Origin: Candidatus Latescibacterota bacterium
GTDB lineage: Bacteria > Latescibacterota > UBA2968 > UBA8231
Assembly (NCBI GenBank): GCA_965223905.1
Contig: CBDCXV010000009.1
Coordinates: 32,001-96,000, forward strand
Direction of reading: 5' to 3'
DNA: 64,000 bases
Part shown: positions 1-64,000 of the stretch, one piece after another
Layout: each line of letters starts with the position of its first letter
Numbering within the stretch: the stretch's first letter is position 1
Notes under the pieces: model-generated
Database searches by the model: none
Seen by the model: only the letters and a program-made list of their open reading frames with translations
What the model was told of the DNA's origin: nothing
Position numbers and translations under genes: made by a program

Positions 1-420
1 CGTGGCGCCGTTCTCGGGGGTGAATTCCGACAGCGCGATCAGCGACTGCGCCATGGTGGGAAACGCGGTGTGGACGTTGAAGGGAGGGTTGGGGACGAAG
101 GGGCCGCCGTCCCGGTGCAGGCCCTGCGCCTCCATTCCCGGCAGCGGCGAGCGCGCCCCCATGTCGGAGAGGATGCAGTCGGGGCCCAGCAGGTACTCCA
201 TGCAGGCGACCAGCCGCGGCAACTGGATGATCTCGCGGAACACCTCGGCGCGCGCGGTCAGGTTGTGGGTGCGCCTGGCCCCCGGTTCGTGTTCCTCCGA
301 GCGCTCTTCCTCATAGCTGGCGCGCAGCGCCTCGACCGCCTCGTCGATCCGGCGCTGTTCGAGCATCCCCTCGAGGATGGTGAAGCCCTGCTCGTCGAGC
401 TCGCGGAAGTGGGCTTCCAT
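1..420 (-). CDS. Phytanoyl-CoA dioxygenase (PhyH) family Fe(II)/2OG dioxygenase, 3' end outside window
   Basis: Manual translation from ATG at 420: MEAHFRELDEQGFTILEGML...QGLHRDGG...ALSEFTPENGAT (HxD motif; FTxENGAT motif). Confidence 0.85.
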   Translation of the reverse strand, partial: MEAHFRELDEQGFTILEGMLEQRRIDEAVEALRASYEEERSEEHEPGARRTHNLTARAEVFREIIQLPRLVACMEYLLGPDCILSDMGARSPLPGMEAQGLHRDGGPFVPNPPFNVHTAFPTMAQSLIALSEFTPENGAT

Positions 421-737
421 GGCTGAATCGGTCATAACGCTCCCCTATATCAAAATGGATTTACGAACCGATGCCATGGTGATCGTCGACCGCGCGATCT
501 GCGCTACCTCGACTGAGGCGGCGCCCCCCCTTCCCGGACCACCAGCCGCTTGTCGACGGACGCGTCCAAGAGCCGCTGCAGCGTTCCCCCCGGCCAAGTG
601 TTTCCGACGCTGTCCGCTTCCGGCGGCAGGGGAAACATGCGAACAATCCTCGCAAAAGCCACAGCCAGGGGTTATATCTGTGCGCAGGGCGAGCCGTTCC
701 ACCGACCCGGAACGGTAGCAGCCCCCCCCCACCATCC

Positions 738-2768
738 ATGTCCACCCTGAAACCGCAACCTGACAGCCCGCCTCCGTTTTCCAGGCGCATTCCCTCCTGT
801 CCTGGATTTCCAGGAGCGGAAGGGGTCGGATACGGCGTCCTCCGAACCGGTCTCCGCGCGGGCCTTCCTGCTGGGAGCGGCGCTCTGCCTGCTCATCGGC
901 GTCGGAACGATTTACGGCAACGCCATCGTCCAGGGAACGTTCATGGCCTGCCTTCAGCAACCCGGTGGCGCTCTTCCTGTTCTTCTACCTCGTGCTGGGC
1001 AACCTCCTCGTCGGCGCCATGGCACGCGGGTTCGCCCTGCGCCGCGGGGAGCTGGTGCTGATCTACGCCATGATGATGATTGTCGGCGTCGATCCCCACC
1101 TTCGGGGTGGTAGAGCACCTGCTGCCGATGATCACCGGGGTGTTCTACTACGCCACCCCGGAAAACAAATGGGCAGAGCTGATTCAGCCCCACGTCCCTT
1201 CCTGGATCGCCCCCCGGGAGGAGAGCCTGATCCAGGGCTTCTACGAGGGGCTGCCGCCCGGGGCTCCGATTCCCTGGGAAGGGTGGTTGGAGTCGCTCGC
1301 CTGGTGGTCGGTTTTCCTGATGGCCCTCTGGCTCGTGTCGATCAGTATCATGGTGATCCTGCGCCGGCCCTGGATCGAGGGAGAGCGGCTCCTCTATCCG
1401 ATAATGCAGGTGCCGATCGAGATGGTCGACGGGGGGACCGGGGCCCGGCGCACCGCGGGCCACATCTTCCGGCAGCCGCAGACGTGGATCGGCTTCGCCT
1501 TGCCGGTCCTGGTCGGCACCGCCAACGCCCTGAGCAGCTATTTCCCCCAACTCCCGTCCTTCTACTGGCGGTCGCAACTGAGCCTGTTCAACGACACGAT
1601 CCAAATACCCTTTACGTTCTCCTTCTCCCTGATCGGTTTCTCTTTCTTCATCAACCGCAATCTCGCCCTCGGCATCTGGGTTTTCTACCTGGTGACCCAG
1701 TTCGAGCAGGGGATCTTCAACACCTTCGGCGTGCGCAGCACCGAGAGACTGGGCTGGTTCAGCAATCCCTACTCCCCCTACCTGACCCACCAGGCTTTCG
1801 GGGCGATGATGGTGTTCGCCCTGTATACCCTGTGGAAGGCCCGCGCTCACCTGCTGGCGGTGGCGCGACGGGCGGCCGGCCTGGGACGGGCCGACGACCG
1901 GGAGGAGATCATGTCGTACCGCGCCGCGGCGCTGACCCTGCTGCTCGGTCTCGCGGTGATGGTGGCGTGGCTCGAGGCGGCCGGGATCCCGCTGTTGGCC
2001 GCGCTCCTCCTCGTAGCGGTCGCGCTGCTGATCTTTCTCGCCCTGTCGCGCCTCGTCGCCGAGGCCGGGGTGGCCCTGGCGCGGGCCCCGTTCATCGCAC
2101 CGGATTTCGTGATGGCGACCCTGGGGCGGTCCTTCCTCGGGAGCGGCGGACTGACCGGCCTGGCATACTGCTACCCGTGGACGGCGGACATCGTCACCTT
2201 CCCGATGGCGGCCTGCGGCAACAATCTCAAGATGATCCACGAGATCGTGCGTGGGAGGAAGAGGGCCTTCTTCTGGGGGATGGTGCTGGCCCTCGCCGTG
2301 ACCCTCGCCGGCGCCTGCTGGATCATCCTCTACCTGTCGTACCGGCACGGGGGGGTCAACCTCAACAACTGGTTCTGGCTCAACTCTTCGGATACTCCCC
2401 TCGCCTACATCACCACGATGATGAAAAACCCCTCCACCACCGGTCTGGGGGGGTGGCTGTTCACGGGGTTCGGGGCCGCCCTGATGGGAGTGCTTGTCGT
2501 GGTCCATCAGCGGGTAATGTGGTGGCCGGTCCATCCGCTCGGGCTGGCCATGACCGGCACGATCTTCACCTCGGGGTTGCTGTGGTTCAATGTCTTTCTG
2601 GCCTGGGCGGTGAAGGGGGTGGTGCTCAAATGCGGGGGCGGCGAGCTGTACCGCAAGGCGCGCTATTTCTTTGCCGGAATGATACTCGGCGCCTTCGTCG
2701 CGTCCGGCACCTGGCTGGCGATCGATGCCGTCACCGGCAAGGAGGGGAATTTCGTGCTCTCATGGTGA
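738..2768 (+). pseudogene. DUF6785/DUF6784-like polytopic membrane protein (putative transporter), frameshifted near 950 and 1080; start uncertain
   Basis: Three consecutive frames join into one protein collinear with the paralog at 2896-4831 (RAFLLGAALC / FSNPVALFLFFYLVLGN / SASIPTFGVVEHLLPMITGVFYYATPEN ... LRRPWIEGERLLYP ... WWPVHPLG). Confidence 0.7.
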
Positions 2769-2895
2769 CCGGGGGCCCGCTGGTTTGGGCTTTCGCAAGT
2801 TTGCAAGCGGAGGGCGACTGCGGGAGCGTTTACAGCGCAAGCCCGACTCCGGTGCCGCACTGACCCAGGCTGTCACCGCACCTCTCAGGCGCCGG

Positions 2896-4831
2896 TCACT
2901 GCCAGCCGAGGACGAAGTTGTTGGTCATGCCGGTGAAGTGGTCGATGACGAGCCAGGTTCCCGAGACGACGAAAGCCCCCAGGATCATGCCGATGAAGAA
3001 CGAGCGCAGGCTCCTGTAGGCGGCGCTGCCGCCGTACCTCAGCACCCAGCCCTTGATCAGCCAGGCGAGAAACACGTTGAACCACATTACGCCGGAAGTG
3101 AACACCGTGCCTCCCATGGCGAGGCCGAGGGGATGCAGGGGCCAGGAGACGAAGCGCAGCTGGCAGATCATCAGCAGCCACATCATGCCGGCGCCGAAGA
3201 GGGTGAACATCCAGCCCCAGAAGTCGGTGGTCGCGGTACTGTTCAGCATCTGCGCGAGATAGGTGAGCGGGAACTCCGACGAGTAGCGCCACCACCAGTC
3301 GTGCAGGTTGATGCCGCCGTACGAGTACGACAGGTGGATGACGATCCAGAACGAGGAGACCAGGGTCACCAGGATTCCCAGCATCATCGCCCAGAAGAAC
3401 GGCCTGCGCTGCGGCCCCGCCACCGTCTCCTCGATCAGCTTCAGGTTGTTGGCGCACAGAAGCCATCGGGAAGGTGACGATGTCGGCGGTCCAGGGATAG
3501 CAGTAGGCCAGGCCGGTCAGGCCGGATCCTCCCAGCCGCGACACCCCCATGCTGGCCATGATGAAGTCCGGGGCGATGAGGGGCGCGCGCACCAGGGCCA
3601 CACCGGCTTCGACGACGATGCGGCTGAGGGCGATGAAGATGAGAAAGGCGACGGCGAGAAAGAGCGGAACGACCCACAGGGGGATGCCGGCGGCGTTGAG
3701 CCACGCCGTCATCACCGCCAAGCCGCCGACGATGCCGAAGACGGCGCCCCGGTAGGAGATGACCTCCTCGCTGTCGTCGATTCCGGGGTCGCCGGTGAAC
3801 GCCTTGCGCACCACCTGGCGCAGGTGGGTGCGCGCCTTCCACAGGGTGAACAGCGCGAACATCAGCATCGCCCCGAGGGCTTGGTGGGTCAGGTAGGGGG
3901 CCTCGGGGTTGGAGAACCACCCGAGCTTCTCGGTGCTTGCGATGCCGAGAGTGTAGAAGGCCCCGCGCTCGATGATCGTCAGGAGATAGAAGACCCAGAT
4001 GCCGAGTCCGAGCGGCTGGCTGATGAAGTAGGAGAACCCCAGCAGCGAGAAGGAGACCTGCATGGGCACGCTCACCCCGAGAATCGTGAACCCCGCGCTC
4101 ATGCTGATGCCCCGGAAATAGGGGGAGTAGTGGCTGAGGCCGTTGATCGAACCGATGACTACCGGCAGGGCGAAGCCGATCCAGAACAGCGACCGTCGCA
4201 GCAGGGGCGGGACCGCCGCCATGGGACCGCTGTCCTGTTCCGATGCGACCAGCTCGATGGGCGCCTGCATCATCGGGTAGAGGAGACGTTCCCCCTGGAT
4301 CCACTGCTTGCGCAGCAGCACCATCAGGCAGATGGAGACCAGGTGCAGGGACAGCAGGAACAGGAGCCAGGCCGACAGCGATACCATCCATCCGCCCCAG
4401 GGGATCCCCTCCCCCTGGGGCAGTCCCTCGTAGAACCCGCGGATCACCCCCTCCTCGCTGGGAGCGATCCACCCGGGGACCATCGGCTGGATGAGGTCGA
4501 CCCAGCCGTTCTCCGGCGTCGCGTAGTAGAAGACGCCGGTAATCATCGGCAGCAGGTGCTCGACGAGGCCGAAGGTCGGCAGCGAGGCCGACACGAACAT
4601 CATCGCGAAGATGAGGACGAGCTCCTCGCGGCGCAGGGAGAGGCGGCGCGCCGCCAAGCCGACGAGGATGTTGCCCAGGACGAGGTAGAAGAAGAAGAAG
4701 AGGGCGATCGGGTTGCTGAAGCACCAGGCGACGAAACTGCCGCGGATGATGGTGTTGGCGTAGATGGCGCTGGTGCCGATGGTGGCGCACAGCGCCGCCC
4801 CGATCAGGAACGCCCGGAATCGGAGGATCAC
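2896..4831 (-). pseudogene. DUF6785/DUF6784-like polytopic membrane protein paralog, frameshift near 3455
   Basis: ORF 2885-4831 matches the first paralog up to WTADIVTFPMAS; homology continues in ORF 2896-3423 (FFWAMMLG...WPLHPLG...GTWLVID). Confidence 0.7.
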
Positions 4832-5074
4832 GGCGCTGGCGTCCTGTCCAGGAGATGGATTGCAGGGATTCGGCCGCGAGACGGGATTGAGGCAAAAAAC
4901 CGCGCGGAGGAAGATTTCATTGAGCCGCGATTTTTCCCTCGAATGGATCGGCGGGAGTATGGCAGGGGAATATTGGGACAGGGCTATCGGTCAGCCGGGA
5001 CCCACTGCTCCGGGGCGCCGCGGGGAACCGGCAACGGCCGTGCAGCTCGATGTCGGAATCGATGGGCAACGTGT

Positions 5075-5910
5075 TCAGCCTTCTCCCGGAAGGCGGATGC
5101 GGGACAGGGCCGCCTCGTCGATTCGGACCTCACCGGCGTACTGTACCCGCAGCTCTTCGATGTACCCGTTGAAGAGTTCCTCCCTGCGGATCATGTTGAG
5201 GATGCCGCGGATACGGGGCGCCTCCTCCTCCAGCCCCTGGACCCCGGCAGCCGGGGCCAGCTGCACGGCGTAGCTGTCGGGGTCGGCCGGGGCTGACCCG
5301 CGCGCTTCCATTGCCCGCGCGTCCACCAGGTGTCCCCCACCCTGCTCTCGACTGGTCAGTCGGGAGTGGATTGCGCCGAGATCGAATCCGTTCACCAGGT
5401 AGAGGTCGAGGTGGCCGTCGCCGTCGAAGTCGGCGCCGCCGCCGGCAGCCATCGTCTCGATCAGAAAATAGTCCCCGGCCGAACCTTTGACGTGATCGAA
5501 ATCGATACCCGAGCCGCCCGGCAGGGGCGTCCCCGGGAAGCCCGCCAAGCCCTGACCCGGGCGGTCCAACTCGACTCCACCCACTGGCAGGCCTGGCTCA
5601 ACCTCGGCACGCTGAGGTCCGCGGCGGGGACCCGCGTGGGGCGCTGCCGATCTTCCGCGTGGCTCGCGGCGCTCCCGGGCGGCTCGAACCCTGGATGGAC
5701 CTGGCCGGCGCCTACCGCAGGGCCGTGCAGGCGGCGCCGGACGCCCATCACCCTTACGGCGGCTTGCTGCGGGCCCTGATGATGGCAGGGCAGCCGGATC
5801 GCGCCCGCGAGGTTCTGGAAGATGCGGTCGAGCGCTTCCCGGGCCGCGCCCGCTCCTTCCGGGAGGCCTTCGGCCGCCTGGAAGCCAGCCGGAGCGGCGG
5901 CGTCCGCTGA
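5075..5910. pseudogene. Mosaic of gene fragments: FG-GAP/CRTAC1 N-terminal piece and a SurA/PPIase-like C-terminal helix (minus), TPR fragments (plus)
   Basis: SGIDFDH..YFLIETMAAGGGADFDGDGHLDLYLVNG; LEEEAPRIRGIL..REELFNGYIEELR; REARQALTRAVQLDSTHWQAWLNLG; none has a proper start and stop. Confidence 0.55.
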
Positions 5911-6041
5911 CCATCCAGAAACGCCGGCCGCATGCTTGACGCGCGAGCGGCCCCTTACATCTTCCCGCTTCCCGTGCGGGTCAGCGCGGACCGCGGGGAC
6001 CTTTCGTTCCGCGGCAACCGGTTACCAGACGAGGACAACCG

Positions 6042-6911
6042 ATGGACAACATCTATCTGCGATGGGCGGGGTGCGGCCACTTCGACGTGCTGATGGGGGA
6101 TGTCAACATCTGCTTCGATCCCTACCTGTTCGGCGACAACCTCGAGGCCGCCGAGCCGATCTTCGACTACATCTTCATCAGTCACGAGCACTTCGACCAC
6201 GCCCATCCGAAGACGCTGAAGAAGCTGTGCCGGGGGGACCGCTTCAAGAAGCTTTTCGTGCCGATCGGCTGCCTGACGCCGAACGAGCCGGTCCACGGCA
6301 AGTATGGCTATGCCGCCTTCGATCGCGACCTGCCGATCACCAAGCACATCCCGGTCGACAAGGTGCAGGTGGCCTACCCGAAATACCAGGACGAAGAGAA
6401 GAACGGCCGCCGCGATTTCCCCGGACCGTTCGAATTCGATCTCGGGCCGCTGCAGGTAGAGGTGTACGAAAGCGGCGAGAACGCGCGGCCCGACCTGCCC
6501 ACCTGTGCATACCACGTGGTGCACGCGGAGCGGGACGTCTCCGTGTTCCACACCGGCGACCTGCACGGCGCCTACCCTCCCCTGGAGCGGATGCGGGGAC
6601 GGGTCGACTATCTCGTGCACATGAAGACCCCGATCGGGCCCCTGGTCGAAGCGGTGCAGCCCCGCTTCGTGGTGCCCACGCACTACCGCACGGACCGCGA
6701 GACGGAGCCGATCCCCGCGGGCCACTGGCCGCCCAACCTCACCGACGTCAACGCCTTCCTCGAAGATATGCGCGAGCAGATCGGCGACAGGGCCACCATG
6801 CTGCCGTTTACCGCCCCGATGCAGTACGAAGTCGAGATGCCTTCAAAGAAGGTGAAGTGGGCCTGGGAATGGTTCAACTCGTGGGACGTGCCCAAATGGA
6901 TAGAGGAGTAA
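6042..6911 (+). CDS. MBL-fold metallo-hydrolase (UlaG-like)
   Basis: FDPY, ISHEHFDH, HTGD and PTHY motifs; GAGGA RBS upstream. Confidence 0.85.
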   Translation: MDNIYLRWAGCGHFDVLMGDVNICFDPYLFGDNLEAAEPIFDYIFISHEHFDHAHPKTLKKLCRGDRFKKLFVPIGCLTPNEPVHGKYGYAAFDRDLPITKHIPVDKVQVAYPKYQDEEKNGRRDFPGPFEFDLGPLQVEVYESGENARPDLPTCAYHVVHAERDVSVFHTGDLHGAYPPLERMRGRVDYLVHMKTPIGPLVEAVQPRFVVPTHYRTDRETEPIPAGHWPPNLTDVNAFLEDMREQIGDRATMLPFTAPMQYEVEMPSKKVKWAWEWFNSWDVPKWIEE

Positions 6912-6954
6912 CCCCTTGCCGACCCGGGAAATCGCTTGCGTTCCGGGCGAGGGG

Positions 6955-7531
6955 GCCGCAAAATGAAGAGTTCGGGGAAGCGGAGGGGTCGTTCACCCAC
7001 CGGTCGCCGCCCGAGCCGGCGTCGATCAGGGTGCCGGCGGCCGGGGCCGGCGTCTACGAGGTCAAGGTCGACTCGCCGCGCTGGTACGGCTGGAGCGAAC
7101 CGAGCATGCCGGCGGTGCTGGCCGGCGAGCCCACTGCCGATGGCGGGGCCCGGTTCTCGCTGATGCTGGCCCTGGGACGGCACTGGTTCTTCGGCGTTCC
7201 CGAGGGAACGAGAGAATTCCGGGTGCGCGTCGAGCTCGCCGATCCCAACCACGCGCTGCAGGTCGAGATCAACGCCCCGGACCGGATCGTCCAGGTGCTG
7301 TACGCACAGGGGGGCGCCCCGCGGGAGGTGACGGTGCCTGTTCCGGACGGACTCGACGGAAAGGTCTGGTTCCTGAAGCTGTCGGCCGGCAGCTCCACCC
7401 GGCTCCTCGGTCAGGGCGCCGGCAACCGGCGTACCGTGCAGATCGACCCAGACCTCGAGCTGCACGGCGTACCCGGGTACCTGGCCCCGACCTGGGAGCA
7501 GTGGTTCCACCCTGGGGATCCGTCCTCTTGA
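6955..7531 (+). pseudogene. C-terminal fragment of a larger beta-rich protein, no clear start
   Basis: Coding-like codon usage (HWFFGVPEGTREFRVRV...GVPGYLAPTWEQWF) without a start/RBS. Confidence 0.45.
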
Positions 7532-8092
7532 GTCCTGCCGGAGAAATGGGGAGCGCCGCCGGATTCAGCTTCTTGACAGCACCATGCTGGTTCCCCGGTA
7601 CGACTCGCTCAGGGCTTGCGAGCCGGGTGCCTCGGTGGGCCGAATTTTTGCAATCCATTTCCGGGACAGGACACTGGGAGCCCGGGGACGAGGCAAACTT
7701 GGCTTGCCGGGAGTGACCGGCTTGCACCGGCAGCCCGACCGTCCGGCCCTTCCGTAACCTGATCCCGCCGGGGACCCGGGGGAGAGCCCAGGTGCGCGGA
7801 AATGCGGGGAGTCCGGGCAAAGCCGGGGTAGGGCGCTTCCAGGAATCTACCCCGTAAAGCAGGGCGGGCTGGTTCCGCCGCTACCGAAGATGGAGGTGCA
7901 GGCTCCGTACGAGCAGTTTCGGCCGGGTGAGGCAAGCGCCTCCAGGGGTTTGCTCACTGGTCATTCTTCGGGGCGGAAATCCCGCCCGCCAAAGGAGGAG
8001 CGGTCCCGAGGCAACCCGGGTAAGCGCCGCGGCAATGGGCGGGACGCCAGCAGCCGGCAGCGAACCGTGCCCAAATCCCTCTGACGTCCTGC

Positions 8093-9028
8093 CTACGGCA
8101 CCAGTTCGTGCAGGTCCTCTATCCAGCGGTACCCCGGGGCGTCGGCGAGCTTGTACGCCCCTCCCATCACGAAGATGCGCCCGTCCACCAGGGCGGACGC
8201 CATCCAGGCCTTCCTGTCCGCCATGGGGGTTTCGACAGACCAGGAATCGGCGTCGACGTCGTAGATCTCGACCCTGGCGTGGTAGGGCCCGTCGTCTCCG
8301 CCCCAGCCCCCGAAGGTGTAGATCCTGCGGCCGACGGCGAGCACCCCCGGATCGCAGCGGCCGGTCGGAATCGGGGCCAGCTCCTCCCATCGGCCGCCGT
8401 CGGGGTCGAGCGCGAACGTGCGCCTGTTCACGCCCCCTTCCGGCCCGCCGATGCCGGCGGAGACGTAGATGCGGCCGCCGACGGCAGCAACCGCGGGACC
8501 CTGCAGACCTAGCGGCAGGGGAACACCCGGCGACCAGTGGCCGGTTGCCGCATCGAACACCTCGACGCGGTCGAGATGGGCGCCGCCGCTGCCGCTCTCG
8601 TTGTTCATGGAGTTGCCGCCGATGGCGTAGATCCTGCCGTCGCAGACGGTGGCGACCAGGCCGGCTCGAGGTTCGCTCAAGGATTCGACTGCGGACCAGG
8701 TGCCGGCGGCCAGATCTAGGCGCTCGACGCTGTCGCGGATCTCGAAGTGGCGCTCGTCCCCGGTTCGCCGCTTCTCCTCGTCGGGACGGACCCGCTTGCC
8801 GCCGATCGCGTAGATGGCGCCGTTCACCAGTCCGGCGCCGAACCACCCCCGCGCTGTCGGAATCGGCGGGCCGCTCTCCCAGCTGTCGCTTTGCGGGTCG
8901 TAGATTTCTACGGCGTGCACGGTTTCGTCTCCGGCGCCGGAGACCGCGTAGATCTTCGAGCCGACGGTTATCGCCTGCAGGTCGTGCCGCGGCGTCGGCA
9001 TCGGTTGCCGCTGTATCCATTGCCCCAT
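8093..9028 (-). CDS. Kelch-repeat beta-propeller protein
   Basis: Six repeats of W..(M/I)PT.R.....V.G.IY..GG; ATG at 9028. Confidence 0.9.
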   Translation of the reverse strand: MGQWIQRQPMPTPRHDLQAITVGSKIYAVSGAGDETVHAVEIYDPQSDSWESGPPIPTARGWFGAGLVNGAIYAIGGKRVRPDEEKRRTGDERHFEIRDSVERLDLAAGTWSAVESLSEPRAGLVATVCDGRIYAIGGNSMNNESGSGGAHLDRVEVFDAATGHWSPGVPLPLGLQGPAVAAVGGRIYVSAGIGGPEGGVNRRTFALDPDGGRWEELAPIPTGRCDPGVLAVGRRIYTFGGWGGDDGPYHARVEIYDVDADSWSVETPMADRKAWMASALVDGRIFVMGGAYKLADAPGYRWIEDLHELVP

Positions 9029-9198
9029 CCTGTCTATCCTCCTCTGTTGTCGTGGCCCCAAAACAGCGACCTCGATGCCTTGCGGACAAGCTGCCCCGAA
9101 GTTCGGACGGCAGGCACTGTCGCGTCCCACGGGTAACTTCAAAAATTCCCGGCGCTGATGCGCCTTGGACGCGACGGTACATCAGCGGAGAGAATCGA

Positions 9199-10875
9199 AT
9201 GCCCACGATGACCGGCGCCCAGGTTATGGCCGACATGCTGAAAGGGTACGGCCTCAGCCATCTGTTCATGGTGCCCGCGGTGCTGCGGCGGACCATGGTC
9301 GAACTGGAGCGCCGCACCGGCATCAAGCGTCTGCACGTCCACTCGGAGAAATCGGCTGCCTACATGGCCGACGGCTACGCCCGCGCCACCCGGCGTCCGG
9401 GGGTCTGCATGGCCCAGGTGATCGGCGCCCTCAACCTCGCAGCCGGCCTGCGGGACGCGCATCTCGCCCACTCTCCGGTCATCGCCATGACGGGGGGCCG
9501 CGATCCGCAGACCAAGTTTCGCGGAGTGTACCAGGAGGTCGACGACCTCCCCGCTTTCGAGCCGGTGACCAAATTCAACGCCACCGTCGACGCCGTGGAG
9601 CGCTTTCCCGACATGATCCGCCAGGCGTTTCGCGCCGCCACCTCCGGCACGCCCGGTCCGGTGCACCTGCAATTCCGGGGAAACGAGGGCCAGATCGACG
9701 CCGAGCACGCAGACATGGAGGCGTGGTGCGAACCGGGTTTCGCCCAATTGCCGCCGTTTCGGCCCGAGCCTGGCGATGAGGAGGCCCGAGCTGCGCTGGC
9801 GCTGTTGGAAGCGGCGCAGCGGCCCGTCATCGTCGCCGGCGGCGGAGTGCGCGCATCGGGGGCAGCCCCCGAACTGGTTGCCCTGGCAGAATGCCTCAAC
9901 ATCCCGGTCGCCACCTCTCTTAACGGCAAGGACGTCATCCCCGGATTCCACCCCCTGTCCGTCGGAGTGGTAGGCACCTATTCGCGGGAATGCGCCAACC
10001 AGGTGGTCAACCAGGCGGATCTGGTCTGTTTCATCGGAACCACCGCAGGCGGCATGCCCACCCACTTCTGGCAGGTTCCGCCGCCCGGAGTGCCGGCGAT
10101 CCACATCGACATCGAAGCGCAGATCATCGGCCGCAACTACCCTCTGCAGGCCGCGGTTCAGGCCGATGCAAAGGCGGCCCTGACACGGATGCTGGCGCTG
10201 GCGGACTCCCACTCGGCGCCGCGGCGGGCAGCCTGGGTCGGGCGCGCCGGGCGCAATCGTCGGCGAGTGGCGCGGCAGGTACGGCGGCCTGCTGGGATCG
10301 GACGCCGTCCCGATGCGGCCCGAACGGATCTGCAAGGAGCTGACCGACCACCTGCCGGGCGATGCCATCGTCGTCGCCGACACCGGGCACGGCGGCATGT
10401 GGATGGGCGGCATGTTCGATCTGCGCACGCCGGGCCAGAGCTACATGCGCAGCGCCGGCCATCTCGGATGGGCCTTCCCGGCGGCGCTCGGGGCCAGGTG
10501 CGGGGCTCCCGAACGGCCGGTATTCTGCTTTACCGGTGACGCCGGTTTCTGGTACCACATCGCCGAGGTCGAGACCGCGGCGCGCTGGGGAATCGACGCC
10601 GTCATCCTGGTGAACAACAACAGCTCGGGCAACCAGTCGAAGCGCGGCTTCGACCGGGTTTACGATGGCGAGCAGACCGAGGATGGGCTGCGCCTGTGGC
10701 AGTTTACGGACGTCGACTTCGCCGAAATTGCCGAAAACATGGGCGCCGTGGGTATCCGGGTGGAAAAACCCCGGAGCTGCCCGGTGCCCTCGAGCGCGCC
10801 TTTGCCGCCAGACGCCCCGTCATCATCGATGCCGTCTCGGACATCGATGCGATGGCGCCCCTGGCGGTGACCTAG
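9199..10875 (+). CDS. Thiamine pyrophosphate-binding enzyme (acetolactate synthase-like), apparent frameshifts near 10250 and 10775
   Basis: SEKSAAYMADGYAR, GPVHL, GHLGWAFPAALGA, TGDAGF..NN motifs spread over three frames; ends MAPLAVT*. Confidence 0.8.
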
Positions 10876-10983
10876 CGCCTACGCGAGGCGTTGAGAGAAC
10901 CTCGGGCAATCTCCGGCGCAGCTGTCGGCGATGCTTTCAACCAGGAGTCGCGAACTTCCCCGGGCCGCTTTCCCGCAGGCAGC

Positions 10984-12629
10984 CTACCCGAAGTTGGCGA
11001 AGCCGTCCGGGGTCGCACCTCGACGACGGTGACTACCCCGGAATGAAGGGCGGTTTCGAGCGCCGCTCCCAGCTCGGCAAGCGAGCCTACCCGCAGGCCG
11101 CGGGCGCCGTAGGCTTCGGCCAGCCCGGGGAAGTCCGGGTTGCGCAGGTCGCTTGCGATGTAGCGTCCGTCACGGGCCTGTTGGTACTGGCGCAGCAGTC
11201 CCCAGGCGTTGTCGTTGAACAGCAGGATCACCGGATCGAGTCCGTACTGAACGCAGGTTCCCAGCTCCTGGATGTTGAACTGGAAGCCCCCGTCCCCGGT
11301 GATGCAGACGACCTGGCGGTCCGGGGCACCCGCCTTGGCCCCGGCCGCGGCAGGCAGCCCGAAACCCAGCCCTCCCCAGGCCGGCGTCATCCAGGTCCGC
11401 TGCCCGTAGGCGTCGAGACAGTAGTTGGCGCCGCGGTGGTTGCAGATGCCGACGTCGCCGGTGAAGATCGCGTCCCTCGCCGCGGCCCCGCGGATGGTCT
11501 CCATGATGCCGGTTTCGCACGGCATGGTCCGCCGCTTGAATGCCCTGATCTCGTCCCTGACCCGCTCGACCTCGGCGGCGAACCCGGGGTCGGGCCGCAG
11601 TGAAGGGCCGGCGACCGCGTCGTAGAGCTGCCGGAGCACGGTTCCCGCGTCGCCGACCAGCTTCACGGAGGTGTCGTACCACTTTCCCATCGGCTCGGGA
11701 TCGATGTCGAGGTGGATCAGGTTGGCCGGCTGCTCGAGCCCCTGCGATTTCACCCGGAACCAGGAGAGGCTCGAGCCGACGGCGAGGAGCGTGTCGAGGG
11801 AGTTGGCGAAAGTCTGCCGCGGATCCTCGTGGCCGCCCGGCGGGAAGTCGTACTCGCCGCCGTACATGCCCAGGCTCAGGGGATGGTCCTCGGGGATCGA
11901 CCCCTTGCCGTTGGCGGTGGTGAACACCGGGAGCCCCAGCCTCTCCACCAGGCGCCGCAACTCCTCCGCGGCGCCGGAGCGGTGAACGCCGGTGCCTGCC
12001 AGGACGCCGGCGCGTCCGCCGGACCGCAGCAGGGCAGCCGCATCTTCGACCAGGGCCGGGTCAGCCGCCGGAGCCGGAACCTTTGCCGCCTCGGGGATCT
12101 CGACTTCGGCCGTCTGCCCCTGGACGTCTACGGGGATCTGGATGGCGACCGGCCGCGGCCGCGCGCCTGAAAACAGCTCGAAGGCCTCGCTTACCCGCGC
12201 AGGCACTTCCTCGGGGCGGTTGACGTGAAAGGCGGTCCGGGTGACCGACCAGAGCATGCCGAGCTGGTCCCTGGTCTCGTGGATCGTGCCCAACCCGCGC
12301 TCGTAGAGCTCTTCCTCGGCAGTGCTCGTTACGCTCAGGACGGGGGAGGAGGCGAAGTAGGCTTCCCCCAGGCCGCCCATGGAGTTGGCGGCTCCCGGAC
12401 CGGTGCTGGTCAGGCAGACCCCAGGCTTCCCGCTCACCCGGGCGTACCCGTCCGCCATCATCGCCGCGGCGTGCTCGTGGCGGGCGCTTATGAAGCGGAT
12501 GTCGTGGCGGTAGTCGTAAAGGGCGTCGAAGATCTCCATGGTGTGGCTGGAGATGATCCCGAAGATCGTGTCGACCCCGTGGGCCCGCAGCGACTCGATC
12601 AGGGCCCGCGCCGCGGAAATCCTATTCAT
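10984..12629 (-). CDS. Thiamine pyrophosphate-binding enzyme (acetolactate synthase-like); probable frameshift near 11012, likely true C-terminus PDGFANFG*
   Basis: RHEHAAAMMADGYAR, TGPGAAN, GDGGFQFNIQEL..FND motifs. Confidence 0.85.
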
Positions 12630-13450
12630 TACAAGGTCCTTCGCCGCTCCCCTCGGGCCATACGGTCACCCGAGGTGAACGGGATGTCGGCGTTGATGAG
12701 CGGCCTCCCCCCGAGCGGGTGCGGAAGTTGTCTTCTCCTGGAGGTTGCTGAACAGGGAGGCCGGAGACAGTCTGATGTTCGGACATCTCGAGATCATGAA
12801 AGAGGAAGAAAACCGACCAGAACATATAGTCAGTCCGGAAAAACCGGAAAATGGAATCCATCCGGCAAGGATTTCGGCCATACTGAGCTGCGGCGCGATA
12901 TCGCCGTGGGTACCCGGGAAGCCGTGGGACTGGAAATCCCCTTCGGCATGTAATCGTCAAGACGCGTTCGCCGGCGGTATCCCAGCAGGTTCCGGAAGAC
13001 AGCGTCGTACGTGAAAAAGTTATAGAAACAACAATTGAGGAGAACTGTTAAAAAATCCCCATTTTTTCTGTTTGTCGGGTACTTGGAGAACAACAACAGT
13101 GAGGAATCAGATATCATTGCCCGCGGCGACCTGATTGCTTTTCGGCGCATGTAAAAATGTAAGAGTTGAATTTAAGCATAGGCAGGAAGACTCTTACTGA
13201 TGAACACCGGCGTTGCGCCGGCAGGACCAATTCCTCGCTACGGGCTCCTATTCGCAGCCGTGTTACACTGGATGTTGAGCAACCGACCTTCGAGATCTAC
13301 TTTAAAAACCTGCCTGCGGAAGGGCAAAATGGCGGGAAACTGCCATTTCACGATTAGGTCCTACATAATGGGGACTTTTCAAAAGGAGAAAAAATGCACC
13401 CTTCCACCCCCATCCTGAATCGGTGCCTGCAGTTTCTTCACCGAAAACTC

Positions 13451-14359
13451 ATGCTCCGGCTGATCCACCTTGTCACCGTCGCCCTCGTTGCTGCTCTTTT
13501 GCCCCAGGCCGCCGATGCGGGAGCCTGGACGCTTGGAAAGGGGAACCTGTGGAGCAAAGTCACCTTCCTGTCGCAGACGACCGACGAACACTACGACGGT
13601 GAGGGAAGTGCGGTTAAAATGCCCTTGGATGCCCGCTACCAGACCCGGCAGGTCTTTTTCGACATGTTTTACGGCGTCAAGGACGGGATCGATCTCGGCC
13701 TGCAGATCCCGTTGGTCCGCAACAAGTTCGTCGACAAGGACGACGGCAACGATGTGGCGACTCCGCCCCCGGCCCTGGAAACGGAATCCGGTCTGTCCGA
13801 CCTGCGCGGATACGCCAAGTTCAAGCTCCTGGACCAGTCCCAGCTCGTCGGCACGCTGAAACTGGGATTCAAGACCCCGATAGGCGAGTACCGCCCGGTG
13901 CCCGAGGCTCTATCAGTTACCGATGGTCAGTGGGACTTCGAGGTCGTCGGGCAGATCGGCCGCTCCTTCTGGCCCATCCCCGTGTACACCAACTTCGACC
14001 TCGGGTACCGGATGCGCGGTGAATACAAGGACACCGACGGCGTCGAGCCGGACCGCAGCTATACTCCCGGCCCCGAGCTTGTTTTCAACGCCGAGGCGGG
14101 CTACAGCCCGATGGACAGGCTCCTCGTCGCCCTCAAGTTCGAAGGCCTCTCCGGAGCGAAGTACGATGCCCTGAGCAACCCGGGAGAACCGGAGAAGCTC
14201 AGCCAGAGCGTCACCTACCTGGCGCCGACGGTGCTGGTCGATCTCAATCCCGACCTGAGTATCGAGGCCTCGGCGCGCATGACCGCCAGCGGCAACCGGT
14301 ATTTCGCCGGGCCGACCTGGACGGTCGGGCTTTCCTACACGGGAACCCTGGTGGAGTAG
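13451..14359 (+). CDS. Outer-membrane beta-barrel protein (MetA-pathway/phenol-degradation transporter-like)
   Basis: Signal peptide ending ADA-GAW; YGVKDGIDLGLQIP, GLSDL, LKLGFKTPIG, TDGQWD; alternating beta-strand C-terminus. Confidence 0.65.
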   Translation: MLRLIHLVTVALVAALLPQAADAGAWTLGKGNLWSKVTFLSQTTDEHYDGEGSAVKMPLDARYQTRQVFFDMFYGVKDGIDLGLQIPLVRNKFVDKDDGNDVATPPPALETESGLSDLRGYAKFKLLDQSQLVGTLKLGFKTPIGEYRPVPEALSVTDGQWDFEVVGQIGRSFWPIPVYTNFDLGYRMRGEYKDTDGVEPDRSYTPGPELVFNAEAGYSPMDRLLVALKFEGLSGAKYDALSNPGEPEKLSQSVTYLAPTVLVDLNPDLSIEASARMTASGNRYFAGPTWTVGLSYTGTLVE

Positions 14360-14824
14360 CTGCATCACCAGGGGAACTCCCCGTCCAATTCCATCAGATA
14401 CAGGTAGACATCTGCCAGCGCAGGGGAGGGGCTTTCCGGCTTCCTCCCCTGCCCCAGTTGGTCTGCACGCGCTTTTCGGCCCGGCGGTGCGGATCTGCTG
14501 GCTGAAATCGAACTCGAAGCTGCTGTTCGCCAGCAGGTTGTCTGGCATCGTCGGTCTCCGGTGGAATTGGGTTGGAGGGGGGCCGCGGTACCGGGAGAGG
14601 TCGCGGCCGGCCTGTGGGAGGAGGGCGTCCGAAGCGGCATGTTTTCGCCCCCCGGAGGTGCTCGGGCTCCGGCCCGTCAGGTAGCGCTGCGGGCCTGCGA
14701 TCCTGCTTGACCCTCTTTCGAGAGGGGGCGTATAATCAGGCCGCTTCCCCGAGTGATCACCGTGCCCCTGCAGCGGATTCGAGGGGCACGAATCCGTTCC
14801 ACGCAGAAGAAGAAGGCGAGACAA

Positions 14825-16033
14825 ATGGCAAAGCAGTTCAGCGTCCGCGCGGTGCGCTGCGACCACCGCGCCTCCGACGAAGAGGTATACCAGGCGCTCG
14901 CACGGGCGACCGCTCCGCTGGGGCGGTCCTGGGAAAAGTTGGAGAAGGCGGGGCGGATCGCCCTCAAGTTCAACATGATGCACACCGACGTCGAGCATTT
15001 CGAAGGGCGCCGCCGCGAGCTCGTCGACGATGCCGTCGCCCGCGCCGTGCTCAGGCTGCTGCGCGAGCGCACCTCCGCCGACCTGGTGGCCAGCGACACG
15101 CACGGGTACGACGCCGAGGGCAAGCGGACCGACGGCCTCAACTACCTGGAGCTGCTGCAGGAGTTCGGCGTCGAGTACGACGAGTCGACGCTGGCCCCGT
15201 TCGCCGAGTACCAGGTCCCGGGCGGCGGCTTCATGTTCGACCGCTACACCCTGAGCAGCTGCTGGCGGGATGCGGACGAAGCGGTGTCGGTCGCCAAGAT
15301 GAAGAACCACGGGTTCATGGGCGTGACCCTGTGCATGAAGAACCTGTTCGGGATCACCCCGACCATTCCCCCCGAAGGCCGCGTGCGCACCTACTTCCAC
15401 CACGCCATCCGGCTCTCCTACGTGCTCCCCGACCTGGCGCGCATCACCGATCCGGCGCTCAACATCGTCGACGCCACCACCGGCCAGTGGGGGTGCGAAT
15501 GGGGCGGCGAGGGCCGCGTCGGCAACGCCCTGGTCGCCGGGGACCAGATCGTCGCCACCGATGCCGTCGGCGCCCACCTGATGGGGCACGACCCGGCATC
15601 GGACTGGCCGACGCCCCCGTTCCGCCGCGACCGCAACCACCTGCTGGTAGCGGCCCAGGGTGGGTTCGGCACCGTCGACCTCGACGCCATCGACCTCGAG
15701 AGCGAGGTGGAGGCGCCGCTGAACGAGTTCGACTCCATCGAACAGGAATCCCCCGAGCGTATGGCCTCGGTGCGCAGCAGCGCCTGCGAGCAGGGCCTGT
15801 TCTACCGCGACCGCATGAAGGAGATGACGGACCGCTACGCCGGGGAGTTCATCTATTTGCAGGACGGCGAGGTCAAGTGGAACGGGCCGGACCCGGCCCA
15901 CATCGGCAGCCACCGCAGCTTCGCCGGCTCCAGGCCCGGCAGCGCCCTGTTCCTCAAGAAAGTCGATCGGGAAGAGCGCGAGGGAGAGCGGTTCGAGGTG
16001 TATGAAAACTGCCTGCGGCTGATGCGGGCCTGA
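14825..16033 (+). CDS. DUF362 domain protein
   Basis: IALKFN, SVAKMKNHGFMGVTLCMKNLFG, LNIVDA, VATDAVGAHLMG. Confidence 0.8.
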   Translation: MAKQFSVRAVRCDHRASDEEVYQALARATAPLGRSWEKLEKAGRIALKFNMMHTDVEHFEGRRRELVDDAVARAVLRLLRERTSADLVASDTHGYDAEGKRTDGLNYLELLQEFGVEYDESTLAPFAEYQVPGGGFMFDRYTLSSCWRDADEAVSVAKMKNHGFMGVTLCMKNLFGITPTIPPEGRVRTYFHHAIRLSYVLPDLARITDPALNIVDATTGQWGCEWGGEGRVGNALVAGDQIVATDAVGAHLMGHDPASDWPTPPFRRDRNHLLVAAQGGFGTVDLDAIDLESEVEAPLNEFDSIEQESPERMASVRSSACEQGLFYRDRMKEMTDRYAGEFIYLQDGEVKWNGPDPAHIGSHRSFAGSRPGSALFLKKVDREEREGERFEVYENCLRLMRA

Positions 16034-16053
16034 TCGCGGAAAGAGAGACACGG

Positions 16054-17037
16054 ATGTACATCGGGACCCAGTTTCACTGCCGCCACGACACCGACATCGA
16101 GATCCTCGCCCAGCTCGGGGTCAGGAACGTCGACCAGACGCCGACCGAACCCTGGGAGGAGTGGACGGCCGACACGCTCGTGCGGCTGCGCGAGCGCTTC
16201 GACAGGCACGGCATCAACCTCGAGATGATCCACATCCCCCTCGGTTCGGGCAGCGCCTTCGAGAACGAGGCGGGGGCGATCTTCCTGCCTCCCAGCGACG
16301 AGCGCGAGCGCCAGCTCGACAGGATGTGCGAGACCGTGCGCATGGCCTCGCAGGCGGGGATTCGCGGTCTCAACTACAACATCACCATCCTCGGCCATCT
16401 GCGGACCGAGTCGCGCTACGGGCGCGGCGGGGCGCGGCTGTCGTCGTGGGAGTACGACAAGCTCGACAAGTCGCTGCCGGAGTTCGAAGGGGGCGCCGCG
16501 GACGAGAACGAGATGTACGGGCGCGTCGAGTACTGGCTCGGACGCATCATCCCGGTGGCCGAGGAGTACGAGGTGCAGATGGCCTGTCATCCCTCGGACC
16601 CCGGCATCGGCGTCGGCAACACCTACCGCGGCGTGGCGCGGGTGATGGGGATGGTGGACGGCCTGAAGAAGCTGACCCAGCTCTACGACAGCCCCTACAA
16701 CGGCTTGAACTTCTGCCTCGGCTGCGTCGCCGAGAGCCTGGAGAACCCCGGCGAAGAGGTCTGCGACGTCATTCGCTGGTTCGGCGAGCGCAAGAAGATC
16801 TTCAACCTGCACTTCCGCAACATAAAGGGCGGGCTCGGCAACTTCGTCGAGGTCTTCCCCGACGAAGGGGACGTCGACATGCTCAAGGCCCTGCGCACCT
16901 TCAAGGAAGTGGAGTACGAGTACATGATCATGCCCGACCACGTACCCGGTATTTCGGGAGAGGAAGCGTCGCAGGTCGGTTTCGCCTACACCTACGGATA
17001 CATTCACGCCATGTTGCAGGCGATCAACGAGAACTGA
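16054..17037 (+). CDS. uxuA: Mannonate dehydratase (UxuA family)
   Basis: IPVAEEYEVQMACHPSDP, SPYNGLNFCLG, LHFRN, DEGDVDM, MPDHVP. Confidence 0.8.
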   Translation: MYIGTQFHCRHDTDIEILAQLGVRNVDQTPTEPWEEWTADTLVRLRERFDRHGINLEMIHIPLGSGSAFENEAGAIFLPPSDERERQLDRMCETVRMASQAGIRGLNYNITILGHLRTESRYGRGGARLSSWEYDKLDKSLPEFEGGAADENEMYGRVEYWLGRIIPVAEEYEVQMACHPSDPGIGVGNTYRGVARVMGMVDGLKKLTQLYDSPYNGLNFCLGCVAESLENPGEEVCDVIRWFGERKKIFNLHFRNIKGGLGNFVEVFPDEGDVDMLKALRTFKEVEYEYMIMPDHVPGISGEEASQVGFAYTYGYIHAMLQAINEN

Positions 17038-17069
17038 GGACGGACCGGCGCCGCCTCCGGGAGGAAAAA

Positions 17070-18140
17070 ATGAAAATCGGGAAGTTCATGATGCCGTTGC
17101 ATCCGCCGCAGAAGGACCGCACGGAGACCTTCGAAGAAGACACGGAGTGCGTGCTGTGGGCGGAGGAGCTCGGCTTCAGCGAGGCCTGGATCGGCCAGCA
17201 CCACACCGCCATGTGGGAGCCGATCCCGGCCAACGACCTGTTCATCGCCCACGTGCTGCCGCAGACCCGGACGATCCGCATGGGCACCGGGGTCACCATC
17301 ATGACCCAGCACCACCCGGTCAACGTCGCGGTGCGCCTCGCCTACCTCGACCACCTGTCGCGGGGCCGCATCAACGTCGGCTTCGGGCAGGGGGGCGTGC
17401 CGACGGACTGGGGGCTGTTCGACCTGCCGGATCCCCGCACGCAGGGGCTGATGAACCTCGAGGCGATGGACATCGTCATGAAGCTCTGGACCGAGGAGGG
17501 CCCCTTCGAGTTCAACGGGGATTTCTGGAAGGTCGCCTTGGGGGAGAGGGTTCCGGAGCTCGGCCTCGGAGAGGTGCTCAAGCCGTACCAGAAGCCGCAT
17601 CCGCCGATCGCCATGAGCATCGTCAAGGAGGAGTCGATGGCGGCGACCACTGGCGGCAAGCGCGGATTCCTGCCGATCAGCATCAACCTGGCGCCGCCGC
17701 ACAAGGTCAGGCGCCAGTGGGAGATGTACTGCGACGGTGCCGCCGAAGCCGGACGGCCCGAACCGGACCGCGCCGACTGGCGCGTCTCGCGCAGCATCTG
17801 CGTCGGCGAGACCGATGCCGAGGCCCGCGAGCACGCCCTGAGCGGGGCCTTCGGCGACTCGCTCGTATACCTTCGCGGCATGCTGGAGATCGCCAAAATG
17901 ATCGACCTGCCCAAGAAGGACTCCTCCATGTCCGATGCCGACGTCACCCGGGAGTACATCGTCGATGAAGTCGCCATCGTCGGCAGTCCCGACACGGTGA
18001 CCGCGCGCCTGCAGGAGCTGTACGAGGTCACCGGCGGATTCGGCACGGTGCTGATGATCGGCCACGACTGGGACGACAAGGAGAAGATGAAGCGGTCGAT
18101 GGAGCTGATGGCGAAGGAGGTCGTCCCCCGGCTTCCCTGA
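17070..18140 (+). CDS. LLM-class flavin-dependent oxidoreductase (luciferase-like)
   Basis: AEELGFSEAWIGQHH, LDHLSRGRINVGFG, KPYQKPHPPI; GGAGG RBS before ATG 17070. Confidence 0.9.
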   Translation: MKIGKFMMPLHPPQKDRTETFEEDTECVLWAEELGFSEAWIGQHHTAMWEPIPANDLFIAHVLPQTRTIRMGTGVTIMTQHHPVNVAVRLAYLDHLSRGRINVGFGQGGVPTDWGLFDLPDPRTQGLMNLEAMDIVMKLWTEEGPFEFNGDFWKVALGERVPELGLGEVLKPYQKPHPPIAMSIVKEESMAATTGGKRGFLPISINLAPPHKVRRQWEMYCDGAAEAGRPEPDRADWRVSRSICVGETDAEAREHALSGAFGDSLVYLRGMLEIAKMIDLPKKDSSMSDADVTREYIVDEVAIVGSPDTVTARLQELYEVTGGFGTVLMIGHDWDDKEKMKRSMELMAKEVVPRLP

Positions 18141-18186
18141 GGGCCGCCGGAGCCGCGGCGCTTCGGCGACAACGGAAGAAGCAGCG

Positions 18187-18939
18187 ATGAACCGGGAACT
18201 GCTGGACGCCGCCGACCACCTGCTGACCTACGGATACTGCATCCTCGAGGACCGCCTTCCCGAGGAGAAGACGCGGTCGATGGCCGCCGACTTCCTCGAG
18301 CTGCACGAAGACCCCCGCTACTCGGAATACAACACCGGCGAGAAGCCGTACGAAACCCTGTTCGGCATGCTCAACCACGACGACCGCGTCTGGGACTGCG
18401 CCTTTCACCCCGATACCGTCGCGGTTGCCCGCCACTTCCTCGGCCGCTGCCGCGTCGTCGAGGCCGCCAGCAAGCCGATCTGGCCCGGCTGCAAGGGTCA
18501 GTGGCCCCTGCACGTCGACTCGGCCGGCGATTTCCAGCAGGTGCCGGACGTGCCCTGGATGATCAACTCGATCTGGATGCTGACCGACTTCAGGGCAGCC
18601 AACGGCGCCACCCGGGTCGTGCCGATGAGCCATCGCTCGCGGCTGAAGAGCCCCCCGGCCGACCTCGAGGCCGGCGACCCGGTGATCCGCGACGTCACCG
18701 GCCGCTCCGGCTCGGTGATGATGTGGCACGGCGGCCTGTTTCACGGAGCCGGCGCCAACACCGGCGGGGATATCCGCGTCGGCCTCAACATCGCCTACTA
18801 CCCCCGCTGGATGAACAACTGGGTCGAGGGGGGACACCAGCCGCTCTGGCCCGAGACGTACGAGCGCATGCCCGAGGAGCACCGGGCCCTATGCGTCGGC
18901 AAGTTCGGGCGCCGGAGAGAGGAGGAGTACGAGTTGTGA
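18187..18939 (+). CDS. PhyH-family dioxygenase
   Basis: LHVD, LTDFRAANGATRVVPMSH, FHGAGAN. Confidence 0.88.
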   Translation: MNRELLDAADHLLTYGYCILEDRLPEEKTRSMAADFLELHEDPRYSEYNTGEKPYETLFGMLNHDDRVWDCAFHPDTVAVARHFLGRCRVVEAASKPIWPGCKGQWPLHVDSAGDFQQVPDVPWMINSIWMLTDFRAANGATRVVPMSHRSRLKSPPADLEAGDPVIRDVTGRSGSVMMWHGGLFHGAGANTGGDIRVGLNIAYYPRWMNNWVEGGHQPLWPETYERMPEEHRALCVGKFGRRREEEYEL

Positions 18940-19859
18940 TCGTCGACGCCCACAACCACATCTTCCCCGAGGTCGACGGGGTCATCCGCGGCGGCGCCAC
19001 GCGCGGGGCCGGCTACGGGAACATGACCGTGGGCGGGCGGCGGACCGTGCGCATGTTCCCCCCCTTCAACGAGCGCACCGAGTTCACCCCGGAGATGCTG
19101 ATCGCCAATCTCGACTGGGCGGGCGTCGACAAGGCGGTGCTGCAGCAGGGCACGATATACGGCGAGTGCAACCAGTTCGTCCTCGACGCCGTGCGCCGCT
19201 ACCCGGACCGCCTGCTCGGCGCCCTGCACGCCGATCCCTGGCGCCCGGAGTACCGGCGGGAGTTCGACCGCATGCTGGCGACCGGGGAGTTCTCGGCGGT
19301 GAAGATCGAGTTCTCGTACGAGGCCGGATTATCCGGCGTTCACCTGGGGGCCCGCCTCGACGACGACGGCATCTCCTGGCTCTGGACGGCGACGGAAAAG
19401 ACCGGCGTTCCCCTCGTTCTCGACCTCGGCACCGCAGGAGATCCCTCGTACCAGACCGACGCCGTGCGCGGAATTGCCGGGAGCCACCCTTTACTCAGGA
19501 TCGTCATCGCCCACCTCGGGCAGCCCCGCAAGCAGGCGGAGCAGGCCGACCCGCTGAAGTGGCGGATGTGGCAGGAGCAGATCGCCCTCGGCAGGCTGCC
19601 GAACGTCTGGTTCGACATGGCGTCGCTGCCGGACTGGGAGGAGGACTTCCCCTACCCGGCGGCGCAGCGGTTTTTCAGACTGGCGGTCGAGGCCATCGGG
19701 CCGCGGAAGATCATGTGGGGCACCGACCAGCCGGGGACCCTCAAGCACCAGAACTACCCGGCCTGGCTGCGGCTGGCGCAGCTGCACACCGCGTTCCTGT
19801 CGCCGGACGAGCGCGCCCTGGTGCTGGGCGGCACCGCCCGGCAGGTGTACGGCGCCTGA
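18936..19859 (+). CDS. Amidohydrolase_2 family metal-dependent hydrolase
   Basis: GTG overlapping upstream TGA; IVDAHNH, IVIAHLG, NVWFD, MWGTDQP. Confidence 0.85.
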   Translation: MIVDAHNHIFPEVDGVIRGGATRGAGYGNMTVGGRRTVRMFPPFNERTEFTPEMLIANLDWAGVDKAVLQQGTIYGECNQFVLDAVRRYPDRLLGALHADPWRPEYRREFDRMLATGEFSAVKIEFSYEAGLSGVHLGARLDDDGISWLWTATEKTGVPLVLDLGTAGDPSYQTDAVRGIAGSHPLLRIVIAHLGQPRKQAEQADPLKWRMWQEQIALGRLPNVWFDMASLPDWEEDFPYPAAQRFFRLAVEAIGPRKIMWGTDQPGTLKHQNYPAWLRLAQLHTAFLSPDERALVLGGTARQVYGA

Positions 19860-19863
19860 GGCG
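19819..19863 (+). repeat. Direct repeat copy 1 (3' end of amidohydrolase gene)
   Basis: TGGTGCTGGGCGG ... AGGTGTACGGCGCCTGAGGCG, repeated at 22359-22399. Confidence 0.8.
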
Positions 19864-19914
19864 GCAGATCGGCTGTTCAGGGTACTGAAGGGTACTGAAT
19901 AGAGGGGAACTCGG

Positions 19915-20133
19915 ATGAAAAAAGCCCTGTTGTTCAACGCCGCCTTGCTGTGGGTCTGTATCCTGTTCGTACAGGATAGCGGCGCCCAAGACGATAACCC
20001 ATTGAGTTTGCCCGACGGGGCTATCGCCCGCCTCGGCAAAGGACCCATCGATGGAGGCGACCGAGGCGTGGCCTATTCGCCCGATGGCACGCGGCTGGCG
20101 GTGGTCAGTAGCCTGGGTATCTGGCTCTACGAT
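19915..20133 (+). pseudogene. 5' part of a secreted WD40-repeat protein, interrupted
   Basis: Signal peptide + LPDGAIARLGKG..VAYSPDGTRLAVVSSLGIWLYD, then an abrupt switch to AT-rich sequence. Confidence 0.8.
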
Positions 20134-20149
20134 TTAGGTAAAGTGCGTC

Positions 20150-20392
20150 GCCAACCACGAGTATGTCATTCACAGCAACGGGGAGTATGTCAATGGCAAG
20201 GCGCACACCAATGGCCTTGAATCCTTCTGGTCGACTCTGAAACAGGCATATCACTTCATCTATAGACACAACATATCCAAAAAATATTTCCCTCTATATG
20301 TCAACGAGATGGTAGGGCGACATAATATCAGGGACAAGGATACCATGGAGAAAATGGAATGGCTCGCTTCCAGGTTGTTGGAAAAGAAATAG
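20150..20392 (+). mobile_element. IS1595-family (ISXO2-like) transposase C-terminal remnant
   Basis: Manual translation HEYVIHSNGEYVNGKAHTNGLESFWSTLKQAYHFIYRHNISKKYFPLYVNEMVGRHN; not in the ORF track. Confidence 0.8.
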
Positions 20393-20800
20393 ACAGGCTC
20401 GGAACAGCGAGCAGCCGGCGTCATCTTCCAAGTCGTGCAGATAGACACGCTCGATGAAGACGTAATTGACGTTGATGGAAGTTCTGAATCTCCTTCCATC
20501 TCCCAGCTAAACAGTGGGACGGAGGATGTCCATTACTCTGAATTTTCTATTATATGGTTATACCATATTTTTCTTAAATTCGCGGGATAATATCGGTCCC
20601 ATACAGGTTACTCTCACGACGGAGGCAGAAGGGTATCGGAAGACTATGGCATTACTGGATCAGTCTGCTGTAGATGATGCAAAGTCGCTCCCTGATCGAT
20701 GTAAGGAATCTTGGGGAAGATAACATCAAGGGGAGCTCTCCCCCTGAGGTGCAGACAATGCGTCTGCTCCTGTATGGCTTACCGACATGGAGAAGCTAAC

Positions 20801-21277
20801 ATGCCAAAAACAAAAACAGCTTGTCTAATAGCCCTCTTCCTCGCCGCTCCGCTACAGTCCAGCGAGTGGAGCTTAGGCTTGGATCTCCCATTGCATCAGG
20901 GCGGCCCGAGCTTATGGAGAACTGGAGAAAGGTGGGGGTTTGGCCTTACTCTTGGAGGACCTATTGTCAGCCTGGGAGGGTGCTGCTCAAAAGCCAAACT
21001 TTACTATGCCTCGGGATCCCTTACGATACAGAGGTTCAGGGGTAGAATGTTTTTCTTCGGGGAAGTAACAGGGAAGGGTCGAGGCCAGGATAGTCATTAT
21101 GATGATAAAGGGGTTCTCATTAGAATGAGAGCCGGAGCTGGCATTTCCAGAAGGTATAAGGATTTCGGAGTCCTTATATCCTACGGATTTGGATATGAAG
21201 GCTGGGATGGAGATGGCATATACGAGAGAGTAGGACTGGACGCTTACCCGAGAGTAGTTGCCTACTGGACCCTCTGA
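20801..21277 (+). CDS. Hypothetical secreted/small outer-membrane beta-barrel-like protein
   Basis: GGAG RBS, signal peptide, amphipathic beta strands, aromatic C-terminus (AYWTL); lower GC. Confidence 0.5.
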   Translation: MPKTKTACLIALFLAAPLQSSEWSLGLDLPLHQGGPSLWRTGERWGFGLTLGGPIVSLGGCCSKAKLYYASGSLTIQRFRGRMFFFGEVTGKGRGQDSHYDDKGVLIRMRAGAGISRRYKDFGVLISYGFGYEGWDGDGIYERVGLDAYPRVVAYWTL

Positions 21278-21530
21278 TGAATCCAAGGTTCTTGATCCTG
21301 TTCCTTCCCTTAATGCGCTCGTGGTATCCAGAGAAAAACTCACTGAGTTCGTCAGAACTGTCGAAAACAACCTCGCTGCTGGTCGGAAGATTACTATCAG
21401 TGTCGAATAGCTCCTCCTGCCATCCATCGCGCAACCTGTTACGTAGTATGTTCATAAGTCGTTGTCCCTTCGGGGACTTACACCGAATTCTATTTTTCCT
21501 TTATACTTTTGCGCAGTATTCGATATAAGC

Positions 21531-22337
21531 CCCTTGGCCAGTGGCGACATTTCGGGAGAGATCCGGTTGTGGGATGTGGCCGGCGGTCAGCTCCAGGACA
21601 TCCTTGAAGGGCATACGAGGGGGATCAGTTCCTTGGCGTTTTCTCCGGATGGAACCAAGCTGGCCAGTGGCAGTTGGGGCTCTTTCAGTGGTGAGCACAA
21701 CACCTTGCGTATGTGGGATGTGGACAACGGCAAAATCCGGGCAACCTTCGAAGGGTATGCGGAGGATGTCAATTCCCTTGGCTTTTCTCCTGAGGGGACC
21801 ACCCTGGCCAGTGCCCATGGGGACTACGAGCGAAGTGAAGACTACACGGTGCGGTTGTGGGATGCGGACAGCGGCCAGCTCCGGGCCACCTTGGAAGGGC
21901 ATACGCGTTTGGTCAATTCCGTGGTGTTTTCGCCGGATGGGTCCACCTTGGCCAGTGCCAGTGACGACCACACGATCCTGCTGTGGGATATGTCGCCGTA
22001 CATCACACAACCTCCACCTGTCCCCACGGGAATTGATACGGAATCCCGGGAAGGGCCGGTCGCCAGCGGCCTGGAGCCCAATGCCCCCAATCCTTTCAAC
22101 AGCACCACTCGAATCCCCTACCGCCTAGCCAGTCCCGGTCCCGTGCGGCTGGAGATCTACAATATCCTGGGACAGCGGGTGCGCACCTTGGTGAACGAGT
22201 TTCAGGGAGCCGGCTTCCACCGGGTTCAATGGGATGCTCGCGACCACCGGGGGGCGACGGTGGGGACTGGGGTCTATCTCATGCGCCTGCTTTATCCCGG
22301 CGGCGTGCAGGCAAGGCGGATGCTCTACCTTGAGTAG
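21531..22337 (+). pseudogene. 3' part of WD40-repeat protein with C-terminal FlgD-Ig/T9SS-like sorting domain
   Basis: LEGHT..(I/V).S..FSPDG..LAS repeats; NAPNPFNSTTRIPY..VRLEIYNILGQRVRTL..WDARD..GVY. Confidence 0.85.
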
Positions 22338-22358
22338 CCCGCCCGGCGAAGGGCGTCG

Positions 22359-22399
22359 TGGTGCTGGGCGGACCCGGAAGGTGTACGGCGCCTGAGGCG
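22359..22399 (+). repeat. Direct repeat copy 2 (degenerate duplicate of amidohydrolase 3' end)
   Basis: 13-bp and 21-bp blocks identical to 19819-19863. Confidence 0.8.
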
Positions 22400-22593
22400 T
22401 CAGGTCCTGCCGAAACAGATCGCGGCCGGCGATGGCCCCAGGTCCGGCGCTGCAGGTCCTTCGCGGGAGCCTCCGAGCAGGCGGAATTCTCCGATGCGGA
22501 CGCCGTCCGGATCACTTCCCCGGCCCCGTTGCCCAAGCGTTCGAGATTTCGCACGTACTTTCCCACACATCTCTTCCAAGGAAACGGAACGTC

Positions 22594-23439
22594 ATGAGCG
22601 CCGAGCTGCTGCCTGCAACCAATGCAGACGGGCTTCCCGTCGTGCCGATGAGCGACGAGCAGAAGTACCTCTTCGATCTCAAGGGCTGGATCTGCCTGCC
22701 CGGCCTGCTGTCCGGGGACCAGCTCGAGGCGATCCGCGCCCATCAGCACGCCTTCCTCCACGACCGCGAGTCGCTGCCGCCGCAGGAGCGCGACAACCAC
22801 GGCGGACCGTCCGAGATCCTGCTCGATCACCCCGCGATCGTCGGCGTGCTCAACGAGATCCTGTCGCACCAGGGGCTCGCGTCGGAATCCTGTTACGGGT
22901 TCCGCTACGACCACACCTACACCAGCCGTCGCAGCGCGGGCAACGACAACTACAACCCGCACGGCGGCGGCGGGCTGTTCAACTTCGAGGGGAATTCCCA
23001 CATCTACCAGATGCAGCCGGGAAAGATCCACGCCGGCCTGACGCGGGTGGTGTGGGAGCTCAACGAGGTCGGACCCGGCGACGGAGGCACCCTGCTGTTG
23101 TCGGGAAGCCACAAGTCCGCCTTTCCCCGGCCCGACGCCCTCAGCGGGCGCGACTGCGACCTGTGGGAGACCTACGCCTGCCCCGCGGGGTCGGTGCTGA
23201 TCTTCACCGAAGCGCTGTGCCACACCGGAACGAAGTGGGTCAACGAAGAGCGGGACCGGCTGTCGCTGTTCACCTGCTACAACACGGTGAACTCCAAGTG
23301 GGGGAAGGGCTGCCCGGCGCCGGAAGTGATCGCCGCCATGAAGCCGAAGCGGCAAACCTTGTTCCGCGGCGTCTGGCACGGGATGAGGGACGTCCCGGGA
23401 ATCAACAAGTACTACGAAGCGGCGAACACGGCCGTGTAA
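22594..23439 (+). CDS. PhyH-family dioxygenase
   Basis: EQKYLFDLKGW, LLDHP, PHGGG, GGTLLLSGSHK, GSVLIFTEALCH. Confidence 0.85.
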   Translation: MSAELLPATNADGLPVVPMSDEQKYLFDLKGWICLPGLLSGDQLEAIRAHQHAFLHDRESLPPQERDNHGGPSEILLDHPAIVGVLNEILSHQGLASESCYGFRYDHTYTSRRSAGNDNYNPHGGGGLFNFEGNSHIYQMQPGKIHAGLTRVVWELNEVGPGDGGTLLLSGSHKSAFPRPDALSGRDCDLWETYACPAGSVLIFTEALCHTGTKWVNEERDRLSLFTCYNTVNSKWGKGCPAPEVIAAMKPKRQTLFRGVWHGMRDVPGINKYYEAANTAV

Positions 23440-23461
23440 CCTTGCCTGTGACCCTCTCCGG

Positions 23462-24205
23462 TCACGCCGGCGGCGGCACCCAGGTGGCGAAGTACTCCGG
23501 AGCCCACTTGCGGGCGAGGAAATACGAGCGCGTCTCCTCCTGCCGGAGCGGGGACTGCACCTCGGCGTCGATCCAGGCCTCCGCCCCGGCGAGCCCGGGG
23601 AACTCCGCGATCCGGACCAGGTTCCAGTCCTGTTGGGGTGCGATCAGCTCGAACGCCTCGCAGCGCATCAGCCCGAAGTCGCGAGCGACCGATTTCATCA
23701 GGGCCTCCCGCTCCTCGTTGTCCCCCGTCCCTGCCCCGGGCTCGTCCGCCTCCGGCGGCCTCCGCCAGAACGTCAGGACGACGACCGAATCGCCGGAGAC
23801 CGACAGCGTGGGAACCGCCCGGGGATTGGCGTCGGCCGCAACCGCGACCGGCGGCGGCGGATTCGTCACCCATGCGTCGAGCTGTTCCCGGCGCCAGCGT
23901 GTGGCCAGGAAGTACTCGTAGAATCCGTAGCGCCCGTACGGCGGTGCGACCTCGTTCTCTATCCAGTCCCGCGCTCCGGCAAAGGTGGGAAACTCGATCG
24001 TCCAGAAGCGCTGCCAGTTCTGCTGCGGGGTGATGAGGCGGAAGCCCTGGAGGCCGATCATCCGGTGCCGGCTCGCCACCTCGAGCATGAGGTCGACGTG
24101 CTTCTGCTGATACTCCTCCCGCTGCTGGTCGGTGAGGGCATTCCACGTGGGAAGGCGTCCCCCCTTGTAGAGGACGACGACGCTGTCAGAGCTGGTGTCG
24201 GGCAT
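23462..24205 (-). CDS. Hypothetical protein with two tandem dimeric alpha/beta-barrel-like domains
   Basis: Internal duplication (DSVVVL..LITPQQNW..EFPTFAGARDWIE vs DSVVVL..LIAPQQDW..EFPGLAGAEAWID); AGGAGG RBS. Confidence 0.7.
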   Translation of the reverse strand: MPDTSSDSVVVLYKGGRLPTWNALTDQQREEYQQKHVDLMLEVASRHRMIGLQGFRLITPQQNWQRFWTIEFPTFAGARDWIENEVAPPYGRYGFYEYFLATRWRREQLDAWVTNPPPPVAVAADANPRAVPTLSVSGDSVVVLTFWRRPPEADEPGAGTGDNEEREALMKSVARDFGLMRCEAFELIAPQQDWNLVRIAEFPGLAGAEAWIDAEVQSPLRQEETRSYFLARKWAPEYFATWVPPPA

Positions 24206-24491
24206 TTCCAACCTCCTTTGATGGCTCCCATTGGCCGCCTAATTTAGCCCGCACCGGAAGTGGCGTTACGCGAGCCGCAGGGCCCCGCGGGACGAGCGGG
24301 AGGGCAGCCACGCCGGCGGCGAAGTGAGGGTGAGGCCACGGGGAAGTGGATTCATCTGGCACCTTGCAAGAAACCATGTCGGCCGGAAGGCCGCTGGCTT
24401 CTCTCAGGTGCGTGGGCCATTATCCGCGACATGCATTCCACGGCGGCTGCGGCACCGGCTGTCGGGACAAATTACCTGCAAAGAGGAAAGC

Positions 24492-24893
24492 ATGGCATCG
24501 AAGGTCGTGAAAACCGAAGAGGAGTGGAGGGAGATCCTCACGCCCGGGCAGTTCGACATCCTCCGGCGGAAGGGGACGGAGCGCCCGTTCACCGGGGAGT
24601 ACAACGACATCAAGGGGAAGGGGACGTTCGCCTGCGCCGGCTGCGGCGCCAAGCTGTTCAGCTCCGACACCAAGTTCGACTCCGGGACCGGGTGGCCGAG
24701 CTTCTACCAGCCGCACGATCCCGAAAGCATCGACGAGGAGACCGACCCCAGCTACGGCATGGTGCGGACCGAGGTCCTGTGCAGCGCCTGCGGCGGCCAC
24801 CTCGGCCACCTGTTTCCCGACGGGCCGCATCCCACCGGGATGCGCTACTGCATCAACTCGGCGGCGCTCCGGTTCGAGGAGGGGGCCGGTTAG
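24492..24893 (+). CDS. msrB: Peptide-methionine (R)-S-oxide reductase
   Basis: [42 protein letters not shown]. Confidence 0.97.
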
Positions 24894-24922
24894 ACGATGA
24901 ATCACCGAAGAAAGGGAGCGAC

Positions 24923-25726
24923 ATGAGCGCCGTCAGCGCAGAGGAGCGGTTCCTGTTCGACCTGCAGGGGTTTCTGCTGCTGCGGCAGGTGCTGTCTCCC
25001 ACCGAATGCGAGCGTCTCCTCGGCAGGCTCCAGGCGGCCGAGAGCAGGGAGTACGAAGACCGCTGGCAGGATGACCTCGAAGAGGGCCGCAAGGGACGGC
25101 CGACCAAGGAGTTGAAGCGGGCCAACCAGGTCAGGATGAACGGCCTCCTGCGCCTCGACCCGGTGTTCGACGAGCTGATCGACCACCCCCGGGTGCTCCC
25201 CTACCTCGAGGAGTTCGTCGGCCTGCCCCAGCTGATCAATACCTGGTCGATCTCCAAGTTCGAGGGAGCGGTTCACAGCGGCTGGCACCGGGGGGTGCCG
25301 GTCTCCGACTACTCCTACTTCAACGGCGAGATCCGCTCCCGCATGTTCAACAGCGTCTGGTTCCTGACCGACAACGGCCCGGACGACGGCTGCGTCGTCG
25401 CCCTGCCGGGGTCGCACAAGAGCAGCTTCGACCTCCCCTTCGGCGACTACGAAGGTCTCGAGCTTCCGGGGGCGCAGCCGGTCACCGGCAAAGCGGGGGA
25501 CGTGCTGATGTTCTCCGAGACGGTGGTCCACAACGGCCTGCTGAAGACGACCCCCGGAATCCGCTCCAACCTGTATTTCAACTACGTCCACGCCCACTAC
25601 AACGTCATGTCGCGGGAGCCGATCAACTGTCACCACTTCTACCTGCCTCCCGGGATGCGCAGGAGGCTGACGCCGAAGCGGCTCGAGCTGACGCGCTGGA
25701 TGGAGCTGGCCCGCTGGGAGCATTGA
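24923..25726 (+). CDS. PhyH-family dioxygenase
   Basis: EERFLFDLQGF, LIDHP, WHRG, LPGSHK, GDVLMFSETVVH. Confidence 0.85.
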   Translation: MSAVSAEERFLFDLQGFLLLRQVLSPTECERLLGRLQAAESREYEDRWQDDLEEGRKGRPTKELKRANQVRMNGLLRLDPVFDELIDHPRVLPYLEEFVGLPQLINTWSISKFEGAVHSGWHRGVPVSDYSYFNGEIRSRMFNSVWFLTDNGPDDGCVVALPGSHKSSFDLPFGDYEGLELPGAQPVTGKAGDVLMFSETVVHNGLLKTTPGIRSNLYFNYVHAHYNVMSREPINCHHFYLPPGMRRRLTPKRLELTRWMELARWEH

Positions 25727-25897
25727 GGGCCGGGCCCGGGGGGATGGGCGGGCTGATCGGGACATGCACCCGGATTCCGAGCAGCTGGGGAGCCGGGCGA
25801 ATCGGCTGGCAGCGGGCATACCCACCGGGCGGGGATCTTGCTACGACTAGTTCTTTATAATACCTGCATAACACCTGTTTGAACAGGGGAGAGTGAA

Positions 25898-26836
25898 ATG
25901 CCGCAGGTCAAAATTACCGAGAATACCAGCCCAAGATCCATGGTATGCGTAACGACGAGTCAATTGATTGTGACGATTGCCTTGGTCATGTCCTTGTTGG
26001 TATGTCTCCATTCTTCTAGTTATGCTGATGACCTGACGGTTCTTATCGAAAAGCTGGCCCGGAATGCCAACCCGATAGCCAGTGGTATTGGTGAATTGGC
26101 ATTCCAGCAATTTGATGATAATGGTTTGTTAACATTGGACAAAACGGCTACAGTTGCCTTCAAAGGTGAGAATTTTTCAATTGTCCAAAAATACACCACA
26201 AGTCCGGAAGATGGTGTCACCGACACAACGCTGGTTAAGCAGACATTCGACGGTGAAAAACTAAGAGCGTACGAAACGCATTCCATGTCTGATGGGTTGT
26301 CGTGGACAAGGGGTGTCATACGGTCAGAGACAAAAATGGTTAATGAAATGCTTTTACCGATGACTTGGGGGCGAGTCTATGGTGGTGAACATCTTGTGTC
26401 TTCTCTTCTTCAACGGGAAGATTCGAACGGTAGGTTATTGGGCTCTGAGATCGTGAATGGTGAAGTTTGTCACCGAGTTGAGCTGGACTTTTTTGGAGGA
26501 CGAACGGAATTCTTGATAAATGAAAGCAAGCAGTTCGTATTTCAAGAAGTGAGGGTTCGTGTTCAAGGAAAGCTTCTTGGAAAAATTGACATAGATTTCA
26601 GAGAGCTGGAAAACGGTATTTGGTTCCCAAAGAGCGGTACATTCCATCGATACCACCACAACGCAGATGGCGAAGAATTGTTGTTCACGATAAAAGTGCA
26701 ATTCAGCGAACAATACCAAGTTAATGTTCCCATTGCCGCCGAGGAATTTAGATTGCAGTTTCCTCCAGACGAGCCTGTAGCGGACCTTACCAACGGAGGA
26801 ATCCCGGGGGGAGGGGGAATTTTTAGCCCTAGATGA
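25898..26836 (+). CDS. Secreted hypothetical protein, LolA/LolB-like fold suspected (low GC)
   Basis: Signal peptide; GSEIVNGEVCHRVE, GIWFP, VNVPIAAEEFRLQFP. Confidence 0.55.
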   Translation: MPQVKITENTSPRSMVCVTTSQLIVTIALVMSLLVCLHSSSYADDLTVLIEKLARNANPIASGIGELAFQQFDDNGLLTLDKTATVAFKGENFSIVQKYTTSPEDGVTDTTLVKQTFDGEKLRAYETHSMSDGLSWTRGVIRSETKMVNEMLLPMTWGRVYGGEHLVSSLLQREDSNGRLLGSEIVNGEVCHRVELDFFGGRTEFLINESKQFVFQEVRVRVQGKLLGKIDIDFRELENGIWFPKSGTFHRYHHNADGEELLFTIKVQFSEQYQVNVPIAAEEFRLQFPPDEPVADLTNGGIPGGGGIFSPR

Positions 26837-27146
26837 TAGGGAGGTCGGGAGATTACCGGAAAATTGTTGTAGCCGTTAGGGTTTTTTGTTGGGTACGACA
26901 AAGGCGCTAGTCTCGCCTTTCGCGGACTCATGGCACAGTTAGTACCGTCAGCCTCCGTACCAAGGGGGGTTCGCTCTTTTCGCCCGCCCTCCCCTTTGCC
27001 CAACAGGATTCTGCGGTTTTTCGACCCGGGGGGGTGTGCCAGGTATTAGGCACTAGAATATGTGCCAAGTCACTGAACGCCCTTTCTCCACTGCATCCTA
27101 AAGGGTTTCCGGAATCTTTAATAAAAGCGCCTACATTTTTAAAAAA

Positions 27147-27260
27147 ATGAACATGCTAGCCACAATCTTATTTTTCGTTTTTTTATCTAATGTGCCTTCC
27201 GCGCTTTCGCAGACTCAGAAGGCCAATATGTGTGGTCTGAGAAGCCTTTACGTTATCCTG
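27147..27260 (+). pseudogene. Truncated secreted peptidase C39-like N-terminus
   Basis: Signal peptide then NMCGLRSLYVIL, fused directly to an ISL3 remnant. Confidence 0.4.
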
Positions 27261-27419
27261 ACCAACGCCGCCGCGGAAGGGCTCAATCGCATCATCCGCA
27301 TGGTCAAGAATCGAGCCAGTGGATTTAAAACTCTGGATGCCTTTGCAGACCTGATTTACCTGTGCGTCGGAGACCTCGATATCCCTGCGCAGATTCCGGC
27401 CCGATTCCGTACAGTGTGA
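27261..27419 (+). mobile_element. ISL3-family transposase C-terminal remnant
   Basis: TNAAAEGLNRIIRMVKNRASGFKTLDAFADLIYL. Confidence 0.8.
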
Positions 27420-27474
27420 AACCCTCAAAATCTCCCTCTGTAAACGCTATAAAATGTCCTTTGAAAAACCCGGA

Positions 27475-28146
27475 TATAGCCTTGCTTTTGGCCCAGATGG
27501 AATGCTCTACGTTGGGACGGGTGATATCCAACATCCCGAAACATCCCAAGATTTGAAAACACTCTCGGGAAAAATCCTTCGCATTACACCGGATGGGCGC
27601 ATTCCGGAAGACAATCCCTTCCCGGATTCGCCAGTATACTCTTACGGGAATCGTGTGGTCCAGGGTATGACCTGGGATCCACGAACTGACGCCCTATTTG
27701 CTTCGGAACATGGACCATCAGGTGAAATAGGTCCTAAACACCGGGACGAAATCAACATTATAAAGAGCGGGGGAAACTACGGTTGGCCTGCGGTCGTTGG
27801 CGCGCCAGGCATACAAGTCTACAGGGATCCCATTGTAATGTGGAAGGAATCGTCAGTGCCACCTGGAGGCATGACCTTCTACCGTGGAGATCTCTTCGTC
27901 GCCACTCTTGGCAGCCAGGCCCTTGTTCGCGTTCGCTTCAATAGAATCGGAATCGCCTATGAGGTATCCGGAATCGAACGCTGGTTCGCCAAGGATCTCA
28001 AAAGAGGACTATACGGGCGGCTGAGAGACGTGACAGTCGGACCCGATGGTGATCTTTATGTGCTTACTAGCAACAGAGATGGAGGGGCAAGAATCAGGCC
28101 AGGTGATGACAAAATCCTGCGTCTCAGGTGGTTGACTTCACAGTAG
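27475..28146 (+). pseudogene. PQQ-dependent sugar dehydrogenase (GSDH), N-terminally truncated
   Basis: LAFGPDGMLYVGTGD, GKILRI..DG.IP.DNPF, SEHGP..DEIN..GGNYGWP, GRLRDV..GPDG. Confidence 0.85.
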
Positions 28147-28446
28147 GCGCCGAGGCGCCGGGCCTGCATGGCGCCCGAGCAAGACGCATTGGGAGAAAGA
28201 ACCCCGGTTTGGGCAACGCCGGATCCGGCGGCAAGGACCGGTCGTAGCCCAGTTCGATTTCAACGGGCCGCCAGGGGAGCAGCCGCGAACAGCCAGGGCC
28301 CGGTGACGTCCGCAGCACCCCCCGGCATCATTCCGACCGGCCGCGCGGCATCGACTCGATGCGGGAGGGGTTCGTGGGCGCATCTGCCGGTGCGAAGGCA
28401 GACCGGGCAGGCGCTGGCAGAGGCGCCCAAGGTGGCTAGTGCTCTG

Positions 28447-28810
28447 TTAAAGAGTCGGCATTGAATTTTGGACCTTCACCAGCTTGGCATCGTCCCGGTT
28501 TCGATGTCGCCATACGAGGTATTCCTGCATGCGCTGGCCGACTTCTCGATGGTCCCTTGGGTCGCTGTTCCTGATAACGAAGTAGTGGGCGGCCGTAAGA
28601 TGGCATTCGAAACGATTTATCCAGGAGGCGTTGGTCGCGGTGAAGACTAGGGAGACCTGATTTCGCCGACACCATTGCCGGATCTGTTTGGTCGTGTGTG
28701 TCGACAAATTGTCGAGGACGAGGTAGATGCGTTGGGCTTTCCGGTACCGGCGCCAGATAGCCTGGGTTCAGTTCCTTGGATTCGGCCGCATCCGGTGTTC
28801 GAGCATGGAG
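28447..28810 (-). mobile_element. IS630-family transposase C-terminal remnant
   Basis: RIYLVLDNLSTH ... VFTATNASWINRFE. Confidence 0.8.
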
Positions 28811-28970
28811 ACACATGGCAGAACCTACCAGAAAAAATGCCATATGTCCCAATGATACCACGACGAACGAGAAAGTACAAGCCTGAATCCTTAACGGAGC
28901 ACGAGGCGGGCGGGCCCCCGGCGGATTTCACCGCCCCGGCGACGCTGCCCCTGATCGGTTCCCCGCTTCG

Positions 28971-30161
28971 CTACGGCTCGGTTCCGGTGATTCGCCGGTA
29001 GGCCTCCGGGTCGCCGGCCCCCTCGGTCGAGAACAGCAGCACCTTCGATTCCGCGTCGAGCTGCAGTTCCCTGAACAGCCGCTCGTCGTTGCCGGCTTCG
29101 ACCAGCAGGCCCGCGGTCACCGCCCCCGACTCTCCCGAGACGACGCGCGCATCCCCGGCACCCGGATGGGCGAGGCTGCGCATTCCCGACTCCGCGACCT
29201 GATCCGGACAACGGACGAAGAAATCGGCGTGATCCCGCAGGATCGGCCAGGCCAGCGGGTTGTTCTCGCCCGCTGCCAGGCAGGCCATGATGGTCTCGTG
29301 GTGGGCATCGACGATGGCGCGGGAGCGCCCGTCCCCGGCCCGGGCGGAGGCGAAGCAGGAGGCCATCGCCAGCGGCTCGACCACGGCCAGCAGCGGCCGC
29401 CGCGCTCCGTAGCGCTCGACGAGATACCCCTGCAGGGCGCCGGCGAATGATCCGACCCCGGCCTGGATGAACAGGTGCGTCGGCAGCTCTCCCGCCTGCT
29501 CCAAGGCTTCGGCCAACATCGTCAGGTACCCCTGCATGATCCACACCGGCACCTCCTCGTACCCCTCCCAGGCGGTGTCCTGGATCAGCACCCAGCCCCG
29601 CCTTTCCGCCTCGGCGGCGACGATGCGCACGGTGTCGTCGTAGTTGCAGTCGGTGACGGTGGTCTCGGCGCCGTGCCCCCGGATGCGCTCGACCCGGACC
29701 GGGGCCGCGTGGGAGGGCAGGAAGACCGCGGCCTTCTGCCCGAGTTGCTGCGCCGCCCAGGCGACGCCGCGGCCGTGGTTGCCGTCGGTCGCCGTGGCGA
29801 AGACGAGATCGCCGAGGGCAGCCCTCGCCCCGGGGGAGGTCAGGTCGCCGAAGGTGATGCCGGCGACATCGCGCTCGAGCCTGCCGGCGAGGACGCCGGC
29901 GACGGCGTACGAGGCGCCCAACCCCTTGAAGGCGTTGAGGCCGAAACGGGTCGACTCGTCCTTGACCCATACCGCGGAAACACCGAGCGACGCCGCCAGG
30001 GCGGGGAGGGGGTGCAGGGCCGTGGGGGAATAGCCCGGAATCGAGCGGTGAAAGGCGGCAGCCTCTTCCGCAAAGCGGGGGGCAAACCGGGAAGTGCGGG
30101 ACCCGGTCACGTCGCGGGCCGCGGCCCGGTTGTCGAAGACCTCGACTGATTCGGAGGGCAT
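28971..30161 (-). CDS. dpaL: Diaminopropionate ammonia-lyase
   Basis: VKDESTRFGLNAFKGLGASYA, TATDGNHGRGVAW, QDTAWEGY, QAGVGS, SGESGA. Confidence 0.92.
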   Translation of the reverse strand: MPSESVEVFDNRAAARDVTGSRTSRFAPRFAEEAAAFHRSIPGYSPTALHPLPALAASLGVSAVWVKDESTRFGLNAFKGLGASYAVAGVLAGRLERDVAGITFGDLTSPGARAALGDLVFATATDGNHGRGVAWAAQQLGQKAAVFLPSHAAPVRVERIRGHGAETTVTDCNYDDTVRIVAAEAERRGWVLIQDTAWEGYEEVPVWIMQGYLTMLAEALEQAGELPTHLFIQAGVGSFAGALQGYLVERYGARRPLLAVVEPLAMASCFASARAGDGRSRAIVDAHHETIMACLAAGENNPLAWPILRDHADFFVRCPDQVAESGMRSLAHPGAGDARVVSGESGAVTAGLLVEAGNDERLFRELQLDAESKVLLFSTEGAGDPEAYRRITGTEP

Positions 30162-30294
30162 CGGGATTCAGGAACCTCGCTGGTGGTCTTTCTTCATGCC
30201 ATTGCCGATCCCCCCATACATTACGACACCCATGGCTACCTGTCGTCCCGGATGGGAGGACGCGTACCAATACCGAATCTCTGGAGAGAGCTTG

Positions 30295-31512
30295 ATGAGG
30301 TTTTTCGTCGGAATGTGGGCGGCGCTGTCGATGGCCGCGTGCGGGGTCAACGAAGTGACTGTCCGGATCGAAGGGGGCGACGGCAACAAGATCCGGCTGG
30401 ACGCCGCCGGGCTCGAGCACAAGTTCAACCGGCTCGTGGACGCGGGGTCCTTTTCCTTTGCGGGAGTCCGGGAAGGGGAGTACGCGATCAACGTAGCAGC
30501 CAGCGAGGTAGTGGTGACCCGGACGTTGAAGGTGGAATCGGAGCCACTGTTCGGTGTACAGACGTACGAGCTGTCGATCGCCATTCCCGAAGACGGCAAC
30601 GGCCCCTACCAGCCGCAGGGCACCATCGCCTACGCCTCCACGCCGACAGCGGTTCGCGACTGGGACCTGTTCACCATCCCTGCCGGCGGCGGCGAGCCAA
30701 CCCAACTGACTCACACTCGGGAATTCGAGCGGCATCCCGCCTGGTCGCCCCACGGCAACGAGATCGCTTTCACCCGCGGAGAGATGATGACCAACATCGA
30801 CATCTGGGTGATGGCTGCCGACGGCAGCGGCGAGCGGCGCCTGACCGAGCATCCCGAGCGCGACGCACATCCGGCCTGGTCGCCGGACGGCGGCACCATC
30901 GCCTTCCTCAGCCAGCGCGAGGGCGACCTGGCGATCTGGCTCATGGACAGCGCCGACGGCGGCAACAAGCGCAGGCTGGTCAAAGGAAAGGAGCCGTCCT
31001 GGTCCCCGGACGGCAGCCGCATCGCCTTCACTTCCGGGGACTTCGACGACAACGACGAGATCTACATCATCGACGTCGACGGCTCAAACATGCGCCGCAT
31101 GACCGAGAACAGGCACTACGACTGGAACTCGTCATGGTCTCCCGACGGCGCCCGTCTCGCCTTCAGCAGCGAGCGCTTCCAGGGCCAGGAGCTGATGGTG
31201 GCGGACGCCGAGAGCGGCGGCCAGGTGCGCATCACCGTGGCCAGGAACACGTTCGAGCTGGATCCGTCCTGGTCCCCGGACGGCCGCGCCCTGGCCTACC
31301 AGGGGAAGATGAACTTCCGCGAAGACGGAGAGCTCGACGTCGACTTCAACGACCGCACGGGGAAGTGGGTGCTGCACGGCACCTTCGACATCTTCGTCGT
31401 ACCTGCCGTCGGGTTCGACTGGGACGACGTCGAGGATCACCCCGTCATGCCGGTCAATCTGACCAACACCACCGATCGCGACGAGAAATCGCCGAGCTGG
31501 CGGCCGTTCTGA
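30295..31512 (+). CDS. TolB-like PD40-repeat lipoprotein
   Basis: Lipobox-like MAAC; repeated P(A/S)WSPDG..IAF. Confidence 0.85.
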   Translation: MRFFVGMWAALSMAACGVNEVTVRIEGGDGNKIRLDAAGLEHKFNRLVDAGSFSFAGVREGEYAINVAASEVVVTRTLKVESEPLFGVQTYELSIAIPEDGNGPYQPQGTIAYASTPTAVRDWDLFTIPAGGGEPTQLTHTREFERHPAWSPHGNEIAFTRGEMMTNIDIWVMAADGSGERRLTEHPERDAHPAWSPDGGTIAFLSQREGDLAIWLMDSADGGNKRRLVKGKEPSWSPDGSRIAFTSGDFDDNDEIYIIDVDGSNMRRMTENRHYDWNSSWSPDGARLAFSSERFQGQELMVADAESGGQVRITVARNTFELDPSWSPDGRALAYQGKMNFREDGELDVDFNDRTGKWVLHGTFDIFVVPAVGFDWDDVEDHPVMPVNLTNTTDRDEKSPSWRPF

Positions 31513-31764
31513 TCGCAGGGGTCCGAAGCCCGGCAGGGGACGTGGGTGACCAAACGCCAAAGCGACAAAATTGTAGATGCGACCAGAATTGTAGAGAGCT
31601 ACTGGTCGCAGCGGTACGTCTGAGCAGCTACAGACTGAGCTACAAGCGGCCATCTCGACGCGCCGGCGCGCTTCCGGAGGCTCGCAAAGGCCGCGCTGAT
31701 CCGTCCCTCCCAAGGCTCCCCGGCTTCCCGGAGGGGGCCGCGCGGTTTCTTGCGCCGGGCGGCG

Positions 31765-32907
31765 CTACCGGGGGTTCCGCTGGCGGTAGATCGAACCGGA
31801 CTTCACCACCGTGACCGGCTCCAGCACGCGGCTGGCGGTGCGGGAATGGCCGTAGGCGTCGTCGAGCCGGAACTCCCCTTGGCGCAGCTCGAAGAGCACG
31901 GCGTCCCCCCAGGCGCCGCTTCGCAGCGTGCCGATCTCCCCTTCCATGCCGACGACTGCGGCCGGAACCGAGGTGACCTTGGCGATGCAGTCGTCGAGAG
32001 GCAGCCCGAGGTGGAGGAACTTGTTGACGACGTTGGCCAGGTCGTAGACCGGGCCGTCGACGTTGTAGACGTGCAGGTCGGAGGAGATCGAGGTCGGCTG
32101 CACCCCCTGCTCGAGGGCGGTCTCGACCACCCCCCAGGAGAAGGAGCCGGCCCCGTGGCCGACGTCGAAGACCACCCCGCGGTCGAGCGCCTCGCGGACG
32201 GAGGCGCGGATCTTGCCGCCCTCGAGGATGCCGCAGGCCATGCCGTGGAAGCAGTGGGTTAGGATGTCCCCCTTCCCCATCACCGCGAGGATGTCGTCGA
32301 GGGAGTCGCACCAGGCGTCCTGCGGGTGCACCATGATCGGCAGGCCGGCGGCGGCGGCGGCCTCGCGGGCCCGCTGCAGCGGCGTCATGCCGGAGCGCTC
32401 GCTGACGATGGTGTGTTTGGTCAGCCGCACCTTGACCCCGAGGATGACGTCGCGGTGGCGCTCGATCATGGCGCAGGTCTTGGCGACGTCGGCGTACTCG
32501 GGGATCTCGAACTCGCCGATCTCCTGGGTCAGCATTCCCTGGGTGGAGACGTTGATCTGCGCCATGATGCGGGTGTCGCTGACGTCGATGACGAACTTGC
32601 GGAAACCGGGGAAGGTGTCGGCCCCGGCGGAGCCGGCGTCGACGACGGTGGTGGCTCCGCGCGCCAGGCAGGTCGAGTCGGGCTCGATACCGTAGTGGCT
32701 GACCCCGTGGAAGACGTGGACGTGCAGGTCGATCAGGCCCGGGGTCAGGATCAGGCCGCCGGCGTCGACGACCTCGCGCGCCTCCCCCGCCGGCAGGTCG
32801 TCCGCCACCTCGACCACCCGGCCGCCGGCGAAGGCGACGTCCTTGCGGCCGTGGATTCCCTCGGCGGGATCGACGAGGGTCCCTCCTTTTATCAGCAGGT
32901 CGTTCAT
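31765..32907 (-). CDS. Amidohydrolase/deacetylase family metallohydrolase (dihydroorotase-like)
   Basis: PGLIDLHVH, TTVVDAGSAG, GDILTHCFHG, FDVGHG, ISSDLH. Confidence 0.88.
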   Translation of the reverse strand: MNDLLIKGGTLVDPAEGIHGRKDVAFAGGRVVEVADDLPAGEAREVVDAGGLILTPGLIDLHVHVFHGVSHYGIEPDSTCLARGATTVVDAGSAGADTFPGFRKFVIDVSDTRIMAQINVSTQGMLTQEIGEFEIPEYADVAKTCAMIERHRDVILGVKVRLTKHTIVSERSGMTPLQRAREAAAAAGLPIMVHPQDAWCDSLDDILAVMGKGDILTHCFHGMACGILEGGKIRASVREALDRGVVFDVGHGAGSFSWGVVETALEQGVQPTSISSDLHVYNVDGPVYDLANVVNKFLHLGLPLDDCIAKVTSVPAAVVGMEGEIGTLRSGAWGDAVLFELRQGEFRLDDAYGHSRTASRVLEPVTVVKSGSIYRQRNPR

Positions 32908-32914
32908 CTCCGCA

Positions 32915-34036
32915 TCACCTCGTGGAAAAGCGGTACTCGGTTCGCTGCCTGTAGGTCTCGCCGGGGCGCAGGATGACGCTGGGAAACTGGGGCTTGTTGA
33001 CTGCGTCCGGGAAGTGCTGCGTCTCGAGGCAGAGCCCCTGGAAGCGCTGGTAGGTCACGCCCTCCTTGCCCCTGATCGGTTCCAGGTAGTAGCTGGTGTA
33101 GAGCTGCACCCCCGGCTCGGTCGTGAACAGCTGCATCACCCGCCCGCTGGCCGGGTCGAACGCCTCGGCGGAGAGGGCCGCCTCTTCGCCGCCGCCGTGA
33201 TCGAGGACGTAGTTGTGGTCGTAATGGACCTCGATGCCGGCGATGTCGGCGCCGATCCGCTTCGGACTTGTGAAGTCGAGGGGGGTGCCGGCGACCGGGA
33301 CGATCGCACCCGTCGGAACTCCTTCCCCGCCCCGCTCCGTCGCCATGGCCGCGTGGATCACCAGCTCGTGGCCGAAGATGTCGCCCGCGGCGGCGCCGGA
33401 CAGGTTGAAATAGCTGTGGTTGGTGAGGTTGACGGGGGTCGCCTTGTCCGTCGTCGCCTCGTACTCGATGCGCATGCCGTCCGCCTCGGTGAGAACGTAG
33501 GTCACCGCCATCGACAGGTTTCCCGGGTACCCCTCCTCGCCGTCGGGGCTGAGATAGGTGAAGCGGACCGCCGGGCCGTCGGGGTGGTCGACCGCCTCGC
33601 CGCTCCAGAGCCTCCGGTGCAGGCCGACCTCTCCGCCGTGCAGGTGGTGCTCGCCGAAGTTGCGGGCCAGCTGGTAGGTCGTCCCGTCGAGCACGAACTG
33701 CGCCCCGCTGATGCGGTTGGCCACCCGGCCGGTGGTGCAGCCCATGAAGGGGGGGTTGGCCTCGTACTCGGCGGCGGTGTCGAATCCCAGCAGGACGTCG
33801 GCGAGGGCGCTGTCGCGGTCCCTGACGTGCAGCTCGGTCGCCGTCGCCCCGAGGGCTATGGTCCTGAGGATGCTGCCGTTGCCGTTGGTCAGGGTGAAGC
33901 GGTCGACGGCGCGGCCGTCGCTCATCGTTCCCAAGGTATCCCGTGTAACCGAGCTCACGTCTGAATCTCCCGGGGTGGGGTGCGGAACGCCGGCGCACAG
34001 AACCGCCAGAAGGGCGCCGGCTCTTCTCCAGTGCAT
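32915..34036 (-). CDS. galM: Aldose 1-epimerase (galactose mutarotase), with signal peptide
   Basis: GRVANRI, HLHGG, EEGYPGN, NLTNHSYFNL, YDHNY, CLETQHFPD. Confidence 0.92.
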   Translation of the reverse strand: MHWRRAGALLAVLCAGVPHPTPGDSDVSSVTRDTLGTMSDGRAVDRFTLTNGNGSILRTIALGATATELHVRDRDSALADVLLGFDTAAEYEANPPFMGCTTGRVANRISGAQFVLDGTTYQLARNFGEHHLHGGEVGLHRRLWSGEAVDHPDGPAVRFTYLSPDGEEGYPGNLSMAVTYVLTEADGMRIEYEATTDKATPVNLTNHSYFNLSGAAAGDIFGHELVIHAAMATERGGEGVPTGAIVPVAGTPLDFTSPKRIGADIAGIEVHYDHNYVLDHGGGEEAALSAEAFDPASGRVMQLFTTEPGVQLYTSYYLEPIRGKEGVTYQRFQGLCLETQHFPDAVNKPQFPSVILRPGETYRQRTEYRFSTR

Positions 34037-34141
34037 GCGATTTCTCCCGTGGGTTGGGGAGGCAACAGGTTATTGCAGCCCGGGCTCGGGCAGTCAGCTG
34101 GAAGTTCAGGATTTCCGGGGTCGCCCGGACGAGCGATCCTG

Positions 34142-35491
34142 TCAGGCCGTTGCCTGAACCTCCGGGTCCTCCGCCTCTCCCCGGTTCACGAAACCGTGGT
34201 TCACAAGCACCGAAGTTACGGCCAGGGGTGATACGCCGAATCGCTCCGCGGCTTCCTCCCTTGCATCCTCCGAGAAGTCCTCCTCCAGGAAACGGACCAG
34301 GCTCTCGACGGGACACAGAAGCTCCGCCGCAAATGCGCGCTGCATTTTCTGCCGGTAAGTATAGGCGCCGGTCGCCGGACGGAGCCGGTCCTCCGTCGGG
34401 ACCAACAGGCTGTCGGCGAGCAGGCGCGCTACCTCGAAGCGCCTTCCGGTTTTCCATTTCGAGCGCAGGACGGCGCGGCTTCCTCGATCTCCCTCATGAA
34501 GCGCGAAGGCCATTTCACCGTTGGCGATGCCATCGGCTAATGCTCTTTCCTCCACGCCGTACAACGCGGCAAGTCGACGGTCCGATACCGGATTGTCTCC
34601 CAGCCCCTCTCTCCGTCGCAAGGTGTTTGCCGCACCGGCACCGATCTCCCAGGGAGCCCTGTCTCGAAAACCGTTCCGTGAATTGGCCAGCGTCTCTGCC
34701 CTGTCACCGGGAGCGATGTCGAAGCCCGAACGTCCTCGTGCTGTCTCCTGAAAAACATGTGCAGTCAGAAACCGGTCGGCGACGACTTCGGTCATAGCTG
34801 CTCTTCCCAGCGTGTCGCCGTCAGCAATGACCTGCTCGACCTGCCCCGGGTCGGCTTCGTCCACGTCAAACCCAAGGCATGCCTCGATTTTTCGGTACAG
34901 GGTGGATTCAGGGTCGTTTCGCTCAGCCGACAATTCTTCCCATGCCGTGCAAAGGTCGTTACTGGGGGCAGACCATTCACCGAGCCGCTCGAGAACGCGT
35001 CCTACCAGGTCATCCACCCCGGCCTCGAACGTATCGACCGGGATCACACTGGTCTGATCGGCGATGTAGCGCAGCGGCTCCGCGCGCGTCTCCTGGGACG
35101 GTCGGGCATCCAACACGACCCGGAAGCCATCGGACTTGATTGTGACATTCGGCCACAGCCATCCTCCACCAATGCCGGCCAGCTCATGGGCTTGCCGCCA
35201 ACCCGTGCTCCTGTCCCGTTGGAAATTTTGATGAGCAGGCTCCCAGCGAAGACGCCACCAGTTCCAGGTCAGCCATTCGGCCAATCGATAGGCAGAGAGA
35301 TTTGCCCCGTTCTGCACCTGCCGTGTTTCGAGATCAACCACCTGGGAAAAGGCAGTCTCACCGATCTCGATGGATATCTCGGCAAGGGTCGCCTCATCTT
35401 CCATCGGATCAGGCATCCCGGTGATGTCGGGTCCTTGTTCACGACACCATTCGGCTGCGATACGGAAGGTCGTCATGTCCGGCGTTCCCAT
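34142..35491 (-). CDS. Protein with C-terminal ImmA/IrrE-like (DUF955) domain lacking HExxH
   Basis: GRRFEVARLLAD ... QRAFAAELLCP ... AAERFGVS. Confidence 0.7.
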   Translation of the reverse strand: MGTPDMTTFRIAAEWCREQGPDITGMPDPMEDEATLAEISIEIGETAFSQVVDLETRQVQNGANLSAYRLAEWLTWNWWRLRWEPAHQNFQRDRSTGWRQAHELAGIGGGWLWPNVTIKSDGFRVVLDARPSQETRAEPLRYIADQTSVIPVDTFEAGVDDLVGRVLERLGEWSAPSNDLCTAWEELSAERNDPESTLYRKIEACLGFDVDEADPGQVEQVIADGDTLGRAAMTEVVADRFLTAHVFQETARGRSGFDIAPGDRAETLANSRNGFRDRAPWEIGAGAANTLRRREGLGDNPVSDRRLAALYGVEERALADGIANGEMAFALHEGDRGSRAVLRSKWKTGRRFEVARLLADSLLVPTEDRLRPATGAYTYRQKMQRAFAAELLCPVESLVRFLEEDFSEDAREEAAERFGVSPLAVTSVLVNHGFVNRGEAEDPEVQATA

Positions 35492-35961
35492 TCATTGCCG
35501 ATAAAATCGGCGAAGCTGTCGCCCCTCTTCATCGGGTATCCGTGATACTGCCCGCGTTCTTTGTTGCTGAGTTGGGCTTCGTAGACAACGCCATCGCCAT
35601 CGACGGCCCGGACGTTTTCCGGCCAGTCCTTCCGTCTTCGCTCACTTACCATGCCTCGCCGGAACCCGGCCTTCAGCAGATCAGTTGCATTCAATCGATC
35701 ACCCGACCCCGGAGCGTCGCAGATCGTTTTGCCTGGAATAGGTTTCGGAGCCTCCTGCAAGCCTGAGGAACCCGGACGAGACTTGTGATAGTGGCTGGGG
35801 CAATAGCTGCAATTTGTTTCCATTCGTTCCAACTCGTCCGGGCTGATCGAACCTGCTGCCGCCAGCACGGCCTTCGGCTTCTGCTTGCTGCGCCTTTGAG
35901 GTCGTTTCACCCGCACGTCCCTTCGTTTGGAGTCGGCGGATGTAAATATAGCAACAACCAA
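35473..35961 (-). CDS. Small basic hypothetical protein, putative toxin; start uncertain
   Basis: YHK..ICD..GMVS..WP..V.AV..VYEAQL.N...YHGYPM; overlaps the downstream gene. Confidence 0.6.
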   Translation of the reverse strand: MVVAIFTSADSKRRDVRVKRPQRRSKQKPKAVLAAAGSISPDELERMETNCSYCPSHYHKSRPGSSGLQEAPKPIPGKTICDAPGSGDRLNATDLLKAGFRRGMVSERRRKDWPENVRAVDGDGVVYEAQLSNKERGQYHGYPMKRGDSFADFIGNEWERRT

Positions 35962-36008
35962 GGCCTATTCTGACGGTTTCCCTGCTGATTTTGCTACTTG
36001 GTCTTGCT

Positions 36009-36791
36009 TCAATCCCGCGGCAACGCCCGCAACAATCCCCGCTCGATCAGCCCTCGGAAATGCCTCGTCACACTCGCTGCCAGGGCGCGGTCCCGCACCA
36101 CCAGCCCCATCTCGATGTTCCGGTCCAACGCCGCCTCCGTCAGGTTCGCCGAGGTGATGAACACCGTCTCCTCATCGGCCACCACCGCCTTGGCATGCAG
36201 CACTCCCGCCGGGCCGTCCGGCTGGAGCGACCTGGGATCGTAGAACACCTCCGGACGGCGCTCTCCCGGCCAGTCCTCGGACCAGAACCGGTCGGCGAAC
36301 CGCCGCACCAGATGTTCCTGTTCCGTGCTGTCCCCAACGCCCCGCTGGATGTTGAGCAGCAGCTTCACCTGCAAGGTCTCCACTTCGTCCATCCGCCGCG
36401 CCAGCACCTCGAAGGCCCGCTGGCCGTCGAAGTAGGCGTACGTCGACGCCCACACCGATCTCGCCGCCTGCCCCAGCAGTTCCTCGTACACCCGGCGGGT
36501 GTCCCTGGCGTGCAGCCCTGGCACTTCCGGGCCCGACCAGACGAGGTCGGGCGCAGGCACGCGCGCTACTGCTTCCTCGACCGTTCGGATCCAGGCACCT
36601 GCCGCTTTCCCGTCAATCCCACTCCCGCGCAACTCATCAACCACAGCGATCACGTCCTCCGCTCCCTCGCGCAGATTGAGCACTGAACTGACTGCAGCAG
36701 GTGTGCAGGGAAGCGGCAGCATGCCCGACTCGAGTGCGCTCGCCAGGCCGCGGCGCACGTGGGCCGGTAGCCGAAACAGGGACTCCGTCAC
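36009..36791 (-). CDS. drmC: DISARM phospholipase D-like nuclease DrmC
   Basis: LVWSGPE, LHAKAVVAD..FITSANLT..NIEMG (HKD motif); GTG overlaps the drmB stop. Confidence 0.9.
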   Translation of the reverse strand: MTESLFRLPAHVRRGLASALESGMLPLPCTPAAVSSVLNLREGAEDVIAVVDELRGSGIDGKAAGAWIRTVEEAVARVPAPDLVWSGPEVPGLHARDTRRVYEELLGQAARSVWASTYAYFDGQRAFEVLARRMDEVETLQVKLLLNIQRGVGDSTEQEHLVRRFADRFWSEDWPGERRPEVFYDPRSLQPDGPAGVLHAKAVVADEETVFITSANLTEAALDRNIEMGLVVRDRALAASVTRHFRGLIERGLLRALPRD

Positions 36792-38578
36792 CCGGGCGGC
36801 TCGAAGAAGGCCGCGCCCGGCACTCCCATGACCGGCACGACGAGGGCGCGGTCCAGGTAGTCGTTCCGCATCTCGCAGGAGGTCTCCGCCACGAGGGCGC
36901 ATCCATGGCAGGCCGCACCGTGAAGCAATCTCCCTTCGATGCTCTCTCCCGGCTGGTGGTGTGCGCAGATCGGGTCGTTCGAGCACAGCTCGCTCATGAG
37001 CAGCGCCTGGAACAGGTGGTCCTCGATGTGCCGGCCCTGCTGGACCAGGCCGCCGAGAGTCCCCTCCGCGTCCGGGCTCGCGGTGTAGAGGAGCAGGCCG
37101 TAGTCCTCGCCCGCACCGCCGACGTAGACCCGTTCGCGGATCGAGCTTGCAGGATATCCGCAGCGCATGGCCAGCGACTGGATCATCAGATGGGAGAGCG
37201 TATGCAAAAGCAGGTACGGACCTCCCGGAAAGGATCTCTCCGACTGCCGCTCCTCCATCCAGCGCCGGTGTCCGCTTTCCAACTGATCCAGCCGTTGCCG
37301 GACCGCATCCCTCGCGAGCCATGACCGCACCGCCTCCGGGCGAAGCTGCAGGAAGATGCCCTCGCCGCGGTTTTCCGTAGCGGGAAACCACTCCGGCTCC
37401 ACGGCCAGCTGGGCGAGCTCCACGTCGGTGTCGTACTCGCCGTTGATGTCCGGCATCACCGCCTCGAACCGGGAGAAAGCGGTCAGCGCCCGCACTTCTC
37501 GCAGGCGGTGCAGCTGGATTACCGCGGCGACCCCGGCGGCGAACTCCGAGGTGCGCCACAGCGGCTCGGGAAGACGCCGGGCGTGAAAGTCGGGATCGAC
37601 CGGCACGTCGTCGCCGTACCCCTCGGGCGCGGCGAGAATTGCCTCAAGCTCCACCTGCTTCACGGGCCGTTCTTCGCTGCTTCCGGTCTTGATCTCCTCG
37701 ATGGCCTGGAGGACTTCCTGGTCGTCGAAAGCTGCCAGGGCCTCGGCGTTCTTCGGCTTCCTCTTCACGAACGCGAGATCGCCGGCCTCCTCGACGATCG
37801 ACAGGTCGTCCCACAGTTCCCGCACTGCCTGCCCGACATCGCTTCCCCGGTCCGGAAGGGAGAGCACGCTGACGACCTGCGGGAAGTAGGCGTTGGACGC
37901 CGTCCGGATCAGCAGCCGGCTCGGCTGACCGCAGGCCTCGTTGGCATTGCGGCCCAGCCAGGGCCTGGCCCCCTGGCAGGTACCGAGGGGATTCATCTCC
38001 AGCTGTGTCGCCTCCGACAAACTCCTCCGCTTCCCGCATCCGCACCGGACGACGAGGTCAGCGAGGTCCCCCCCGGTGCTGCGCTCGTCCAGCCACAACT
38101 GCCTCTTGCAGGCGGCGTTCTCCTCATGCACGAAATACCACCAGTCCAGATCGTCCACATGCCCGTTGGGACATGCCCGGACGAAGCGGGTGGCGACCAC
38201 CTCGCGGCCGTCGAATCTCCTTCTCTGATCCAACCCCTTCCGGTGCACCAGCCGGCGCGATTGCTCGGGCTTGTCGCCGTCTCCCCCTTCCTGCACCACG
38301 AACCACTCGGGAAAGCGCCAGACACCGATTCCGCGGACAGGCTGGCTCGGGTCGGTCGATTCCGGTGGCGGCGCGTACAGCCTCGGCGCAGTCACAGCGG
38401 TCATATTCCGAACTTTCCGCGCCAGTCTCGGCTCCTGGATCTCTTCGAGGTCGCTTGTCTTCGGCCACGTCTCCAGGCCGCCGACAATCGCGGAGTCCTG
38501 GGGCAGGTCGATCAGTGCCCCGGGCCCGTAGCTCGTGATCACCTGGCTGCTGCGAATCTGTCCGTGCGCGCGGTTCAT
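36788..38578 (-). CDS. drmB: DISARM DUF1998 protein DrmB
   Basis: SQVITSYGPGALIDL, RFVRAC..GH, LLHTLSH, GTLGGL, CSNDPIC...ACHGC..ETSCE. Confidence 0.93.
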   Translation of the reverse strand: MNRAHGQIRSSQVITSYGPGALIDLPQDSAIVGGLETWPKTSDLEEIQEPRLARKVRNMTAVTAPRLYAPPPESTDPSQPVRGIGVWRFPEWFVVQEGGDGDKPEQSRRLVHRKGLDQRRRFDGREVVATRFVRACPNGHVDDLDWWYFVHEENAACKRQLWLDERSTGGDLADLVVRCGCGKRRSLSEATQLEMNPLGTCQGARPWLGRNANEACGQPSRLLIRTASNAYFPQVVSVLSLPDRGSDVGQAVRELWDDLSIVEEAGDLAFVKRKPKNAEALAAFDDQEVLQAIEEIKTGSSEERPVKQVELEAILAAPEGYGDDVPVDPDFHARRLPEPLWRTSEFAAGVAAVIQLHRLREVRALTAFSRFEAVMPDINGEYDTDVELAQLAVEPEWFPATENRGEGIFLQLRPEAVRSWLARDAVRQRLDQLESGHRRWMEERQSERSFPGGPYLLLHTLSHLMIQSLAMRCGYPASSIRERVYVGGAGEDYGLLLYTASPDAEGTLGGLVQQGRHIEDHLFQALLMSELCSNDPICAHHQPGESIEGRLLHGAACHGCALVAETSCEMRNDYLDRALVVPVMGVPGAAFFEPPG

Positions 38579-41500
38579 CTGTCCGCTTTTCTCCGGAATC
38601 CACCAAGGTCTTCCAGGAACAGGTTCACGTTGGGTTCGACATCCCTCATGGAACGGTTGGCCCGGAACTTTGCGTGATGCTCGGTTTCGAATTCCTTGTC
38701 CAGGATTTCGCGAAGCAGCGGCCGGGGATGCCGGAGCCCCGGGATTTCGTAGCGCTGATACTGGACCTCGACTCCGGCCGACCGGTAGTCGTCGATCACC
38801 TTGGTCCAGGAGTCGAGCAGGTCGACGACGCGGTTCTGCACGCTGCGCAAATACTGCTCGCGCTCTTCCTCGTCGGTGATCGGCTGCTGCCGCACCCGTT
38901 CGAGGAAGGCATCGAGCAGCAAGCGTTCCAACTCCGCGCGCACCTCGCCGATCCGCTTCACCTCCAGTGCCGGGGTCAGCTCTGGCCGCCCGTGTCGAGC
39001 GAGCGTTACCAGGGCCCCGGCGAACCCCCGGTCCAGGGCGCGCGCGGAAAACGGCGTGACGCTGCCGACCTCGACGGAGCGGTAGAAGGTCTCGTGGTAG
39101 TGTCGGAAACGCTCGTAGTGAGAGCGGTCCCGGGGTTTGTGGATGTTGAGCAGACTCACCACCAGGCCCGGCCGTTCGTCGTCGCGACCGATGCGGCTCG
39201 TGGCCTGGATGTACTCGTCGTGGCGCAAGGGCTGCCCCAGCACGACCATCAGGCCGAGCCGTTGAATGTCCAGTCCCACGGAGATCATGTTGGTGGCGAT
39301 TGCGCAGTCGACGCGGTCATTCTCGTGGAAGCCGCATTCCAGCCGGCGGCGGGCCTCGGCCACCTTGTCCGTGGAGACGCGCGACGTCAGCTCCACCACT
39401 TCGGAGAAGGTCCTCCGGTCCCGGAACAGCCCGGTCGTCTCACCGATTCGCTTGCGGATTCCGTAGCCCTTGATGGTGTTCTGGATTTCCTCTTCGAGAA
39501 TGCGCCGGGCGCCGCCCAACTCCTTCAGGCTGTTGAAGTAGCCCAGAACCGTCATGTACGGGTCGGCCGGGTTCTCCTTGTTGGGGCGCCCTCCCGCTTC
39601 CACGTAGGCCTTCTGGGCGGTTCCCATCAGCGCCAGCCAGGCCCTGCGCATGATCACCTTGGGGTTCCGGCCCTGGGCCGCGATCCCAACGTATACCCGG
39701 CCGGGCACATTGGCGGTCGCCGTGCGCGCGAAGAAGGAGTCGCGCCGATCCGGGCCGGGGGCGGGGAAAACCTGTGTCAGCGAGCGGCCGAAGAGCGCCT
39801 GGATCTGGTCCTGTGCCTGCCTGACGGTGGCGGTGGAAGCGACGATCTTGGGCCGGAAGGCATTCCCCCCGGTCCCGCGCACACACAGGGCTTCGATCGC
39901 CGCTTCGTACAGTCCGGCCATCGTTCCCAATGGCCCGGAGATCAGGTGCAGCTCGTCCTGGATCACCAGGTCGGGCGGCAGCAGCGGGGCAGGCAGCCGG
40001 GTTCCCCTTCCCGTGTCGGTGGCGCCGTAGAAGCCGCTCCCGTCATATCGGTCCGCACCCCCAAGAAGTGCGCCGGAGGGTCCCATCCAGGGCAGCGACG
40101 CGAACTTGTCCACCGTGGCGATCAGAAAGGCGGGCAGGCGCCGGTAGATCGGCTCGTCGACGGCCAGGATCGGCAACGCACGGTCCCCGCTGAAGTCGCA
40201 CTCGAAGTTCATGCACACGATCCGCAGCTCGCGCGGCTGGTCATCGTTGGGCAGCAGCGCGAACGAGTCCGGTCCGAACGGATCTCCGCACCAGGGGCAG
40301 CTCTCCAACGGGACCGGCGACGGCTTTCCTCTTGGGTCTGCTTTGTACTGCCTCACCTTGGTGCGCGCGGAGTCCGAGCGGCCGTCCCCTTTTTTTCCGA
40401 GAAGGTTGGGTGTTGCCGCCTTGCCTACCCAGAGCCCGATCTCGAAGGGCCAGTCGCCGTAGCGGCCTCCCGCCTCGGCACGTTCCAGCTCCAGTGCACA
40501 GACCAGACCCGAGGCGCGCGCGAGCTGATCGAGGGTCAGAAGTCGCAGGGTATAGCGCATGATCACGCTCACCCCGGCGGCCGCACATCCCTGCGCATCC
40601 GGATGGCGCAGTCTTCTCAGCACCATGGCAAACGCCGCAAGGCCGAGATAGGCTTCGGTCTTGCCGCCGCCGGTGGGGAAGAACAGCAGGTCCACCGTCT
40701 CGCGATCCTTGTCGGCCGGGTCAATCAGCCCGGGGAGATTCAGCAGGATGAAGGCGAGCTGAAACGCCCGCCAGCCCGGCTCTTCGATGCCCAGACGCTG
40801 GCGCAGCGCCCGCGCCACCGCCCGGTTAGCCACCCGGAATGCATCGAGCGCGTCTTCGTCGGCAACCAACACGGCGATCCCGCGCTCGATCCGGTCAGCC
40901 GCGAGGTCGGCCAACCGCAGCAGCTCCGCTGCTGTCTCACGGCGAGTTCCCTCCAAATCCTCGAGTTCCGCCTGCCTCGCTTCGCCCCAGGTGCGGTACT
41001 GGTCGACGAGCGGCCGTAGAGCGTCCTCGGCTGCCGCCCCGTCGGGCAGCGAGCCCAGGGCCTCCATCGCCAACTCGACCCCCGGCACCTCGGCGGTCTC
41101 CGTCTTTTCCACCTCGGCACGGGGGATCCACGCGGTCCGCAGGAGACGGCACTCGCCGTCGATGATCTCCCAGTCCGCCGATACGCCGTGGCCGGTAGCG
41201 TACGAGGGGGTGTCCGCGTAGTGGAGGTCGGCCACTCGATCATCCCAGCGATCGGCGCGCGTTCCCCGCAAATCCGGCCGCGGCACAAACGGGCGCCTAC
41301 CGCTCACTTTGAGCTCAGGCTGAAAGACATAGGCGCGGTCCGCATCGGTCTCCACAGGGGTCCGGTTGTTGACCAGGAAAACCGAAACCGACCGCGTTCC
41401 CGGAGGGATATGTTTCTCGAGATCCTGCGCAACGACCTTGCGCTCGACGACATGGAGCAGGAGACCGCCGGACTCAGGGACATCGCAGACAACAGGATCG

Positions 41501-41982
41501 TCGGATTCGGTGAGATTCAGGGTGAGCACCTCCAGGCGGGGGGTCCGCTGCCAGACGGACAGGGCCTTGCCGCCGTCATCTTCGACTTCCTCCGGGGCGT
41601 AGTCGCCCCAGGAGACGGCCACTTCCACCGAGTCGGCGTCTTCCGGGACGAGGAAGCTCAAGCCCATGGAGGAAGGGAAGTAACCCTTCCTGGCAGCCTT
41701 CTTTTCCTCGGTCGACTCTTCGGCGAGGCCAGCCGACTCCGGGACTTCCCCGTCCATGTCGTCATCTTCGTCCGCGTCGGCGCTCGTATCAGCTGCCGAG
41801 CCGGACGGGATCAAAAAACCGGCCAGGTACCAGTTCGAGGGACGCCGCCATCCAGGAAGGCGCTCGTCGGCCAGGGCATGGCCGACCCAGGGCCCAACCA
41901 GATCGAGATTCAGGGCCTCAATCAGGCGTTTGCGTACTTCGGCAGAGCTACCGGGTTTGCGGGTCTGGGGTTTGTCGGTCAC
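38575..41982 (-). CDS. drmA: DISARM helicase DrmA
   Basis: FPTGGGKTEAY, RYTLRLLTLDQ, QDELHLISGPLG, ASTAT, ATNMISVGLDI, YIQATSRIGR. Confidence 0.93.
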   Translation of the reverse strand: MTDKPQTRKPGSSAEVRKRLIEALNLDLVGPWVGHALADERLPGWRRPSNWYLAGFLIPSGSAADTSADADEDDDMDGEVPESAGLAEESTEEKKAARKGYFPSSMGLSFLVPEDADSVEVAVSWGDYAPEEVEDDGGKALSVWQRTPRLEVLTLNLTESDDPVVCDVPESGGLLLHVVERKVVAQDLEKHIPPGTRSVSVFLVNNRTPVETDADRAYVFQPELKVSGRRPFVPRPDLRGTRADRWDDRVADLHYADTPSYATGHGVSADWEIIDGECRLLRTAWIPRAEVEKTETAEVPGVELAMEALGSLPDGAAAEDALRPLVDQYRTWGEARQAELEDLEGTRRETAAELLRLADLAADRIERGIAVLVADEDALDAFRVANRAVARALRQRLGIEEPGWRAFQLAFILLNLPGLIDPADKDRETVDLLFFPTGGGKTEAYLGLAAFAMVLRRLRHPDAQGCAAAGVSVIMRYTLRLLTLDQLARASGLVCALELERAEAGGRYGDWPFEIGLWVGKAATPNLLGKKGDGRSDSARTKVRQYKADPRGKPSPVPLESCPWCGDPFGPDSFALLPNDDQPRELRIVCMNFECDFSGDRALPILAVDEPIYRRLPAFLIATVDKFASLPWMGPSGALLGGADRYDGSGFYGATDTGRGTRLPAPLLPPDLVIQDELHLISGPLGTMAGLYEAAIEALCVRGTGGNAFRPKIVASTATVRQAQDQIQALFGRSLTQVFPAPGPDRRDSFFARTATANVPGRVYVGIAAQGRNPKVIMRRAWLALMGTAQKAYVEAGGRPNKENPADPYMTVLGYFNSLKELGGARRILEEEIQNTIKGYGIRKRIGETTGLFRDRRTFSEVVELTSRVSTDKVAEARRRLECGFHENDRVDCAIATNMISVGLDIQRLGLMVVLGQPLRHDEYIQATSRIGRDDERPGLVVSLLNIHKPRDRSHYERFRHYHETFYRSVEVGSVTPFSARALDRGFAGALVTLARHGRPELTPALEVKRIGEVRAELERLLLDAFLERVRQQPITDEEEREQYLRSVQNRVVDLLDSWTKVIDDYRSAGVEVQYQRYEIPGLRHPRPLLREILDKEFETEHHAKFRANRSMRDVEPNVNLFLEDLGGFRRKADR

Positions 41983-42114
41983 GAGGACTTCCTGTATCGG
42001 GGTTGGCTTCGATGAGTCGATGGAACCGGACTAGAATTCCAGGTAGGTCGGTTTCACCGCCGTTTCTCCGGTCGCATAGCCTTGCGCCGTCGGCAAATGC
42101 CCCAATGCGAAAGG

Positions 42115-42687
42115 TCATTGCAACAGCTTGGCCACCGCCCGCCACATCTTGTCAAATGAGGGGGAGCGTTGGCGCGCCAGCTCCATGTCAAAGCGAGCGG
42201 TCAAGGCAGCTTGATCAGCTGTCGGACTGTAGGTCGGAAGCATTCGGCGTAGCCACTCCTTGGCGCCCTGGATGGATTCCGGATTTGGCGGGGGAGATAC
42301 ATCCTGTGAAATACCCGAGCCTGCGATCGACTCGGACGCCGCCACAAACCAGGTCTCATACTCGTACTTCGCCAACACTGTTTCGATTTGGCGATCCGGT
42401 CTGGCATCGCGGGCGCGTTGCAGGATATCTGGACCGAGTTCAGCCGGGCATTCTCCCTCGGCGTCCAGCAAAACTAATATGCAACCCCCGTCACCGACGC
42501 GGGCCGCTGCCAGGCTCATGTATCGTTCCAGCTCGCCCTCCTTGAGAATTCTCTGGCGACGCACGCGGATCGGTCTCAACACATTCGGCGGGGCAAGTGG
42601 GGAAACTTCCGTGCTGATCCGCCGAATCAACACGGGGACGGCCTCCACTTCGCCGTCCCCTTCGACAATAGCGGTGATTTTCACCAT
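42115..42687 (-). CDS. DUF4276 family (TOPRIM-like) protein
   Basis: IVEGDGE, LLDAE..CPA, EYETWF, PESI..AKEWL, RSPSF. Confidence 0.8.
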   Translation of the reverse strand: MVKITAIVEGDGEVEAVPVLIRRISTEVSPLAPPNVLRPIRVRRQRILKEGELERYMSLAAARVGDGGCILVLLDAEGECPAELGPDILQRARDARPDRQIETVLAKYEYETWFVAASESIAGSGISQDVSPPPNPESIQGAKEWLRRMLPTYSPTADQAALTARFDMELARQRSPSFDKMWRAVAKLLQ

Positions 42688-42688
42688 G

Positions 42689-43921
42689 TCAGGTGTCAGT
42701 TTCGCCGCCGAACATACTTAGCTGGGTCGGCCTCGAGAGCGCGGGATCGGGTATCAACTGATCCATGCGTAGCAGCTCACCTGCAGTGAAAAGATGGTTT
42801 CGAAGCATGGCCCGACTCGTCTCGTCCAGCGGGGCTAGCCGCGTCTCTCCATCCTCCGAAACCACGGCCAGTATGGACTCCAACGGGATCGTATCCCGAT
42901 CCAGGAGGTCCGCGCTATGGGTGGCAACAATCACCTGCGCGTGTTCGCTCCCCTCGCGCAGCACGTCGGTCAGCACACCCGCTGCGGCTGGATGGAGGGA
43001 GCCCTCCGGCTCTTCGATGCCGATCAGCTTCGCTTTTCCCGACTCCATGCCGGCGCCCTGGTAGAGGGCAATGAGCACCCCGAGAACGCGCAACGTTCCG
43101 TCCGAAACGTTGTTGGCGAGGAAACGCCAGGGATGAGGGTCGCCGCGGACTTCCTGACGAAACTCCAACGTCAGCTTGGGTCCCACCGTCTTCGACTCCA
43201 CGTCCACCGTTCCCGGGACGACCTTGGAGAGATACTTACCGACGCGCTCCGCACTCTCGGGCGCCTCCGACTTCAGGTTTGCGAGAACGCTGGCGATATT
43301 GCTTCCGTCCTGCTTAAGGAGATCGCCGGGATCCGGCGACTGCAGCTCGCGAACCTGCTCGGGATGGATGTTGTAGAAACCCATCCCGGCGAGCGCGTCG
43401 TAGACAGGACGGAACGCCGGGTAACCGGCTACCTGCATGAGGTAGAGACGGTCGTCTCCCGCCCCGGGCGGATGGGCGAATGAAGTGGTGATCGGACGCC
43501 CGTTCTCTACCCGGAAGAGTCCCGTCCGGTCGCTGTCCGCGGACTTGACCACGCACTCTTCTTTCCGCACGACGTAGCGCCCTTTCGGCCGGGCGCCTAC
43601 TTCGAACACGTACCAGCCAGTTGCCTCTGGAAGCCGGAAATTGAGACGGACGCCGAAGTGATTCGGATGACCTCGGGACCTCCGCCGGACTTCGTTGATG
43701 CCGCCGCGCTCGTGCAGGGCGTGGTCCAGGGAGAAGCGCAGGGCCTGGGCGGTAAAGCGGAGGGCGTCGAGGAAGTTGCTCTTGCCGGCGCCGTTGGCGC
43801 CGACCAGGATCGTCAAGGGCGTTAGCTCGACGTCGCAGGCGGCGATGCTCTTGTAGTTTCGCAGAGCGACCCGGGTGATGATCCTTGGATCGAACTCAGA
43901 TGTCGTGGACGTTTCCGTCAT
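42689..43921 (-). CDS. ABC-type ATPase (AAA_15/AAA_21)
   Basis: Walker A GANGAGKSN, signature VSDGT, Walker B IEEPE..LHP, THS. Confidence 0.88.
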   Translation of the reverse strand: MTETSTTSEFDPRIITRVALRNYKSIAACDVELTPLTILVGANGAGKSNFLDALRFTAQALRFSLDHALHERGGINEVRRRSRGHPNHFGVRLNFRLPEATGWYVFEVGARPKGRYVVRKEECVVKSADSDRTGLFRVENGRPITTSFAHPPGAGDDRLYLMQVAGYPAFRPVYDALAGMGFYNIHPEQVRELQSPDPGDLLKQDGSNIASVLANLKSEAPESAERVGKYLSKVVPGTVDVESKTVGPKLTLEFRQEVRGDPHPWRFLANNVSDGTLRVLGVLIALYQGAGMESGKAKLIGIEEPEGSLHPAAAGVLTDVLREGSEHAQVIVATHSADLLDRDTIPLESILAVVSEDGETRLAPLDETSRAMLRNHLFTAGELLRMDQLIPDPALSRPTQLSMFGGETDT

Positions 43922-43978
43922 TTTTTATCTGATTCGCTAATGGTGTATAGTTCGTCCGTCGTCCAATCCCAATACGCT

Positions 43979-44422
43979 TCAGCGCCCTGCGTCCCTGGCC
44001 GCTTCCTCTATCCAATCATCCATGTTGTTGTAGCCATCATGTTTATTCCAGAGATAGAACGGGTAACCAGCCGGTATTTTGCCGCACCGTTTAGTCGTGT
44101 TTCCATCCAGATCCTTGATTTTGCTGATGTCGATTCCAAGTAAACCGTTGTTCCGCTTCTTGCTCTGCTCTATTTCGTACTTTACCCACCTGCTTGAACA
44201 GGTGCGAGCTCCTACCAATACGACGGTTACGGAGGTGCCATGAAGCTGGTTGTCGATCCACCGCTTAATGGCCGCATCCCCCTGTCGCTTGATCTTCTCG
44301 AAATCCGCAGCGTCAACAAAACCCGCTGCCTCCTTTCCCTGCGTCACCCAGCTGTTGCGGACGACCATTGCGCGAGACACGTCGGGTTTGTACTTGAAAC
44401 TGAAAAACACTCTACGAGCCAT
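43979..44422 (-). CDS. ThsB-like TIR domain protein (DUF1863)
   Basis: RRVFFSF, TSVTVVLVG..T..SRWVKYEI (catalytic Glu), NGLLGI; AGGAG RBS. Confidence 0.88.
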   Translation of the reverse strand: MARRVFFSFKYKPDVSRAMVVRNSWVTQGKEAAGFVDAADFEKIKRQGDAAIKRWIDNQLHGTSVTVVLVGARTCSSRWVKYEIEQSKKRNNGLLGIDISKIKDLDGNTTKRCGKIPAGYPFYLWNKHDGYNNMDDWIEEAARDAGR

Positions 44423-44774
44423 TAGCTTGTTCTCCTGAAACATTGAACAGGACAAAGATGGAGGAAGGGAAATAACCCTTCCCGGCAGCCTTCCGTTCCT
44501 CGTTCGACTCTTCCGCAAGGCCGGCCGACTCCGGGACTTCCCCGTCCATGTCGTCGTCTTCGTCCGCGTCGGCGCTCGTATCAGCTGCGGACCCGGACGG
44601 GATCAAACAACCGGCCAGGTACCAGTTCGACGGCCGCCGCCATCCAGGAAGGCGCTCGTCGGCCAGGGAGTGGCCGACCCAGGGCCCTACCAGATCGAGA
44701 TTCAGCGCTTCAATCAGGCGGTCGCGTACTTCTGCAGAGGTACTGGGTTTGCGGTCCTGGGGTTTGTCGGTCAC
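44412..44774 (-). pseudogene. Truncated second copy of drmA 5' end, fused to the C-terminal tail of a TM-effector gene
   Basis: 44458-44782 aligns with 41666-41990; tail IFVLFNVSGEQANGS resembles VLVVFYLPGEQAINNGS of the 46624 gene. Confidence 0.85.
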
Positions 44775-44942
44775 GGGGACTTACTTCTTGGCTGTCTTTG
44801 ATGCATCACTGGAAGAGCAGTTCAGCGTCTGACCGGTGCCGGCGATGGGCATCGATAAAATCGGCAGGGTGGATCATCGCAGGGCTCGCTCGGTGTTGTC
44901 CTGCCATCGGGAAGTTCGCGCAGCAAACCAGAACCCCACCGC

Positions 44943-46520
44943 TCACATCCCCCACACATCGATCTCGACCCCGCTGTCCGACACCCGGCGGCAGTGAAAC
45001 AGTTTGTCCGCCCAACGCCGACCTTCACGCCGGTCGAAAATCACCAGGTGGCCCGCCTCCCCTCCGCAGCGATCCATGTATTCGAACGTCTGTTCCAACC
45101 CCTCGGCAATCGTCTGCTCCAAGCTCCTGTGCAGCACCTTGCACTCGACGACGAACCGGCGCGTCCGCTCTCCTTGCGGCCACACGATCAGCAAGTCCGT
45201 CCGCATCCGCCCCAATCCGTACTCGCGCTCGATGCGACCGCCGCTGTTGACGATCCGCTGCAAAAACGCCTGCAGCAGCAACTGCGGGCCGGCTTCCCTG
45301 TACTCGAATCGCTCGACCCAGTGTTCGGAGTGCTCGCGGAAGAACTCCTGGAACGCCGACAGCAGCTTGACCACGTCCAGCCTCCCCTCGGCATCCACAT
45401 ACCAGGCGGCGTCCTGCTCGAATTCCCCCTGCACCACCCACGTCAGTTCGCGCGGCACCACCTCGGCATAGATCGGGTTGGCGATGCGATACGGCAGGTC
45501 TTGTGCGACCAGCCCGAGATCCCGCACATACTCGATGTCGCGGTCGGCGAAGTGGCGTTCCTCTCCGCCGCTCAACAGCGGCTCGACAACCCGGCGAACC
45601 CGCTCCTCCTTGAGTTTGTCGGCCAACTGGTCCAGATGCGTCTCGCGCAGCAGGATGAGCTGCTCCTGGGCGGCGCGGATGGCTTCGGCGGTGACCGGAC
45701 GATGCCACGCCTGCGCACATTCGCCCTGGAAACAGGCTTCGTCGCCCAGCGCGTTGACCAGCCACGGCTGCCCTTGTGTCTGCGTCCAGACCGTCTCCAG
45801 CGCCTCGGGGGTAAACACCTGCCCCGTCTCCTCGGTGTGCTGACCGAGCAGCGCCCGCACCTCCTCCCGGGAAAAGTCCCCTAACCGCAGGGATGCCGCT
45901 TTTATATTGAACGCGCTGCCACCGGCGATGATGGCGTTCTCCGCGGTGGATTGAATGCGATAGTCGCGCACATCGCGCACCCCGCACAGCACCACGCTCT
46001 GCGGAAAACCCTCTGGCCGCAGATCGTATCCCGACCGCAACTGGCGCAGCACCGACAGCAAGGAATCGCCGATCAAGGAATCGATTTCGTCGATGAGCAG
46101 CACCAAGGGCTTCGGGTCGGCCTTGGACCAGCGCGTCAACGCCACTTGCAGAGCGGCGTGGGGACCGAATTCGGCTAAGATGTCCGACCAGACCGCGAGC
46201 AGAAATTCGTCGTCCAGGGTCACGCTCGCTCGCAACGCCAACGTTCCCAAAATGGTGCGCATGACCTGTTCCACGTCTTCGCGCCCGGTTTGCCCGGCCT
46301 CGACATTGACGTACACGCAGCGATAGGTCCCTCCGGCGTTGAGCAGGTCGCGCAGCGCCAGGAGGACCGATGTCTTGCCCGTCTGACGCGGCGCATGCAA
46401 AACGAAGTACTTCTCGTCCCGCACCAACGCGAGCACCTCGGCGAGGTTCAGCCGGTCCAACGGCGGGATGCAGTGGTGCTTTTCGGGCTTGACCGGACCA
46501 GTAGTGCTGAAAAAACGCAT
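44943..46520 (-). CDS. P-loop ATPase with C-terminal PD-(D/E)XK nuclease-like domain
   Basis: APRQTGKT, LLIDEID; C-terminal EYGLGRMRTDLLI...VVECK. Confidence 0.82.
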   Translation of the reverse strand: MRFFSTTGPVKPEKHHCIPPLDRLNLAEVLALVRDEKYFVLHAPRQTGKTSVLLALRDLLNAGGTYRCVYVNVEAGQTGREDVEQVMRTILGTLALRASVTLDDEFLLAVWSDILAEFGPHAALQVALTRWSKADPKPLVLLIDEIDSLIGDSLLSVLRQLRSGYDLRPEGFPQSVVLCGVRDVRDYRIQSTAENAIIAGGSAFNIKAASLRLGDFSREEVRALLGQHTEETGQVFTPEALETVWTQTQGQPWLVNALGDEACFQGECAQAWHRPVTAEAIRAAQEQLILLRETHLDQLADKLKEERVRRVVEPLLSGGEERHFADRDIEYVRDLGLVAQDLPYRIANPIYAEVVPRELTWVVQGEFEQDAAWYVDAEGRLDVVKLLSAFQEFFREHSEHWVERFEYREAGPQLLLQAFLQRIVNSGGRIEREYGLGRMRTDLLIVWPQGERTRRFVVECKVLHRSLEQTIAEGLEQTFEYMDRCGGEAGHLVIFDRREGRRWADKLFHCRRVSDSGVEIDVWGM

Positions 46521-46623
46521 CGTTGTATCCTCTCGAAAGCAAGACGGAAAGGGGTGCTATCCGGAAGGGTAGGTAAAGAAACCTATCCGCCTTTGTACGG
46601 AATCGGCGACGCCGTCCCGGCCT

Positions 46624-47052
46624 CTACGAGCCGTTATTAATAGCTTGTTCTCCTGGAAGGTAGAATACGACCAGAACAATCGCGATGATGAGAGCTCCGT
46701 AGAACGGAACCAGCGTTATCGACAAGGTTGAGCCAATCCAAGAGCGCTTCCAACCCGTTCGGAACGCAGCGGTGGCCATTGAAAAGTCGACTTCACTTTC
46801 GTCCACCACCCGGACATGGTCGTAGAGCGCTCGGAACAGGCGTTCCTGCCACAGGTAGTAACCGTCGAGGTCCCAGAAGACGAGGACAGGTGTCAATGCG
46901 ATGTAGGCAACATGGAGGCGATCCTCTATCGCCAACAGGACGAACAGGGCAGTGACCAGAACCACGATCCACCCCTTCACGCGGAACGAGTCGGTCGCAA
47001 GGCGGTTGACCACCCCTTGGATCAATTCAAGATGCTTGAGCTTTGATTCCAT
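46624..47052 (-). CDS. Small multi-pass (3-4 TM) membrane protein, TIR-associated effector type
   Basis: MESKLKHLELIQGVVNRLATDSFRVKGW, hydrophobic helices, LDGYYLWQERLFRALYDHVR. Confidence 0.75.
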   Translation of the reverse strand: MESKLKHLELIQGVVNRLATDSFRVKGWIVVLVTALFVLLAIEDRLHVAYIALTPVLVFWDLDGYYLWQERLFRALYDHVRVVDESEVDFSMATAAFRTGWKRSWIGSTLSITLVPFYGALIIAIVLVVFYLPGEQAINNGS

Positions 47053-47599
47053 TGGCATTGCCTGCGGGAATGGATGGCTTGTTCGATGGTATTTGCTGCC
47101 TCCCGGGCACCCTTCTCGCAGTTGCTGGTTCCACCGGATCAGGAGCATCGTGGGGTTTGAACACTATCGTCCGTACGTCCGGAAGGTCCTGCATTGCCCT
47201 TTCGATCCGCACCCGTACATCTGCCCAGGCAAGTCCGCCGAGCCCAGCGCCCAAGGGAGGAATCGCGATGGAGCAGATTTTCCGAGACCGGACTTCGGCA
47301 ATCAGCGCATTCAGACCCGAGTCGATGTCTTCGATCCTGGACTTGCCCCGCCAGTGCCGCTTGGTCGGGAAGTTGATGATGTAGCGAGGCGAAACCAACT
47401 GTCCCGTTTCGAACACGAACATGCGTCCAGGCTGGACTTCCTTCTTGCGACAGGCAGCTTCATATGCTTTGAAATTATCAGGCCAGGACTTCTTGAACTG
47501 CAGGGCGATTCCCCTGCCCATTAAGCCGACGCAGTTGACCGTGTTTACGAGGGCTTCCACATCCTCGTCGAGGATGTTGCCTGTCTTGTACTCTACCAT
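47027..47599 (-). CDS. Macrodomain protein (DarG N-terminal type), lacking the DarG C-terminal domain
   Basis: ALVNTVNCVGLMGRGIALQFK, IINFPTKRHWR, SIAIPPLGAGLGGL. Confidence 0.85.
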   Translation of the reverse strand: MVEYKTGNILDEDVEALVNTVNCVGLMGRGIALQFKKSWPDNFKAYEAACRKKEVQPGRMFVFETGQLVSPRYIINFPTKRHWRGKSRIEDIDSGLNALIAEVRSRKICSIAIPPLGAGLGGLAWADVRVRIERAMQDLPDVRTIVFKPHDAPDPVEPATARRVPGRQQIPSNKPSIPAGNANGIKAQAS

Positions 47600-47721
47600 C
47601 CCAATCTTCCTCCGCGTTAGAAGTAACCAGTGCCGTAGTAGCGATCGTGGACCAGTCGAGCTCGCCAGGCTGGCCAAGAGGCTCCTCTGGGGAGACTCAC
47701 AACCGCTGTTCTCCCCGGCAC

Positions 47722-48891
47722 TCATGTAGCAGTTATCCCTTCGAGTGGCTCGATCTCCTTCAACTCAAGACTTGTCCGGATCTCGCCAACTCCAGTCTCT
47801 TCAACTCGTTCAATGCAGTCCACCTCGTATCGTTGAGTGTCCACGATCAAACCACTCAGCGCGCCTTGCAAGTCACTGGCGGAACGGCCGTGATGCGAGA
47901 TCCCTTCGTCGTCCCGCAGGGTCCAGAGGCCCGATTCCACGTTGACGTGTATGAAGACACCCCTGAGAGTGACCTCCTCAACCGTCAAGTCCTTCTGCGC
48001 CACGATCAAGTTGTAGAGTCTCTCTGCGGAATCTCGAGAAATCGCCCTGGTGGATGAGAACGTCCGGTCCGGTGCCGACCACTGGTATCCAAGGGCCGAT
48101 TCCGAGTCAACCAGGAACTTCAGCAATCGCCGATAGGCAGCTACGAGGTGACCCCTGTTCTGACGCATAGTCGAAAGTCCTGCCTCCGGTGCATCGATGC
48201 CTTCGGTCAGGGCATCGACCCGATCCAGGGCCCGGGACAGACCTACGTATCCGAGCAAGTCAGGCTCCGCCCTCGACTGCAAATGGATGGTGAAGGACCC
48301 GTGGGAAAAGCCAGAGACGTCCATCATCCAGTTAGACTCGTCCGAAATCATTTTTCGTGTATCGGGGCCGACATCGCGAAGAACCTTCCGATATGCCTGG
48401 CCAACCAGATTCTGGAAAAGTGACAGACATATGGCCAGGTTGGTAACGCCTATCTGTGCCGCGATGTGGGATTCGGGAGGGCTCATCCGAAGGTGCAAGA
48501 CTGCCTTGCCACGGGACGTTACCTCCTGCGTCACAGCGTTCGGCTCCACAAAGTCCGACACTCGAAGGTCGGGCTCGGGGAGCCACTTCTCAGGGGGGTG
48601 ACCTACTGGAGACAACGCCAAGCGGTCCTTCACTTCGGTGTCACCAGTGAGCGCCGCAGTATAGTACTCGTCAACTTCAGGGATCGTAAGCGCACTGCGG
48701 ACGTCCAGAATACCGGCCTCCAGTTGATACAACCGATTTGCTGACATGGGCGTCAGGAGGTATGCATCCCCGCCGTCCGGGGCCTGGACCAGCAATCCGA
48801 GATAGAGTTGTCCCACCTCATCACTGGCCACGATCACCTGAGGTCCATCGTAGTAGATCAGGGTTCTCACAAGTCGGACGGATCTGCGCAT
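47722..48891 (-). CDS. DUF6575-like N-terminal domain protein
   Basis: LIYYDGPQV....GQLYL, WLPE; GFSHGSF; 3 nt downstream of the preceding gene. Confidence 0.65.
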   Translation of the reverse strand: MRRSVRLVRTLIYYDGPQVIVASDEVGQLYLGLLVQAPDGGDAYLLTPMSANRLYQLEAGILDVRSALTIPEVDEYYTAALTGDTEVKDRLALSPVGHPPEKWLPEPDLRVSDFVEPNAVTQEVTSRGKAVLHLRMSPPESHIAAQIGVTNLAICLSLFQNLVGQAYRKVLRDVGPDTRKMISDESNWMMDVSGFSHGSFTIHLQSRAEPDLLGYVGLSRALDRVDALTEGIDAPEAGLSTMRQNRGHLVAAYRRLLKFLVDSESALGYQWSAPDRTFSSTRAISRDSAERLYNLIVAQKDLTVEEVTLRGVFIHVNVESGLWTLRDDEGISHHGRSASDLQGALSGLIVDTQRYEVDCIERVEETGVGEIRTSLELKEIEPLEGITAT

Positions 48892-48894
48892 TCT

Positions 48895-49287
48895 TCAGCC
48901 CCGCTTCAGTTTGACTGGCACGGCCAATGGAACCGGGTCGAAGTTTGCTCGGCGCCACCAGGACACGTGGCCCGGCTTGCCACAGGTCTTCTTGGTAACG
49001 CCAGCGGTTCGAGAAAGGGTAAGGGAAACAATGGCTCCACCCTTGAACCGTGGCAATTTCAAGACACCACTGGCGCTCTTGCGAACGAGGAAAAGCGATA
49101 CCGCCCGTGCCTGGCACTCAGGTACCGAGAACGGTCGTTCCGGGTAGAGTGCTCTCTGGGAAACGAAATCGCAGTCAGTCGGGGGAATCGTCCGAACGAC
49201 CCGGAAGTGCGGTTCAGAAACGGGCGCCCCCGCGTCTCTTGGCGGGCAGTCCTCCGGAAGTTCTTCGTACCAGTCGTTCTCAGCCAT
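48895..49287 (-). CDS. Hypothetical protein, ADP-ribosyltransferase/RES-like fold suspected
   Basis: LPEDCPP..A, FRVV, DF.S, C.ARAVSLF, HVSWW. Confidence 0.6.
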   Translation of the reverse strand: MAENDWYEELPEDCPPRDAGAPVSEPHFRVVRTIPPTDCDFVSQRALYPERPFSVPECQARAVSLFLVRKSASGVLKLPRFKGGAIVSLTLSRTAGVTKKTCGKPGHVSWWRRANFDPVPLAVPVKLKRG

Positions 49288-49843
49288 TTGTCACCCACCC
49301 CTGTTCCGCAAGTACGTTACGCGCCAGGGGAAGTTGTCCGACTGTCGCGCCGACTAAAGGTGCTGCACCCGGAGCCTCACCTTCCAGCACCATCTCCTTC
49401 ACTGCCCGGCGCACGAAGCGCCCGACGTCGGCATGACTGGCGCCCTTGAACCGGCCCCGCCCGGCGATCTCCACCACCTCGAAACCCCGTCGTCCACCGC
49501 GCAGCTTGACCGCAAGTAGCCGGCACAGCGAAGCGTAGGCGGCTTGAGGAAAGCACTTCCTCGAAGCCCCGCCAGATGGCGGTATCGAGGAGACCCTCGT
49601 GGTTGGTGGCGGGGATGAGGAGGCAGCGGCCTCCGTAGGCGTGGAGCATCTTGCAGGAGCCAAAAGGATTTAGTGGATGGGCGGCCATAGAGAATGGTCT
49701 CCAAAGTCCTCCAGGAGCAGGTGGTGCTGCTTTTCCCGTTCCTCTTCGATCACGGGCTTTTTCCGCGTTACGAAAGCCTCCCAAATCCGCTTCTGTTAGG
49801 GAGCGAACGAATTTTTTCAGGGGTTGGGCGTTTGCCAGGATCC

Positions 49844-50305
49844 TTACCCGGACGACCTTCGCCGGCGTGAAACAGAATGGTTCGCTAAACTGTTCAGAGT
49901 TCCGAATAGCAGGTCATCCGAAGGTAGATGAGAATAAAACTGTGGGGGGTGAAAATCCTCAACGACTTGACGAATGTTTTCCAGGGTGCAAGGATCCTGG
50001 ATTCTCTTTACCGAGGAAAGGACCAAGGCCGATACCTGCCGACTATTTCCTATGTAGAAATCGAAATGTGTTTTTTCGATGCAGATTTTTTCACCGTAGC
50101 GGTCCCATATTTCGGAAGGGATTCCATGAGAAACCGTTTTTATTTTCGCATTAGCGACTATCCTGCCCACAGGTTGGGTTGCGTATATCCAAATCGTGGT
50201 TCCAGATTTCAATCTAACAGTTCTATTCCTGAGTTCTACCGTCTTTTCCCCAGACAGAATCAGGTTCGCGTATTGAGGCTTAAGAGAAATTATGGCTTGG
50301 TCCAT
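49844..50305 (-). CDS. ASCH domain protein
   Basis: IISLKPQYANLILSGEKTVELR, IWIYATQPVGRIV, PPQFY. Confidence 0.88.
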   Translation of the reverse strand: MDQAIISLKPQYANLILSGEKTVELRNRTVRLKSGTTIWIYATQPVGRIVANAKIKTVSHGIPSEIWDRYGEKICIEKTHFDFYIGNSRQVSALVLSSVKRIQDPCTLENIRQVVEDFHPPQFYSHLPSDDLLFGTLNSLANHSVSRRRRSSG

Positions 50306-50312
50306 GAACTCT

Positions 50313-52469
50313 TCAATCCAATACTCTTTCCACGATTGCGGAAAGTGCTTCATGGGAAAGTCGCTGTGCTGTAACCAGATTCGCTCCTCCCACACATCCC
50401 ATCTGCTTCAGGTCCCGGTAAGGAATACTTCTGCGGAAAAGGAACAGGTTATCAAAGGTCATCGCCGTGAGCTCACCATTAGAATTTGCCCTCTGGCCTA
50501 TTTCCTCCTCCGATAATACTCCTTGCCTCCGGAGGTTCAATACCGCTTGGGTCTTCGTCAGCTTGTCACAGAATGTAGCCCTCGCAATGGCAACGGCCGC
50601 CTTCTGTCTGCCGCTGACATAGAAGACCAACACTGTGCCCCGTCCGACCATTCTCTGGGTCCCGACCCGGCAGAAATAGGCCCTTTCCAACCGCAATGCA
50701 GCTTCCTTACCAGGAAGAAATGATGTCTGACTATCGGTCGGGGGTACCAATCCATGGGCAAATCTCTCCCTAATGGGCACAATTACGCCGCCTCGGCCGG
50801 GACAAATGATCGAGCCGGGAGACACCAAGGTTTCAAAGTCAAAAAGGGAAAGCGTTATAGGCCAAGATCTGTTATTAAAGACAATGCCGGTGTTGGACAA
50901 CTCGTCGTGCTTTGGCATGCTGTGAGCAAGTTCAAAACCAGTAGCTTCCTTGAAGTCATTTCTGAAGGACTCCCAATTGTCATTTGTAATTACTCCTCTA
51001 TGGGACACCTTCCTGAGACTCTGTAAAGCATTTCCTTCTTCACCTCGAATCGGCTGGAATCCCCTGCGGATTGCCACTTCTCGGGTCAGTCTTTGCCCTG
51101 GCCCCGTCTTCAGGTCGAACGCGAATAGTTGTCCCAGATGCCCCCGGTTGGTCATGGATTCCAACAGGTAATCGATCGCTCTGTCAGCATTCCAGTTCCC
51201 CTCGTCGACATATAGGTATGCGTCCGCCTTCCTGGACAAACTGGTTCTTGCCTCCCATGATCCTATTCCTACTATTCCCTCCCCCGTTCGCACAACCAAT
51301 CTCGTCCTCGGAGACTGCGTTGTTCCAGCGGCAAGACAATAGGATATAGCGGTTTCATCAATCCCCATCTCTCTCAGGAAGCTCTCGGCCCCCGCATCGC
51401 CTTCATCAAGATTTGAAACCCTGATTTCCTCTTGGCCAACAGCTACCGAGAACTCAGGCAGGTATGTGTCCACCTCCCCGAACGGTTCCCTGAGGTCAAG
51501 GGGTGATATAACTCTCAGGCTGTACTTTTCCAGAAGTGTCCCGCTGTGTCGAAGAATTCTGGCGTCGCGAGTTACAAAACCGAAGGCTTTATGATGAATG
51601 CACGATGCCAAGTGAACAAGATCCGATTGCTCATTTGCGGCCCACTTACCCGTTCTTGTATCAGCCACCGAAAGTTTGTCTTTCAGATCCTCAATCAGAC
51701 GCGCCAGTATTCCTGGCGATATTTCTGGCAAGGTCGGGAGGGTTCTGGCAAATTCCAGAACAGGGTCGTCGGACACATCTGGCGAGCGACGTTCCAGTTC
51801 CCTCCTGAATTCAGGGGTGACCCTGACACGTATTTCGCCGTTTAGAGCCGAGGAGAATATGAAAGCTGACTCTCCCGCATCCCGTTGCCTCACAGCATCG
51901 AAGAATACGTTCAGATCGATCACATAGGAGGGCGTGGGCAACAGGGGCCTAGCGTAGGCTATTTGCCTTCCGTCATCACCACTGGATGCCCCGGGAAACT
52001 GTCTCCTACCGAAAAGGGATGGGACGTCCAGTTCGAGTTCATAAACGTTTATCGTCCTTTTCGATTTTCCAGGGATCTGGCGTACAATTCGAAACCCTGA
52101 CCCCTGCCAGAATTTGTTCGCCTCCAAGTCCGAAGCCACTCTGGAACGAATGGTCAACCAACTGTTGTCTTCCCCGTATTCCTTGAGCGCCCCGACCAGT
52201 CTTCCTCCTACGCCTTCAAATCGATACTCAGGGAGAACATGGACTTGGAAGACCTTGAGGTGGGGATAGCTTCCGCCAAAGAACAGATGACCACGTAGTT
52301 TCTTCGTACTCCTGTCGATGGCGATCCAGAGGTGTCCTTTCATTGCGGCTTCTGTATAGGCACTTGCGGGGAGAAAACCGAGAGAGGACCTATTGTCATC
52401 TGCGAGTTGACGAATCTGGTCGATGTAATCCACTACACCGGCAGGATCCTGAAGGATTTTTTCAGTCAT
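50313..52469 (-). CDS. GNAT acetyltransferase - PIN - (degenerate GNAT) - EVE/PUA-like multidomain protein
   Basis: VHVLPEYRFEGVGGRL..ANKFWQGSGF (GNAT); YVIDLNVFFD..DLVHL..FVTRD (PIN); IVPIRERFA..AYF..GTVLVFYVS (PUA-like). Confidence 0.8.
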   Translation of the reverse strand: MTEKILQDPAGVVDYIDQIRQLADDNRSSLGFLPASAYTEAAMKGHLWIAIDRSTKKLRGHLFFGGSYPHLKVFQVHVLPEYRFEGVGGRLVGALKEYGEDNSWLTIRSRVASDLEANKFWQGSGFRIVRQIPGKSKRTINVYELELDVPSLFGRRQFPGASSGDDGRQIAYARPLLPTPSYVIDLNVFFDAVRQRDAGESAFIFSSALNGEIRVRVTPEFRRELERRSPDVSDDPVLEFARTLPTLPEISPGILARLIEDLKDKLSVADTRTGKWAANEQSDLVHLASCIHHKAFGFVTRDARILRHSGTLLEKYSLRVISPLDLREPFGEVDTYLPEFSVAVGQEEIRVSNLDEGDAGAESFLREMGIDETAISYCLAAGTTQSPRTRLVVRTGEGIVGIGSWEARTSLSRKADAYLYVDEGNWNADRAIDYLLESMTNRGHLGQLFAFDLKTGPGQRLTREVAIRRGFQPIRGEEGNALQSLRKVSHRGVITNDNWESFRNDFKEATGFELAHSMPKHDELSNTGIVFNNRSWPITLSLFDFETLVSPGSIICPGRGGVIVPIRERFAHGLVPPTDSQTSFLPGKEAALRLERAYFCRVGTQRMVGRGTVLVFYVSGRQKAAVAIARATFCDKLTKTQAVLNLRRQGVLSEEEIGQRANSNGELTAMTFDNLFLFRRSIPYRDLKQMGCVGGANLVTAQRLSHEALSAIVERVLD

Positions 52470-52592
52470 CTGGGATTTACAAACGATAGCTGTGTGCCTC
52501 AATTGCGGGCGAATAGCTTTGACAGCCGTACCATGTCCTTATTCCGATGCGCGACGGGGAGTCTGCGCACTCGCGGCCAAGATTGCAACCTG

Positions 52593-55500
52593 TCATCCGT
52601 CATCGTCGTCTGACCAGTACGCCGGTTTGGTTCCTGTCTCTCGTTTGGGGCGCTTGGCGTTCAGTTCGAGGAGCCGCGCCAGCACTTCGTCCCGGATGTC
52701 GTCGGGCCAGCGGTAGCGGTAGGGCTTTTTGCGCTTGGCCCACTCTTCCTCGTCGATCTCGTAGTCGAGGAGGAACTCGCAGTCGGTGGGGATGTCGTTC
52801 CAACCATAGGCATCGAGGACGACCTGGTCCATGGCGGCGTGGAGCTCGCGGAGCTTGGCGATGTCGGGGTTGTCTTCGTCGGGGTCGTGGAAGCGGTTGT
52901 AGGTCTTTGTGAGTCCTTCGTTGTTGCGGACCATAAGCCCGGCGCGGAAATCGTAGTAAGCCTTGCCCGCGCCTTCGAGTGCCGGGTCGGTTTCCCAGCC
53001 GTGGGGAAAGGGGAAGGTCTCGAAGCAGTCGGAGGGCGTGTAGCGGAGATCGTCCTTCAATGACGAGCCAAAGAAGCGCGTCCAGATCTCGTGGGATCGG
53101 GATTGGAGGGTGCAAAAGGCAGCGTAGGCGTCGAGGGGGAAGACTATGATTGTTTCCGCGTATACCATACCTGTGGGTAAGAATGCGAAGGCCGCCTGCT
53201 GGCCGACTCGTGAGATCGCCAAAACCCGCTCCAGCCCCGCGACGGCAGCGTAGAGTTCTTTTGCCGTCGAGCCGTAGCGCCACCAGAATTCCGCACGTTT
53301 TCGTCCAATGGCGTTTTTCGTGAGCTTCGCGCGATCCGGCTTTACTCCCTCTTCAACAATCGCTACCAGCGCGGGCCAATCTTCCGCCACCGGTGCTGGA
53401 TAGTCTAGAGGCACGATTCCTCGCCGCAGCCATTCACGACACTGATCCTGGTCCGCGTCCACCCATCGTTCGGCCAGATCATCCCGGCGCAGTGGATAGT
53501 CGCGGAAGTTGATCACGTAGCGGTGGTGGGCATGAGTCGGGCTGGTGTTCACCTCCTCCCCGCCTATGTAGGGAAAGATCACTTCTTGGTTCCGCGGGTC
53601 CTGCTCGATTAGGCGGCGCATCTCCGCAAGCGAAGTGGCAACGCCTTTCTTGTCGTTGTCGTCGAAGGTGAAACCCATGCCGAGAACTATGCTGCCCTGA
53701 TAGCTCTTGCGCACGTTCGCCTTCAGCCGCCCCGGGTCTTCGTGGCCACCCCGGTGGAAGAGAAAAGCGGTAATCGTATCGGTCGCCTCGTCATCAAGTC
53801 GTTTTGCTCCGGTGAACGGCCCTTTGTGCACGTGGAGCACGCTCACCACCACCGCGGCAAGTCCGGGCCACTTGACCCGCCGTCGGGCAAGGTAGATCTC
53901 CCCGCCGTGCTCGCAGATCCTGCGCAATCCGGTCGAGCGGGTGTCCCCCTGGGCGATGGTGTTGGTTGCGATCAGGCCAAAGGTGCCGTTTTCGCGCACC
54001 CGATCGAATGCGCGGCGGAAGAAGTGGGCAACGAGATCGGCGTTACCGTGGCTTTCTTCGTGGACCTGTTTCAACCAGTCCGGATAGCGGGGGACGTTGG
54101 CCGCAGCCACCGTGTTCTTGCCCGCGAACGGCGGATTCCCCACGATGGCGTCGAACCCCGGGTTCTCGCGATCGAACGCCTCCGGGAACTCGACCTCCCA
54201 GTGGAACGGCGCCAAGGGCGGTTCTACCTTGCGGCGCTCGTCGAGCCAATCCAGGTACTGCTCGGCTTTGCCTCCGAATATCGCTTCGCCGTACTCGCGG
54301 CGCTTCGCCTCCCGCTGCTTCGGTTTCGCCCCGTCGAAAAAGGCCGCCGTGGCCAAGTCTCCGAAAAGCCGCACCTTGCGCAACGCGAACTGCGCCCGGT
54401 TCCACAAGTCGCGCAACTCCCAGTCGGCGGTTTCCTCGCCCGCCTCCCGGATGAGCTCTCGCAACTCGGCCGCCTCTTGCACCTGATCCCGAACCCGCAT
54501 GGTCTCGAAGCCCAGCATGAACGAGGGCGATTCCTCCCGTTCCCAGTGAAAGGTCTCTATCTGCTTTCGGGACAGGCCGACCAGGGAATCCCCATCTCTC
54601 AGGGCATGATCGACGAAGGTCAACGCGTGGTCCTTGGCCAGGGTAGCGAGCCATAGCGAAACCTTGGCCAGGTCGACGGCCATCGGGTTGCGGTCCACCC
54701 CGTAGAGGCAACGCTGGGCGATCAGCCGGCGGGCGAAGATCCCCTCGTCCTCGTCGGGCGGGATGTCCGGCACCTCGCCGTGAGCGCGCCAAGTCTCGAC
54801 GAGAGCGTCTCCAAGCTGGCGGCAAGCCTCAACCAGAAACGCGCCCGAGCCCATGGCCGGGTCGCAGACCTTGAGGTCGAGGATCTGTTCAGGCTTCGGG
54901 GGCTTCCCGTCCTCTCCCTGAAGCCGCGTCAGGATCGGCCCCAGCGTCGTGCGCACGATCGGCTCCGTCAGCTCGCGGGGCGTGTAGTGTGAGCCGGAGC
55001 GGCGCCTCTCTTCACTGGGCTGCAGCACCATCGCCCCCCGCGGCACGCGATCGGGCGTGGCGTCGACCTCGACCACCGGCATGAGGGCCGCGTGCAGGTC
55101 CTCCAGCCTCTCCGCCTCTTTCACGGCCTTCTTCACTTTGTCGCCGAGCTTCCGGTCGGCGCGGTCCCGGAACCACTTGTCCCGCCGGGTTCCCGGTTCC
55201 GCTGCCAGCGCATCCAGGTCCACGGTCGTGGGAGCGCCCTGCTTCTTGGCCGCCTTGATCGCCAAGGACCTTCCGCTCGCGGTCTCCAGGCGGAACCCCA
55301 TCATGGTCTCGTAGACCGAGCCGATCTGCTCCACGTCGAGGGCCCGGTAGGAGATCCGCTCGCCGTCGAGAACCAGCAGCTTCTCAAGAGCGCGGTAGAT
55401 GGTGCCGTCCGGCACCAGGGGCGGCTCGATGCGCTCGTGAATCTGGCGCGCCACCATGTCCGGCCGTCCCTCGAGGAACGGGAACCGGTCCGGGTCGAAG

Positions 55501-56618
55501 AGGACGCCGTGCCGCCTGGGCAGGCTCATCTCCCCGGTCTCGGCGCCGTCGTGGATCAGGCGGAACAGCACCAGCAGCTGCGCCCAGGCGCCGTAGCGCT
55601 GGTCCATGGTGTCGGGGAACAGGGCCGCGTCCTCCCGCAGGCGCTCGTACAGTCCCACGAGGGAGTAGTAGCGCTGGAAGGTCCCGTCCTTGGGAAGCAT
55701 GTCCCGCTCTTCGGCGTAGAGCAGAAACACGAGCCGCAGGATCATGGTCAGCAGGGCGTGGTAGACGCGGTCGGGATTCTCAGCGAGGGTCCGTCGCAGC
55801 AGCTCTCCGTGCGAGGCGTCGTGCGCCGCCTGAAATCCTCGCAGCATCTCGTACAGGGCGTGCAGCACCTGCTCGGCGAGCCGCTCGCTGACCTCGTTCT
55901 GGAATTTGCGGCTGTCCTCGAGCAGGGCCGCCAGCCTCTGCGTGCCCGGCATCGCCAACAGTCGGCTTTCCTTCAAGAGCAGCCGCATGGCGGTGCAGAT
56001 CGGCCTCCCGGAGGTCTGCACCATCTCCGCCACGCGGAAGTCCATCCAGCCGGAGCTTTCCCCCCGCGGCGCCGAGATCAGCCGGATTGCCAGGCCGTTG
56101 AACAGCAGACCGGCCTTTACTTCGGTGCGCCGCAGGAGCCGCTCCATCCTGCTGTGCGGAGAGGCTTCAAGCGCTCCGGAGCCCTTCACCTCTTTGTCGA
56201 AGGCTTGCCCCGGCTCCAGGACCTGGACGAGGAGCTGCCAGTCGGACTCTCCTTTCCCGGGGCTGCGCTCGCGGACGGCGAAGTCGGGGGCGAGGGTTTC
56301 CCCATCCGCCGCGGTCACTATCAGGTCCTCAGGGATGGGGTTCTCTGTGGTGCCGGCGTAGCCTCTCGGCGAGAAGCTCCATTCCAGAACGGTTCTCGCG
56401 AAGGTCTCGAAATCAGGTAACCACGGGTCCTGATCCCCGTCCTGGCGAAACGCCCTTTCCTCGACGCAGTCGCGCAGCCGCCGCTGCCCATCGGCGTCCT
56501 GCCGGTCGAGGATGGCCCCTGCGCGCACGAGCGCCGGCGCGGAGACGACGAGACCGCTCGGCTGGACGAAGCCGATCCACTCGAGGTGCCTGAGAACCTG
56601 TGGGTCCAGCTTGGCCAT
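52593..56618 (-). CDS. drmMI: DISARM class I adenine methyltransferase DrmMI (Eco57I/type IIG-like)
   Basis: GSHYTP, VCDPAMGSGAFL, YGVD.NP, IVGNPPF, LRYTPSDCFETFPFP; lies between drmD and drmABC. Confidence 0.9.
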   Translation of the reverse strand: MAKLDPQVLRHLEWIGFVQPSGLVVSAPALVRAGAILDRQDADGQRRLRDCVEERAFRQDGDQDPWLPDFETFARTVLEWSFSPRGYAGTTENPIPEDLIVTAADGETLAPDFAVRERSPGKGESDWQLLVQVLEPGQAFDKEVKGSGALEASPHSRMERLLRRTEVKAGLLFNGLAIRLISAPRGESSGWMDFRVAEMVQTSGRPICTAMRLLLKESRLLAMPGTQRLAALLEDSRKFQNEVSERLAEQVLHALYEMLRGFQAAHDASHGELLRRTLAENPDRVYHALLTMILRLVFLLYAEERDMLPKDGTFQRYYSLVGLYERLREDAALFPDTMDQRYGAWAQLLVLFRLIHDGAETGEMSLPRRHGVLFDPDRFPFLEGRPDMVARQIHERIEPPLVPDGTIYRALEKLLVLDGERISYRALDVEQIGSVYETMMGFRLETASGRSLAIKAAKKQGAPTTVDLDALAAEPGTRRDKWFRDRADRKLGDKVKKAVKEAERLEDLHAALMPVVEVDATPDRVPRGAMVLQPSEERRRSGSHYTPRELTEPIVRTTLGPILTRLQGEDGKPPKPEQILDLKVCDPAMGSGAFLVEACRQLGDALVETWRAHGEVPDIPPDEDEGIFARRLIAQRCLYGVDRNPMAVDLAKVSLWLATLAKDHALTFVDHALRDGDSLVGLSRKQIETFHWEREESPSFMLGFETMRVRDQVQEAAELRELIREAGEETADWELRDLWNRAQFALRKVRLFGDLATAAFFDGAKPKQREAKRREYGEAIFGGKAEQYLDWLDERRKVEPPLAPFHWEVEFPEAFDRENPGFDAIVGNPPFAGKNTVAAANVPRYPDWLKQVHEESHGNADLVAHFFRRAFDRVRENGTFGLIATNTIAQGDTRSTGLRRICEHGGEIYLARRRVKWPGLAAVVVSVLHVHKGPFTGAKRLDDEATDTITAFLFHRGGHEDPGRLKANVRKSYQGSIVLGMGFTFDDNDKKGVATSLAEMRRLIEQDPRNQEVIFPYIGGEEVNTSPTHAHHRYVINFRDYPLRRDDLAERWVDADQDQCREWLRRGIVPLDYPAPVAEDWPALVAIVEEGVKPDRAKLTKNAIGRKRAEFWWRYGSTAKELYAAVAGLERVLAISRVGQQAAFAFLPTGMVYAETIIVFPLDAYAAFCTLQSRSHEIWTRFFGSSLKDDLRYTPSDCFETFPFPHGWETDPALEGAGKAYYDFRAGLMVRNNEGLTKTYNRFHDPDEDNPDIAKLRELHAAMDQVVLDAYGWNDIPTDCEFLLDYEIDEEEWAKRKKPYRYRWPDDIRDEVLARLLELNAKRPKRETGTKPAYWSDDDDG

Positions 56619-56621
56619 GCT

Positions 56622-59600
56622 TCAGTTGGTCTCCGGCCACAGGTAGGCGAGGCCGACCGGCTCCACCCGGGTCGCCCGGACCTCGTAGAACTCGCGCACG
56701 CGGGCCGGCTCCACTTCAAGGTCCTTCTCGAACTGTTCGAGACGACGGCGCCACCCACGCATGTTCGCCTCGACTTGGCCTCTCTCCTCCGCGTTGAAGT
56801 CCAGGGTCAGCTGAGTGAACTTGCGATCGTAATTTTCCAGCTCCTCGATCACCCGGGCGCGCTGGCGCTCGAGTGTCACCCGCAGATCCCGCTCCTCGCG
56901 GTTGCCGCGCTCGGCGAGGCCCTTGACGGCAATAGCGGCCAGTTCTTCCGCCCGCGGTTCCAGCTGCGGCAGCAGTTCCTCGATATCCCGCGCGGCGGTT
57001 TCCAGAAGCCGGCGCCGGATCGTCTCGTGCGGCACCCGCATCCCATCACCGGTCAGCGCCTCTTCGAGCAGGTCGAGCGTTCGCAGCTCGGTCTCCCGGG
57101 CGTACGCCCTGAGCGGCCCTTTCCGCTTCGATGTCTCGACCCATCTTGCGGCAACCGGAACCAGCTCCTCGTGCAGGCGCTCGGCGCCGCGTCCGTACAG
57201 GGAGAGCCGTCCGAGAAGGATCACGCGCGGTATCGAATCCCTGGCCTGCGCCAGGCAGGCCCGCGACAGGTCGTGGTAGATGAAGCCCTGGGCCCGGAAC
57301 CGAGCCAGCAGCCGCTGTGCCACGCGCTGCTCGAGGTGCAGGTGCACGCTGTCCTCGGTGACCGCGCCGGGGTCCTCGAAAACGACCGGGCGGATCGGCG
57401 CCTCCCGGCGCCATTCGGTCACCTTTTGATCCGGCTTTTTGGGCTGCCGCAGCGTATCGAGCGTGGACGACCAGCTGGCGTCGGTTTCCGCTCTCTGGTC
57501 GAGAGCCGGGAATTTCCACACCGGCCGTCCATCCTGGTCGCGGGTTTCCTCCAGGGGATCCGCCCCAAGCAGCTCCAGCGAGCAGGAAAGCGCATCCCTG
57601 AAGGCTCCCTCTTCGAACCGGACCCATTGTCGCGAGTTCTGAAGCAGTGACTGGCAGCGGGCGATCTGCTCCTTCAGGTCCTCCTGGCGCTCGCGGGCGC
57701 CTTCCAATTCCTCTTCTGCCACCTGCTTCCGATTCTCATCCAGGTCCGCCGCCCGGATCTCTTCGGCGAGCTTGTCGGCGTTCGCGTGGCGGATACCGCC
57801 GCGAAGCAGCCTTTCGACGTCGTCGTCGATGACCTTCGACAGGCTGCCCAACTCCCGCTTGATCCTCTCCGTCTTCCGGACAAGCACCTCGAGCACGCGG
57901 TCCTCCGCCCGCTGGGGCAGGACGAAGTAATGGCAGCGCACTTCCGGGGCGGGCTGCAGCTTGCGGTCGATGCGGCCGTTTCTCTGCTCGATCCGCCCCG
58001 GATTCCAGGGCAGGTCGAAGTGGAACAGGTCGGTGCAATGCGCCTGGAAGTTCAATCCTTCCCGCGCCGCGTCCGTAGCCAGCAGAATGCGCAGCGGGTC
58101 CTTGGCGGGGTGGGTGTTGAAGCGCTTCTGGATCTCCCGCCGATTGGTCGAGCTGACCAGTCCGTCTATCACCTCGATGCGCTCGTCCGCCAGGTCTGTC
58201 CCTGCGATCGCCTCCTCCAGGATGGTCTTCAGGTAGCGCTTGGTCCCCTCCCGGTTCTCGGTGAAGATCAGCACCCGGCGATCGTTCCACGGGGCCGGCT
58301 CACCTTGGGGCAATTCGCCGTGAGGCGGCATTCCGGGGCAGAGGTTCTCTCGAATCCACTGGATCAGGCGGCGAGCCTTTGCGTCCGGCAGATGCCGGGT
58401 CTCCTCGGCGATTTTCTCCATGCGGTCCAGGAGCTTCTGCTCCCGGTTCCACAGCTCCTCCGTCCTTTCGTCTCGCACCCCCCCTGCTTCGGCCGCGACC
58501 GTCATCGCCTCGACCTCGGCTTCCTCTTCGGCTTCGAGCTGATCCTCTTCCCACTCGCCCCGCTCGTCGTCGGAGTCCGGCGCCGTCCGCAGCAGGCTGT
58601 CTTGTTCTTCGGATTCGGGGATTTCGGCTTCCGCTTCCTGCTGACGTTCCCACTGCTTCACCACGGTGCGGCGATGCACCTGGAGGGTGCGGGCGAAAGC
58701 CTCGATTGAGGAGAGCAGCCGTTGCTGCAGCCCGACGACGAGCAGCCCGGCCGCGGCCTGCGACCTCAGCGAGGTCGTCGCGTGCCGCTCCTCCCGGGCG
58801 GTGCGGTACTGATCGAGCAGCTCCGACAGACGGATCTCGGGGGCGTCGGGCGGCAGGTTGTCGATCACCATCCTCTCGACGATCCGCCTTGAGAACCCTC
58901 CCTGGATCTCCCGGATGTCCTCCTTGAGGCGGCGCACCATCACCTCCTCGAGTTCGCCCTTGCCGCGGATCTTCACCCCGCGCGTGAACCGGTACGGGTC
59001 GAGCAGCTCCAGCAGGGTGGAGAAGCTGTTCGAGTGGCCGTTGTGGGGCGTGGCCGAGAGGAACAGCCGGTGTTCGAAGCGGCCGCACAGATCCCGGACG
59101 GCGCGCGTGAACTTGGTCTCGATCCCGTAACGGCCGCCGCTGGAAGGCGCCGCGTGGTGGGCCTCGTCGAGGATCAGCAGACTCCCCGGCAGCAACCCGC
59201 CCAGCCATTCCCGCATCGGGTCGGCGTACGTCGGGTCGATCAGCAGGTTGTGAGAGACCAGGAAGCGGCTGTGCGTCCGCCACGGGTTCACCCCGAATCC
59301 CCGCTCGCGGCGAACCCGCGCCAGGTAGCGCCGGTCGAGGATCTCGAAGACCAGTCCGAAGCGCTCCTCCAGCTCGCCTCTCCACTGCTCGATCACCGAG
59401 GGGGGAGCCGAGACGACGATGGTCTTTGCCTTCCTCCGCAACAGCAGCTCCCGGGCGATAAGCCCGGCCTCGATCGTCTTCCCGAGCCCGGTGTCGTCGG
59501 CGATGAACAGGTTTACACGCGGCAGACGCAGGGCCTTGCGCAGGGGCTCCATCTGGTAGGCGTCGATCTTGATGCCGGCGCGGAAGGGGGACTGGAACAG

Positions 59601-59915
59601 GTTGGGGTTGGTCGCCGTGACGCAGTTCCAGCGCAGGGTGTGGAGGAAGGCGGCGAACTGCCGCGGGGTGTCGAATCCTTTGGTCGCGAGATCGGCCCAG
59701 CCCTCTTCCTCGAGGATCAGGCGGTCGATCTCGTAGTCCCAGTAGACCTCGAGGCTCTGGCCCTGGGCGTCGTCGTCAGCGCAGGCGAGGCGCACGAGCG
59801 GGGATGCCGCTCCGTTGGCTACCACCTCCTCGACCAACCAGCGGCGAGAGCGAACCAGGACCAGCTGACCCGGTTCCGGGGTTTTTTCGGGCAGGCTATC
59901 TATAAATGATGTCAT
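56622..59915 (-). CDS. drmD: DISARM SNF2-like helicase DrmD
   Basis: IADDTGLGKTIE, LDEAHH, LSATPHNG, TDAAREGLN, LPWNPGRIEQRNGRIDR. Confidence 0.92.
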   Translation of the reverse strand: MTSFIDSLPEKTPEPGQLVLVRSRRWLVEEVVANGAASPLVRLACADDDAQGQSLEVYWDYEIDRLILEEEGWADLATKGFDTPRQFAAFLHTLRWNCVTATNPNLFQSPFRAGIKIDAYQMEPLRKALRLPRVNLFIADDTGLGKTIEAGLIARELLLRRKAKTIVVSAPPSVIEQWRGELEERFGLVFEILDRRYLARVRRERGFGVNPWRTHSRFLVSHNLLIDPTYADPMREWLGGLLPGSLLILDEAHHAAPSSGGRYGIETKFTRAVRDLCGRFEHRLFLSATPHNGHSNSFSTLLELLDPYRFTRGVKIRGKGELEEVMVRRLKEDIREIQGGFSRRIVERMVIDNLPPDAPEIRLSELLDQYRTAREERHATTSLRSQAAAGLLVVGLQQRLLSSIEAFARTLQVHRRTVVKQWERQQEAEAEIPESEEQDSLLRTAPDSDDERGEWEEDQLEAEEEAEVEAMTVAAEAGGVRDERTEELWNREQKLLDRMEKIAEETRHLPDAKARRLIQWIRENLCPGMPPHGELPQGEPAPWNDRRVLIFTENREGTKRYLKTILEEAIAGTDLADERIEVIDGLVSSTNRREIQKRFNTHPAKDPLRILLATDAAREGLNFQAHCTDLFHFDLPWNPGRIEQRNGRIDRKLQPAPEVRCHYFVLPQRAEDRVLEVLVRKTERIKRELGSLSKVIDDDVERLLRGGIRHANADKLAEEIRAADLDENRKQVAEEELEGARERQEDLKEQIARCQSLLQNSRQWVRFEEGAFRDALSCSLELLGADPLEETRDQDGRPVWKFPALDQRAETDASWSSTLDTLRQPKKPDQKVTEWRREAPIRPVVFEDPGAVTEDSVHLHLEQRVAQRLLARFRAQGFIYHDLSRACLAQARDSIPRVILLGRLSLYGRGAERLHEELVPVAARWVETSKRKGPLRAYARETELRTLDLLEEALTGDGMRVPHETIRRRLLETAARDIEELLPQLEPRAEELAAIAVKGLAERGNREERDLRVTLERQRARVIEELENYDRKFTQLTLDFNAEERGQVEANMRGWRRRLEQFEKDLEVEPARVREFYEVRATRVEPVGLAYLWPETN

Positions 59916-60026
59916 ATGACTGCTAAGACATCATATGCAGCAGGCAACAGCAAGGAAAAGCCCACCTCACTGCCATATCAGACTAGAAGAGATGGCCGGA
60001 TGCAGAGGGTGGATGGTACCGGAGCC

Positions 60027-60254
60027 TCATGCCCCGTGCTTTTCATACAGTTCCTTCACCGCTTCGTCGGAGGCAAACTCCCCCGCTTCGGCCAGCGCAA
60101 GGGAACTCCTCACTTCAGCAACCTGCTCGTCAGTAAACTTGGAGAAGGCTCCCCCTTCGCTCACGACCCGGAGCAACATGCGGCCGATGAAGTCCTGTCG
60201 ATCTTCAGGAAGTTCGGAAGCTTTCCTGAACGCCTCTTCGAGAAGCTTGGTCAT
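60027..60254 (-). CDS. Small putative type II antitoxin (ParD/addiction-module-like)
   Basis: MTKLLEEAF..ASELPEDRQD ... AEAGEFASDEAV; GGAG RBS; its stop overlaps a 15-codon MRLRYH.. stub. Confidence 0.65.
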   Translation of the reverse strand: MTKLLEEAFRKASELPEDRQDFIGRMLLRVVSEGGAFSKFTDEQVAEVRSSLALAEAGEFASDEAVKELYEKHGA

Positions 60255-60454
60255 CGTGGGGTTTCTCCATTCGCCAGGAGGTCGAAGGATGGGAACAGCG
60301 CCCGTTCAAGAGAATATAGGATGGCAATGACACCGCTACGACCTGATGCCGGCAGGTCGGATGGGCATTAACTGAAACCCCGTTCCCCGTATTATCTTTA
60401 TGTCCCTGAAGCAGTTACCGCCCCAAACCAGCGCCCCGGACCGCGCCGCCGAAG

Positions 60455-62791
60455 ATGCCGAGAAAAGCGCAGCTGACCCAGGTCGGCAAGCACAAGCTCG
60501 AGATAACCAACCTCGACAAGGTGCTGTGGCCCAACGACGGCATCCTCAAGGCGGAGCTGATCGAGTACTACCTGAAGATCGCCCCGACGATCCTCGCCCA
60601 TCTCAGGGGGCGGCCGCTGTCGTTCGTGCGCTTCCCGGACGGCATCGACGGCGAGAGCTTCTTCCAGAAGAACCGCCCCAGGTGGGCGCCGGCGTGGCTC
60701 GATCACGAGGTGATCGGCGAAGCGGGGGACTCCCTCGACTACGTGCTCGCCTCCGACGAGGCCTCGATGGCCTGGATCGCCAACCACGCCTGCATCGAGG
60801 TCCACCATCTGCACTCGCGGCGGCCCCACTTCGACAGGCCCGACTACTTCGTCGTCGACCTCGATCCCCCGGAAGGGTACCCGTTCCCCGACGTCGTCGA
60901 GCTCGCCTTTCAGGTCAGGGAGCACCTCGAGTCGCACGGCTACCACCCGTTCGCGAAAACCACGGGCCGCAAGGGGATTCACGTGGTGGCGCCGATCGAG
61001 CCGAAGTGGGATTTCGAGACGGTGTTCGCCGCGGCCAAAGGGATGTTCCAGCCGTTCGTCCGCGCCCACGCCGCGACGACGACCCTGCACATCAAGAAGG
61101 AGGCGCGCCAGGGCAAGGTCCTCGTCGACGTGTTCCGCAACCGCACGGCGCAGACCATCGTCGCCGCCTACAGCGTGCGCGGCTCCGCCGCCGCCCCGGT
61201 GTCGATGCCGCTGGCATGGGAGGAGCTCGAGCAGCTGAGCGAACCTGGTTTGTACAACCTGCACACCGCGGCCGACAAGGTGCTGAGCGAAGGGGACCCG
61301 TGGGAAGGGATGGGGGCGTACGCCGTGCGCCTGCACACCGACCGCAAGGCGGCGAAGAAGAAGCGGGCCCCCGCCCGGTCGAGAACCCACAAGACCCCGG
61401 ACCAGCTCGAGTCCTACGCCGGCAGGCGCAGCTTCGAAAAGACGCCGGAGCCGGCCCCGGAGGTCGAGGCAGGGGACGGCAACGCCTTCGTCGTCCACCG
61501 CCACCACGCTTCCCGCCTGCACTACGACCTGCGTCTGGAACAGGACGGGGTGCTCAGGTCCTGGGCGGTGCCGAAGGGGCTGCCGCCGCGGCCGGGCATC
61601 AAGAGGCTGGCGGTCCAGGTCGAGGACCACCCGCTCGAGTACCTCACCTTCGAGGGGCGCATCCCCAAGGGGGAGTACGGCGCCGGCCCGATGTGGGTCT
61701 ACGCCCTCGGCCGCTACGAGGTCACCAACGACAAGAAGGACAGCTTCTACTTCCGCCTGCAGAGCCGCGAGCTGAGCGCCGAGTTCCGGCTGATCAACAC
61801 CCGGGGCAAGGACTGGCTGCTCGAGCGCCTCGACAACCCGCAGGTCGACTGGCTGGAGGAGTTCGTCGAGCCGATGCTGGCCGAGAACCGCGAAGAAGTG
61901 CCGGACCGCGGCGACTACCTGTACGAGCTCAAGTGGGACGGCATCCGCGCCTCGATCGCCCTCGACGAGGGGGAGGTCCGCATCCGCACCCGCAGCCGCC
62001 GGGACGTCAGCGAACACTTCCCCGAGCTGCGGCTGCCCGAGGAGGCCTTCCGCGCCTCGTCGGCCCTGTTCGACGGGGAGATCGTCTGCCTGAACGACGG
62101 CGGCCGGCCGGTCTTCACCGACGCGGTGGGCCGCCTGCACGCGCGCGGCGAGCGCGGCATCGAGAAGGCGCGGCAGCGCCACCCGGCGAACTGCTACCTG
62201 TTCGACTGCCTCTACCTCGACGGGCGGCCGGTCGTCAACGAGCCCCTGAGCCGGCGCCGGGAGTGGCTGGAGAGCGCCCTGAAGCCGGAGTCCCCGTACC
62301 GGGTCAGCGAGGTGGTCGCCGACGGGCACGCCCTGTTCGAAGCGACCAGACAGGCAGGCCTGGAGGGGATCGTGGCGAAGCTGCCTGAGGCCCCGTATCT
62401 TCCGGGAAAACGCTCCGACAGGTGGCTGAAGATCAAGGTGCGGCAGACCATGGAGTGCCTGGTGGTCGGCTACACCGCGGGCAAGGGGGACCGCAAGAGC
62501 CAGTTCGGAGCCCTGCACCTGGCGGCCGCGGGCAACGGCCCCGGCCTCGACTATCTCGGCAAGGTCGGCACCGGTTTCAACGCCCGGACCATGACCTCGG
62601 TGATGGAGGAGCTTCGCCGCTTTCCCGAGGTCGAGCGGCCGATTCCCGTGAAACCGCCCGACGACGCGCAGACCACCTGGATCGAGCCTCGGCTGTACTG
62701 CGAGGTGGAGTACGCGTCGATGACCCCCGTGGGAACGCTGCGCGAACCCGCTTTCGTTCGCCTGCGCCCCGACATGGAACCGGAACAGTAG
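60455..62791 (+). CDS. ligD: NHEJ DNA ligase D (polymerase - phosphoesterase - ligase order)
   Basis: RFPDGI..FFQKN, DLDP, KTTGRKGIH; HHASRLHYDLRLE..SWAVPKG; ELKWDGIR, EGIVAK, WLKIK. Confidence 0.95.
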   Translation: MPRKAQLTQVGKHKLEITNLDKVLWPNDGILKAELIEYYLKIAPTILAHLRGRPLSFVRFPDGIDGESFFQKNRPRWAPAWLDHEVIGEAGDSLDYVLASDEASMAWIANHACIEVHHLHSRRPHFDRPDYFVVDLDPPEGYPFPDVVELAFQVREHLESHGYHPFAKTTGRKGIHVVAPIEPKWDFETVFAAAKGMFQPFVRAHAATTTLHIKKEARQGKVLVDVFRNRTAQTIVAAYSVRGSAAAPVSMPLAWEELEQLSEPGLYNLHTAADKVLSEGDPWEGMGAYAVRLHTDRKAAKKKRAPARSRTHKTPDQLESYAGRRSFEKTPEPAPEVEAGDGNAFVVHRHHASRLHYDLRLEQDGVLRSWAVPKGLPPRPGIKRLAVQVEDHPLEYLTFEGRIPKGEYGAGPMWVYALGRYEVTNDKKDSFYFRLQSRELSAEFRLINTRGKDWLLERLDNPQVDWLEEFVEPMLAENREEVPDRGDYLYELKWDGIRASIALDEGEVRIRTRSRRDVSEHFPELRLPEEAFRASSALFDGEIVCLNDGGRPVFTDAVGRLHARGERGIEKARQRHPANCYLFDCLYLDGRPVVNEPLSRRREWLESALKPESPYRVSEVVADGHALFEATRQAGLEGIVAKLPEAPYLPGKRSDRWLKIKVRQTMECLVVGYTAGKGDRKSQFGALHLAAAGNGPGLDYLGKVGTGFNARTMTSVMEELRRFPEVERPIPVKPPDDAQTTWIEPRLYCEVEYASMTPVGTLREPAFVRLRPDMEPEQ

Positions 62792-62833
62792 CCGCGGCGC
62801 GGAGCGCGCGCCCGCAAGCGACAGGAGGTGAAA

Positions 62834-63727
62834 ATGAACATGCGATCCCTGTGGAAGGGGCACATCAGGTTCTCGATGGTGACGATCCCGGTGCGGCTGT
62901 ACAACGCCGTCGACTCCGGATCGACCATCCGCTTCAACCAGCTGCACAAGGAGGACAACGGCCGCGTCGGCTACGACAAGAAGTGCAAGAGCTGCGGCGA
63001 GGCCCTGAGCAACCACGACATCGTCAAGGGGTACGAGTACGCCCCGGACGAGTACGTCATCATCGAGGACGAGGACCTGCAGAAGATCAAGCTCGCCAGC
63101 ACCCGGATCATCGAGATCGAGGGGTTCGTCGACGCGGAAGAGGTCGACCAGATGCTCTATGAAACCCCCTACTACGCCGGTCCCGACGGCGAGGTCGCCA
63201 AGAAGGTGTACGGCCTGTTGGCGGGGGCCCTGGAGGCCAGCGGCAAGGTCGGCGTCGGCAAGGTGGTGATGCGCGACCGCGAAGACATGGTGCTGATCGG
63301 CCAGCAGGAGGGCGGGCTCGTCATCTACAAGGTCCGCTACCCGGAGTTCCTGCGCAGCATCGGCGACGTCCCCGACACCGAGCAGGTCGAGGTCGCCGCC
63401 GAGGAGCTGAAGCTGGCGCAGAGCCTCGTCGACTCGATGACGACCTCGTTCGCCGACATCGAGATGAAGGACTCCTACCGCGAGGCGGTGAAGGAGCTGA
63501 TCGACGCCAAGGTGGAGGGCCAGGAGATCGTCGCCGTCGCCGAGGAGGTGAAGCCGGTGGTCGACATCATGTCCGCCCTCAAGGAGAGCATCGAGCAGGC
63601 GAAAACCGTGAAGAAGCCGATGGAGCGGGCAGAAGGGGAGAAGGCGGAAGAGAAGGCCGAGAAGAAGGCCCCTGCCCGGAAGAAGGCGGCCAAAAAGCCG
63701 GCCGCCAAGGCCAGGAAAGTTGCCTAG
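62834..63727 (+). CDS. ku: NHEJ DNA end-binding protein Ku
   Basis: WKGHIRFSMVTIPVRLY, FNQLH, IVKGYE, VVDIMSALKES, Lys/Ala-rich tail. Confidence 0.95.
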   Translation: MNMRSLWKGHIRFSMVTIPVRLYNAVDSGSTIRFNQLHKEDNGRVGYDKKCKSCGEALSNHDIVKGYEYAPDEYVIIEDEDLQKIKLASTRIIEIEGFVDAEEVDQMLYETPYYAGPDGEVAKKVYGLLAGALEASGKVGVGKVVMRDREDMVLIGQQEGGLVIYKVRYPEFLRSIGDVPDTEQVEVAAEELKLAQSLVDSMTTSFADIEMKDSYREAVKELIDAKVEGQEIVAVAEEVKPVVDIMSALKESIEQAKTVKKPMERAEGEKAEEKAEKKAPARKKAAKKPAAKARKVA

Positions 63728-63836
63728 TCGGGCGGTCCCGGGAATAACTTGCCGAATCGAAGGCGCAGCACGCCGGGATGCCCTCGGCGAATACTAAAAG
63801 CCTTCTGAGCCGGCGGCCCGGAGGCGATTCAGACAG

Positions 63837-64000
63837 ATGAGCAAGCTGCTTCCATTCCCCGCGGCGAAGGCCCGCAGTCCCTCGAAGTTCGGGTACGAGC
63901 GGGTTCGCAAGCGGGACCGGAAGGACAAGGGCCAGCTCGACCTGTTCGCCGGTGGCAGCGGCAAGCTGGTCGAGTTTCCCGCCGCGGCCGGCCCCGGGCC
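63837..64000 (+). CDS. Partial hypothetical protein (runs off the window)
   Basis: ATG then open frame MSKLLPFP..KFGYERV..GQLDLF. Confidence 0.5.
   Translation, partial: MSKLLPFPAAKARSPSKFGYERVRKRDRKDKGQLDLFAGGSGKLVEFPAAAGPG

Follow-up and report, generated by a model that had tools for sequence, protein, structure and literature searches.

A PDC-M50 membrane-protein and TIR gene pair, rearranged within a class 1 DISARM operon of a Latescibacterota bacterium

The window analysed here (the whole 64,000-nt stretch of a Candidatus Latescibacterota contig) carries on its minus strand a gene for a ThsB-type TIR protein and a gene for a small membrane protein, which are separated by other ORFs and each bordered by a copy of the same short repeat. 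The locus raises the question of what this pair is, how its two genes came apart and whether this copy still works. On balance we favour the reading that it is a member of PDC-M50, a Thoeris-like module of signal and membrane effector among the cargo of a DISARM operon, split by a local event in the G000/G002 lineage. The two genes and their upstream neighbour are:

43979..44422, minus strand: intact gene for a ThsB-type TIR protein (PDC-M50B), 147 aa (Pfam ThsB_TIR PF08937, 3.7e-24; PADLOC ThsB, 1.5e-59, and PDC-M50B, 2.2e-50)
46624..47052, minus strand: gene for a membrane protein of the PDC-M50A family, 142 aa (PADLOC PDC-M50A, E 2.7e-45; alternative start at 47058)
47027..47599, minus strand: gene for a DarG-like macrodomain protein (Pfam Macro, 1.2e-25; PADLOC DarG, 1.5e-78; NCBIfam DarG, 269.6 bits, positions 1-162 of 338)

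The TIR protein matches positions 1-158 of the 162 in the PDC-M50B model, and residues 33-162 of the long membrane-protein ORF match positions 1-130 of the 134 in the PDC-M50A model. In the accessible part of Payne et al. (2024, bioRxiv 10.1101/2024.01.29.577857), PDC-M50 (A and B together) is a PADLOC phage defence candidate from the 'guilt-by-embedding' set; a full-text literature search for the name 'PDC-M50' found no occurrence. The window resembles this candidate in that both of its proteins match the models and in its embedding in DISARM, as that discovery method expects. It differs from PDC-M50, whose genes are adjacent, in that two ORFs and 2.2 kb of DNA separate the A gene from the B gene. 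Judging by sequence, the pair is already catalogued as this candidate, and the window holds a rearranged member of it; the locus does not represent a system of a new kind.

The pair of membrane protein and TIR occurs widely (we found 639 homologues of the membrane protein) and is catalogued only as a candidate. A search for contiguous homologues, as proposed in the earlier note on this DNA, found a TIR gene near the membrane gene in 58 out of 80 membrane-gene loci: 55 have an M50B-type TIR, and three more have another TIR_2/ThsB-type TIR directly downstream. In 51 of these 80 loci the TIR start could be placed, and in 47 of the 51 it lies between -41 and +28 nt from the stop of the membrane gene; in the same-genus genome G001 the two genes are contiguous, with an 11-nt overlap. 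This spacing bears out the proposal that the native unit is an overlapping operon of membrane protein and TIR. Seen from the TIR side, near-identical TIRs directly follow the membrane gene in 56 of the 72 loci with enough upstream DNA, and in four of eight shorter loci with little of it. At least three TIR subtypes pair with the otherwise conserved membrane protein (e.g. locus L079 has several TIRs and a SLOG protein); this combination of one conserved membrane protein with varying TIRs matches what is seen in Thoeris, where the effector stays the same and the sensors vary. An intact TIR is missing from 22 of the 80 membrane-gene loci (10 of these 22 adjoin DISARM genes), and only three of the 22 have TIR remnants, so that the membrane protein may also be able to act where no TIR is present.

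Of the residues that are conserved to at least 90% in a set of 52 family members, the TIR of the window retains every one; among them is E83 (..KYEI..), which is 100% conserved in these members and which we take to be the catalytic Glu. TIRs of the same subtype (75-84% identical to the window's) have a ThsA homologue upstream in 15 out of 80 metagenome loci and are directly downstream of it in nine; the PADLOC ThsA1 model confirmed five of these 15 loci (E 5.5e-196 to 1.5e-200). Because this subtype adjoins ThsA, the TIR is probably a signal-making ThsB, and the Thoeris-like reading put forward in the earlier note is strengthened. Type I Thoeris consists of ThsA, a SIR2-SLOG protein activated by the diffusible product of the TIR, together with ThsB. 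The window is like type I in its TIR subtype, but the partner of its TIR is a membrane protein. The earlier statement that no SIR2/SLOG ThsA is present in the window was correct: the profile search found none there, and the only match of the ThsA1 model in the own genome is a partial, SIR2-like one (positions 10-221) on another contig, C11.

The membrane protein had been described as having four transmembrane segments. Its AlphaFold2 model (pLDDT 85) instead has three long helices (residues 2-42, 46-82 and 114-131), which fits three spans, and the protein probably crosses the membrane three times, not four. Searches with four family members matched no Pfam family at E values up to 10, the clusters nearest to the protein in the ESM Atlas share no Pfam family, and neither resource gave a recognisable ligand-binding domain; Foldseek of the AlphaFold2 model against the PDB returned nothing at E <= 0.001. 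We infer from the genomic context that this protein is the effector. SLATT-domain proteins serve as membrane effectors in type VII Thoeris and CBASS; no SLATT family was among the Pfam matches of the four members (E up to 10, at the level of sequence).

In type II Thoeris, the effector unites membrane helices and a signal-binding Macro domain in one protein and is activated by His-ADPR. The window is like this type in having Macro, membrane-protein and TIR genes on one strand, with the membrane gene starting inside the 3' end of the Macro gene; unlike in type II, the Macro domain is encoded by a separate, DarG-type ORF. We considered the Macro and membrane proteins as a split type II effector and rejected this: in PADLOC the Macro protein matches DarG alone, in NCBIfam it matches the DarG equivalog best, and a Macro homologue occurs in only two of the 80 membrane-gene loci. 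In G001 only a remnant of the Macro gene is found. The gene is a neighbour particular to this clade and does not belong to the conserved pair.

The accessible part of Yirmiya et al. (2025, bioRxiv 10.64898/2025.12.03.692087) gives 29 putative Thoeris effector types and describes small membrane-protein effectors that are activated by cADPR isomers. There, type V Thoeris consists of ThsB and ThsF, a DUF2270 effector with three predicted spans that 3'cADPR activates. The window pair is similar in combining a ThsB-type TIR with a small effector of three predicted spans, and, as far as that text goes, in a TIR cluster common with type I. It differs in that its membrane protein, compared at the sequence level, is not a DUF2270 protein; PF10028 (DUF2270) matched none of 168 genomes of the phylum, the own genome included, and did match the control genomes.

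On infection, the ThsB-type TIR sensor would make an NAD-derived nucleotide signal. Since the SIR2-SLOG protein ThsA is served by this TIR subtype too, the signal is most likely a cADPR isomer, for instance 3'cADPR. The effector would be the membrane protein of about 140 aa, for which the prediction is three spans, an amphipathic helix at the N-terminus and a cytoplasmic face that is strongly conserved and carries positive charge. Presumably, this protein oligomerises when it binds the signal and then harms the membrane, which would lead to abortive infection.

The pair is surrounded by other defence genes:

38575..41982, minus strand: drmA, the DISARM helicase gene and source of a duplicated 5' fragment (PADLOC DrmA, 1.3e-265)
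42115..43921, minus strand: candidate pair HEC-01A (ABC-type ATPase) and HEC-01B (DUF4276) (PADLOC, 2.9e-156 and 1.9e-70; Pfam AAA_21 and DUF4276)
52593..59915, minus strand: drmD and drmMI, which form the upstream half of a DISARM operon of class 1 (PADLOC DrmD and DrmMI, both E = 0)

With DrmB (4.5e-84) and DrmC (6e-77), also found by PADLOC, class 1 DISARM is complete on one strand. The module sits in the variable cargo region of this operon, in the order drmD-drmMI-cargo-drmA-drmB-drmC, and HEC-01A and HEC-01B are between the TIR gene and drmA. DISARM genes are found within 6 kb in 46 of the 80 membrane-gene loci (29 have DrmMI upstream and 12 have DrmA downstream), usually with the membrane gene directly after drmMI or drmD. 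Such a position could mean that the membrane protein is a DISARM accessory, or a tether or regulator of a TIR that is itself an NAD-depleting effector, and two further observations agree with this: in 10 loci the membrane gene accompanies DISARM and no TIR is present, and the membrane protein has no known ligand-binding domain. We consider this quite improbable, however, as near-identical TIRs pair with ThsA, an effector that responds to a diffusible TIR product, and 22 of the loci with a TIR lack DISARM genes in the surrounding 6 kb. Moreover, embedding in DISARM is a general property of unrelated cargo systems in the accessible part of Payne et al. (2024, bioRxiv 10.1101/2024.01.29.577857). 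We therefore continue with the reading of the pair as a Thoeris-like module carried as DISARM cargo.

The separation of the two genes can be followed through four further features:

46622..46655, minus strand: junction repeat copy 1, at the membrane gene's 3' end, where the start codon of the TIR has been destroyed (ACG and a 6-nt insertion)
44943..46520, minus strand: ORF for an AAA-type ATPase of 525 aa, which fills most of the 2.2-kb spacer (Pfam AAA_22, 4.2e-09; multi-copy paralogue family)
44412..44774, minus strand: chimeric ORF of 120 aa, in which a duplicate of drmA codons 1-105 (44774-44458) is in frame with the last 15 membrane-gene codons (44457-44412)
44410..44437, minus strand: junction repeat copy 2, in which the membrane-gene stop overlaps the TIR start in the canonical way, with an AGGAGA ribosome-binding site

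The pattern CAGGAGAACAAGCTA-N(2-8)-GGCTCGTAGAG has two matches in the window (0.00 expected from 100 shuffles), and these are the only matches in the whole 7.9-Mb genome; the exact degenerate pattern had no match in the metagenome contigs. The earlier note had placed both copies correctly on the minus strand, at 46655-46622 and 44437-44410. Their likeness extends further upstream (repeat family D3, 31 nt, 81%), the two copies of the membrane-gene tail having six differences in these 31 nt and two indels. Copy 2 has the layout of the intact junction in G001. The stub ahead of the TIR reads IFVLFNVSGEQANGS followed by a stop, which is the canonical C-terminus of close 140-aa homologues (P0002-P0013) and also that of the G001 membrane protein (..INVSGEQPNGS and stop); the claim that the TIR is preceded by about 15 last codons of a second membrane gene thus stands. 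Copy 1 is different: the intact membrane gene of the window (142 aa) ends in ..FYLPGEQAINNGS and a stop, a non-canonical tail (..GEQAINNGS) that is also found in G002 and P0001. This gene had been said to be followed by the dead first codons of a lost TIR. It is true that the ATG is missing there, being replaced by ACG with a 6-nt insertion, but hardly any TIR remnant is left: 9 of the 11 nt of the post-gap string GGCTCGTAG belong to the membrane gene itself, as its two final codons and stop, and just 2 nt of copy 1 are beyond that stop.

The split layout itself is unlikely to be an assembly artefact, since the junction between the membrane gene and the AAA ORF is bridged by contigs from three runs of three studies (X1, X3 and X8), and that between the drmA duplicate and the stub by contigs from two runs (X1 and X8); X1 may be the source sample.

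The earlier note had missed both the fusion of the stub to the 105-codon drmA duplicate and the AAA ORF that fills the gap. This ORF has no PADLOC or NCBIfam match, and copies of it are found in 24 of 61 related genomes. We rejected the idea that it is a mobile element with defined ends, as the copies share the ORF alone and the sequence on either side of it occurs only once in the own genome. A promoter and terminator scan stayed at the level of chance, with 3 and 7 sites (1.8 and 6.5 expected). Contigs from RNA run X20 include pieces of the AAA ORF and the last part of the Macro gene, but neither the membrane gene nor the TIR gene; being contigs only, they have no bearing on expression.

The drmA duplicate tells where the rearrangement took place. 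This 317-nt piece (repeat D1; 91% identity over 300 nt to 41965-41666) groups in a tree with the resident drmA of G000 and G002 (91.8% identity), with lower identities to the drmA of G001 (81.4%) and G020 (76.0%). Comparison of these sequences points to a local duplication or rearrangement in the G000/G002 lineage and not to a second import, and goes against the claim that two copies were acquired. In that model, two separate membrane-gene/TIR cassettes had been imported and complementary halves of them kept. The differences between the tail copies would suit it, as they exceed the 2-3% divergence of G000 and G002, and so would the identities to G001, which are 43% for the TIR and 87% for the membrane protein. 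The latter values, with a remnant of the G001 type in G020, indicate that the TIR and the membrane gene have had different histories in this clade. We nevertheless think the two-cassette origin improbable: fusion of the stub to a drmA copy closest to the resident drmA is what a local duplication leaves at its junction, the tail found on the stub, ..NVSGEQANGS, is specific to the clade, at most 2 nt past the membrane-gene stop can be assigned to a first TIR, and there is no second copy of the membrane gene or the TIR gene in the own genome.

With a local event as the preferred reading, the ancestral layout would have been that of G001, with the membrane gene overlapping the TIR gene, and two routes to the present one can be proposed. 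A tandem duplication of about 2.8 kb, from the membrane-gene tail to drmA codon 105, might have been followed by replacement of the first copy of TIR and HEC-01 by the AAA ORF; alternatively, a fragment with the AAA ORF and the 5' end of drmA might have been inserted, with duplication of the membrane-gene tail. By either route the TIR gene would have kept its native ribosome-binding site and stop/start overlap, now behind the chimeric leader ORF made of the drmA piece and the membrane-gene tail. The locus records reshuffling and erosion of cargo inside DISARM operons; taken alone, it is a commonplace outcome of turnover in a defence island.

Separation alone need not inactivate the pair, because the signal is presumed to be diffusible. 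A bolder reading, which we put forward only tentatively, is that PDC-M50 is a further type of Thoeris, with an effector of about 140 aa that has three predicted spans and no known domain, is gated by the cADPR isomer of ThsA and is found mainly as cargo of class 1 DISARM, and that the window has a selected, unlinked version of it, in which the TIR behind the drmA-derived leader ORF signals in trans. The TIR subtype in common with the ThsB of type I Thoeris leads to a prediction: the product of this TIR would activate ThsA, and the membrane protein would respond to the same molecule.

The module is eroding in the clade of the window. Four states are seen in related genomes: intact in G001, split in the window, split with a truncated TIR in G002 (a 366-nt deletion removes TIR codons 1-17), and a remnant in G020, where a deletion runs across the junction and the TIR has stops. 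The window copy itself carries a suspicious change in its membrane protein, G61D, which is private to it and is a real allele in the reads, with Gly in related strains; position 61 is G in 64 out of 80 loci and is never acidic. The copy could thus be a dead remnant, inactivated by the rearrangement or by the later G61D, whose ORFs are intact for want of time. The three different lesions in related genomes (the deletion in G002, the deletion and stops in G020, and G61D) would agree with this, as would the wider family, in which disrupted or TIR-less copies are common (22 out of 80 loci). For example, in locus L084 a 416-aa ORF separates the membrane gene from the TIR and the membrane-protein match ends at residue 107. 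We regard a dead remnant as a possibility to be taken seriously but not as the probable state of this copy, for the TIR retains all its conserved residues, its ribosome-binding site and the overlap of its start with the stop of the upstream ORF, and the substitutions since the split of G000 and G002 (which both have the split layout) are biased to synonymous ones in both genes. There are five non-synonymous and seven synonymous changes in the membrane gene, and three and five in the TIR gene; together, eight out of 20 changes are non-synonymous, whereas a fraction of 0.75 is expected if neutral (binomial P = 0.0009). Both genes thus appear to have been under purifying selection since that split, as judged from 20 substitutions, a pattern that recombination with intact alleles of other strains could mimic, because the synonymous divergence of neighbouring genes between G000 and G002 is a mosaic (0.014-0.099) and their intergenic spacers differ by only 0-3.4%. 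As to G61D, other members of the family tolerate A, V, I, T and W at this position.

The membrane gene and the TIR gene belong to a candidate defence family that is already catalogued, PDC-M50 of PADLOC, with Thoeris-like behaviour. The membrane protein matches PDC-M50A (2.7e-45), and the TIR protein matches Pfam ThsB_TIR (3.7e-24) and the PADLOC models ThsB (1.5e-59) and PDC-M50B (2.2e-50). The membrane protein has no Pfam family (even with E-values up to 10), no named cluster in the Atlas and no fold match in the PDB, and the name PDC-M50 was not found in a full-text literature search. We read its AF2 model (pLDDT 85; helices 2-42, 46-82 and 114-131) as an N-terminal amphipathic helix continuing into span 1, a span 2 continuing into a conserved cytoplasmic helix, and then span 3, that is, as three membrane spans and not the four assigned in the earlier note. 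A database homologue (P0015) is 98% identical to the protein up to residue 106 and then has an unrelated 27-residue tail; it is one more broken version of this gene.

In other genomes the two genes are closely linked. Among the loci of the best 80 of 273 membrane-gene relatives in genome_contigs, 55 have an M50B-type TIR and three more (L030, L033 and L040) a different TIR directly downstream of the membrane gene; in 47 of the 51 placeable loci the distance from the membrane-gene stop to the TIR start is between -41 and +28 nt; 22 loci have no intact TIR (three of these keep TIR remnants), a Macro-protein homologue is found in only two of the 80, and DISARM genes are at most 6 kb away in 46. 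On the TIR side, we examined 80 metagenome loci with TIRs 75-84% identical to the window's: the membrane gene is directly upstream in 56 out of 72 loci with sufficient upstream DNA (and in four out of eight shorter ones). Both searches thus recovered the contiguous operon that the earlier note had proposed as the native unit. A ThsA homologue is found upstream instead in 15 of the 80 TIR loci (directly adjacent in nine; five confirmed by the PADLOC ThsA1 model, E 5.5e-196 to 1.5e-200), so that one TIR subtype, shared with type I Thoeris, serves either a SIR2-SLOG effector or the membrane protein.

TIRs of at least three subtypes (147 aa, ~165 aa and ~176 aa) are paired with membrane proteins that share 50-69% identity with the window's. 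A conserved membrane effector with exchangeable TIR sensors is the fixed-effector pattern of Thoeris, and the same logic defines new Thoeris types in Yirmiya et al. (bioRxiv 10.64898/2025.12.03.692087), where the type V effector is DUF2270, with three predicted membrane spans; the window's membrane protein, however, is not DUF2270. Judging from this context, the TIR would make a cADPR-type signal that gates the small membrane effector. Two loci have further arrangements: in L079 (6416-9757) a ThsB-like TIR, a 417-aa ORF, the gene of a SLOG cluster3 protein and another two TIR genes come after the membrane gene, and in L084 (6351-7601) a 416-aa ORF, whose N-terminus looks transposase-like, separates a shortened membrane gene from its TIR.

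In the window the pair is part of about 10.6 kb of cargo between drmMI and drmA of a minus-strand class 1 DISARM operon.

Features of the DISARM operon and its cargo, in order from drmD
59915-56622, minus strand: drmD, DISARM gene
56618-52593, minus strand: drmMI, DISARM gene
49844-52502, minus strand: PDC-M11A/B, further PADLOC candidate
47722-49287, minus strand: two unknown ORFs, 130 aa and 389 aa (the latter with a weak DUF6575 match at its N-terminus)
47027-47599, minus strand: orphan DarG-like macrodomain (NCBIfam DarG, 269.6 bits; cut-off 250)
47052-46624, minus strand: membrane gene
46520-44943, minus strand: AAA ATPase ORF, 525 aa, filling the gap between the membrane gene and the drmA'-stub ORF
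44818-44942, minus strand: 23-codon ORF remnant (MIHPADFIDAHRRH..), resembling the N-terminus of a 140-aa ORF in L033
44774-44458, minus strand: drmA', a duplicated drmA 5' end of 105 codons, joined in frame to the stub, the last 15 codons of a second membrane-gene copy
44422-43979, minus strand: TIR gene
42115-43921, minus strand: HEC-01A/B, further PADLOC candidate
41982-38575, minus strand: drmA, DISARM gene
38578-36788, minus strand: drmB, DISARM gene
C-terminal part of ORF 37559-36009, minus strand: drmC, DISARM gene

The 3' end of the membrane gene reads CAGGAGAACAAGCTA-TTAATAAC-GGCTCGTAGAG, and CAGGAGAACAAGCTA-AT-GGCTCGTAGAG contains the start of the TIR gene. The repeat is real, and the earlier note was right to see in it the scar left when a membrane-gene/TIR operon broke: the gapped pattern has two matches in the window (0.00 expected, 100 shuffles) and none in the rest of the 7.9-Mb genome, and the likeness continues upstream for 31 nt (81% identity). 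The stub peptide, IFVLFNVSGEQANGS before the stop, corresponds to the canonical C-terminal end shared by the closest 140-aa homologues and the genome G001 (same genus); the intact protein ends in FYLPGEQAINNGS, and its two additional codons abolish the ATG usually found within the overlap. The lost TIR that the earlier note placed after the membrane gene has left almost no physical trace, as nine of the 11 bases that follow the gap (GGCTCGTAG) belong to the membrane gene itself, as its last two codons and stop. The drmA' fusion to the stub and the AAA ORF in the gap are further amendments to the description in that note. Contigs from three sequencing runs of three studies (X1, X3 and X8) span the membrane-gene/AAA junction, and contigs from two (X1 and X8) span the drmA'/stub junction; X1 may be the source sample of the window genome.

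We searched 61 genomes (60 relatives and the window's own, G000) and, from the regions retrieved, found four states of the pair. It is intact in G001, whose membrane gene shares an 11-nt overlap with the gene of a 165-aa TIR, and split in the window, each ORF being complete. G002, from the same genus and 97% identical in this region, shares the insertion and has in addition lost 366 nt (window 44737-44372), and with them most of drmA', the stub and codons 1-17 of the TIR. In G020 (same family, other genus) a deletion joins membrane-gene codon ~131 to the inside of a G001-type TIR, which has stops. The drmA' fragment is 91% identical to 41965-41666 over 300 nt and clusters with the drmA genes resident in G000 and G002 (91.8% each), far from G001 (81.4%) and G020 (76.0%), which points to an origin within this lineage and makes the two acquired half-cassettes of the earlier note less likely. 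Independent acquisition would accord with the TIRs of the window and G001 being only 43% identical, and with two membrane-gene tails that diverge more than expected; local duplication or replacement in a DISARM cargo hotspot fits the sequences better. Such a local event could have taken two routes. Tandem duplication of a 2792-nt block (the spacing of the drmA/drmA' repeat) would leave drmA codon 105, membrane-gene tail, TIR, HEC-01 and drmA in succession, the AAA ORF then replacing the first TIR/HEC-01 copy; or a fragment of AAA ORF and drmA 5' end may have been inserted, with duplication of the membrane-gene tail. What is left of drmA' in G002 (L018 5335-5371, 37 nt) matches the first bases of the real drmA in G000 (window 41946-41982) with 100% identity; G000's own drmA' (window 44738-44774) differs there, which suggests gene conversion between fragment and gene.

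The AAA ORF itself is a multi-copy paralogue from a strongly expanded family: the query was matched in 24 of the 61 genomes, mostly via this ORF, with copies on two other contigs of the window's genome (C11 and C1, 80-81% nt) and nine matches in the relative G044, several head-to-tail in a run. Neither PADLOC nor NCBIfam gave it a name. A transposon was considered and rejected, since the copies have only the ORF in common and the flanks of the window's copy are unique in its genome. The 23-codon remnant is probably what is left of a further cargo gene that was once ahead of drmA; in L033 the 140-aa ORF (7606-8028) comes after a membrane-gene/TIR pair.

Whether the window's copy of the pair still works is close to an even call. 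In favour we count that the TIR retains all residues at least 90% conserved among 52 members (E83 included), that it retains an AGGAGA ribosome-binding site and stop/start overlap (now with a chimeric leader ORF), that all genes are on one strand, and a deficit of non-synonymous changes between the two split copies, G000 and G002 (five non-synonymous and seven synonymous in the membrane gene, three and five in the TIR; combined 8/20, where the neutral expectation is 0.75; P = 0.0009, from 20 changes). Against it we count the truncated TIR of G002, the small size of this test, which recombination could confound because synonymous divergence is mosaic among neighbouring genes (0.014-0.099), and G61D in FWGLDGY of the membrane protein, a position that is G in 64 and acidic in none of the best 80 of 273 loci. 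G61D is a real allele: the X1 contig has it and otherwise no differences, and X3, X8 and G002 have Gly.

Of the other cargo, HEC-01 is reported to have given no protection in the assays of Payne et al. (bioRxiv 10.1101/2024.01.29.577857). The DarG-like protein spans only the macro half of the NCBIfam model (positions 1-162 of 338), and none of the neighbouring ORFs scanned was noticeably DarT-like; in G000, G002 and G020 its gene immediately precedes the membrane gene, and a 44-residue C-terminal remnant is left in G001. The 130-aa and 389-aa ORFs stay together, upstream of the Macro gene in the window and G002; in G001 and G020 they separate the membrane-gene/TIR module from drmA, so that the order of the cargo has been permuted.
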